39,487 nucleotides of DNA from Bradymonadia bacterium. Its GTDB lineage: Bacteria > Myxococcota_A > Bradymonadia > UBA7976 > UBA1532. The notes under the pieces were generated by a model. That model was not told the origin of the DNA, made no database searches, and saw only the letters and a list, made by a program, of their open reading frames with translations. Both the position numbers and the translations under genes were made by a program. This document shows, piece by piece, positions 1-39,487 of the stretch. The stretch is from contig JBNMOZ010000001.1 in assembly GCA_051276005.1 (NCBI GenBank), forward strand, positions 1-39,487. Reading direction: 5' to 3'. The first letter of the stretch is position 1, and every line of letters begins with the position of its first letter.

Positions 1-545
1 GTGGCGTGGCCTTGCAGGGGCCGTGCAACCGCGTGTTGATCGCGACCCCACTGGGCATACCGGCGTCGGATCAGTTTCCGGACGGCTGCGGTTTGCATTG
101 CGTCGCGGTGCCCATGCCGGGCGCTGGACCAGATCCGCACGCCAAGACGGGCGACCGTAAGCTGGCGGTCGCGGCGAGCCTCGCCGCCGAGGCGGCTGGC
201 TTCTATGAAGCGTTACGGGTCGATCCTGCCGGGCGGGTGCTCGAGGGCGCGACGAGTACGGTCTTCGCCGTGCGTGATGGCGTGCTCATCACGCCGCCGC
301 TCGACGTGGGCGTGCTCGCGGGCATCACCCGCGCCAAGGTGCTGTCGATCGCGAAGGCGCACGGGATGCCGGTGACGTTGCGCACGTTCCTGCGCTCTGA
401 GTTGCCCGAGCTCAGCGAGCTGTTCATCACCTCGACCTGCCGCGGGGTGGTGCCGGTCAATCGGGTAGACGATCTGCGCTACGCGGCGCCGGGGCCCGTC
501 ACGAGGCAGATCGCGGCTGCCTATCGGGGAATGTTGGGCGCCTGA
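1..545 (+). CDS. Class IV aminotransferase family protein (branched-chain aminotransferase / aminodeoxychorismate lyase-like), 5'-truncated by the window edge
   Basis: The C-terminal two thirds match the fold-type IV pattern: EGATSTVFAVRDGVLITPP..GVLAGITRAKVL..A...G..V......EL....ELFITSTCRGVVPV..VD. The frame stays open to position 1. Stop TGA at 543-545. Confidence 0.7.
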   Translation, partial: GVALQGPCNRVLIATPLGIPASDQFPDGCGLHCVAVPMPGAGPDPHAKTGDRKLAVAASLAAEAAGFYEALRVDPAGRVLEGATSTVFAVRDGVLITPPLDVGVLAGITRAKVLSIAKAHGMPVTLRTFLRSELPELSELFITSTCRGVVPVNRVDDLRYAAPGPVTRQIAAAYRGMLGA

Positions 546-1042
546 GCCGCGAGCTGCTTGAGCCGAGTTGCGCTGAACCGCCACGGAATCCAGCCACTCT
601 GCGGCGCCGCGCCCAAGCGGTCATAGAAGCCGATTGCGCGGGCGTTCCAGTCGAGCACCTGCCAGTCCATGCGCGCACATCCGCGATTCAGAGCAATTTG
701 TGCGAGCCGGATCATCAAGGCGCGCCCGACGCCCGTGCTTCGGCTGCTGGGGCCGACGAACAGATCTTCGAGGTAGAGACTCGGTCGGCCCGTCCACGTG
801 GAGTACGTCTGCGTGTAGACGGCCATACCCACCGACTCACCACCTTGGTCGGCGATGAGCGCTTCAAAGGGCGGTCGCTCCGCGCGCAGCTGGTCACGAA
901 TGAGCGCGGGCGTGGTCTTTACGGCGTGGGCATCGCGCTCGAACGCCGCGAGCGCATGGATCATGCGGCAGAGGATGGGTGCGTCATCCGGGCCGGCGAA
1001 GCGAACCTCGACGGCAGGGGCAGGGGCAGGGGTGTCTTCCAT
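521..1042 (-). CDS. GNAT family N-acetyltransferase (diamine/SSAT-like)
   Basis: Acetyl-CoA binding block LYLEDLFV....RSTGVGRALMIRLAQIALNRGCARMDWQVLDWNARAIGFYDRLGA is typical of GNAT motif A/B. It overlaps the 3' end of the convergent aminotransferase by 25 nt. Confidence 0.75.
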   Translation of the reverse strand: MEDTPAPAPAVEVRFAGPDDAPILCRMIHALAAFERDAHAVKTTPALIRDQLRAERPPFEALIADQGGESVGMAVYTQTYSTWTGRPSLYLEDLFVGPSSRSTGVGRALMIRLAQIALNRGCARMDWQVLDWNARAIGFYDRLGAAPQSGWIPWRFSATRLKQLAAQAPNIPR

Positions 1043-1199
1043 GCGTCACCGTAGCGAGGCTCGTGGTCCGTCGCAGGAGTTTTGACGCGCTGAACCACTC
1101 AAAGCAGGCCGCCAATTGGGCGCCGCGTGCCCGCTCGACGCAGACGTAGCCCAGCGTCAAGGTCTCGATGTGCCCGCGTGGCGGGTCGAGTGACGCTCT

Positions 1200-1598
1200 A
1201 TGCCGGCGTATGTCGGCATGCGAAAACGCCGACATGTAGCCGAGTTGTTCGCCCTGCATGAAGTGGACACCCATGGCCGAGCGCGGTACTCGAATTGGGT
1301 GACTACCAGCATCCTATATGTCGTGCTGCTGCTGTTCCTCTTCGCGGGGATGGCGGTCTGGCTGCGTCGCTTCTCGGGTGGACTGCCCGGCGGAGAAGGC
1401 ATCGCAGTGCGTGGGCACCGACGCCTCGATGCCCAGCATCGCCTGTGGATCATCGAAGTTGACGGGCGTCGTCTGCTGGTCGGTGGCGGGCGTGAAGGCG
1501 TGCGATTAGTGCAGGACCTGGGCCAGCGGGATCTGCGACAGCCGCATCTGGTTGCTCAGGATCGGCCTGTCGAAGAGCCCGGATTGGCGAACCCATGA
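1200..1598 (+). CDS. FliO-like flagellar biosynthesis protein (single-pass membrane protein)
   Basis: One N-terminal TM (ILYVVLLLFLFAGMAVWL) is followed by RRF....G.GIAVRGHRRLDAQHRLWIIEVDGRRLLVGGGREGVRLV. This matches the FliO pattern of a TM followed by a conserved block ending in vvevggr.lllGvt. The stop overlaps the fliP start (ATGA at 1595-1598). The start is uncertain: ATG 1200 or 1218, or GTG 1299 directly before the TM. Confidence 0.5.
   Translation: MPAYVGMRKRRHVAELFALHEVDTHGRARYSNWVTTSILYVVLLLFLFAGMAVWLRRFSGGLPGGEGIAVRGHRRLDAQHRLWIIEVDGRRLLVGGGREGVRLVQDLGQRDLRQPHLVAQDRPVEEPGLANP
1210..1235. repeat. Perfect 8-bp inverted repeat (ATGTCGGC N10 GCCGACAT) overlapping a second 6-bp inverted repeat (ATGCCG 1200-1205 / CGGCAT 1214-1219)
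   Basis: Read directly from the sequence. The two stems share nt 1214-1217, so they are mutually exclusive. They lie in the lower-GC divergent region between the GNAT gene and the fliO-like gene and cover the two candidate ATG starts (1200, 1218). Confidence 0.6.
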
Positions 1599-2266
1599 GG
1601 GCTGCCCTCGCCGTGCTCTTCGTGGCGTCGCCCGCCTATGCCGCTGACGACGATCGGTTGCTCCTCTGGCTGGTCGTTGGCTCAGCGCTCCCGCTGCTCG
1701 CGGTCTGCGCGACTGCCTTCGCCAAAGCCTTGGTTCTCTTGGGAATCCTTCGCGGCGGACTCGGCGCACAAGGCGCCCTGCCCATCGTCGTGATCACCGG
1801 ACTCGCCGCCCTGCTCGCGCTGCTGGTCATGGCCCCGGTCGGGCGCCAGATGCTCGACGCCGTGGGCGATCTGCCCGTCGACACCGTTGTCAGTTGGAGC
1901 ACTGCCGCCGAGCGCGCCTGGCCCCCGCTTGAAGGCTTCCTGCTCGCGCACACCGATGCCGAGCAGACGGCGCTGATCCGTGAGGTCTCGGTGGGGCTCG
2001 ACGCGACGGTCGCCGCCGCGCCGGTCTCGCCCATCGATCGTATCGTCGCGTTCGTCATCTCGGAGTTGGGCGCCGCGTTCCAGCTCGGCGTGCTGCTGTT
2101 GCTGCCCTTCCTCATCGTCGACCTGCTCGTCGCGAACACCCTCGTGACCGTGGGCTTCGCGCTGCTGCCCCCCGCCGCCATCGCGCTGCCCTTCAAGCTG
2201 CTGCTCTTCGTCGCGGCCGATGGGTGGGGCCTGTTCGTGCGCGGTTTCGCCGCGGGGTACGGCTGA
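1595..2266 (+). CDS. fliP: FliP/SctR family type III export-gate protein
   Basis: Signature blocks are present: TAFAKALVLLGILRGGLGAQGALP..VITGLAALLALLVMAPV and AFVISELGAAFQLGVLLLLPFLIVDLLVANTLV....LPPAAIALPFKLLLFVAADGW. An N-terminal signal-like segment ends in AYA. Confidence 0.85.
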   Translation: MRAALAVLFVASPAYAADDDRLLLWLVVGSALPLLAVCATAFAKALVLLGILRGGLGAQGALPIVVITGLAALLALLVMAPVGRQMLDAVGDLPVDTVVSWSTAAERAWPPLEGFLLAHTDAEQTALIREVSVGLDATVAAAPVSPIDRIVAFVISELGAAFQLGVLLLLPFLIVDLLVANTLVTVGFALLPPAAIALPFKLLLFVAADGWGLFVRGFAAGYG

Positions 2267-2517
2267 TGGAGGGGCAGAGCCTTGTGCTGCGCGCCCTCGA
2301 ACTGACGGCGTTGCTGGCGCTGCCGATCGTCGCCGCGAACCTGGCTGCGGGGGTCATCGCGGGGGTGCTGCAATCCATCACAGGTTGGCAGGACGCGGCG
2401 TTGTCGCAGGTGCCGCGGCTGATCATCGTCGTGCTCGTTCTGGTCCCGCTGTGGCCGTGGATGGCGAGCGAGGTTGTCGAGTTTGCCCGGCTCGCTTGGG
2501 GCGCCCCGACCCCATGA
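2266..2517 (+). CDS. fliQ: FliQ/SctS family type III export-gate protein (83 aa)
   Basis: Two-TM hairpin with GVIAGVLQSITGWQDAALSQVPRLIIVVLVLVPLWPWM, matching the FliQ core pattern (QA.TqiqEqTLsFvPKl....l...gpWm). The internal ATG at 2266 overlaps the fliP stop by 1 nt (TGATG). The track ORF start at 2224 lies inside fliP. Confidence 0.8.
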   Translation: MEGQSLVLRALELTALLALPIVAANLAAGVIAGVLQSITGWQDAALSQVPRLIIVVLVLVPLWPWMASEVVEFARLAWGAPTP

Positions 2518-3134
2518 CGGGCGTCATCAGCTGGGCGATCTGTGCCCGCGTCGTGCCCGCCATCGCGCTCTTGCCGCTCGGCGGATGGGTCGTTCGTCTT
2601 CTGCTGGCCATCGGCGCGACGGTCTTCTTGAGCGCGCGCCTGCCTGCGGGTCCGCCTTTGACCATCGGCATGCTGCTGGGCGAGATCGCCCTGGGCGCGA
2701 GCATGGGGCTGTTGGCGGGGCTGCCGGTGTACGCGGCGATGGCGATCCGGGGCACAGGCCCAGCGGCGTTGTCGTTCGCAGGCCGCACCTGGGCGTGGGC
2801 CATCTTCTTCGCGATTGGAGGCCCGGCGCTCTGGCTCGGAGCGATGGGCGACAGCTTCACCAGCCTGCCGCCCGACGCTTGGATCGAGGCCGACGCCCTC
2901 GCACGGGTGGGTGGCACCGTGTTCTACGGCGCGCTGGTGCTGGGCCTGCCGACCTGGCTCGTCAGCGTGGCGCTGGGTCCGATCGCGGGCATGATCGATC
3001 GTCTCGGTGGCGCCCGGCATGGTCAGGTATTGTGGTCGACGCGCGGCTGGTGGGCGGTGGTGGTCTTGATCCTGCTGCTGCCCGTGCTGCTCGATGTGCT
3101 CGCCGATGTGTGGCGCGCGGCGCTCGCAGGCTAA
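2514..3134 (+). CDS. fliR: FliR/SctT-like type III export-gate protein (short, 206 aa)
   Basis: Polytopic membrane protein in the canonical position after fliQ. Its start ATG overlaps the fliQ stop (ATGA 2514-2517). The Gly/Ala-rich helices (LGEIALGASMGLLAGLPVYAAMAIRG) are compatible with FliR. It is shorter than my recollection of typical FliR length. The upstream 98 codons of track ORF 2220..3134 overlap fliP/fliQ and were discarded. Confidence 0.6.
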   Translation: MTGVISWAICARVVPAIALLPLGGWVVRLLLAIGATVFLSARLPAGPPLTIGMLLGEIALGASMGLLAGLPVYAAMAIRGTGPAALSFAGRTWAWAIFFAIGGPALWLGAMGDSFTSLPPDAWIEADALARVGGTVFYGALVLGLPTWLVSVALGPIAGMIDRLGGARHGQVLWSTRGWWAVVVLILLLPVLLDVLADVWRAALAG

Positions 3135-3145
3135 GGAGGCTGGTG

Positions 3146-3559
3146 ATGGAGATCGTCGTCGCGACCATGGCCGTGCTGCGTGAGGGCGACTCGATCCTCA
3201 TGCTCCAACGCCGCCCCGACGATCGGTGGTTTGCGGGCAGCTGGTGCTTCCCGGGCGGCCGCGTCGACGAGGGTGAAGACGTCCGCGCCGCGTTGCGTCG
3301 CGAGATTCAAGAAGAGACGGGGCTCGAAGGTGTCGAAATTACAGATGAGTTCGGCATGATGGAGAGCCCGTGGCCGGCGCGTGGCCGCGTGTATCGAGTG
3401 CATTGCTTCGGCGGCATCGCGACCCGACGCGGCGTTCGCTTGTCAGAGGAGCACAGCGCTGCCCGATGGGTCGCGTCGCGCGCCGAAGCACCGACCCCGC
3501 TCGCCGGGCACATCACCCAGCACCTGCTGCGGATATCGCTCCCAAAAAATGACAGCTGA
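3146..3559 (+). CDS. NUDIX hydrolase (MutT-like, 137 aa)
   Basis: Nudix box GGRVDEGEDVRAALRREIQEETGL (GX5EX7REUXEEXGU). AAGGAGG at 3133-3139 lies 6 nt before the ATG at 3146. The track ORF 2474..3559 is an artefactual 5' extension across fliR. Confidence 0.85.
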   Translation: MEIVVATMAVLREGDSILMLQRRPDDRWFAGSWCFPGGRVDEGEDVRAALRREIQEETGLEGVEITDEFGMMESPWPARGRVYRVHCFGGIATRRGVRLSEEHSAARWVASRAEAPTPLAGHITQHLLRISLPKNDS

Positions 3560-3608
3560 AGACGATTGTTGTTGATGAACATCACGGCTGGTGAAGCGTG
3601 TTCCCCTA

Positions 3609-3614
3609 TATAAT
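3609..3614 (+). promoter_or_regulatory. Consensus TATAAT hexamer 5 nt upstream of the ATG at 3620 (possible -10 element of a leaderless or near-leaderless transcript)
   Basis: Exact TATAAT sits in the only AT-rich stretch of this region (about 3541-3620). There is no SD sequence between it and the ATG. No convincing TTGACA-like -35 lies 16-18 nt upstream (GGCTGG). Confidence 0.3.
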
Positions 3615-3619
3615 GCGGC

Positions 3620-4141
3620 ATGTCCGAAACGCCTCGCCGCCCAAAAAAAACGACCCGCACCCTCGCTAACCGGCGCATCGTCGGCTGGCGTGAATGGGTC
3701 GGTTTGCCCGACCTGGGCGTCGACGCCATCAAGGCCAAGATCGACACCGGCGCCCGCAGCTCTGCGCTGCACGTCTTCGATATCGAGCCCTTCACGGTAG
3801 ACGGCCGCGCCATGGTGCGCTTCGTCGTCGCCACCGCCCAACGCACCCGAAGGGGCTCGATCCCGGCCGAAGCAGAGCAGATCGACGAACGCGTCGTGCG
3901 CTCCTCGGGCGGGCATGAACAGCAGCGCCCGGTGATCCTCACCCACCTCACCTGGGGCGGTGAGACCTGGCCCATTGAACTGACCCTGACACGGCGCGAT
4001 GAGATGGGCTTCCGCCTGCTTATCGGCCGCCAGGCGCTGCGCAAGCGGCTTCTTGTTGACCCCGGTCGCTCATTCTTGGGCCGGCCATCGCACGCTCCGT
4101 CCAATCCCCATGGGCCCGAAAGGCCCAGAAAGACTTCATGA
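3620..4141 (+). CDS. RimK-associated retropepsin-like aspartic protease (PF05618 'ATP-dependent zinc protease' family, RimB-like)
   Basis: [29 protein letters not shown] (DTG(A) retropepsin motif) and a C-terminal ...[20 protein letters not shown]. The stop overlaps the rimK start (ATGA 4138-4141). Confidence 0.75.
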
Positions 4142-5040
4142 AGATCAATATCCTTTCGCGCAAAGCATCGCTGTATTCCACCGCCCGTCTGGTCGAAGCC
4201 GCACAGGCCCATGGCTGCGAGGTCGCGGTCGTCGACTACCTGCGCTGCTACATGAACATCACGTCGAGTCGCCCGGCGGTCATCTATCAGGGCAAGTCGA
4301 TCGAGTGTGACGCGATCATCCCTCGCATTGGCGCCAGCCACACGTTCTACGGCTGCTCGGTGGTGCGGCAGTTCGAGATGATGAACGTCTTCTCGGCCAA
4401 TGAGTCGCAGGCGATCGCCCGCTCGCGCGACAAGCTGCGATCGCTGCAGTTGCTCTCGCGCTTGGGCATCGGCATCCCGGTCACCAGCTTCGCCCACTCC
4501 ACCCGCGACATCGACGGCCTGATCGACATCGTGGGCGGCGCGCCGCTTATCGTAAAGCTGCTCGAGGGCACCCAGGGCGCCGGCGTCGTGCTCGCCGAGA
4601 CCCGCAAGGCGGCCGAGTCGGTCATCAGCGCGTTTCGCCAACTCGACGCCAACATTTTGGTGCAGCGGTTCGTCAAGGAAGCCGACGGCGCCGACATTCG
4701 CGCGTTCGTGGTGGGCGGTAAGGTCATCGCGGCGATGGAACGCAAGGCCAAGGAAGGTGAGTTTCGTGCGAACCTGCACCTGGGCGGCAGCGCGCGGCCC
4801 ATCGATCTGACGGACGCCGAGACTGAGACGGCGATCGCGGCGGCAAAGGGGCTTGGATTGGGCGTCTCGGGGGTCGACATTCTGCGGGGCTCCGACGGCC
4901 CGTTGGTCATCGAGGTCAACTCCTCGCCAGGCCTCGAAGGCATCGAGCGGTCAACGGGCATCGACGTCGCCGGCGCGGTGATCGAGTACATCATGAGCAA
5001 CGCCAAGACCGGCGGCGGTCGTGACTCCATTGGCGCGTGA
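4138..5040 (+). CDS. rimK: RimK family alpha-L-glutamate ligase (ribosomal protein S6 glutamyl ligase, ATP-grasp)
   Basis: Near full-length textbook similarity: MKI.ILSR...LYST.RL.EAA...G......[102 protein letters not shown]...[22 protein letters not shown]. Confidence 0.92.
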
Positions 5041-5989
5041 ACCCTTCAAGATCGCCGGGCAAACGGTCAGCCCCGGCAAACGCGCGTCGGTGGAGTTTCC
5101 CGTCGCGCGGCTGCCGGGCGAGTCGACGCCGCAGATGCTCCCGTGCGTCGTGCTGCACGGCAAGGAGCCGGGGCCGACGGTCTTCGTTTGTGGGGCGATT
5201 CATGGTGATGAGATCACAGGCACCGCGATCATTCGGCGCCTGATGGACGTGCTGTCGGCGCGTACGCTCGCCGGGACCGTGCTGTTGCTGCCGGTGGTCA
5301 ACCTGTTCGGGTTCACCCTCGACAGCCGGTACCTGCCGGATCGGCGCGACCTGAACCGATGCTTCCCCGGGTCGATGCGAGGCTCGCTGGGCGGTCGTCT
5401 GGCGCGGCTGTTCATGGATGAGGTGGTGGCCCGCTCCGACTATGGGCTCGATCTGCATTCGGGATCTGATCACCGCACGAACGCGCCCCAGATCCGCGCC
5501 GACCTCGACCAGCCTGAGCACCTCGCGTTGGCCAAGGCCTTCGGCGCAGGCATCGCCTTGCACGCCAAGCTGCGTGCAGGGTCGTTACGCGAAGCTGCGG
5601 GCAAGGTCGGCGTGCCGACGGTCACCTATGAAGGCGGCGTGGCGCAGCGCTTCGACGCGCACGCGATCGCGGTCGGGTTGCGCGGCGTGCAGCGGGTCCT
5701 CGCCCATGTTCGCGGTGATCCACCGGCGCCAATCCCCACCTGGATGGTCCGTAAAACCAAGTGGTTGCGCGCGCGGCGCAGCGGCATCTTCTGGCCGCAT
5801 GTCGAAGCTGGGGATCCCGTGGAGGAGGGCCAGCCGCTGGGTCGCCTGACCGATATCCTGGGCAAAGTCGACCTGCCCATCGTCGCACCGGCCGACGGCG
5901 TCGTTCTCGGCCTCAACCTGCACCCGCCAGTGCATCAGGGCGACGCGCTGATCAACCTCGGCATCGGATCCACGATCGACGATGACTGA
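5021..5989 (+). CDS. Succinylglutamate desuccinylase / aspartoacylase (AstE/AspA, M14-like Zn deacylase) family protein
   Basis: [17 protein letters not shown] (HxxE zinc site), NLFGF....[21 protein letters not shown], and [13 protein letters not shown]. It overlaps the rimK end by 20 nt if ATG 5021 is used (TTG 5030 is the alternative). Confidence 0.8.
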
Positions 5990-6773
5990 CCCCCGCCTCA
6001 ACGCGGCGCGTAAGGAGGGCCGCGGTCCTCGAGCGCCGGCCTATGTGGGGTGGTGGGTCACGCTCGGTGGGCTCGCGGGTGCAGGCCTCGGCGCCGCATC
6101 GACCCCCTGGCGAGACCTCGCAGCGCAGACCTTCGGCTTGGCGGGCGAGATGCCGAGCCTGACCCGGTATCTTCTGCCGGCCGTCTGCGGATGCGCCCTG
6201 GGCGCCCTGCTTGGGCTCGTCGGTGGGCAGCTCACGCTGGACACGCCCCATTTCGCTCTGCGCGGCAAAGCCCAACGCGGCACCGCGCCCCGGCAGACCG
6301 GGCTGGCTGCCTTGCTGATCGGGGTGATCGTGCTCGCGCTGCTGCCCACGCTCCTGCCGCCGCTAACGCGGGGCGATCCTGGCCGAGCGATCTGGATCAC
6401 ACCGGTCGCCGTCCTCATCGCGCTGATCATCGCAACCCTGCCGCTCGCCGCCTGGAGCCGCGCGCGGGCGCGGGCAAAGTTCAAAGACGTTGAGGCCCCT
6501 TGGCCGCCGCCGAGGCGCGACGACGACGCGATGCCGCCCGAGGTCAAGGCCGCGCTGGCTGCGGCCAGACACGGCGATCCGATCCAGATGGACCGCGTGA
6601 TCACTGATGGAGTCTATGCGGCTGCGATCATCGATGATCCGCCCACGGTGGTGGCCCACGGCGGGGCTCATCTCATCGCGATGGCCGAGGATGCCGGCGT
6701 GCCAATCGTCGTCGACACCGCGCGCGCGGCGACGCTGGCGGCGATCCCCACGGGCGGGCGGATCACGCGCTGA
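5982..6773 (+). CDS. Four-TM membrane protein with a FlhB/SctU C-terminal (Bac_export_2)-like domain lacking the NPTH autocleavage motif
   Basis: Four predicted TM helices lie within residues 21-158. The C-terminal segment DRVITDGVYAAAIIDDPPTVVAHGGAHLIAMAEDAGVPIVVDTARAATLAAIPTGGRI aligns by eye with the FlhB pattern adVVitNPTHyAVAL.Y.....aP.VVAKG.g.lAl.Ir..A.e.gVPi.e...LARaL......g..IP. The start overlaps the upstream stop (ATGACTGA, 8 nt). The ORF itself is solid; the family call is tentative. Confidence 0.45.
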   Translation: MTDPRLNAARKEGRGPRAPAYVGWWVTLGGLAGAGLGAASTPWRDLAAQTFGLAGEMPSLTRYLLPAVCGCALGALLGLVGGQLTLDTPHFALRGKAQRGTAPRQTGLAALLIGVIVLALLPTLLPPLTRGDPGRAIWITPVAVLIALIIATLPLAAWSRARARAKFKDVEAPWPPPRRDDDAMPPEVKAALAAARHGDPIQMDRVITDGVYAAAIIDDPPTVVAHGGAHLIAMAEDAGVPIVVDTARAATLAAIPTGGRITR

Positions 6774-7371
6774 GCTCAGGCTCCGGTGGCGGATGGGCTC
6801 GATACGGCGCCTGGGCCCGATACGGCGCGTAGGCGTAGTACTTCGGGTGCGGATCCAACCGCACATGCAGCCACGACACGCCCAACCCTGACGTGCTCAG
6901 CCAGAGCGTTCGGGTTTGCATCCAGCGCAGCGCTTCGTCCGCCACACATCGCCAGAGCGCGTGCATCTGGGCGCTCGAACCGTGCCGCAGAAAACGCGCG
7001 AGGTGCACGCCATCGGTCAGCTTGTCGCCGAGGCCAGGGGCCACCAACCGGCTGTGCCCGCCGAGGTTGTCGAACGCGCGGGCATCGTCTGCCGCCACCC
7101 CGTCGAGCGCGGCCTGGAACGGACCCGGGTCAGCGCTCAGAGCTGCGACGTGGGGGCTGTTGATCAGCGCGAATTCAAGGGGGTCTTCGCTCGACGAGGC
7201 GATCCCACGACACTCCCAAAACAGGCCCTCGAAAGGCGCCTCGGTGATGCATCGGGTCAGCGCGGTCCGGGCCCCAGCATCGTCGCGGAGCGCCTCAAGT
7301 GCGGCCTCAGCCGGCCGATCCGCGCGCCAGAGCTGCAGGCCGTCTTGATGCGCGATCCGATCAATCTGCAC
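6763..7371 (-). CDS. Conserved hypothetical protein (no family recognised)
   Basis: 202-aa ORF with plausible composition and a GTG start that overlaps the upstream ykgJ-like stop by 11 nt. The C-terminus carries a short APYRA duplication (YAPYRAQAPYRAH). Confidence 0.55.
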   Translation of the reverse strand: MQIDRIAHQDGLQLWRADRPAEAALEALRDDAGARTALTRCITEAPFEGLFWECRGIASSSEDPLEFALINSPHVAALSADPGPFQAALDGVAADDARAFDNLGGHSRLVAPGLGDKLTDGVHLARFLRHGSSAQMHALWRCVADEALRWMQTRTLWLSTSGLGVSWLHVRLDPHPKYYAYAPYRAQAPYRAHPPPEPELSA

Positions 7372-7999
7372 GCCCGGTGGCCTCGCTGTTCTGCCGCATC
7401 ATGTCCATCGCGGTCTCTTGTGCGGAGCGGTCGGCGGGGGCGTCGATGAAGACCTCATGGGTGCGCAGGGCGACCAGGGCGATGGCGGTCGAGGCCTTCG
7501 GTGCGCCCATCGGAAACGCATCCGCGCGCTTACGAATGAAGCGGGCGGCCGCTCTGACTGCGGCCTGCTTCGCTTGCGCCTCAGGGCTTGAGACGCTGAA
7601 TCGCCATCGCTTGGCTTGCCCATCAACGCCGGGCTTCTCAGGGGCCACGTCAGCGGCCGCGTAGACTCGACAGTCAAAGTCACGGCAGGTCCGCGGACGC
7701 GCGTCGTAGATGGAGCAGGCATTGTCGATCAGCATCGGGCAGTGGCCGTGCTCATTGAAGCCCATGACCTGCGAGCCATTGCGGCTGCCAGGTGCGGGGA
7801 ATAACAACGCTTTGGGGATGGCCGCGAGGGCCGCACGCTCGTGACGCTCGACGTGTACGAAGTGCGACGCTTTGCAGCAGGCCGTGCACGATCCGCAGGG
7901 CACGTCGGGTGGGGTGGCGCCCCGCTGAGCGGCGAGGGTGGCGGTCAGCCAGGCGCCGAAGTCGCCCGCATCCAGATCAGTCGGCGAATCATTCGGCAA
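7361..7999 (-). CDS. YkgJ family cysteine-cluster protein (UPF0153, putative Fe-S/Zn)
   Basis: CGSCTACCK near the N-terminus and CPML.DN.CSIYDARPRTCRDFDC downstream are the YkgJ CxxCxxCC ... C..L....C.IY..RP..CR.F.C pattern. TTG start at 7999. 11-nt overlap with the upstream gene. Confidence 0.75.
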   Translation of the reverse strand: MPNDSPTDLDAGDFGAWLTATLAAQRGATPPDVPCGSCTACCKASHFVHVERHERAALAAIPKALLFPAPGSRNGSQVMGFNEHGHCPMLIDNACSIYDARPRTCRDFDCRVYAAADVAPEKPGVDGQAKRWRFSVSSPEAQAKQAAVRAAARFIRKRADAFPMGAPKASTAIALVALRTHEVFIDAPADRSAQETAMDMMRQNSEATGRAD

Positions 8000-8375
8000 G
8001 CAAAGCCTCCCGTTCGGCCTTGCGCAGGGTCTTGAAGACGAGCGCGTAGCTCTGCTCGAGCATCCAGAGCATCTCGTCGGCGGGCACGGTGCCGTCGATC
8101 ACGATGGTGTTCCAGTGCCTCTTGGACATGTGATAGCCCGGCGTGATCGCCGGATACCGGGCCCGCAAGGCGATCGCTTGATCGGGATCGCATTTGAGCG
8201 TGACGCTGGGCGCCCTGACATCGCCCGACGGTGCGCTGACGGGCATCAGCGCGAACATCTTGCCTTTGACTTTGAAGACTTCGGCCTCGGGGCCGAATGG
8301 AAACTCCGGCACGCAGCCGGGTTGACCAAGCAGGTTGGCGCGCACAAAAGAGGGATCTGCGGGGGGGGCTCTCAT
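7989..8375 (-). CDS. MmcQ/YjbR family DNA-binding protein
   Basis: FKVKGKMFAL........V.LKCDPD.A..LR..YP.I.PGYHMSKRHWNT...DG.VP.....L.EQSY.LV matches the YjbR/CyaY-like fold family signature (HMnKkhWntv). Confidence 0.7.
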   Translation of the reverse strand: MRAPPADPSFVRANLLGQPGCVPEFPFGPEAEVFKVKGKMFALMPVSAPSGDVRAPSVTLKCDPDQAIALRARYPAITPGYHMSKRHWNTIVIDGTVPADEMLWMLEQSYALVFKTLRKAEREALLAE

Positions 8376-8454
8376 CGATGACCTCAGCGAGTGAATTGTC
8401 TCGCCGAGGCTAACCGATGCGCGGGGGCGCAGGAACCGCGAAGGCAGGCAGGCG

Positions 8455-8898
8455 CTATCGCAGGAACAGCGCCATGATCAGGTCGCCGTCTTTGTGCTTG
8501 ATGCGCTTGGCGATGAACAGCAAACCGTTCTTACGCACGCTCACCTTCATGTCGATCTTGCTCTTGGGGATCGACACCTTGAACTGGTCTCGCTTGTTGA
8601 CCTTGCCCAGGTAGGTGAAGCTGGCGGTCTGACCGTTGGGCAGCTTGATCTGGCGGGTCTTCTTGAGCCGCAGATCGAACTTATGCTTTGCCAACTCCTT
8701 GAAACTCTTGCGATTGCTGAACGATCGCTTGAGCTTCTTGGCGATGTTGCGAAGGGCGGGATCGGCGGGGCCGGCCTTCTTGCTGGCGTGAATGACTGAC
8801 AGCTTCAAGCTGGCGCTGTCGGCGGCTTGAGCGTGGCTTACGAGACCGCCGAGAAGCAGTCCGGCAACGACGCCCATCTTCATAAATAAGGCACGCAT
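8455..8898 (-). CDS. Secreted Lys-rich hypothetical protein
   Basis: Signal peptide MKMGVVAGLLLGGLVSHAQA/AD. The gene is visibly lower in GC and Lys-rich. Its start ATG overlaps the anti-sigma stop (TAATG). It is the third gene of the ECF sigma operon. Confidence 0.6.
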   Translation of the reverse strand: MRALFMKMGVVAGLLLGGLVSHAQAADSASLKLSVIHASKKAGPADPALRNIAKKLKRSFSNRKSFKELAKHKFDLRLKKTRQIKLPNGQTASFTYLGKVNKRDQFKVSIPKSKIDMKVSVRKNGLLFIAKRIKHKDGDLIMALFLR

Positions 8899-9485
8899 TA
8901 GATGGGGTCCTCCTCGGCGGAAGGTGCGTCAATGGCGCCTTCGTCGTCGTCTTCGTCATCAAGCAACCAGATGACCGTCGAATCACCGTCGTCGGCCGGC
9001 ATGCTGATGAGAACGGTCGTCGGACCGTCGTTGTTCACCTCGTCGACAGTTACTTCGCCAGCGCCCGCCATCATGGGGGAGTCGGCGTCGTCGATCGTCG
9101 AAGTGTCGTCGCGCAGGGCGAAGAACGTAACGGCAGCCGCAGCGGCCGCGCCGATGAGCACCGGCGTCCAGTTGCGACCCCACCAGGCCTTCAACCGGCT
9201 GCCCAGAGCCTCGGGTGCAGCAGGTTGGGCAGGCGTCGGTGCAGCCTCGATCGCGCGCTCAGCCGGCAACGCCATGCTGATGCGATCGAAGAACCCCTCG
9301 AAGCTGGCCTGCTCGGCCTTGGCCTCGAAGTGCGTCTGCACGATCTCTTGTGTGATGCGCAGCGCCGAGAGCTCCTCACGCAGCGCCGGATCCTCGGCGA
9401 GCTGCGCTTCGAATGCACGCAGCTCCTCGGGGGGCATCTCGCCGTCGAAGTATCGCCCGACGGCCGACTCGGTCGTGTCGGTCAT
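8898..9485 (-). CDS. Anti-sigma factor, single-pass membrane, non-ZAS (no HxxxCxxC)
   Basis: The position directly after the ECF sigma gene (ATGA overlap at 9482-9485) supports the call. The N-terminal helical segment (YFDGEMPPEELRAFEAQLAEDPALREEL) is typical of anti-sigma domains. There is one TM (WTPVLIGAAAAAAVTFFAL). The extracytoplasmic tail is very acidic (LLDDEDDDEGAIDAPSAEEDPI). Confidence 0.6.
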   Translation of the reverse strand: MTDTTESAVGRYFDGEMPPEELRAFEAQLAEDPALREELSALRITQEIVQTHFEAKAEQASFEGFFDRISMALPAERAIEAAPTPAQPAAPEALGSRLKAWWGRNWTPVLIGAAAAAAVTFFALRDDTSTIDDADSPMMAGAGEVTVDEVNNDGPTTVLISMPADDGDSTVIWLLDDEDDDEGAIDAPSAEEDPI

Positions 9486-10117
9486 TTCTGCTGCTTTCTG
9501 ACGCCGCCGCCCGCCCTCGTCGCCAGGTGAGACCCGGCTTCTTCGAGGTAGGGCTTGAGCACCTTTTGGAGGTTCTTTCGAGCATGATGGAGGCGGCTCA
9601 TCACCGTCCCCAAGTGGCAGTCCATCACCGAGGCGATCTCATCGTATGAGAGGCCTTCGACCTCGCGGAGCAACAGGATGGCGCGATGGTTCTCACTGAG
9701 TTTGCCAATCGCGTCTTCGAGTACGCCGCCCAGCTCTTGCTGGTCGAATGCTTCGCCAGGGTGCATCGCCCGGGTGTTCGCGGTCAGGGGTACGGCCCCC
9801 AATTCATCACGACGCTTGAAGGTCTCGTCGTATTCGACGGACTTCATCTTGCCGTGTTTGCGGCAATGGTCGATGCACACGTTCACCGTGATCCGGTACA
9901 GCCACGTATAGAAGGAGCTGTCTCCTTTGAAGCCGCTGATGTTGCGAAAGACCTTGATGAAGGCCTCCTGAGCAGCATCCATGGCATCTTCCGGGTTGCG
10001 GAGGATGCCCATGGCGACGCCATATGCCCGACGCTGGTATTTATCCACCAGGATCCGGAAGGCCCGGTGGTCACCCTGTTTGCAACGAATAACGAGTTCT
10101 TGGTCAGTCAGCCCCAA
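9482..10117 (-). CDS. ECF (group 4) RNA polymerase sigma-70 factor
   Basis: Region 2 (DQELV.RC.QGD..AF..LV.KYQRRAYGVA..IL.N.EDA.DA.QEAF.K....I..F......F.TWLYRI..N.CID..R) and region 4 (LSE.HR..L.LREVEGLSY.EIA.VM.C..GTV.SRL..AR..L). The TTG start at 10117 is chosen because GGAGG lies 5 nt upstream; ATG 10171 is the alternative. The track ORF extension to 10867 is an artefact. Confidence 0.85.
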   Translation of the reverse strand: MGLTDQELVIRCKQGDHRAFRILVDKYQRRAYGVAMGILRNPEDAMDAAQEAFIKVFRNISGFKGDSSFYTWLYRITVNVCIDHCRKHGKMKSVEYDETFKRRDELGAVPLTANTRAMHPGEAFDQQELGGVLEDAIGKLSENHRAILLLREVEGLSYDEIASVMDCHLGTVMSRLHHARKNLQKVLKPYLEEAGSHLATRAGGGVRKQQK

Positions 10118-10250
10118 TTCAACCTCCGCCGACGACGCGTTTTTGCGTGCCCTATTCAGGCGCGAACGCATCCTATGGGAAATTGAACGAAACGACGACC
10201 GCGCTGCGTCCGAGGAAGTCTCGGCCGGCGCCGCGCGTTGAAGGTCAGGT

Positions 10251-13200
10251 ATGCGAACTGCTTCGTCGACATTTGCCCGCATCGCCGCTGTTCTCGGGCG
10301 CACCCGCTCGCGAATGCGCCTTCGCGCAGGGCTGATTGCCCTGGGCTGGGCCATTGCGATTGTCGGGGTGCTCGCGCTCATCGTGGTGCTCCTTGCGGGG
10401 GCTCTTGAGGCGGGCAGCTGGCTGCGAGGGGTCGCGGCGGTGCTGCTCACAGGGTCCTTTACGGGGGTCGTGTGGCGTTTCTTCATTCTCGAATGGTGGC
10501 GCAGTCGATCTAACGCCGTGGTCGCTGCGCATCTCGAAGCCGCCGTGCCCGAATTGCGGGATGGATTGCTGGCGTGCGTCGAGTTGGAGGACGCCCCCGA
10601 GCGCGCCGATGCCGAGTTGCGGTCCGCGCTGCAGCAGAAGGTCGCCGCGCGTTTGGACATCGCCAACGTCAAAGCGGTGACGCCGTTTCGGCCCGCGCGC
10701 AAAGCCTGGATTGGCGCCGGCATCGCGGCTTTGGTCTGGGGATTGGCCGTGCTCGTCGCGCCCGGCGCGATCTCGCGTGGGTTCGCCACCTTGGCCCCTG
10801 GCAGCGCGCTGATCGGGCCCGATGGGGCTCTCCAGACCGGCCCGTTGGTGGGCGACTTGACCCTCACGCTGCACTATCCCGAGCACACCGGGCGGCAGCC
10901 GAAGGTGATCCCGAACTCGGCAGGCGATTTTCTCGCGCCAAAAGGCACTCGGGTCGAGATCTCGGCCACGACGTTGGAGCCTGCGAAAGACGTCAGCCTC
11001 TCCTTCGGCGAGCCGGGCGAGGGCACGCAGGTGCCGCTCACGGTTAAAGAGGGGCGCGACGCGCGGGGTGAGTTCGTCGTCTCCCAGGCGAGCGCTTGGC
11101 GCTTCATGATCTCGACGACCGGCGGCGAGGCGCTCATCGAAGCGTTGGACCGCCACGTCAGGCTCGAACCCGACAACGCGCCCGAAGTGACGCTGCAGCT
11201 GCCTTCCGAAGACCTCGAACTCGAAGACCTGCGCCGCGTCGCCGTGCAGTACTCCGCCCGCGACGACTTTGGGCTGAGCAAGGTCAATATCGTCATCTCG
11301 CTCGCGGCTGATCCGGAACATCCCGAGAAGATTGAGCAAATCGGGGTCAAGGGGAAGGCGCACGCAGGCCGCGATGAGATCGACCTGAGCATCATCCAAG
11401 CGCAGCCCGGCGATCGCATCGCCCTGCTGGTCGAGGCCTGGGACAACCACAGCATCGACGGCCCGCAGCGTGGCGTCTCGGTCACGCGCTACATCACCGT
11501 GCACTCCCCGCAAGAGACCCACTACGAGCTGAGCGAGCGCCTGCGCGCGCTGGTTGACCTGCTGCTCACCGCGCTCGCCGACCGGCTCGAGATGGACAAT
11601 TGGGCCGGTGAAGGCCTACCGGCGCGCCTCGCCGCGCTCAACGTGACCAGCGAGAAGGCGGCGAAGGAGTTCGGCGTGATCATCGACAACATGGTCGATG
11701 ACCCGCTCACCCCCAAAGAGGTGCGCCTGGCGCTGATGGGTCGGTTGGGCAGCCTCGACAAGGCCATCACGGCCGAGGTCGATCTGCTCAACACGCAGAA
11801 CCCGGCGCTTGAAGCGCGCACGCCGGCCGTCATCACCCAGGGCACCGCGACGAATAATGGCGTGGTCGATCAGCTGGAGCAGTCCATCGTGCTGGTCGAG
11901 GCGATGGTCGCGCGGTTGGCCCTCGAAGACATGCAGGCCCTGCTCGAAGAGATGCGCAGCGCTCAGGATCGTCTGCGCGAGATGGTCAAAGAGTACAAGA
12001 AGAACCCCGACGACGCGGCGCTCAAGTCGCGGATCATGCGCGAGGTGCAGCGCATTCGGAAGCGTATGGAAGAGATCCGGCGTCGTATGGCCCAGATGCG
12101 CAAGAAGATGCCTGATGAGTTCCTCAACCTCGACGGCATGAAGAAGGGCGACATGGCCAAGGGGCTCAAGGAGCAGGCCGACCAGCTCAAGGACCTCGAG
12201 AAGATGCTCGAAGAGGGCCGCATGGACGAGGCGTTGGCCGCGCTCGACGAGATGCAGCAGGCCCTCGACGAGATGAACAAGGCGCTCGATAAGGACCTCG
12301 ACGACCTGCACAAGAACAGTAACCCCGAGATGCAGAAGGCGCTCAGCGAGCTGATGGACCAGACCCGCGACCTGATGGCGCGGCAGCAAGAGGTCAACAA
12401 AGAGACCCAGAAGCTCGCCGAGAAGGAGCGCGAGCAGATGCGCAAGATGCTTGAGGAGCAGCTCAAGGAGAAGATGGCGAGCGTGCAGCAGAAGGGCCGC
12501 CAGCTTGAGCAGCAGGTGGCAAAGATCAAGCCCGAGCGACTCAGCAACCCGGCCGCGCGCGAGCTGAGCCATGTCGAGCAGCGCGTCACCGAGCTCAACA
12601 GCGCGCTGGAGCGTAAGGCGATCATGGAGGCGCTGCAGATGGCGGAGCGCACGCTTGATCGCCTCGACCGTGTCGAGCGTATGCAACGCATGCAGAGCAC
12701 CGAGCAGCCCAAGATCGGCAAGAGCCAGCAGCTGGCCAAAGACATCAACGCCGAGTTGGCGCAGATGGCTCAGGACGCGCGCAAGCAGATGCAGAAGGCC
12801 CAGCAGGGTCAATCGCAGAAGTCGCAAGAGGTCGGGCAGAAGCAGAAGAAGCTCTCGGATGCCGCGCAGAAGCTCGGCCAGCGCCTTGAGGAAGGCGCGC
12901 AGAAGATCCCCGGCATGGGTGATAAGCCGATGAAGAGCCTACAGCAGGCGCAGAAGTCCATGCGTGACGCCGCCCAGCGACTGCAGGGTGAGCAGCCGGG
13001 GCAGGCGCAACCCGGGCAGCAACAGGCGATGAGCTCATTGCAGCAGATCATGGACGGGCTCAAGCGCGCGAATCAGCCGCAGAAGGCCAAGCGTCAAAAG
13101 CAGGGGCGCAAGATGAGCCACGAGCGCGTCAACGTGCCCAAGGGTGACGATCATCGGGGCCCCGAGGCGTTCCGCAAGGAGCTGCTCGACGCCATGAAGG

Positions 13201-13262
13201 ACGCCCCGCCCGACGCCTATCGCGACCAGGTCAAGCGCTACTACGAGGCGTTGATCAAATGA
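10251..13262 (+). CDS. DUF4175-like large membrane protein with a roughly 400-aa Lys/Glu/Gln-rich coiled-coil region
   Basis: N-terminal TM pair (LIALGWAIAIVGVLALIVVLLAG / VAAVLLTGSFTGVVW). Central beta-rich region, then a long heptad-like K/E/Q/M segment. The C-terminal ...HRGPEAFRKELLDAMKDAPPDAYRDQVKRYYEALIK resembles the DUF4175 C-terminus as I recall it. First gene of the MoxR operon. Confidence 0.6.
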   Translation: MRTASSTFARIAAVLGRTRSRMRLRAGLIALGWAIAIVGVLALIVVLLAGALEAGSWLRGVAAVLLTGSFTGVVWRFFILEWWRSRSNAVVAAHLEAAVPELRDGLLACVELEDAPERADAELRSALQQKVAARLDIANVKAVTPFRPARKAWIGAGIAALVWGLAVLVAPGAISRGFATLAPGSALIGPDGALQTGPLVGDLTLTLHYPEHTGRQPKVIPNSAGDFLAPKGTRVEISATTLEPAKDVSLSFGEPGEGTQVPLTVKEGRDARGEFVVSQASAWRFMISTTGGEALIEALDRHVRLEPDNAPEVTLQLPSEDLELEDLRRVAVQYSARDDFGLSKVNIVISLAADPEHPEKIEQIGVKGKAHAGRDEIDLSIIQAQPGDRIALLVEAWDNHSIDGPQRGVSVTRYITVHSPQETHYELSERLRALVDLLLTALADRLEMDNWAGEGLPARLAALNVTSEKAAKEFGVIIDNMVDDPLTPKEVRLALMGRLGSLDKAITAEVDLLNTQNPALEARTPAVITQGTATNNGVVDQLEQSIVLVEAMVARLALEDMQALLEEMRSAQDRLREMVKEYKKNPDDAALKSRIMREVQRIRKRMEEIRRRMAQMRKKMPDEFLNLDGMKKGDMAKGLKEQADQLKDLEKMLEEGRMDEALAALDEMQQALDEMNKALDKDLDDLHKNSNPEMQKALSELMDQTRDLMARQQEVNKETQKLAEKEREQMRKMLEEQLKEKMASVQQKGRQLEQQVAKIKPERLSNPAARELSHVEQRVTELNSALERKAIMEALQMAERTLDRLDRVERMQRMQSTEQPKIGKSQQLAKDINAELAQMAQDARKQMQKAQQGQSQKSQEVGQKQKKLSDAAQKLGQRLEEGAQKIPGMGDKPMKSLQQAQKSMRDAAQRLQGEQPGQAQPGQQQAMSSLQQIMDGLKRANQPQKAKRQKQGRKMSHERVNVPKGDDHRGPEAFRKELLDAMKDAPPDAYRDQVKRYYEALIK

Positions 13263-14866
13263 GCGCATACAGCACGACTATGCGGACGATGACTCGTCGA
13301 ATTGTTCTTTGTCTTTGCATGCTTGCGTTGCCCGCGCAGGCGGCGCCCGACGGCGCAGTGCAGAAGATCCACCAGCTGATCAGCGACTGGCAGACGGTCG
13401 ACGCGCGCGCTCGCCTTGAGCCGCTGCTGGCCGACGAGCCCAGCGACCCGACGCTGATCTTCCTGCAAGGACGGTTGCTGTTCTTTGAGGCGCGATACAA
13501 AGAGGCCGTCGCCGCGCTCGACACCGCGATCGCGGAGCTCGGTGACGCGGCGCCGTCTGCGATGAAGGCGTTTCGAGAAGAGGTCGCGGCGACCTACGAA
13601 AAACTCAAAGGCCTCGACGAGTACACCTCGCCCGACGGGCGCTTCTTCATTCGGCATCATCCCAAAGACGCCCTGCTGATGCCCTACCTCGTCGACGTGC
13701 TGCAGCGCGCTGACGCGGTCTATCAGCAGGACTTTCGCATGCGCCCCCAGGGGCGGATCGTGGTCGAGATCTACCCCGAGATCACGTATTTGGCGGCGGT
13801 CAGCCCGTTGACAGAAGACGACATCGAGACCTCGGGCACCATCGCGTTGTGCAAGTACAACCGGCTGATGTTCACCTCGCCCCGGGCGCTGGTGCGAGGC
13901 TACGGGTGGCGCGATACGGTGGCGCATGAGTTCGTGCACTACTACCTGACCAAGGCGAGCGGAAACTCAGTGCCGATCTGGCTGCATGAGGGCATCGCCA
14001 AGTTCGAAGAGACCCGCTGGCGGGCTGCACCGGGTGCGCCATTGGACCCGCCGCAAGAAGACCTGCTCGCGCGTTCGCTCAAGGCCGATAAGCTGGTGAC
14101 CTTCAAAGAGATGCACCCGTCGATGGCCAAGCTGCCCAGCCAAGAGGCGGCGAGCTTGGCGTACGCCGAGGTGCACACCGCGATTCAGCTGCTCTACGAG
14201 AAGGCCGGCTACGACGGCTTGATGCAGTTCATTGGACGCCTCAAGAAGCGCCAGAGCATGGACGACGCGCTGCAGGCCACCTACGGCTTCCCGCTCAGCG
14301 GGCTGTGGACGTATTGGAAGCGCACGATGAAGACGCGCAACCTGCGGACCTATCCGGGGCTGGTGCAGACGTCGCTCAAGTTCAAGCGGCCTGGCGATCC
14401 GGAGTCGGACGATCCGAACGCCGAGCCAGAGGCCGACTACGACACGATCGAAGAGAAGCAGGTCAAAGACCTCACCCACATCGGTGAGCTGTTGCGGGCT
14501 CGAGGCCGCATCAAAGCGGCGCTCAAAGAGTATGAGAAGGCGATCGTGCTTGGCGGCGACGGCAACCCGGTGATCCAGAACGGCGCCGCGGCGGCCATGA
14601 TCGAAATGAAGGCCTATGCCAAGGTGCCCGAGACGCTGACGCGCGTGTCGCGGTACTATCCCAGCTTCTTGAAGACGCATTTGAATCTTGGACAGGCCTA
14701 CATGCACCTGAAGAACCCGCAGAAGGCCATCGAGGCCTTCGAAGAGGCGGTCGGGATTAACCCGTTTCATCCGCTGCCCCATGCATCGCTCGCCAAGCTC
14801 TATGCCGAGCTGGGCGAGACCGAGAAGGCAGCGCGCGCGCAGGCCAGCCTGGAGTTGCTCAAGTGA
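13259..14866 (+). CDS. Secreted peptidase-MA-like (HExxH) protein with N- and C-terminal TPR repeats
   Basis: Signal peptide ..LCLCMLALPAQA/AP. Gluzincin motif VAHEFVHYYL followed by WLHEGIAKFEE. TPR-like repeats at both ends (e.g. LNLGQAYMHLKNPQKAIEAFEEAVGINP). ATGA overlap with the upstream gene. Confidence 0.7.
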   Translation: MSAYSTTMRTMTRRIVLCLCMLALPAQAAPDGAVQKIHQLISDWQTVDARARLEPLLADEPSDPTLIFLQGRLLFFEARYKEAVAALDTAIAELGDAAPSAMKAFREEVAATYEKLKGLDEYTSPDGRFFIRHHPKDALLMPYLVDVLQRADAVYQQDFRMRPQGRIVVEIYPEITYLAAVSPLTEDDIETSGTIALCKYNRLMFTSPRALVRGYGWRDTVAHEFVHYYLTKASGNSVPIWLHEGIAKFEETRWRAAPGAPLDPPQEDLLARSLKADKLVTFKEMHPSMAKLPSQEAASLAYAEVHTAIQLLYEKAGYDGLMQFIGRLKKRQSMDDALQATYGFPLSGLWTYWKRTMKTRNLRTYPGLVQTSLKFKRPGDPESDDPNAEPEADYDTIEEKQVKDLTHIGELLRARGRIKAALKEYEKAIVLGGDGNPVIQNGAAAAMIEMKAYAKVPETLTRVSRYYPSFLKTHLNLGQAYMHLKNPQKAIEAFEEAVGINPFHPLPHASLAKLYAELGETEKAARAQASLELLK

Positions 14867-15891
14867 GTGCGTTCGAGAGTTCAACAGCCCCCAATGCCGA
14901 GCCGAGCGTCACCCCCGAGGCCGTCAAGGCGGCCGCGAAGGCGCGCGACGCGATCATCGCCGAAGTGGGCAAGAAGATCGTCGGCCAGAAGACCGTGATC
15001 GAGCAGATGCTCGTCGCCCTGTTTGCCAGCGGCCACGTGCTGTTCGTGGGTGTGCCGGGCCTGGCGAAGACGCTGCTGGTGCGCACCGTGGCTGAGGCGC
15101 TCGACCTCAACTTCAGCCGTATCCAGTTCACGCCCGACCTGATGCCCAGCGACATCACCGGAACCGACCTGCTCGAAGAGGATCCCGAGACCGGGCGCCG
15201 GCGCTACACCTTCATGAAGGGCCCGATCTTCGCCAACCTGCTGCTGGCTGATGAGATCAACCGCACGCCGCCCAAGACGCAGGCTGCGCTGTTGCAGGCC
15301 ATGCAGGAGTCCAAGGTCACGGCGGCGGGCAAGACCTGGCCGCTGGCGCCGCCGTTTCTGTGCTTCGCGACGCAGAACCCGGTGGAGCAAGAGGGCACGT
15401 ATCCGCTGCCCGAAGCCCAACTCGACCGCTTCATGTTCATGATCGACGTGGGCTATCCCGAGGCCGACGAAGAGGCGCAGATCGTCCAGATGACCACCGG
15501 CAACTCGACCTCCACGGTCAAGCCGGTGCTCAACGCCGCCCAGATCGTTGAATTGCAGCGCACCGCGCGGGCCATCTTCGCGCCCGAGCATGTCGTCAAG
15601 TACGCGGTCCGACTGGTGCGCGCGACGCGTCCGAAGGATCCGTCCGCCCCCGACTACGTGCAGCAGTTCGTCTCTTGGGGCGCGGGCCCGCGGGCGAGCC
15701 AGTACCTGATCCTCGCGGCCAAGGCGCGGGCGCTGCTCAACGGCGAGATGAACGCCAGCCGGGCCGACGTGATGGCCCTCGCGCGCCCGGTGCTCGAGCA
15801 TCGCGTGCTGACCAACTTCCACGCCGAAGCCGAGCGCATCACGGCCGCGGATATCGTCGGGCGCCTGCTCGAATCCGTTCCGAAGGACTGA
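14863..15891 (+). CDS. MoxR family AAA+ ATPase
   Basis: I.GQ......L.AL...GHVL..GVPGLAKT (Walker A), LLLADEINR.PPKTQ.ALL.AM.E (Walker B / sensor), and FATQNP.EQEGTYPLPEAQLDRF. The GTG start overlaps the upstream stop (GTGA). Confidence 0.92.
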   Translation: MSAFESSTAPNAEPSVTPEAVKAAAKARDAIIAEVGKKIVGQKTVIEQMLVALFASGHVLFVGVPGLAKTLLVRTVAEALDLNFSRIQFTPDLMPSDITGTDLLEEDPETGRRRYTFMKGPIFANLLLADEINRTPPKTQAALLQAMQESKVTAAGKTWPLAPPFLCFATQNPVEQEGTYPLPEAQLDRFMFMIDVGYPEADEEAQIVQMTTGNSTSTVKPVLNAAQIVELQRTARAIFAPEHVVKYAVRLVRATRPKDPSAPDYVQQFVSWGAGPRASQYLILAAKARALLNGEMNASRADVMALARPVLEHRVLTNFHAEAERITAADIVGRLLESVPKD

Positions 15892-15899
15892 CCGAACCG

Positions 15900-16787
15900 A
15901 TGGCACGGCAGATCATCGATCGCGCTCTGCTCTCTCGCTTGTCTGGCCTCACTTTGACGGCCCGGCAGGTGGTGGAGGGGGTGCTCACCGGCATGCACAA
16001 GAGCCCGCATCAGGGGTCGAGTGTCGAGTTCGCGCAGCATCGCGAATATGCGCCCGGTGATGAGATCCGGCATATCGACTGGAAGGCCTACGGGCGCTCA
16101 GATCGCTACGTCGTCAAACAGTACGAAGACGAGACGAACCTGCGGTCGTACATGCTCGTCGACCTGTCGGGCTCTATGGACTACCGCGGCGCCGACGACC
16201 GCGTCACCAAGCTGGAGTATGCCGCGCAGATGGCCGCCGGGCTCGCGTGGCTGATGCTGCGGCAGGGCGACGCGGCCGGGCTGATGACGTTCGGCGACAA
16301 GGTCGGGCAGTACCTGCCGCCAAGGGCGCGCGCGGATCATTTCTGGCGCATGACGAAGGTGCTCGAAGACACCCCGGTCGGCGGCGAGACCAACGTGACC
16401 GGCGCGTTGGAGCGCGTCGCCGAGTTGGCTGGGCGGCGCAGCATCATCATGCTCTTCAGCGATTGCTTCGACTTCAGCGGGCGCGTCGCGGCGGTGGCTC
16501 GGCAACTGCGTCGGCGCAAGCATCGAGTGGTCGTCTTCCAGGTCCTCGATCGCGCCGAGGTCGACTTCCCCTTTGAAGACCTGACGCTCTTCGAAAACCT
16601 CGAAAACACTGAGCAACAGGTGCTCGCCGATCCGCGTGGGATGCGTGAGCAATACTTGGTCGAGATGCGCGACTTCTGCGAGACGCTGCGGCGTGATCTG
16701 CTCGATGGCGACGTGGCCTACCACCGCCTGATGACCGACGAGCCGATTGAAAAGGCGCTGCTGCGCATCGTGCAGGGGTCGCTGTGA
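15900..16787 (+). CDS. DUF58 domain protein (vWA-like, MoxR partner)
   Basis: G.H.SPH.GSSVEFA.HREY.PGDEIR.IDWKAYGRSDRY.VK.YE.ETN....MLVD.SGSM is the DUF58 signature. The internal ATG at 15900 is chosen because the track ORF start (15675) overlaps moxR. Confidence 0.85.
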   Translation: MARQIIDRALLSRLSGLTLTARQVVEGVLTGMHKSPHQGSSVEFAQHREYAPGDEIRHIDWKAYGRSDRYVVKQYEDETNLRSYMLVDLSGSMDYRGADDRVTKLEYAAQMAAGLAWLMLRQGDAAGLMTFGDKVGQYLPPRARADHFWRMTKVLEDTPVGGETNVTGALERVAELAGRRSIIMLFSDCFDFSGRVAAVARQLRRRKHRVVVFQVLDRAEVDFPFEDLTLFENLENTEQQVLADPRGMREQYLVEMRDFCETLRRDLLDGDVAYHRLMTDEPIEKALLRIVQGSL

Positions 16788-16806
16788 TTACCGATCGGAC
16801 TGCGCC

Positions 16807-18936
16807 TTGAACTTTCTCTCCCCCGCGCTGCTGGTCGGTCTGCTGGCGGCGGCGATCCCGCCGATCATCCACCTGATCTTCCGGCGTAAGCCCAAGCGGG
16901 TGCGGTTCCCGGCGCTGGAGTTCATTCGGCGGTCGAACAAGAAGACCATGCGCCGGTTCCGCATGCGGCAGATTTTGCTGATGCTCGTGCGCAGCGTGCT
17001 GCTCGGGCTGCTGGCCTTTTCGCTCGCGCGGCCCTTCTTGCGCTCCGACGCGGCGCCGGCCGCTGCGATCGATGGCGCGACGCGGGGCACATTGGTCTTC
17101 GTGGTCGACGCGTCGTACCCGATGGCTTACCAACTGGGCGATACACGGCTGATCGATCTCGCCCGCTTTCAGGTGACCAACCTGCTCGACCAGTTCAACG
17201 GGCAGGCCGCGATCGTCATCGCCGGCGACCGTGTCGAGGTGCCGGTGGGCGAGCCCACGCGGGACTATGTGGCGATCCGCCGGGCCGTCGAGGACTTAGA
17301 GCCGGGCCACCGGGTCGGCACGCTCTCGCAGGCCGTCACGCGCGCATACGACTTGGCCGACGAAGCCCCCCCGGGTACGCGGCGGGTGGTGGTGCTGACG
17401 TCGGCCGCAGGCGCCGCGAGCGGATTGCCGCCACCGCCCCCAGCGACTCAAGGCGACGGCATCGAGCTGCTGCCCATCGATGTGGCCGGCGGCAAGCCCG
17501 TGCCCAACCACGCTGTGCTCGACGTGCGCCTCAAGCCTGCGCCCAGTCTAGGCGCGGGCCAATGGCGCATCGATGCGCGCATCGCCAACTTCAGCGACAA
17601 GGCCATCGCGCGCCTGCCGCTCGCGCTCGAAGTCGGCGGTCGCGTCGCGGTGCGGGGCTTCCTGGATTTGCCTGCGGGCGCCGAAGCGACCAAGACCTTC
17701 TTCACCCGGCTCGACGCCAAAGAGGCGACCCCGGCCGCGATCGTCATCGAGGGCGACGCGCTGGCGATCGACGATACGCGGCGCTTCTGGCTGCAGCCGG
17801 CCCCCAAAATTCGGGTGCTCGCGGTCAACGGCGATCCGCGCCCAACCCCCTACGACGATGAGCTGTTCTACTTCGAGCGCGCGGTCGCCCCGAACACAGC
17901 GGCGGGCGCGCGGGTGGAGTTGAGCATCAGCGGTCCGGGCGACTTGGGCGAGCAGGATTTGTCGAAGTTCGACGTGGTCGTGCTCGCGAACCTGCGTGAG
18001 ATCACCCCGGTCATGGGCCAGAAGATCGAAGCGTTCGTGCGGGCTGGCGGCGGCCTGTTCGTGGCGATGGGCGATGGCGTACAGCCCGCGGTGATGAACG
18101 CCGCGCTGGGTCCCATCCTTCCGCGGACGTTGAGAGATCGACGCGTGGCGGGCGACGCGGCGGCCGTCAAAGAGGGCGGCGATCGGCGCCACGCGACGCT
18201 GTCGAACTTCGACCGCGCGCACCCGCTGCTCAAGCCCTTCGCCGATCCGGGGCGCACGCTGGGTCGGGCGCGGATCGACACGTATATGCTGCTCGATCCG
18301 GCGGCCGATGCGGCGGGCGCGGTGGTGATGACCGTCGATGATGGCGCGCCATACCTGCTGACGCGGACGGTGGGGCGCGGCCGGGTGGCGCTCATCACCG
18401 GCACCTTGGATCGCGACTGGAGCGACCTGCCGATTCGGCCGGGGTTCTTGCCGTTGATCCAGCAGACTTTGCGCTACCTGACCCGGGTCGCCGAGATCGA
18501 CACCGCGCCGGTCCTGGTGGGTCGGCCCGCGCCCATCCCCGTCGAGGATCCGCGGGTCAAGCGCGTGCGCGTCACGACCCCTGAAGGGGCGCTGCACACG
18601 GTCGAGCGGCCCACCGATCCCGCGGCTGCGTGGGTGTTCGAGAAGACCGACAAGCCCGGCCACTACGGCGTCAAGCCCGATCCGCCTTTGCCCGGCCTGG
18701 TCGCATTGCCCGGCTTCTCAGTCGCGGTCGATCCTGCAGGCGCCGATCTGCGCGGGCCGGCAGTGCAAGCGCCCAAGGACGCCGAGGATGAGGCTGTGCG
18801 CGTCGCCCTCGCGGGTCAGACGACGACCGAGCTTTGGCACGCCGCGCTGTTCGGGTTGTTCTTGTTGCTGCTTGCCGAGGGCGGGCTGTTGTTCCGCCGC
18901 CGACGGACCGAGTCGAGCCTGACGCCCGACGCTTGA
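16807..18936 (+). CDS. BatA_N (aerotolerance regulator N-terminal) domain membrane protein with a degenerate vWA-like region
   Basis: The N-terminus (M)NFLSPALLVGLLAAAIPPIIHLIFRRKPKRVRFPALEFIRRS is the BatA_N pattern. VFVVDASYPM resembles a degenerate MIDAS. There is a C-terminal TM (LWHAALFGLFLLLLAEGGLLF). The TTG start at 16807 is preferred; ATG 16747 would overlap DUF58 by 41 nt. Confidence 0.7.
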   Translation: MNFLSPALLVGLLAAAIPPIIHLIFRRKPKRVRFPALEFIRRSNKKTMRRFRMRQILLMLVRSVLLGLLAFSLARPFLRSDAAPAAAIDGATRGTLVFVVDASYPMAYQLGDTRLIDLARFQVTNLLDQFNGQAAIVIAGDRVEVPVGEPTRDYVAIRRAVEDLEPGHRVGTLSQAVTRAYDLADEAPPGTRRVVVLTSAAGAASGLPPPPPATQGDGIELLPIDVAGGKPVPNHAVLDVRLKPAPSLGAGQWRIDARIANFSDKAIARLPLALEVGGRVAVRGFLDLPAGAEATKTFFTRLDAKEATPAAIVIEGDALAIDDTRRFWLQPAPKIRVLAVNGDPRPTPYDDELFYFERAVAPNTAAGARVELSISGPGDLGEQDLSKFDVVVLANLREITPVMGQKIEAFVRAGGGLFVAMGDGVQPAVMNAALGPILPRTLRDRRVAGDAAAVKEGGDRRHATLSNFDRAHPLLKPFADPGRTLGRARIDTYMLLDPAADAAGAVVMTVDDGAPYLLTRTVGRGRVALITGTLDRDWSDLPIRPGFLPLIQQTLRYLTRVAEIDTAPVLVGRPAPIPVEDPRVKRVRVTTPEGALHTVERPTDPAAAWVFEKTDKPGHYGVKPDPPLPGLVALPGFSVAVDPAGADLRGPAVQAPKDAEDEAVRVALAGQTTTELWHAALFGLFLLLLAEGGLLFRRRRTESSLTPDA

Positions 18937-18958
18937 GCGCTTGGGCCGACCCTCGACG

Positions 18959-19885
18959 CTATTGATAGATGAGCGCGTCGAGATCTTCAGGCCACGGCGC
19001 GGTGAAGCACCGCTCGGTGCCGCGCCAATCTACCTTGATTTCAATCGCATGCAGCGCGTGTCGGCTGTGTCCCAGGCGGGCGAGATCGTCCGGTGTGATG
19101 CCGTCTTCGATATGCCGCAAGAAGATCTGCTCGTCTGGACCATAGAGCTTGTCGCCCACGATCGGATGTCCCGCCATGGCCAGATGCACCCGGATTTGAT
19201 GCTGGCGTCCCGAGATGGGTATGGCCTCGACCAGGGCGCGTCGACCGCCGCGTTGCAGCACCCGAAAGCGCGTCTCAGCTGCCTTGTCGCCGAGGCCGAT
19301 CTTGATGCGCACGGCGCTGTCGGTCGCAAAGCCCAGGGGCGTATCGCTGGTCCAGGCGTCGGGCGGTTGGCCCTCGACCACGGCGTGATAGCGCTTTGAT
19401 ACCCGTCGCTCGGCGAAGGCGGTCTTGAGTGACCGCACCGCCATGGCATGCCGTGCACAGAGTAAGACGCCCGACGTCTCGACGTCCAAGCGATGAATGG
19501 GCTCGGGGCGCGGCGGGCCGGGCAGGGTCTGCTCAATCCAATGCGTCACAGTGCGCACATACCGGCTCGCCGTCGGGTGCACTGCCAGATCGGGCGGCTT
19601 GTCGAGCACGAGCAGGTCGTCATCAGCGAAGAGGATCGCGGGCTCAGACGGCGTCGCGTCTGCATCGGGCAGCGGTCGCCGCACGAAGAGGCGCATGCCC
19701 GCGCGCAGCATGCTGCTCTTCTTGAGCTGTCGATCGGGATCGTCGAGATCGATGGCGATCAGTTGTGCGGCGCGGGTGCGCGACAGGCGCTCGATGCGGG
19801 TGCTCAAGAAGATGTCGAGGCGCCAGCCCGCGCAGCCTGGATCGACTTCGAGGGTCCACCCGGCGCCGGATGGCAGGGTGGGCAT
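18959..19885 (-). CDS. RluA family pseudouridine synthase (RluD-like, with N-terminal S4 domain)
   Basis: S4-like RLD.FLS.R...LSR.....LI, then L.LDKP..L.VHP, HRLD..TSG.LL.A (catalytic Asp), and GR.HQIR.HLA..GHPI.GD..YG. Confidence 0.85.
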   Translation of the reverse strand: MPTLPSGAGWTLEVDPGCAGWRLDIFLSTRIERLSRTRAAQLIAIDLDDPDRQLKKSSMLRAGMRLFVRRPLPDADATPSEPAILFADDDLLVLDKPPDLAVHPTASRYVRTVTHWIEQTLPGPPRPEPIHRLDVETSGVLLCARHAMAVRSLKTAFAERRVSKRYHAVVEGQPPDAWTSDTPLGFATDSAVRIKIGLGDKAAETRFRVLQRGGRRALVEAIPISGRQHQIRVHLAMAGHPIVGDKLYGPDEQIFLRHIEDGITPDDLARLGHSRHALHAIEIKVDWRGTERCFTAPWPEDLDALIYQ

Positions 19886-19891
19886 GATGGG

Positions 19892-20857
19892 TTATCGCGT
19901 CGTGATCTTGACGGTGAGCTTGCCGTTGCTGACTTCGGACGAAGCGACCGGCACATAGGCCTTGGCGGCCTTGCCCGACGCCTTGGTGATCTTCACGCGC
20001 GCGCCAGCCAGAGGGGCGCCGTTCTTGAACAGCTGTCCGCGATCGCCCTTCTTCACGCCGGGGGTGCTGAAGCTGATGACGATGGTCACCGACTCGCCAT
20101 TGGCGCCCGGCAAGACGCGGGTCACACGCCCGCTGTAGGTGCGTCCAGCGCTCTTGACGGTGATGGCCGGTGGGTCGTCAATCTGCGGAGAGACAGGCGG
20201 GTCGACCGGGGGAGCGACGGAAGGTGCGGTCTTCTTCTTCCTCTTGCAGCCCTTGCCCGACCGCACATACCCACGCTTGCAGACGCAGCGACCGCGGCGA
20301 GAGCGCATGCCGGACGGGCAGTTGAGCCGGGTCGGTCGCGCGACCGGCTGTGCGTCGGGCTCCGGCTCAGGATCGGGCTGGCGAATCGGCACCACGGTCT
20401 GCGGCTTGGCCGACGGCGCCAATGAGATGCGCGCGCCCAGGCTGTAGACCGACTTGCCGTCCTTGGTGAAGACCTTGATGTAGAACTTGTTGGGCACCTT
20501 CACGACGTCTTGGTCGAACACGTATGACGTCGTGTTGGGCACAACCAGGCGTCGGTCGAGGCGCTTGCCGAACTCATCGAAGATGGAGACGTAGGCGCCT
20601 TCGAGCTTTTCGGGGTTGTCGAAGCCGACTGACAGCCGCAGGCCGCCTGGATCGATGACGTCCAGATAGGTCCAGTCGGTGTTGTCGCCTTCGCCGCCGT
20701 CGATGGCGTCGGTGCGGGTCATGTCGAGAAACAGGCCGGTGGCCTGATCGCGCACTTCATCGCCGTCACTGTTGTCGTCGAGTTGGGTCGAGACGCCACC
20801 GCAACCGGCGAGCATCCAAAGCAGCATCCAAAGCGGCATGCGCAGGGCGCGGGTCAT
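19892..20857 (-). CDS. Lipoprotein, paralog A: PPC-like beta-domain, Cys/Lys-rich linker, C-terminal beta-domain
   Basis: Lipobox WMLAG/C. GEGDNTDWTYLDV..PGGLRLSVGF...L.GAYVSIFDEFG..L resembles a pre-peptidase C-terminal (PPC) domain. Linker CPSGMRSRRGRCVCKRGYVRSGKGCKRKKK. The internal ATG at 20857 is chosen over the track start at 21007. Confidence 0.65.
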   Translation of the reverse strand: MTRALRMPLWMLLWMLAGCGGVSTQLDDNSDGDEVRDQATGLFLDMTRTDAIDGGEGDNTDWTYLDVIDPGGLRLSVGFDNPEKLEGAYVSIFDEFGKRLDRRLVVPNTTSYVFDQDVVKVPNKFYIKVFTKDGKSVYSLGARISLAPSAKPQTVVPIRQPDPEPEPDAQPVARPTRLNCPSGMRSRRGRCVCKRGYVRSGKGCKRKKKTAPSVAPPVDPPVSPQIDDPPAITVKSAGRTYSGRVTRVLPGANGESVTIVISFSTPGVKKGDRGQLFKNGAPLAGARVKITKASGKAAKAYVPVASSEVSNGKLTVKITTR

Positions 20858-20868
20858 CAACGGCTCCC

Positions 20869-21807
20869 TCACTGAATCTGGATTTTGACCCGCCGGCGAT
20901 CGGCGATCTCGTTGGGCCGTGAGGTGGTGTACGCCTTGGTCGCGCTCGCCCCAACCTCTTTGATTATGATCGTCGCGAAGCAGGCGCCACTCGCCTTGAG
21001 AATGCAACCCTTGGCGCCGCGAATGACGCCATGCTTGCTGCCGCGATTCAAGGTCAAGAAGGCGCCCTTCTTGCGCGGCCCCGACAGCACGCGGACGATG
21101 CTCGCCCCGACCGTCTTGCCGCTGATTGCCGAGCCGCCACCGCCGCCGCCACCAGTGCCGCTTCCACGCTTGGGTCGACGCGCGCCGCCCCCACTGCCGC
21201 CTCGGCGAGACGTCCGGCCTCCGCCACGGCGTGCGCCGCCGCCGCTCACCGGGTCGGGGCGGATGTCGTCTGGGATGCCTTCATCGAGGATGTCACCCCC
21301 TGCGGCGGCAACCGGTCGGTCGTCGTCGGTGGGTTCGAAGTCGAAGGGCGTGAAGATGCCCTCGATGGTGTAGACGCTGTCGCCCTTTTTGGTGTTCAGC
21401 CGAATGAAGTGAGTGCCGGCCTCGACCCGCAGGTCGATCTGGTCCTTCTCGACCTCAGCCGAGTGTCGGCGCGAGTCGAGCAGCGCGCCGAAGCGGTCGC
21501 GGATGTCGATGATCGACTGCACATCCTTATGGTCGTCCCAGAAGATCGTGAGCTTCAAGAAGCCCTTCTCCTGAACTTTGAAGAACAACCAATCGGTGTT
21601 GTCGCCCTCGGAAGCCGACAGGAAGTCGTCTTTGAGCTTGTCAAAGAAGAGCTGCTGGGCGCCGGCGCGCTCGAAATCTTTGCCCGACGCGGAGTCCGGC
21701 TTGATCTGGGTCGAGCCGCAGCCGGTCAACGCGCTCAGCGCGAGCCCGAGGCAGGCGAGGAGGCCGATCGGCGAAGGTCGCCACAGGGCATTGACGCGCG
21801 TCCACAT
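20869..21807 (-). CDS. Lipoprotein, paralog B: PPC-like beta-domain, Gly/Arg-rich linker, C-terminal beta-domain
   Basis: Lipobox ALTG/C. SEGDNTDWLFFKV.EKGFLKLTIFW....V.SIIDIRDRFG.LL aligns with paralog A. Linker GGGARRGGGRTSRRGGSGGGARRPKRGSGTGGGGGGGS. GGAGG lies 10 nt upstream of the ATG at 21807. Confidence 0.65.
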   Translation of the reverse strand: MWTRVNALWRPSPIGLLACLGLALSALTGCGSTQIKPDSASGKDFERAGAQQLFFDKLKDDFLSASEGDNTDWLFFKVQEKGFLKLTIFWDDHKDVQSIIDIRDRFGALLDSRRHSAEVEKDQIDLRVEAGTHFIRLNTKKGDSVYTIEGIFTPFDFEPTDDDRPVAAAGGDILDEGIPDDIRPDPVSGGGARRGGGRTSRRGGSGGGARRPKRGSGTGGGGGGGSAISGKTVGASIVRVLSGPRKKGAFLTLNRGSKHGVIRGAKGCILKASGACFATIIIKEVGASATKAYTTSRPNEIADRRRVKIQIQ

Positions 21808-22013
21808 GATTCGATTGCCTCCTACACCGGGGCCAGCCACATGGCAGGCCGGGTCTTGACGGCCTAGCATCGCCGATTCGCGTACGTCAAGCCAAGGGGC
21901 TGAGAGGAGCGGGCGTAGGGTCGCGACAGATACTGCGCGATTTTGCATTGCCGAGCCATGGCTGTTGTTGGCATGCTACCGCGGCTCTTCGGGATCCGTC
22001 TAAACGAGGCAAC

Positions 22014-22637
22014 TTGGCCAAGCACCGCATCTTCCGGCATACCTCGGAGTCGCTCGCGACGCTCCTCGAGGACGGAGTCAAAGATGTCGTCGGGCGAAGC
22101 ATCTTGGTTGTCACCGGGCCGCCTCTGCGCGAAAAGTTCACGCGCATGCCGGCGCTCGGCGTCTATTTGTATCGGGTTGGCTTCCGCAAGAAGCTGCGTG
22201 AAGAGAGCGCGACCGAGTTTCACCGCATCGACGCGAAGGGCACGATCACCAAATGGCATCAGGATCCGTCGGTTCTGATGGACCTCGACTACTTGGTGAC
22301 TGCCTGGGCAGACGAGGATGCCGAGCAACAAGAACTGCTTGGTGCGGCGATGCGGGTTTTGCTGGCGAATCCGGTCATGGAAGGCGACAGTCTCGAAGGC
22401 GACGCCTTCGATCCTGACACTCGTATCCCGATTCGTCCGGTCGAAGAACTGTCTGTCGAGTTTCTCATGTCCCTCTGGCGCGGATTCGGGGAGCACCTCC
22501 GACCCGCCATGGGCTACACGTGCAGGGTTCGTTTGGAGTCGCCGCGCCGGACTGGCTTGGCGCGGCGGATCGATGACGCAAACGTTGGGGTCAAGTGGGC
22601 CCCAGACAAGCGACGCCCGGAAGAAGCGACGGGTTAA
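22014..22637 (+). CDS. DUF4255 (Pvc16/Afp16 N-terminal-like) protein, putative CIS tail terminator/cap
   Basis: LDLDYLVTAWADEDAEQQELLGAAMRVLLANPV, ...LSVEFLMSLWRGFGEHLRPAMGYTCRVRL matches the DUF4255 pattern (l.l.YLitaw.....e.e..lLg.vl..l...p.l .... lW.al.....psl.Y.v.v). TTG 22014 (GAGG 4 nt upstream) is preferred over the track ATG at 21948, because it leaves a 206-nt divergent intergenic region. The start is uncertain. Confidence 0.7.
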   Translation: MAKHRIFRHTSESLATLLEDGVKDVVGRSILVVTGPPLREKFTRMPALGVYLYRVGFRKKLREESATEFHRIDAKGTITKWHQDPSVLMDLDYLVTAWADEDAEQQELLGAAMRVLLANPVMEGDSLEGDAFDPDTRIPIRPVEELSVEFLMSLWRGFGEHLRPAMGYTCRVRLESPRRTGLARRIDDANVGVKWAPDKRRPEEATG

Positions 22638-22649
22638 AGAGGATGATGC

Positions 22650-23789
<1,140 letters not shown>

Positions 23790-23838
23790 TGTAGCGCCGT
23801 TTGAACTGGGATGGCCGCGGGGCCGCTGAGGAGAGAAT

Positions 23839-24318
23839 ATGTCTTTTACCGATATGCGGCGTGGTCATGACCACGTTGGTAACTACAACTTCAAAATCGA
23901 GGTCGATGGCATCTCATCGGGCTCGTTCAAATCCGTTGACGGCCTGAGCGCGAAGGTTGCGGTCATCGACTATCAGGACGGTCATGACTTGGTGGCGCGC
24001 AAGCGTCCGGGTCGTACGTCATATGGCGACATCACGCTCAAGCGTGGGTACGTCGAGGATCAGAGCCTCTACAAGTGGTTCATGGCCGTCGCCGAGGGCA
24101 AGGTTCAGCGCAAGAGCGTCTCGATCATCTTGCTCAACAACAACGGTGATGAGGTCGTGCGCTACAACCTCTTCGAGGCGTGGCCCAGTGAGTGGAAGGG
24201 CTTCTCCCTCGACGGCAAGGCCGACGACACCTCTGTCGAGGAGATCGTCTTCTGCGTTGAGAAGTGGGAGCGCGTCACCGGTGAGGCGTTCAGCACGCGG
24301 ACCGGCGTCGTTCGCTGA
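23839..24318 (+). CDS. Contractile tail tube protein (T4 gp19 / Afp1-like, 159 aa)
   Basis: NYNFKIEVDGISSGSFKSVDGLSAKV.VIDYQDG........PGRTSYGDITLKRG...D.SLYKW......G...RKSVSIILLN..GDEV.RYNLFEAWPS.W is the conserved tube family pattern. RBS GAGGAGAG. Confidence 0.88.
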   Translation: MSFTDMRRGHDHVGNYNFKIEVDGISSGSFKSVDGLSAKVAVIDYQDGHDLVARKRPGRTSYGDITLKRGYVEDQSLYKWFMAVAEGKVQRKSVSIILLNNNGDEVVRYNLFEAWPSEWKGFSLDGKADDTSVEEIVFCVEKWERVTGEAFSTRTGVVR

Positions 24319-24607
24319 TCAGCGCTTTGCGTTGATTTTGCCTGGACGTCGAAGCAGCCCTTCGCTGTCTTGACGTTCAATCAGTTGCTGACGGCAGACC
24401 GCCTCTGGTTCGCCGCAGCTTCGCGACGGCGTCTCGCCTTCAGGTGCGACGCCGTTTCGCGTTTCGCCAAGGCTTTGCGTCTCGGCCGACATAGCGGCTC
24501 AACTGGTCTGGGCATCGACTGCTTCTGGGTTCTGACCCGGATCTGCGTCGAGCCCCATGCTCGCGATTCGCTCTTGGCATCAACCCCCTACGCAGAATGC
24601 GGTTTAG

Positions 24608-24979
24608 ATGGCGTTCCAGACCGAGTTCAATTTCACCTTGCCCAAGGGCTTCGTCGATCAGCGCGGCAACGTGCATCGCGAAGGCATCATGCGGCTCGCC
24701 ACGGCGAAGGACGAAATCTCGCCGCTGCAGGATTACCGGGTGCAGCGCAACCGCGCCTACCTGGTGATCATTCTGTTGTCGCGCGTCGTCACCAAACTGG
24801 GCGGGGTCGAGAGCATCAACCCGTCGGTCATCGAGCAACTCTTCTCGTCTGACCTTGCGTATTTGCAGGAGTTCTACCGCCGGGTGAACGAAGAGGGTTC
24901 GGCAAGCATCAAGGCCACGTGCCCGGCTTGCCAGCACGAGTTCGAGATCGACATGGGGTCAGGCGTGGGGGAATCGTAA
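24608..24979 (+). CDS. Tail assembly chaperone-like protein (P2 gpE / Mu gp41-like pattern) with a C-terminal CxxC
   Basis: It sits after the tube gene. F.LPKGFVDQRGNVHREGIMRLATAKDEI.......V..N.AYLVIILLSRVVTKLGGVESINPSVIEQLFSSDLAYLQEFY resembles the phage TAC pattern (one ligand-like repeat, L...D...L...F). It ends ...CPACQHEFEIDMGSGVGES. There is no clear SD sequence. Confidence 0.5.
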   Translation: MAFQTEFNFTLPKGFVDQRGNVHREGIMRLATAKDEISPLQDYRVQRNRAYLVIILLSRVVTKLGGVESINPSVIEQLFSSDLAYLQEFYRRVNEEGSASIKATCPACQHEFEIDMGSGVGES

Positions 24980-25137
24980 GCTACCCTCTGGAGAGAATCT
25001 TCCAGGAGGTAGCGTACATTGCCTATCATTTCCATTGGTCGCTCGACTCGGTGCTCGACATGGAGCATCGCGAGCGCCAACTCTGGATTCGTGAGATCTC
25101 GAAGATAAACTCCGAGATCAACGACTCCCGACGGTAG
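24919..25137 (+). CDS. Small conserved CIS-locus protein (DUF6760-like as I recall it), or the -1 frameshift extension of the preceding chaperone
   Basis: The core YPLERIFQEVAYIAYHFHWSLDSVLDMEHRERQLWIREISKINSEIN looks like a real folded helical protein. The only canonical start is GTG 24919, 61 nt inside the upstream gene in its -1 frame. No start codon lies close to the conserved core. Confidence 0.45.
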   Translation: MPGLPARVRDRHGVRRGGIVSYPLERIFQEVAYIAYHFHWSLDSVLDMEHRERQLWIREISKINSEINDSRR

Positions 25138-25271
25138 TCGAGGCGGCGTTCATCTTCGCCTCTCGAGACTGAGCGGTCAGGCCGGCGGCCCGATCCCACA
25201 AGGACGCCCACGTCGGATGGGCAAGCCGGCTCGACGCGACTGGTCGTCGCGGGCGAGCGCGGAGAGCGTCC

Positions 25272-27026
25272 ATGGCGTTGACCCGTGCACCGGGTGTCTA
25301 CTACGAGGCCAACGAGCGACGCGTCAGCGCCCTCGCTTTGGGCCAGACGGGCGTACCGGTCTTTATCGGCGTGACCCGTCGTGGTCCGCTCAACGCCCCT
25401 GTTCAAATTTTCAGCCAGGCCCAGTTCGCTGAGTTCTTTGGCGATCCTCTGCCCGACGGCTATCTAGGCGCCGCCCTGCATGGGTTCTTCGAGAATGGCG
25501 GCGAGACGTGCTGCATTCTGCGCATCGCGCGGGTCAACGGGCGCCATGACGACGAAGACATCGCTCAGGCAGCCCGCCGCTTGCTGCCGGACGGCGTCGG
25601 TCGCCCGACGCTACGCGTCCAAGCGCGCAACCCGGGGAGTTGGGGCAACGGACTGCATCTCGACCTCGATCGAGTCGCGTTGCAACGCACGTTCCTGATC
25701 CGCGACGCCGACAAGGGCGACCAGCACCTCCAGTTGAAGACGGCGCACGGCATCACCGTCGGCACCCTCATTGAGATTCAGGCCGACGAGACGATTCAGT
25801 GGACTGTCGTCAATCGCATCGAGGGCAAGCGCATCTCGCTGGTTGACCCCTTGGCGCAGGCCTTCGCCTCGGCTGCGCCGACCTACGTGACAGCGCATGT
25901 CTTCTCGTTGAGCGTCCGCGACCTCGAACAGTCCGAGCGTTTCGAGAACTTGTCGATCTACGGCAACAGCCCACGCTTCGTAGAACGTGTGGTCAATGAC
26001 CGCAGCCGGCTGATTCACGTCACTGCTTTGCGGCCCGACACGTCTCTTGACGCTGCGATGCCCAAGCCTTTGGCCAACGGCCCGCTGATCGGGGGCGCTG
26101 ACGGCGTCGCGGATCTAGGGCCTGAAGACTTCATCGGCCACGATCGAGGCCCCGCGGATCGGCAGGGCTTGATGTGCCTCGTCGAGTACCCCCAGATCGA
26201 CCTTATCGTGCTCCCCGATTTGATGAGCGCCTGGCAGAACAGTAAGCGGTTCAAGACGCTGCGTGACGTTGAGGCGGTCCAGGAGGCGGCGGTGAGCCTA
26301 TGCGAGCGGTCGTCAAACCGCTTCGCGATCCTCGACATGCCGCCGGGCGGCGACTTGGCTGAGGCCCAGCGGTGGCGTCGGCAGTTCGACTCGGCCCACG
26401 CCGCGCTGTACTTCCCCTGGCTGATCACGCTTGAGGACGGTCGCCGACGCGCGGTCCCGCCCAGCGGTCACATCGCAGGCATCTTCTCACGCAGCGATGC
26501 TTCGCATGGCGTGCACAAGGCGCCCGCGAACGAGATCGTCGAAGGCATCGTCGACCTCGAAGTGCTCTTGCAGGACGCGCACCTCGCGCTGCTCTACGAC
26601 AAGGGGATCAATTGTATCCGGCCGTTCGCATCGCGCGGTCTGCGGGTATGGGGCGCGCGCACCCTGTCGAGCGATCCAGAGTGGCGCTACATCAACGTGC
26701 GGCGCACCGTCAGCGCCATCGCGCAGGCCATTGAGAACGGCACTCAATGGGCCGTGTTCGAGCCGAACAACCCCGCGCTGTGGAAGCGACTTGTTTCGGT
26801 CATCTCGAGCTTCCTCGCGGGCTTGCGCGTTTTGGGAGTACTCGACGGCGCGACGCCCGACGAAGCCTTCTTCGTGCAGTGCGATCCCGAGACGAACCCC
26901 CCTGAATCTGTCGATCGCGGTATGCTCGTGACGCGCATCGGTCTCGCCGTGTCACGGCCAGTGGAATTCATCGTCTTCCGTCTGGCACAACGGTTGGAAA
27001 GTGAAGCGCAGGCGTCGGAGGAATAG
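25272..27026 (+). CDS. Contractile tail sheath protein, large form (584 aa, with an extra central domain)
   Basis: N-terminal APGVYYE......ALALGQTGVPVFIGVT.RGP. C-terminal ALYFPWL........VPPSGHIAGIFSRSDASHGVHKAPANE, GINCIRPFASRGLRVWGARTLSSDPEWRYINVRR. The C-terminal roughly 180 aa look about 60% identical to sheath 1 by eye. Confidence 0.92.
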   Translation: MALTRAPGVYYEANERRVSALALGQTGVPVFIGVTRRGPLNAPVQIFSQAQFAEFFGDPLPDGYLGAALHGFFENGGETCCILRIARVNGRHDDEDIAQAARRLLPDGVGRPTLRVQARNPGSWGNGLHLDLDRVALQRTFLIRDADKGDQHLQLKTAHGITVGTLIEIQADETIQWTVVNRIEGKRISLVDPLAQAFASAAPTYVTAHVFSLSVRDLEQSERFENLSIYGNSPRFVERVVNDRSRLIHVTALRPDTSLDAAMPKPLANGPLIGGADGVADLGPEDFIGHDRGPADRQGLMCLVEYPQIDLIVLPDLMSAWQNSKRFKTLRDVEAVQEAAVSLCERSSNRFAILDMPPGGDLAEAQRWRRQFDSAHAALYFPWLITLEDGRRRAVPPSGHIAGIFSRSDASHGVHKAPANEIVEGIVDLEVLLQDAHLALLYDKGINCIRPFASRGLRVWGARTLSSDPEWRYINVRRTVSAIAQAIENGTQWAVFEPNNPALWKRLVSVISSFLAGLRVLGVLDGATPDEAFFVQCDPETNPPESVDRGMLVTRIGLAVSRPVEFIVFRLAQRLESEAQASEE

Positions 27027-27029
27027 GTC

Positions 27030-27725
27030 ATGGCCGGAGCATCGAAAATTCAGCACCCATACGGCGCCTTCCGTTTCAAACTTGAGGTCGATGGCGTCGC
27101 GCTGGGGCACTTCAAGAGTTGCAGCGGGCTCAAGCACGAGATCGAGGTGCTCGAGTTTCAAGAGGGCGGCGCCAACGCGTTCAAGCACAAGCTCGTTGCG
27201 CAGGGCAGCTACCCGAACATCGTCTTGAAGATGGGGTTTGTCTCGAACGGCATCGCAGAGGATTGGCACTACGAGTACGCCGCCGCCGACGCCCAGAAGG
27301 GCGAGCGCAAGGGCGTGCGCATTTATCTGCTGGCGGACGACGCGCAGACGGACGTGGGCTCGTGGACGCTCAAGGACGCTTGGCCCGCCAAATGGGAAGG
27401 GCCGGAGTTCGACGGCACCAGCGACAACCTTGCCGTCGAGACACTCGAGATCGCGCACCACGGCATCCTGCGAGACAAGCAGAAGTCGTCACCGACGCTG
27501 GAACCGACCCAGCCACTCAAGGGCCGGGCGAGGAGCGGCAGCGCTGAACGCGGTCCATCGGTGCCGGGCGGTCCATCGCTGGCGGGCATGCTGCCAACGC
27601 CTAATATTCCCGGCGCGGGCGCAGTGCCGACCGATCCGGCTGCGGCTGCGCAGGCCGCTTTGGCCCGGGCGCGTGAAGGCGCCAAGGCCGCCGCCCGCAA
27701 TGCCATGCCGCGTCTGCCCTTCTGA
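27030..27725 (+). CDS. Second tube-family protein (Afp5-like) with a roughly 80-aa Pro/Gly/Ala-rich C-terminal extension
   Basis: AFRFKLEVDGVALGHFKSCSGLKHEIEVLEFQEGG......KLV.QGSYPNIVLKMG.......DW........RKGVRIYLL.......GSWTLKDAWPAKWEGPEFDG is the tube fold. Residues from about 150 to 231 are low complexity. GGAGGA RBS. The stop overlaps the next start (TGATG). Confidence 0.82.
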   Translation: MAGASKIQHPYGAFRFKLEVDGVALGHFKSCSGLKHEIEVLEFQEGGANAFKHKLVAQGSYPNIVLKMGFVSNGIAEDWHYEYAAADAQKGERKGVRIYLLADDAQTDVGSWTLKDAWPAKWEGPEFDGTSDNLAVETLEIAHHGILRDKQKSSPTLEPTQPLKGRARSGSAERGPSVPGGPSLAGMLPTPNIPGAGAVPTDPAAAAQAALARAREGAKAAARNAMPRLPF

Positions 27726-30700
27726 TGGTGGAGTCCGCGGCGCTGGAGCCGCTCGCGCTCGACGTCGTGCGCGACCCGGTCTCGGCTCTCGGGGCTCGGC
27801 TGGATCGCTACGCCGGTCATCTCTCAGATCGCCTCAGTGGTTTTGGGAGCAGCGCTGCTGGTCCACGTGGCCGGTCGCTGCTGAGCAGCCTGTCGAATCG
27901 ATGGTCGATGCCAGGCGCAGGTGCCGGGCTCATCGAGGTCTTTGACGGGTCAGATTTCGGCGGGCTGGTTCGCCACTGGGGCACCCGTGAGGGCTACGGT
28001 GACACGGCGTACGGCACTCAGAGTCCGTTCGTCGTCCCGGTCGATCCCATCGAGCATGTCGAAGGCATCAGCGGCGCACATCTGCGGCGTCAGCCTGATC
28101 GGCGACGTGCACTGCGGCCGGTGGGTCTGCGATCGCAGCGCCCGTCGCAACGTCCACGGGCCATTGAACAGTGGCGTCCCTTGAGCGCCCGGCGCACACC
28201 CGTCAACACCCAAGCCCGCGCTGCGTCAACGCGCTTTACCGCGTATCCAGCTGCGATGGGCCAAGCCGGCGCCATCGACGCGACGCTGCTCCGGTTCCCA
28301 ACGGCGCAAGCCGAGATCGCCGATGGACCCGATCGCGCCGTCGTGACAGACCGCGGCTCGAACTCGATCGCGTGGGCACCGACCGCCAGCCGAACGCCCG
28401 CCATTCAGGCCGCCGAGCGACTCAGCGCCGATGTGGCTGCTCGACTCGCGCCGGCCCCCGCCGCTGAGCTGGGCGCGTGGCTCGTGCCGGCGTCGTCCCC
28501 CGAATCTGACGACGCCCTGGTGCAGCGCATGCCGCGCGCCCGATTGGCGAGGCTTCGACTCGATGCTCGAGTGCCGATCGCCGCGTTTGTGCCGCGCATC
28601 GGGCGCGCTGCGGTTGACGAGACGTCCAGCCCGGATGCGCCATGGCCTGCCGAAGGCATCCCCGGCGCGCTGATCGAGGCTCGCCGGCAAGAGCCGACCT
28701 CGGATGCGGCCGTCGCAGGTCGCGCGCCGACCCCGCTTGATGCTCGACGAGCGGTGGTCGATCGCGGGGAATCAACCAGTGCGCCCAAGCCAGCGGCAGA
28801 CGCGCTCAGCGCGCAAATCATCGCGCGCACGGCAACGCGCGCCGAGAATCGTCCGCTTGCGGCGTTGAGCCGGGGTCTGCAGCCACCCGCAGGCAATCCG
28901 ATGTCTGGCGCTGCCGAGCCGCACCCAGCGTTGCCCTGGCAGCCGCCGAGCACACCAGCACCGGGAGGCGCGCTATTCGTGCCGGCCGCTTTGGCGCGCT
29001 TGGCCGCGCAGGTCGCAGAGACGGTGCGCCCCAGCGAGGCTCCACGCGCAGACTGGCCGTGGGAGCGCGCGGATTCGATGCCCGCGACATCGTTCGTGAT
29101 GGCCGACCTGGCCGCCGATGGCGTGCTCGTGCAGCCTGCCCAGGCGCGGGCCACTGAATCTGAATTCGGAGACGTCGGTCGCACGCGATCCGCGACGGAT
29201 CGACCGACGTCCATTTCGTCTGCGGCGCTCGCGCGTCCCCCAGATGCGACACGGCGAGCCACGGTCCAGCCGCTCTCCTCGGCCAGCCAGCGCCGGGCGG
29301 CCCGTCAGCCTGTCGCCCGCACAGCACAGCAGGCCGCCACTCAGATCGCTGCCCGAGTTGAAGCGCGCTTGGCGCGTGTCCTCGCGGCGAGCGCGACCCG
29401 AACCAGCCCAGTCACGCTCTCGAACTTGCTGACTCACGCCCGAGACGGCGCATCGGACGCGGTTTGGCAGGCCAAAATTGCGGCTGATCCTGCGCTGGCG
29501 CAAGTGCTTGGGCAGGTCGATCGACTGACACCACGCACCTCGATGACCGCGCCAATGCCGGCGTCGGGCTTGACTGGCCGATCGGCCTCGGCCATGTCCG
29601 GTCAGCGCTCAACGGGGGCCCATCGGGCCCGCCTCGAAGACGGGCTGTCGGTCCTCAGTGGCGCGCCGGTCAGCGCGACACTCCTCTCGCCGTCCTGGTC
29701 GCAGATGTCACCCATCGCCCGTGCCGTGCTTGGCGCGGCCGGCTTCGGCCCAGAGGCCGACCGGCAGCCTGGGCCGGCGTTTTCATTCGGAGAGCGGCTG
29801 GCGGCGGTCGCTGCAGACCTGTCTTCGCGACATGGGCTCTCGACCGAGTCGAGCGTTGCGGGCGGGTTGGATGCAGCCTGGTTCAGCGAGCCGACGGGCA
29901 CGCTCGTGCTTCCGATGACGGCTGATCCGTCGCGTGATCAAGAGGCTGCGTCCGTGACCATGCGCGCGGACTCGCCCGGCCGAACGGCGCGTGCGCGCGC
30001 AGCAGAGCGCGCAGTGCCCCCGGTCGCGACCGACGAAAGTGGCGCCGCTGCGTCCTTCCCACCGAGCGCCCTCTCGGGGTCGCGCACGCTTGTGGGTCTG
30101 CCTGCTGCGCTGCAGGCCGCATTGCGTGGCGCACAGCGGCGCGGCCCAGCGGCGCGCTTGCGTCCGGTCCCCCGTTTAACGCGCGTCAACGCGCCCATCG
30201 CGCCCGAAGCGATGGCGATGCTGACGCAGGTGCAGACCACACCACCGGCGGTCGTCGCGATCCTGGCGCGCGCGGAGCGATTGCTCGCGGGCGGACAAGC
30301 GGCTGCGATCTCGGCGTTGGCGCAGTCGGCCGATATGCCATCCCTCATCACGCTCGCGCGGCTGGCCGAGGCGCCTGATGCCTTGGCCGCGCTGTCGGAT
30401 GTGAAGCGCGCGCCGGGTATTCTTCGCGCGCTCGCTCGCCTGACGGCGACGCCGGATTCGCGCGCGACTGCAGACGACGTCCCTCTGCGCGCGTTCAGGC
30501 GGCTTGAGCAGCCGGGTGGTCCGCGGCTCGACACACTTGAATCGCTGGATGCGGCGCTGGTTGAGATCGTCGGTGACGCCCCGGCGTTCTCTGACAATAC
30601 GCCGGGCGCACCGCACCGTCGTGAAGCAGATCAGCGCCGTCCATCTGAGCCAGCGCCTGCGCGGCTCGCTGAGTCGCTCAGGACGCTGACCAGCGCCCTG

Positions 30701-32416
30701 CCGGCAGCGCTGCGTGCTGCGTTGGCCGCGGCCACGGCCCCTGCACGTTCAGGTGGCCGACCATTGCGCCCGACGGCGGGTGCGGCGCAGGCGCGAAGCC
30801 AAGCGCGTAGCGACACCCTTGCCTCGGTGAGCGCGCGACGGGACGGATTTTCGGTTGGCGCCATCGGCCTGGTCGCGCGCCGCGCGGCTGATTGGGCACA
30901 ACTGGCAGAGGCGGCAGCGCCGCGTGGGTTCGAAGCGTTGGCAACTCAGACGGGCGACAGCGCGCAATCGCCGATCGCGAGTCGAGTGCTGGCGCCGCGG
31001 ACGATGGTCGCCGACGAGATGATTCGGACTTGGGTCACGCAGTCAGGCGAGCCCGGTGTCGCGGGCGAGTCGGCAACTCGGCCTGCTGCAGTCGAGCGCA
31101 CGCGTGCCGCGCCCATCGGGCTCAGTGGTCGTCGCTCGGCGGCGTTCGCGCATACGCTAGACGGCCTGGGTGAGGCGCCGGCATCGCAGGTGCGCCGCTC
31201 GATCTGGCAGGCGCCAGATGCCTGGACATTCATTGCGTCGGCGGCCGGCGCCGACGGGGCAACGCAGTCGGCCACCCGCACTCCGTTTGCGCCTCAATCA
31301 ACATCGGCCGCGCGACATCGCGAGGCGATGAGCCTGACCAGTCATGGCGTTGCGGCGCCCAGCGGCGCAGATCCCGACGCAGGTGCGACGCGCAGGGCGG
31401 CTATCCAACAGACGGCGATGGGCGTGCCTGGCGGCAAGCTGCGTTGGCCGCAAGCGACCTTCAGTTGGGTCCAGGCTGCTGCTGCAGAGGCGGGGTCGAC
31501 GATCGGGGATGCGTCTTTGCCAGCACGCGAGCAAATGACAGGCTCAGCGGCCCGGCGACGCGCGTTTGTGCCGAAGGCGTTCGCGGGCATTGCGAGTCTG
31601 CGCAGCCTGGGCGTCAGCGATCGAATCCTGATGCAGAGCCTGAATGGTCTCGGTGTCTTCGGTGCACCGGCGAGCCCCCGCACCAGCGCGGATCCACTCG
31701 GCCCCATGGGCGCGACCCCCCGCATGGATTTGGAGTTGGCGCTGCCCGGGTCGACTGAGTCGTCCGCGTCGAACGCCGAACGCTTTGCCGACGAGACGTT
31801 TGCGCGCCAAGCACGCATCTCGGCCGCCAACGCACCCAGCCCGCGCTCGGCCGATACGCCTGAGTTCGACGTCGACTGGGTGCAACCGGTCAAGGCCGTG
31901 TCCGATGAGAGCGCGCAGCTCGCTCCGCGCCTGCGATCGCCGAGCAACATCAGCCGGGCGCTCGACGTCTGGGTCGATGCCGTGAAGGCTGAAGCCGTGC
32001 GCTCGCCGTCGGCTGCGCGCAATGCCCTGGGCAGCGTGGGCCAGCTCATCGCGCAGTTCAGCACGCCCGCCGTCTCGAACACCCGCGTTCGACCGTCGAA
32101 CGTCTTGCGCGGATCGCTCTTTGGCGGGCGCAGCGCGTCGCCGGTGACCCTCGAGGCGCCCCAAGAGGGCGACGCGCGCCCGGCCTTGATCCGTCCAGGC
32201 GAGCACGCAGCCCGGCAGGCGTTGCGCAAGGGCAACGACGTGGTGCAGGCCAGCCAGGCCACGACCACCGAAGAGGCCCGGCACAAAAATTCGGAGCAGA
32301 CCGACGAGTTGATTCCGCCTGAAGAGGTGGAGCGTCTCGCCGCCGAAGTCATCGATAGAATCAAGCGCGAGCTGGAGTTCGACGCCGCTCGGATGGGAGA
32401 AGACGGATGGGATTAG
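27725..32416 (+). CDS. Giant (1563 aa) Ala/Arg/Pro/Ser-rich low-complexity protein in the tape-measure position
   Basis: A single 4.7-kb open frame is translationally coupled at both ends (TGATG at 27723-27727; 10-nt overlap with the LysM gene). Antisense ORFs are fragmented. Only the first roughly 120 aa and last roughly 60 aa (ELIPPEEVERLAAEVIDRIKRELEFDAARMGEDGWD) look like ordinary folded or helical sequence. The tape-measure call rests on synteny only. Confidence 0.5.
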   Translation: MVESAALEPLALDVVRDPVSALGARLDRYAGHLSDRLSGFGSSAAGPRGRSLLSSLSNRWSMPGAGAGLIEVFDGSDFGGLVRHWGTREGYGDTAYGTQSPFVVPVDPIEHVEGISGAHLRRQPDRRRALRPVGLRSQRPSQRPRAIEQWRPLSARRTPVNTQARAASTRFTAYPAAMGQAGAIDATLLRFPTAQAEIADGPDRAVVTDRGSNSIAWAPTASRTPAIQAAERLSADVAARLAPAPAAELGAWLVPASSPESDDALVQRMPRARLARLRLDARVPIAAFVPRIGRAAVDETSSPDAPWPAEGIPGALIEARRQEPTSDAAVAGRAPTPLDARRAVVDRGESTSAPKPAADALSAQIIARTATRAENRPLAALSRGLQPPAGNPMSGAAEPHPALPWQPPSTPAPGGALFVPAALARLAAQVAETVRPSEAPRADWPWERADSMPATSFVMADLAADGVLVQPAQARATESEFGDVGRTRSATDRPTSISSAALARPPDATRRATVQPLSSASQRRAARQPVARTAQQAATQIAARVEARLARVLAASATRTSPVTLSNLLTHARDGASDAVWQAKIAADPALAQVLGQVDRLTPRTSMTAPMPASGLTGRSASAMSGQRSTGAHRARLEDGLSVLSGAPVSATLLSPSWSQMSPIARAVLGAAGFGPEADRQPGPAFSFGERLAAVAADLSSRHGLSTESSVAGGLDAAWFSEPTGTLVLPMTADPSRDQEAASVTMRADSPGRTARARAAERAVPPVATDESGAAASFPPSALSGSRTLVGLPAALQAALRGAQRRGPAARLRPVPRLTRVNAPIAPEAMAMLTQVQTTPPAVVAILARAERLLAGGQAAAISALAQSADMPSLITLARLAEAPDALAALSDVKRAPGILRALARLTATPDSRATADDVPLRAFRRLEQPGGPRLDTLESLDAALVEIVGDAPAFSDNTPGAPHRREADQRRPSEPAPARLAESLRTLTSALPAALRAALAAATAPARSGGRPLRPTAGAAQARSQARSDTLASVSARRDGFSVGAIGLVARRAADWAQLAEAAAPRGFEALATQTGDSAQSPIASRVLAPRTMVADEMIRTWVTQSGEPGVAGESATRPAAVERTRAAPIGLSGRRSAAFAHTLDGLGEAPASQVRRSIWQAPDAWTFIASAAGADGATQSATRTPFAPQSTSAARHREAMSLTSHGVAAPSGADPDAGATRRAAIQQTAMGVPGGKLRWPQATFSWVQAAAAEAGSTIGDASLPAREQMTGSAARRRAFVPKAFAGIASLRSLGVSDRILMQSLNGLGVFGAPASPRTSADPLGPMGATPRMDLELALPGSTESSASNAERFADETFARQARISAANAPSPRSADTPEFDVDWVQPVKAVSDESAQLAPRLRSPSNISRALDVWVDAVKAEAVRSPSAARNALGSVGQLIAQFSTPAVSNTRVRPSNVLRGSLFGGRSASPVTLEAPQEGDARPALIRPGEHAARQALRKGNDVVQASQATTTEEARHKNSEQTDELIPPEEVERLAAEVIDRIKRELEFDAARMGEDGWD

Positions 32417-33048
32417 CCAAGCTGACCATCACGCCGCTCGACAAGAATAAGGCCGAGCTGACGACGGGCGCGCTTAAGGCGCTCTTTAATCCCAAGGAGT
32501 ATACGATCTCCAAGAGCGTACCGTGGAACCCGCAGGCGACCGCGGGCCTCGACGCGCCAGAGATGCAGTTCACCATGGGGCAGGGTGAGACGCTCAAGCT
32601 CGAGCTGTTCTTCGACACCTATGAAACCCGCAGCCCGGTGACAGCGCACACCGACAAGCTGCATAAAATGGCTCTGATTGATGCGGATTTGCATCGGCCT
32701 CCCATGGTCTTGCTCAGCTGGGGCAAGCTCAAGTTTCGCGGAGTGATCGAGTCGCTGACGCATCGCTTCACGATGTTTCTCGAGGATGGCACGCCCGTGC
32801 GGGCGACCTGCTCGGTCAACCTGCGTGAGGCCCGCGACGCGAGTGAGCAGGCCAAAGACACCAAGAAGGCCAGCCCCGACCACGCCAAGCTGCGTGCCGT
32901 TCGCCGGGGCGAGACGCTGCAGAGCATCGCGGCCGAAGAGTATGACGATCCCGGCGAATGGCGACGCATCGCCAACGCCAACAGCATCGATGATCCGTTC
33001 CGGCTCGAGCCCGGGATTCGGCTGATCGTGCCCCCGATTCTGAGCTAG
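32407..33048 (+). CDS. CIS tube-initiator-like protein with a C-terminal LysM domain (Afp7-like)
   Basis: The N-terminal LKALFNPKEYTISKSVPW............F.MGQGETLKLELFFDTY is the CIS tube-protein N-terminal pattern. C-terminal LysM: VRRGETLQSIAAEEYDDPGEWRRIANANSIDDPFRLEPGIRLIVP. Confidence 0.82.
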   Translation: MGLAKLTITPLDKNKAELTTGALKALFNPKEYTISKSVPWNPQATAGLDAPEMQFTMGQGETLKLELFFDTYETRSPVTAHTDKLHKMALIDADLHRPPMVLLSWGKLKFRGVIESLTHRFTMFLEDGTPVRATCSVNLREARDASEQAKDTKKASPDHAKLRAVRRGETLQSIAAEEYDDPGEWRRIANANSIDDPFRLEPGIRLIVPPILS

Positions 33049-33059
33049 CTGGGTGTTGC

Positions 33060-34148
33060 ATGGCTGACGATAAATGGGTCCCTGAATACAAAATCAAGGT
33101 CGACGGCAAGGAGATGCCGGCCGACGATCGAGCACATCTGCAGCAGATCCTGGTGGATCTGCGGCGGCAGTCGCCGGCCAGCGTGGAGTTGCAGTTCAAC
33201 AACCACGGGGGCGACTTCGATGAACGCGCAGAGTACGCGCCGGGCGCGGCGGTCGAGGTGGCCATGGGCTACACGATCAGCGGCACCGAGGTCGTCTTCA
33301 CCGGCGAGATCATCGGCAACCAGGTCAAGCTGGCCGAGAACGCGCCGCGGCTGTTCATCGTGCGTGCCTTCGATCACCTGCATCGCATGACGCGGGGGCG
33401 CAAGACGCGCACGTTTCTGGATACGAAGTTCAGCGACATCGTCACGACCGTGGCCGCGGACTCGAGCCTGAGCCCCGAGGTCGACGACACCGCCTTCGTG
33501 CGTGAGTACGTGATCCAGCACAACCAGACCGACTTTGACTTCGTGCGCGGCATCGCGGGCTGGCTCGACTTTGACCTGCATGTGCGTCATCGCGAGGGCG
33601 CGAACACGCTGCGTTTCAAGAAGCCTGACGTGACCGGCGAGGCCATCGTGACGGCCATTTATGAGAAGCCCAACGTCGAAGGCGATGAGGTGCATCTGCG
33701 CCGCTTCGATGGGCGGCTGTCTTTGGCGCGCGTGGTCAGCGAGGTGACGGTTCGTGGGTGGAACCCGGCCGAAAAGAAGGAGATCGTCGGCAAGAAGGCC
33801 GAACTCTACGGCGCGATGGGCGGAGAGTCACCCGCCACCGATGAGATCAGAGAGAAGTGGGGCGAGACCGACCGACAGATCGTCGACTACAAGGTCTTCA
33901 GCCAAGAAGAGGCCGACAAGATCGCCGAGACCAAGGTCAACGAGTACGCGCGCACCTTCATCAAGGCCGACATCGAGCTTCGCGGCCACGTCGAGCTGCA
34001 GCCGGGCACGATCCTCAAGGTCGAGCGGGTGGGCCCGCGGTTCGACGGCAAGTACTTCATCGAGCAGGTGACCCATCGCTTCATCTCGAAGGTCTTGCCG
34101 CGCAGTGGCTACACGTCGACCGTGCGCGCCGCGCGCTGCGACTGGTAG
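33060..34148 (+). CDS. Phage late control gene D (gpD) / VgrG N-terminal-like baseplate hub protein
   Basis: ...V.V.MGY......VFTGEI.......E......IVRAFD.LHRMTRGRKTRTF.D.K.SDIV..VA..S.L..EVD.T....EYV.Q.NQTDFDF....A....FDL.V and the C-terminal G.ILKVE.VG.RFDGKY.IEQVTH.F...GYTSTV are the Phage_GPD pattern. There is no gp5 OB-fold or beta-helix extension. Confidence 0.85.
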   Translation: MADDKWVPEYKIKVDGKEMPADDRAHLQQILVDLRRQSPASVELQFNNHGGDFDERAEYAPGAAVEVAMGYTISGTEVVFTGEIIGNQVKLAENAPRLFIVRAFDHLHRMTRGRKTRTFLDTKFSDIVTTVAADSSLSPEVDDTAFVREYVIQHNQTDFDFVRGIAGWLDFDLHVRHREGANTLRFKKPDVTGEAIVTAIYEKPNVEGDEVHLRRFDGRLSLARVVSEVTVRGWNPAEKKEIVGKKAELYGAMGGESPATDEIREKWGETDRQIVDYKVFSQEEADKIAETKVNEYARTFIKADIELRGHVELQPGTILKVERVGPRFDGKYFIEQVTHRFISKVLPRSGYTSTVRAARCDW

Positions 34149-34250
34149 CGATTCGCCCGCGCAGTAATTGCACGGTCAGATCTGTTCGCAGAGCCGGTTT
34201 GAGGAGTGCGCCATCGAACTCATCAGGGTCGAGGCGTGGTGCGGCAGCGA

Positions 34251-34269
34251 CTGCCCGGGGCCCTGGCAG
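34251..34269. terminator. GC-rich hairpin between convergent gpD and rsmA (candidate bidirectional terminator, no U-tract)
   Basis: CTGCCCGG-GGC-CCTGGCAG forms 7 of 8 possible pairs. A neighbouring GGCAG(34243-34247)-CGA-CTGCC(34251-34255) mini-hairpin shares one arm. It ends 3 nt before the rsmA stop codon. Confidence 0.3.
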
Positions 34270-34272
34270 GCC

Positions 34273-35142
34273 TTACGCGGTCGGGGGCGTCTCAGCCTCG
34301 GGTCGGGTCGCGCGCCACGCGATCAAGGACCGCGAGATCGCGGCTAACTCGGCCAGGTTGAACGTCTCGCCGCGGCGCATCGGGTCGAGCCCAGCAGCGG
34401 TGACGACCGCCTCGCTCTCTTCGGTGAGCGGCCTGAGCGCCTTGCGCGCCATCTTGCGCCGCTGTGCGAACAGGGCCCGCACGACCTGTCGGAAGATCCG
34501 CAGATCGCCGACATCTTCGGCAGGCTCGGCACGGCGCTCCAGCACCAGCACCGTCGACTCAATCTTCGGGACCGGGTGAAAGCTGGTCGCAGGCACCTGG
34601 AAGGCGAGGCTGGCATGGCACCACAGCGACACCATCGCTGACAGGGCGCCACACTTGCGCGTACCGGGCGGCGCTGCTGCGCGCACCGCGAACTCCCTTT
34701 GAAGCAGGAAGCAGGCGCGGCGCCACGACCCAGGCGCTTCGATCAGGCCGATGATGATGTTGCTTGAGAGGTTGTAGGGCACGTTGCCGTAGATGACCGG
34801 CGGCTCGCCCAGCTCCTCGGCGATCGCGGCCCAGTCGATGTGGCGGATGTCGCCTTCGCGAATGGTGACATTCTCGGCGTAGCCCAGCTCAGCGCGCAGG
34901 ACGGGGATCAGGTCGCGGTCGAACTCGAGCGCCAGCACCGACTTCGCGCGCTCGGCCAGCGCATGGGTGAGCACGCCGGTGCCGGCACCGATCTCGAAGA
35001 CCGCGTCGGTGGGTCGGGCGCCGCCCGCGAAGGCGATGTGCCCTGGAATCAGCGGGTCGACCAGGAAGTTCTGGCCGAGTCGCTTGCGGGCCCAGAGGCC
35101 GTGCGCCTTGAGAACGATGCGGGGGTCAATGGTGCGCGTCAT
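34273..35142 (-). CDS. rsmA: 16S rRNA (adenine1518-N6/adenine1519-N6)-dimethyltransferase
   Basis: RLGQNFLVD..I...I.......D.V.EIGAG.G.LT..L......V.A.E.D..L, GN.PYN.SS, and a C-terminal ..RRK.....L. The start ATG at 35142 overlaps the tsaD stop (ATGA). The track ORF extension to 35259 was discarded. Confidence 0.9.
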   Translation of the reverse strand: MTRTIDPRIVLKAHGLWARKRLGQNFLVDPLIPGHIAFAGGARPTDAVFEIGAGTGVLTHALAERAKSVLALEFDRDLIPVLRAELGYAENVTIREGDIRHIDWAAIAEELGEPPVIYGNVPYNLSSNIIIGLIEAPGSWRRACFLLQREFAVRAAAPPGTRKCGALSAMVSLWCHASLAFQVPATSFHPVPKIESTVLVLERRAEPAEDVGDLRIFRQVVRALFAQRRKMARKALRPLTEESEAVVTAAGLDPMRRGETFNLAELAAISRSLIAWRATRPEAETPPTA

Positions 35143-36257
35143 GCGTGCACCCGCCAAGACCCAACGGCGTTGATGCGTCGGTCTTCGGGGTCGTGGCGGC
35201 GGCGATCGCGCGCGTCGGCGAACGCGGCGCCGGCGATCATCGCGGCGTTGTCGGTGCACCAGCGGCGCGGTGGCACATGCAGGTGCAATCCATCCTCCTT
35301 GAGCGTGGCAGCGAGCGTCTCGCGCAGCGCTGTATTGCAGGCGACGCCGCCGACGAGCACGACATCGTGCACGCCCGCGTCAGCCGCCGCACGGCGCACC
35401 CGATCGACCAACTGGCCGACCGCTGCGGCCTGAAAGCTGGCGAGCAGATCGCGTCGCGCGTCGCCCTGGGGCAGGGCGCTCATCTTCTGAATTTGAATCA
35501 GCACCGCGGTCTTGAGGCCGCTGAAGCTGAAGTCGATCGGGTTGCCCGCCTTGAATCGCGGCAACTTGAAGCGGTACGCCGTCGGGTCGCCACCCTTGGC
35601 CAGCCGCTCGATCGTTGGGCCGCCGGGGTAGCCCAAGCCGAGCATGCGGGCGACCTTGTCGAACGCTTCGCCGGCCGCGTCATCGCGGGTGTTTGCGATG
35701 AGCGTGATCTGGCCAGGGGCCTGAATTCGATAGATCGCGGTGTGGCCGCCGCTCACGGCGAGGGCGATATGCGGCCATGACGGCCCCGCTGGCCGAGGAT
35801 CTTCGGGGCGATGCAGGAAGACCCCGTGCAGATGACCGGCCAGGTGATTGACGGGGATGAGCGGCTTGTCGCGCGCCCAGGCGATGGCCTTCGCCGTCTG
35901 CAAGCCCACCAATAGAGCGCCCACCAGGCCTGGTCCGCAGGTGGCGGCGATCGCGTCGATGTCGTCCCAGCCCAGCTGCGCCTCAGCGAGGGCGTCCTCG
36001 ATGACCGGGATGATATCGACCACGTGGTTGCGGCTGGCCAACTCAGGCACGACGCCGCCGTACTTGCGATGAATCGCGATTTGGGTGGCGACCTGATCGG
36101 CGAGCACGCGGCGGCCGTCCTCGACGATGGCGCAGGCGGTCTCGTCGCAGCTCGACTCGATGGCCAGGATGCGAAATGGCTTGGGTGTGGGAGGTGTCAA
36201 CGAGAGTCCGAAAGCACGAGGAGGGAAGGCCACAGCGGGCGCCGCGACGTTGAGCAC
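35139..36257 (-). CDS. tsaD: tRNA N6-adenosine threonylcarbamoyltransferase TsaD (Kae1/Gcp)
   Basis: ILAIESSCDETA.AIV......L...V..Q...H..YGGVVPE.ASR.H, ATCGPGL.GALLVG...AK..A.....P...VNHL.GH, and VGGVA.N..LR. GTG 36257 begins 2 nt after the upstream OMP stop and gives a roughly 27-aa N-terminal extension. TTG 36200 is an alternative start. Confidence 0.9.
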   Translation of the reverse strand: MLNVAAPAVAFPPRAFGLSLTPPTPKPFRILAIESSCDETACAIVEDGRRVLADQVATQIAIHRKYGGVVPELASRNHVVDIIPVIEDALAEAQLGWDDIDAIAATCGPGLVGALLVGLQTAKAIAWARDKPLIPVNHLAGHLHGVFLHRPEDPRPAGPSWPHIALAVSGGHTAIYRIQAPGQITLIANTRDDAAGEAFDKVARMLGLGYPGGPTIERLAKGGDPTAYRFKLPRFKAGNPIDFSFSGLKTAVLIQIQKMSALPQGDARRDLLASFQAAAVGQLVDRVRRAAADAGVHDVVLVGGVACNTALRETLAATLKEDGLHLHVPPRRWCTDNAAMIAGAAFADARDRRRHDPEDRRINAVGSWRVHA

Positions 36258-36259
36258 GA

Positions 36260-37699
36260 CTAGAACATGTACTCGAGGTTGATGTTGAGGACGCCCACGG
36301 CGCTCTTGTAGACGCCAGCCGAGTCGGGACCGCGTGCCTCTTCGCGAATGCCAACGCCCGACAGGTCGCTCTCGATGGCGCCGTCGGCCTTGCCGCGGGG
36401 GCTGATGTCGCGCTCGAGGTAGACGACCTGGGTGTAGGTGGTCGCCAGAGCCATCGACTTGTCGTCGAACAGTTGAAAGCGCGCGCCGACGCTGCCGGTG
36501 AACTTGTTGGCGTCGTACAGCGACGGATCCATCGTCTCGTCGGGCACGGCGCTCTGATCAAAACCAGCGCCCACGATGAACTCGAAGCGATCGTTCACGA
36601 AGCGCGAGTAGCCCGCGCGCACGCCGAAGGCGTTGGTCCAGTAGCGCGGGATGATGCCGATGTCGCCGACGCCCGCCGCGCAGTTGCGGTTGGGATCGTT
36701 GGCGTTGAGGATGCACTGCTCCTCCATCACGCTCCAGCGGGTGTAGTCGCCGAACAGTCGAAATTCTTGATTGCTGGTCGGCCGGAACCGCGCGCCGAAG
36801 CGCCAGATGTCGGGCATCGACTGGAAGAACTCAACCGGTGTCTTGGTGCCAAGGTCGGCCGTCGAGTTGCCCGTGATGATCGTCGCGTCGCCGGTCAGCT
36901 TGTTCTCGCCGAAGCCCGGCTGGCTCTGGTAGCTCACGCCGATCCACCAGTTGTCGGTCGGGCGATAGATGAGCCCGGCGCCGATGGAGATGTCCTTGCC
37001 GGTGACGTTGACGACGGTGCGGCCCTCTTGGAGCGTCTCGTTGATGTTCGAGGTGTTATCGGTGCCGTCGGTGTTGCGCCCACGCACCGTATTCACGGTG
37101 TGCATCACGTAGTTGAGGCTCAGGCCGATGCTGAGCCGCGTGTCGGGGATTTCGTAGGCGGCCGCGCCGGTCAGATAGGCCGAACGAATCGTGCCTTCGA
37201 TGACCCACCACCGCTGCACGCCATCCTTGGCGCCAGGAAAGTTCGCGTCGTCTTCGCCCTCGTCCCAGGTGGACTGGCCGCCGATGGGTACGTAGAAGCT
37301 CAGGCCTGCGCCGAACCCTTTGATGCCGAAGTCGCTCGTCACGCCGATGAACGGCGAGGCGATGACGTTCGCGAGGCTGGCCTCACCGGAGTTGGCGGCG
37401 ACACCACCACCGGCGGGGGTGTGTCCACCCTCGTAGCCCGCGTTCTGAACGTTATCGATAGCGCCTGCGGGCCGCGTATACGACACGGTACGCCAGGCGA
37501 AGTTGCCGTCAATATACAGCCGCGTACCAAAGCCCAGGGCGAGGCCCGCGGGGTTGTAGTACATGGCCGTGGCGTTATCGGTGGTCGGGTGACCATGTTC
37601 GCCGCCAAAGCGGGCGACAACAATGCCACTTGCGGCGGCATCGGCGGCACAGAGGGCCGCGCCACCGGCGACACAGATCGACAAGAGCGTTCGGTTCAC
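36260..37699 (-). CDS. FadL/OmpP1/TodX-like outer membrane transport beta-barrel protein
   Basis: Signal peptide (M)NRTLLSICVAGGAALCAADAAA/SG. MYYNPAGLA near the N-terminus. Alternating beta-strand pattern throughout. C-terminal ...LNINLEYMF (terminal Phe). GTG 37699 is chosen because GGAGGA lies 8 nt upstream. Confidence 0.75.
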   Translation of the reverse strand: MNRTLLSICVAGGAALCAADAAASGIVVARFGGEHGHPTTDNATAMYYNPAGLALGFGTRLYIDGNFAWRTVSYTRPAGAIDNVQNAGYEGGHTPAGGGVAANSGEASLANVIASPFIGVTSDFGIKGFGAGLSFYVPIGGQSTWDEGEDDANFPGAKDGVQRWWVIEGTIRSAYLTGAAAYEIPDTRLSIGLSLNYVMHTVNTVRGRNTDGTDNTSNINETLQEGRTVVNVTGKDISIGAGLIYRPTDNWWIGVSYQSQPGFGENKLTGDATIITGNSTADLGTKTPVEFFQSMPDIWRFGARFRPTSNQEFRLFGDYTRWSVMEEQCILNANDPNRNCAAGVGDIGIIPRYWTNAFGVRAGYSRFVNDRFEFIVGAGFDQSAVPDETMDPSLYDANKFTGSVGARFQLFDDKSMALATTYTQVVYLERDISPRGKADGAIESDLSGVGIREEARGPDSAGVYKSAVGVLNINLEYMF

Positions 37700-37817
37700 G
37701 TTCAAGATCCTCCAATGGCCATATGCTGCCGGGTGCAGATTGACAGCGTGCGGGCAAGCGTCGCATGCTCGCGGTGTTCCTGGATACCCCGAAATGTCAC
37801 CGAGAAAGGCGCGTACC

Positions 37818-38636
37818 ATGGCCCGATTCCGCGTGTCAAAGCTGCTGGCTGCTGTTGGCTGTCTGGCTCTGAGTGGCTGCCCCGACCCCGATGGCAGCGT
37901 TGAGAACTTCGCCGATCGCTCAGAACCGTTCCGCCCTGGGGGCGAGCGGTTCCCTGAGATGGTTGCGCCGGCGGGCTTCTTCGACGCCTCAGGCAGCTAC
38001 CTGCTGGCCATCGCGGCCTCCGTCGATGCATCCAAGCCACTGCTCTTCCACGCCACGGTTACGGTTGTGGGCGAGACGGAAGCGGGCGACCTGCCGACGA
38101 TCAAGGTCGATCTGCAGCCCGTGACCCATCCGGATCGCACGCCCGTGGGCGAGCCGCTGATCGTGGACGCGGTGCCCCTCAACCGTGAGGACGGCACCTT
38201 CTCCATCGATTATGGACGCGTGCTGATCCCCGGCGAGGCAGACCCGATCATCGAGGGCGCGCCCATCGAGGCTGACCTCATCCTCAACGGCCAGACGCAG
38301 AGCGTGACCGAGATCTGCGGTCAGGTGGCGGGCGCTATCCTTCAGCCCGCGATGCTGCCATTGGAAGGTGACTTCGGCACCAACCCGGCGGCCGTTGGCG
38401 ACATCCCGGGGCTGCTTGTCTCGTCGAAGTGTGGCGGGCAAGCCGGCGGCGGCGAAGGCGGCGCGGGCGGTGAAGGCGGCGCGGGCGGCGAAGGCGGCAT
38501 GGGCGGCGAAGGCGGCGCTGGCGGCATGGGCGACGCGGCCGACATGGGCGGCGCGGCCGACATGGGCGGCGCGGCCGACATGAGCGGCGAAGGCGGCATG
38601 GGCGCTGGCGGCATGGGCGGCGAAGGCGGCGGCTGA
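37818..38636 (+). CDS. Lipoprotein with a C-terminal Gly-rich hexapeptide repeat tail
   Basis: Lipobox LALSG/C. A roughly 190-aa globular part is followed by GEGGAG x4, AADMGG x3 and further GGMG units up to the stop. The internal ATG at 37818 is chosen; the track start at 37623 overlaps the divergent OMP gene. Confidence 0.65.
   Translation: MARFRVSKLLAAVGCLALSGCPDPDGSVENFADRSEPFRPGGERFPEMVAPAGFFDASGSYLLAIAASVDASKPLLFHATVTVVGETEAGDLPTIKVDLQPVTHPDRTPVGEPLIVDAVPLNREDGTFSIDYGRVLIPGEADPIIEGAPIEADLILNGQTQSVTEICGQVAGAILQPAMLPLEGDFGTNPAAVGDIPGLLVSSKCGGQAGGGEGGAGGEGGAGGEGGMGGEGGAGGMGDAADMGGAADMGGAADMSGEGGMGAGGMGGEGGG
38451..38630 (+). repeat. About ten tandem 18-bp units inside the CDS (GGY GAA GGC GGC GCG GGC type, then GAC ATG GGC GGC GCG GCC type)
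   Basis: Read directly. Units 38541-38558 and 38559-38576 are identical. The next copy differs by one base (ATGAGC). Confidence 0.85.
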
Positions 38637-38653
38637 GGCTGAAAAGCCTCGGC
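38632..38653 (+). terminator. 9-bp stem / GAAA tetraloop hairpin overlapping the stop codon (candidate intrinsic terminator, weak U-tract)
   Basis: GCTGAGGCT-GAAA-AGCCTCGGC, with one G-U pair. A second imperfect hairpin follows (GGCAGCGGC..GCCGCCGTCTGCC). There is no proper T-run. Confidence 0.45.
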
Positions 38654-38763
38654 AGGCAGCGGCTTGAATGCCGCCGTCTGCCCGCCGGCCTTCATCATTT
38701 AGGGGCCATCATCCAGGCTCTCTCCCTCTCTGAGACTCTTTCCTCATTCAGAAGGCACGCTTC

Positions 38764-39487
38764 ATGGCACGCATCGCTTGCTTGCTCGTGCTCTGCGCCT
38801 GTTTCGCGTGTGGCGCGGCGCCGGTGGCGCCCGCATTCGCGCGCGCTAACGCAGTGCTCCTGGTTCAAATCGATGGCATGAGCGCCGCGGTGCTCGACAG
38901 CTACCAGCGGCGCCCTGGGGCGCAGGCGAAGGATCGCCTGCTCGTCCGCATCGGTGGGGTGCGCGCGACCGCGTTCGCTGATATTGGCGTAGATGCGTCG
39001 ACTGCAGCGACCACGCTGATCGCCGAGGCGAGCCCAGCGGCCCTGACGGTGAACACCCCGCTGCTCTTTGACTTGCTGCCCGGAACGGGCACGGCGGCGG
39101 GCTTCCCGGCGGGCAAGCGCGCACAGAACATCGAGGCTGCGACCGACGCCGCGCGGGTTGATGCGGTGTTGGCTGCCCCCAAGACGCAGCTGGTGGCGGT
39201 GCGCTTCACGGGGCTCGCCGAGGCACAGGCCCAAGCCGGCATCAGCGCCAGCCCCGCTGCTTTGGCGACCATCGACGCGCATCTCGCGCGGCTGCGGGCA
39301 CACCGACCCAATGCTCTGCTCATTGTGGTGGGGACGGGCGCGGCGCCGCGCAAGACCGGGGACGATCAGGCCGCGGCCAAGTTCGCGCAATATCTCAACG
39401 TCTCGCCCGACGCCGTGCATGCTTTCGGAGGCGCGCTGCGGGTGGATGGCCTCGATGTGGCGGGCGTTGCGGCGTTGGACAGCATCG
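38764..39487 (+). CDS. Secreted hypothetical protein, 3'-truncated by the window edge (weakly alkaline-phosphatase/phosphodiesterase-like N-terminus)
   Basis: Not in the ORF track because no stop codon is reached. I translated it by hand from ATG 38764 through 39487 and found no stop. Signal peptide MARIACLLVLCACFACGAAPVAPAFA. VLLVQIDGMSAAVLD resembles the start of type I phosphodiesterase/AP-superfamily domains. Third-position GC is high. Confidence 0.55.
   Translation, partial: MARIACLLVLCACFACGAAPVAPAFARANAVLLVQIDGMSAAVLDSYQRRPGAQAKDRLLVRIGGVRATAFADIGVDASTAATTLIAEASPAALTVNTPLLFDLLPGTGTAAGFPAGKRAQNIEAATDAARVDAVLAAPKTQLVAVRFTGLAEAQAQAGISASPAALATIDAHLARLRAHRPNALLIVVGTGAAPRKTGDDQAAAKFAQYLNVSPDAVHAFGGALRVDGLDVAGVAALDSI

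What the first reader, a model, noticed from the sequence alone, without database searches (positions are those of the whole stretch)
27725..32416. 1563-aa Ala/Arg/Pro/Ser-rich, almost Lys-free giant occupying the tape-measure slot
Seen in the sequence: a single 4.7-kb ORF lies between tube 2 and the LysM initiator and is coupled at both ends.

By eye roughly one residue in five is Ala, with abundant Arg, Pro, Ser and Thr. I count only about ten Lys, and see no Cys and very few aromatic residues. There are no exact internal repeats, only recurring motifs such as LPAALRAAL / LPAALQAAL.

Only the N-terminal roughly 120 aa and the C-terminal roughly 60 aa (acidic, helical, ending EVERLAAEVIDRIKRELEFDAARMGEDGWD) look like conventional domains.

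Established knowledge: in phages and in Afp the tape-measure protein sits in this position, and its length sets tail length at about 0.15 nm per helical residue.

Inference: if this protein is a fully helical ruler, it predicts a tail of the order of 230 nm. That is much longer than the roughly 100-nm particles I recall for Afp/PVC. However, the composition looks intrinsically disordered rather than coiled-coil. It may instead be a lumen-filling scaffold, a cargo or a cargo tether. Either way it is atypical.
Basis: partly seen in the sequence, partly recalled or inferred. Interest (0 to 1): 0.75.

Follow-up and report, generated by a model that had tools for sequence, protein, structure and literature searches.

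The report
Disordered giant in a tail's tape-measure slot
A real, conserved 1563-residue protein, predicted to be mostly unfolded, sits where phage tails encode their length ruler in a myxobacterial phage-tail-like injection machine; it belongs to no described family and may be a non-helical ruler.

Summary
ORF 27725-32416(+) encodes 1563 aa: Ala 20.3%, Arg 10.6%, Ser 9.1%, Pro 8.8%, 10 Lys, 0 Cys, 4 Tyr. It has no internal repeats and overlaps both neighbouring genes.

It is not an artefact. Twenty-four non-redundant complete relatives (1167-1920 aa) exist, all named ones in Myxococcota MAGs. The gene order around them is always cap, sheath, tube, x160, sheath, tube adaptor, giant, LysM tube initiator, VgrG.

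Only about 255 N-terminal and 165 C-terminal residues are conserved. The roughly 1100-residue middle is indel-rich and predicted mostly disordered: AlphaFold2 pLDDT is below 50 for about 75% of residues, with 30-38% in short helices.

It matches no Pfam, NCBIfam, PHROGs or PDB entry, including CIS_TMP (PF19268), which the control Afp14 hits at 1.9e-49. It has no transmembrane segment, DUF4157 or enzyme domain.

Best reading (about 0.5): a lumen-resident tape-measure equivalent. Its amphipathic C-terminal helix would dock in the spike cavity, as the Cis6 plug or a phage tape-measure C-terminus does, and its extended middle would set tube length.

Main rival: a Tme-like ejected cargo.

The parts
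27725..32416 (+). Giant ORF, 1563 aa. Candidate tape-measure-like lumen protein of a myxobacterial contractile injection system.
   Evidence: ORF and composition. (24 complete non-redundant relatives of 1167-1920 aa in fixed synteny). (Ka/Ks 0.21).
27725..28489 (+). Conserved N-terminal module (aa 1-255). It consists of short motif islands (VFDGxDF, PFVVPVDPxEH, YPAAMGxAGAIDxxLLRFPxA, PAxxAAE, WLVP) separated by Arg-rich linkers.
   Evidence: conservation islands at aa 72-81, 96-115, 172-199 and 223-237. (only short helices, pLDDT 50-75). (Ka/Ks 0.09).
28490..31924 (+). Hypervariable, indel-rich Ala/Arg/Pro/Ser middle (aa 256-1400). It is predicted mostly disordered with scattered short helices. 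Its length is clade-specific.
   Evidence: no family-wide conserved island; 2956 alignment columns for about 1500-aa proteins. (pLDDT mostly below 50). (length clades). (Ka 0.29-0.31, Ka/Ks 0.24-0.25). (no TM-like segment).
31925..32413 (+). Conserved C-terminal module (aa 1401-1563): NxxRAL, LFGDRGP, RSTPGERP, ETxEEARH and the final acidic helix.
   Evidence: (the profile finds only 33 proteins among 1.84 billion, always at the extreme C-terminus). (Ka/Ks 0.11).
32318..32395 (+). Terminal amphipathic helix (aa 1532-1557, PEEVERLAAEVIDRIKRELEFDAARM). Proposed trimerising plug or anchor in the spike cavity.
   Evidence: pLDDT about 90, helix. (hydrophobic moment 1.29 against 0.62 for shuffles, P=0.03). 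(weak, non-significant resemblance to the Afp6 helix). (role of Cis6).
27030..27725 (+). Tube adaptor (Cis5-like, 231 aa), with stop and start sharing one base with the giant. It has an 80-aa P/G/A-rich C-terminal tail specific to this clade.
32407..33048 (+). Tube initiator with LysM domain (Cis7/Afp7-like). Its start overlaps the giant's end by 10 nt.
33060..34148 (+). Spike/hub protein (gpD/VgrG-related, Cis8-like). It is the last CIS gene in this window.
21948..22637 (+). Cap/tail terminator (Pvc16_N domain). It is the first gene of the cluster and the expected partner of the distal end of a ruler.
22650..27026 (+). Sheath 1 (22650-23789), tube 1 (23839-24318), small Arg-rich protein x160 (24370-24852) and sheath 2 (25272-27026).

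Best explanation
The giant is the tape-measure equivalent (lumen protein) of a Myxococcota-specific contractile injection system (CIS). It is built differently from known tape measures.

Proposed mechanism (inferred):
- The conserved C-terminal module ends in an amphipathic helix. This helix would trimerise and sit in the tube-facing cavity of the spike and tube-initiator complex. That is the place occupied by the Cis6 plug in Afp/PVC/AlgoCIS and by the tape-measure C-terminus in phage tails. From there it would nucleate assembly.
- The roughly 1100-residue Ala/Arg/Pro/Ser middle would run up the tube lumen as a largely extended, weakly structured and net-positive chain.
- The conserved N-terminal motif module would mark the distal end, where the Pvc16-like cap stops polymerisation.
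- Chain length, not sequence, would then be the selected property. At 0.15-0.23 nm per residue this predicts particles of roughly 230-360 nm.

Shown here: the gene's position, translational coupling and strict synteny; conserved ends with a hypervariable middle; clade-specific lengths; predicted disorder; and the absence of any other tape-measure or plug gene in the parts of the clusters held here.

Inferred, not shown: lumen location, hub docking, the ruler function and the particle length.
For: Position and coupling:
- The gene sits between the Cis5-like tube adaptor and the Cis7-like LysM initiator, and overlaps both.
- The same eight-gene order recurs across the Myxococcota loci, as far as each contig reaches.
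- Where the cluster is contiguous it also holds cap, gp25, baseplate J, Cis12-like and Cis13-like genes. It has no PF19268 tape measure and no DUF5908 plug gene, so the giant is the only candidate for either role.

Pattern of conservation:
- The ends are conserved and under purifying selection (Ka/Ks 0.09-0.11). The middle evolves 4-40 times faster in Ka than the neighbouring genes, yet stays open.
- Lengths cluster by clade (1563-1591, 1475-1494, 1320-1423 aa) despite more than 200 residues of indels between clade members.
- All 24 complete members are 1167-1920 aa.
- The C-domain is always at the extreme C-terminus.

Structure and composition:
- The terminal helix is confident (pLDDT about 90) and amphipathic.
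- The rest is mostly below pLDDT 50, with 30-38% short helices.
- Order-promoting residues are 22.8%, against 36.8% in Afp14.
- The family has 2 Cys in about 35,000 residues.

Literature:
- Cis6 is a trimeric helical plug in the spike cavity and is essential for assembly.
- The eCIS tape measure acts as a ruler at about 0.22 nm per residue.
- The tube lumen is negatively charged, and the giant is net +23.
Against: - No detectable homology to any tape measure. There is no hit to PF19268, PHROGs, NCBIfam or PDB sequences. hhalign against Afp14 gives probability 0.4%. There are no relatives in 2.9 million viral contigs.
- Known eCIS tape measures are predicted almost entirely helical in the middle. 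This protein is not.
- Resemblance of the C-terminus to Cis6 is not significant (probability 8% or less). PF19265 is not hit.
- Within-clade length conservation is only a trend. The random-sign test gives P of 0.05-0.7 per pair.
- Low pLDDT may partly reflect shallow alignments of 10-11 sequences.
- In two long-read MAGs (L006, L013) the ORF is broken by 1-nt indels.
- A chain this large could also be packed into a short tube, so particle length cannot be read from gene length.
Confidence: 0.5

Rival explanations
1. A Tme-like cargo or effector, or a cargo tether. The protein is loaded in the lumen, held at the hub by its C-terminus and ejected on contraction. Its job lies in the target or producer cell, and length control is done by something else.
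For: - Streptomyces davawensis Tme is also the largest ORF of its cluster. It lies immediately upstream of the tube initiator and spike genes, is about 70% disordered, binds the spike and initiator, and is an ejected effector.
- Sle1 is a second tape-measure-like effector class.
- The conserved N-terminal motif module could be a functional or loading element.
- CIS-Sc has a uniform 268-nm length without a recognised tape-measure gene, so length control without a classical tape measure exists.
Against: - The giant has no DUF4157 and no enzymatic or toxin domain.
- It has no TM-like segment: the maximum KD19 hydropathy is 1.35.
- Effectors usually vary by swapping C-terminal domains. Here the C-terminus is the most conserved part, and the only variable part is featureless low-complexity sequence.
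- No alternative ruler gene is seen in the contiguous clusters.
Confidence: 0.25
2. A classical, essentially all-helical tape measure (0.15 nm per residue) giving a tail of about 230 nm.
For: - High Ala, Leu and Arg content favours helices.
- AlphaFold2 places 32 helices in residues 1-1150 and 13 in residues 1101-1563.
- Afp14 itself has 7.5% Pro, so Pro content alone does not exclude a tape measure.
Against: - Helices cover only 30-38% of residues. The longest is 26 residues (H1532-1557), and 24 in residues 1-1150. Most have low confidence.
- A Pro occurs every 10 residues on average. Only four Pro/Gly-free stretches reach 25 residues.
- Order-promoting residues are 22.8% against 36.8% in Afp14.
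- The middle accumulates indels freely.
- There is no PF19268 match.
Confidence: 0.08
3. Not a functional gene: an assembly or frame artefact, a chance high-GC ORF, or a decaying pseudogene.
For: - Weak GC3 signal in this window (0.74).
- Many long spurious ORFs occur on both strands in this high-GC DNA.
- The ORF is frame-broken in L006 and L013.
Against: - Open and full-length in this window and in 23 other non-redundant family members.
- Conserved ends with Ka/Ks of 0.09-0.11 and a middle at 0.24.
- Strict synteny and overlapping start and stop codons.
- In other loci the gene's GC3 is 0.85-0.93.
- The breaks in L013 are 1-nt indels, several at G/C runs, in a long contig of 652 kb. They leave 79-87% identity in each piece, which is compatible with sequencing error.
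Confidence: 0.02

Closest known systems
Afp14 / Pvc14 / Alg14 (Cis14, Pfam PF19268 CIS_TMP), the tape measure of extracellular contractile injection systems
   Same: Encoded in a CIS cluster. It has conserved N- and C-terminal regions flanking a variable middle. It is expected to lie in the tube lumen, and its length is expected to scale with particle length (Alg14: 526 aa for 120.6 nm, engineered variants follow).
   Different: No sequence relationship: Afp14 hits PF19268 at 1.9e-49 and the giant hits nothing. The giant is three times longer. Its middle is predicted mostly disordered rather than helical. It is encoded between Cis5 and Cis7 instead of after Cis13.
Tme (BN159_7576) of Streptomyces davawensis, a tape-measure-related CIS effector (Nagakubo 2024, PMC11126660)
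   Same: The largest ORF of the cluster. It lies immediately upstream of the tube-initiator and spike genes and is mostly disordered (about 70%). It is proposed to contact the spike and initiator.
   Different: Tme has DUF4157, transmembrane helices, coiled coils and a C-terminal EndA-like nuclease. The giant has none of these.
Cis6 / Afp6 / Pvc6 / Alg6 (DUF5908, PF19265), the spike plug
   Same: It occupies the same gene slot between Cis5 and Cis7. It ends in an amphipathic helix that trimerises in the spike cavity facing the tube lumen and is essential for assembly. The giant ends in a confident amphipathic helix with a similar VERxxxEVxxxL pattern. No separate Cis6 gene exists in the slot between the tube adaptor and the tube initiator.
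   Different: Cis6 is about 55 aa. No significant profile similarity was found (probability 8% or less; no PF19265 hit). The giant carries about 1500 additional residues.
Phage tail tape-measure proteins (P2 gpT, lambda gpH, T4 gp29)
   Same: Gene order tube, tape measure, hub. It is the largest gene of the tail module. The C-terminus is expected at the hub and the N-terminus at the terminator (established knowledge; discussion).
   Different: No PHROGs hit and no relatives in IMG/VR. It has no transmembrane or coiled-coil core. No frameshifted chaperone gene was recognised upstream.
Type III secretion rulers YscP and FliK (own knowledge: Journet et al. 2003, about 0.19 nm per residue)
   Same: Works-like analogy only. 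These are largely unfolded, Pro-rich rulers with functional end domains whose residue number sets the length of a tubular structure.
   Different: An unrelated machine. The giant has no T3S4 domain (no Pfam hit). The T3SS rulers are secreted through the growing structure rather than anchored at its base.

Membership tests
CIS_TMP (PF19268; Afp14/Pvc14/Alg14) | Significant match to the PF19268 profile | tested here: not met
   There is no Pfam hit for the whole protein or for four fragments, even at E<=10. The control Afp14 scores 1.9e-49. hhalign of the C-terminal profile against Afp14 gives probability 0.4%.
CIS_TMP (PF19268; Afp14/Pvc14/Alg14) | Middle region predicted almost exclusively alpha-helical | tested here: not met
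   AlphaFold2 gives 30% helix in residues 1-1150 and 38% in residues 1101-1563, with about 75% of residues below pLDDT 50. Caveat: the alignments were shallow.
CIS_TMP (PF19268; Afp14/Pvc14/Alg14) | Protein length sets particle length | not testable with these tools
   This needs EM of length variants. Only clade-specific length clustering is seen.
Phage tail tape-measure proteins | Gene lies between the tube gene and the hub or initiator genes and is the largest in the module | tested here: met
Phage tail tape-measure proteins | Homology to phage tape-measure families, or presence in phage genomes | tested here: not met
   No PHROGs hit. No relatives in IMG/VR with either end-domain profile.
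Phage tail tape-measure proteins | Hydrophobic or transmembrane segments and a long coiled coil | tested here: not met
   The maximum 19-residue Kyte-Doolittle mean is 1.35, and no window exceeds 1.6. The longest predicted helix is 26 residues. No dedicated coiled-coil predictor was run.
Tme-like CIS effectors (Nagakubo 2024) | Large, mostly disordered protein encoded just upstream of the tube initiator and spike | tested here: met
Tme-like CIS effectors (Nagakubo 2024) | DUF4157 core domain | tested here: not met
   No Pfam hit at E<=10.
Tme-like CIS effectors (Nagakubo 2024) | C-terminal enzymatic (nuclease) domain and transmembrane helices | tested here: not met
   The C-terminal 165 aa are short helices with no family match. 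There is no TM-like segment.
Tme-like CIS effectors (Nagakubo 2024) | Sequence homology to BN159_7576 | not tested
Cis6 spike plug (DUF5908, PF19265) | Gene slot between Cis5 and Cis7 | tested here: met
   (Afp6 position) compared.
Cis6 spike plug (DUF5908, PF19265) | Profile match to PF19265 | tested here: not met
   PF19265 is absent from scans of 21 C-terminal sequences at E<=10. hhalign gives probabilities of 2%, 8% and 1.6%. The DUF5908 alignment available was of low diversity.
Cis6 spike plug (DUF5908, PF19265) | C-terminal amphipathic helix able to form a trimeric core | tested here: inconclusive
   A confident terminal helix is predicted (pLDDT about 90). Its hydrophobic moment exceeds shuffles with P=0.03. 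Trimerisation and docking were not modelled.

The most novel reading that the evidence does not exclude
A contractile tail whose length is set by an intrinsically disordered, extended-chain ruler rather than a helical tape measure. The ruler would combine in one polypeptide the spike-plug role of Cis6 (assembly nucleus) and the ruler role of Cis14. This would be a FliK/YscP-style ruling principle inside a phage-tail-like machine, giving Myxococcota injection particles of roughly 250-350 nm. It could also point to how other CIS without a recognisable tape-measure gene (lineage II, Streptomyces CIS-Sc) fix their length.
Probability: 0.3. Interest if true: 0.75.

Novelty: new variant of a known kind. 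Interest (0 to 1): 0.55.

Why it matters
Open question. How contractile injection systems that lack a recognisable Cis14 tape measure fix their length is unresolved. afp14 homologues are reported absent from all lineage II loci. The Streptomyces CIS is uniformly 268 nm long with no tape-measure gene in its cluster.

What this family offers. It is a concrete, testable candidate for a ruler of a different physical kind: an unfolded chain with conserved end modules. It would also test whether the nm-per-residue rule depends on helicity.

Practical angle. Tube length scales with cargo capacity in engineered eCIS. A tolerant, low-complexity spacer would be an easy handle for tuning particle length.

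If it is a cargo instead. It would then extend the recently recognised class of tape-measure-like CIS effectors to Myxococcota, in a form without any known effector domain.

Tried and rejected
Searches that found nothing:
- Pfam, NCBIfam and PHROGs on the whole protein and on fragments, at relaxed E-values.
- PDB sequence search with the family profile.
- Foldseek of the C-terminal model against PDB; the best hit had E=2.9.
- An exhaustive HMM search with the C-terminal profile. It found only family members (33 hits, all E up to 1e-10, none weaker), so there is no bridge to other families.
- A word-indexed search with the N-terminal profile. It found one fragment only.
- IMG/VR scans with both end profiles.

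Tests that were not significant:
- Homology of the C-terminus to Afp14.
- Homology of the C-terminus to Afp6/DUF5908. I keep this only as an analogy of position and shape.
- A random-sign test for compensating indels, as a test of length selection. It showed a trend only.

Methods that did not discriminate:
- Simple composition scales (Uversky plot, TOP-IDP, Pro content). They do not separate the giant from Afp14, so I rely on AlphaFold2 confidence, order-promoting residue content and indel behaviour.

Ideas rejected:
- Lys depletion as an adaptation against ubiquitination in a eukaryotic target. There is no evidence for it, and GC-driven drift in weakly constrained sequence is simpler. The trait is nevertheless family-wide.
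- The 526-aa gene downstream in related loci as an alternative tape measure. It is Cis13-like (fibre).

Not done:
- I did not fold-search the N-terminal model, because its confidence (mean pLDDT 43) would make matches meaningless.


Full report
1. The observation

The ORF at 27725-32416(+) is real as described: an ATG start and 1563 codons. Its composition is:
- Ala 20.3%, Arg 10.6%, Ser 9.1%, Pro 8.8%, Leu 8.1%, Gly 7.1%.
- Only 10 Lys, no Cys and 4 Tyr.
- Trp (21) and Phe (32) are not unusually rare.

The tube2 stop and the giant's ATG share a base (TGATG). The giant's end overlaps the start of the next gene by 10 nt. There are no tandem repeats.

The bias exceeds the local background:
- Other proteins of the window, pooled, have 4.3% Lys and R/(R+K) of 0.66, against 0.6% and 0.94 here.
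- Order-promoting residues make up 28-39% of 18 other window proteins, against 22.8% here.

Third-position GC is only 0.74, against 0.79-0.87 in neighbours. That could have suggested a false ORF, but the comparative data below exclude it.

2. The surroundings

Pfam and NCBIfam identify a contractile injection system (CIS) with these genes:
- Pvc16-like cap (21948-22637)
- Sheath 1 (22650-23789)
- Tube 1 (23839-24318)
- A small Arg-rich protein, x160 (24370-24852)
- Sheath 2 (25272-27026)
- Cis5-like tube adaptor (27030-27725)
- The giant
- Cis7-like tube initiator with a LysM domain (32407-33048)
- gpD/VgrG-related spike (33060-34148)

The cluster stops there. KsgA, TsaD and a FadL-like gene follow on the other strand.

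In six related genomes the cluster continues with a zinc-ribbon protein, gp25, a 1012-aa baseplate J protein (TIGR02243), a Cis12-like protein, a Cis13-like fibre and an FHA protein. The window, together with L002 and L004, therefore carries one half of a split locus. Split loci are a known arrangement.

None of these clusters, as far as they are held here, contains a PF19268 tape measure. None has a separate DUF5908 plug gene between the tube adaptor and the tube initiator.

3. The gene is conserved but belongs to no known family

- A search of 5.8 billion proteins found ten relatives of 1113-1585 aa.
- A scan of one genome per species found eleven loci. Those whose records name a taxon are Myxococcota MAGs (Myxococcales, Nannocystaceae, Bradymonadia). 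The gene order is the same as far as each contig reaches.
- An exhaustive HMM search of 1.84 billion representatives with the C-terminal profile found only 33 proteins, all at E up to 1e-10 and none weaker. The domain is always at the very C-terminus.
- After removing fragments, 24 non-redundant complete members span 1167-1920 aa, with a median of 1478.
- All members are Ala-rich and Lys-poor (0.1-1.3%). Together they hold 2 Cys in about 35,000 residues.
- Pfam, NCBIfam, PHROGs and PDB sequences give no match, even at permissive thresholds.
- The control Afp14 from pADAP hits PF19268 at 1.9e-49. It shows no profile similarity to the giant.
- Nothing related is found in 2.9 million viral contigs.

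4. Anatomy

Conserved and variable parts:
- Family-wide conservation is confined to residues 1-255 and to residues 1401-1563.
- The N-terminal part consists of motif islands at residues 72-81, 96-115, 172-199 and 223-237. These include PFVVPVDP and YPAAMGxAGAIDxxLLRFP.
- The C-terminal part carries NxxRAL, LFGDRGP, RSTPGERP, ETxEEARH and the terminal helix.
- The 1140 residues in between have no family-wide island. Aligning 24 proteins of about 1500 aa needs 2956 columns.

Rates against the closest relative, L002. L002's LysM and VgrG proteins are 98% and 96% identical to the window's.

| Region | Amino-acid identity | Ka | Ka/Ks |
|---|---|---|---|
| Giant, middle | 58-66% | 0.29-0.31 | about 0.24 |
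| Giant, ends | 81-90% | 0.06-0.11 | about 0.1 |
| Neighbouring genes | 86-98% | 0.008-0.08 | 0.02-0.15 |

The middle is therefore weakly constrained, but it is neither neutral nor under evident positive selection.

AlphaFold2 with the family alignments:

| Residues modelled | Mean pLDDT | Residues below pLDDT 50 | Helix content |
|---|---|---|---|
| 1-1150 | 43 | 834 of 1150 | 30%, in 32 short pieces |
| 1101-1563 | 45 | 336 of 463 | 38% |

The only confident elements are two helices at about residues 1406-1445 (pLDDT about 70) and the final helix at 1532-1557 (pLDDT about 90). That final helix is amphipathic.

No 19-residue window is hydrophobic enough for a membrane span. Foldseek finds nothing. 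The alignments were shallow, so low confidence is not proof of disorder. Composition and indel behaviour point the same way.

5. Length

Lengths fall into clades:
- 1563-1591 aa (the window's clade)
- 1475-1494 aa
- 1320-1423 aa

Within clades, members at 48-68% identity differ by more than 200 residues of inferred indels, yet by only 3-33 residues net. This suggests selection on length. However, a random-sign test is not significant for single pairs (P of 0.05-0.7). I treat it as a trend.

6. What it most likely is

Three systems bear on this gene slot:
- In phage tails the gene between the tube and the hub is the tape measure.
- In S. davawensis the gene there is Tme, a mostly disordered tape-measure-related effector that binds the spike and initiator.
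- In Afp/PVC/AlgoCIS the slot holds Cis6. This is a 55-aa protein whose C-terminal helix forms a trimeric plug in the spike cavity facing the lumen. It is essential for assembly.

The giant is the only protein in these clusters that could supply either a plug or a ruler. Its best-conserved and best-predicted element is a terminal amphipathic helix. Its sequence loosely resembles the Afp6 helix (VERLAAEVIDRI against VERIKQEVLEQL), but not significantly.

I therefore propose the following model:
- The protein is anchored in the hub by its C-terminus.
- It fills the lumen with an extended, net-positive chain. The CIS tube lumen is reported to be negative.
- It presents its N-terminal motifs at the distal end, where the Pvc16-like cap terminates growth.

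With 0.15 nm per residue the tube would be about 230 nm. With the experimentally derived eCIS coefficient of 0.216-0.229 nm per residue it would be about 340-360 nm. Such lengths are not unprecedented: Streptomyces CIS measure 230-300 nm.

The position, coupling, conservation pattern and predicted disorder are shown here. The lumen location, docking and ruler function are inferences.

7. Rivals

- Tme-like cargo. This remains serious (0.25). It is weakened by the absence of DUF4157, transmembrane helices and any enzymatic domain, and by the fact that the C-terminus is the invariant part.
- Classical all-helical ruler. This is unlikely (0.08).
- Artefact or pseudogene. This is essentially excluded (0.02). 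Two long-read MAGs show the gene broken by 1-nt indels, several at G/C runs, and I could not resolve these.

8. Verdict

It is right about atypicality and disorder. It is wrong about Afp's gene order, and the helical 230-nm figure is not favoured.
- The protein is not a member of CIS_TMP, of phage tape-measure families, of Tme-like effectors or of DUF5908 by any feature that could be tested. It most plausibly works like a tape measure fused to a plug.
- I rate it a new variant of a known kind, of moderate to good interest (0.55). It offers a testable candidate for non-helical length control in contractile injection systems.

Noticed in passing
window 21948-34148; L007, L008, L010-L013 downstream of VgrG: The window's CIS cluster ends after VgrG and lacks gp25, baseplate J, Cis12/13-like, PAAR and ATPase genes. 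In six related Myxococcota genomes the baseplate genes follow directly. The window, L002 and L004 therefore carry one half of a split locus.
   Followed up: partly
window 21948-22637 (+): A TTG-start ORF of 229 aa just upstream of sheath 1 is a Pvc16_N cap/terminator protein. It is conserved in all loci, so the operon starts with the cap gene.
   Followed up: yes
window 27480-27725 (tube2 residues about 150-231): The Cis5-like tube adaptor has an 80-residue Pro/Gly/Ala-rich C-terminal tail. In the other clades, matches to this protein stop at about residue 148-171; only the closest relative, L002, matches the tail.
   Followed up: no
window 24370-24852 (+): This is a small protein between tube 1 and sheath 2 (Arg 15.6%, Lys 0.6%) with no family match. 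Only its C-terminal 80-90 residues are conserved across loci, so the true start may be internal. Its role is unknown (chaperone?).
   Followed up: partly
window 19892-21007 (-) and 20869-21948 (-): Two divergently oriented genes of unknown family are conserved next to the cluster in all nine other loci that reach that far. They are possibly CIS-associated.
   Followed up: no
L006 9983-13889; L013 9430-13593: In two long-read MAGs from one study the giant is split over several frames by 1-nt indels, several at G/C runs, while neighbouring genes are intact. Whether this is sequencing error in extreme-GC DNA or real decay is unresolved.
   Followed up: partly
window 27725-32416 compared with L002: Synonymous divergence of the giant's N-terminal and middle parts (Ks 1.1-1.3) is about twice that of the neighbouring genes (0.4-0.65). 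The cause could be weaker codon bias, misalignment around indels, or a locally different history.
   Followed up: no
window 10251-18936 (+): Upstream lies a BatA / MoxR (AAA_3) / DUF58 / VWA / TPR-peptidase / DUF4175 operon of the aerotolerance-like type. It is unrelated to the finding.
   Followed up: no
L012 22668-23513; L012 16015-16698: The contiguous relatives end with an FHA plus zinc-ribbon protein. They also carry a 227-aa zinc-ribbon protein where a PAAR protein might be expected.
   Followed up: no
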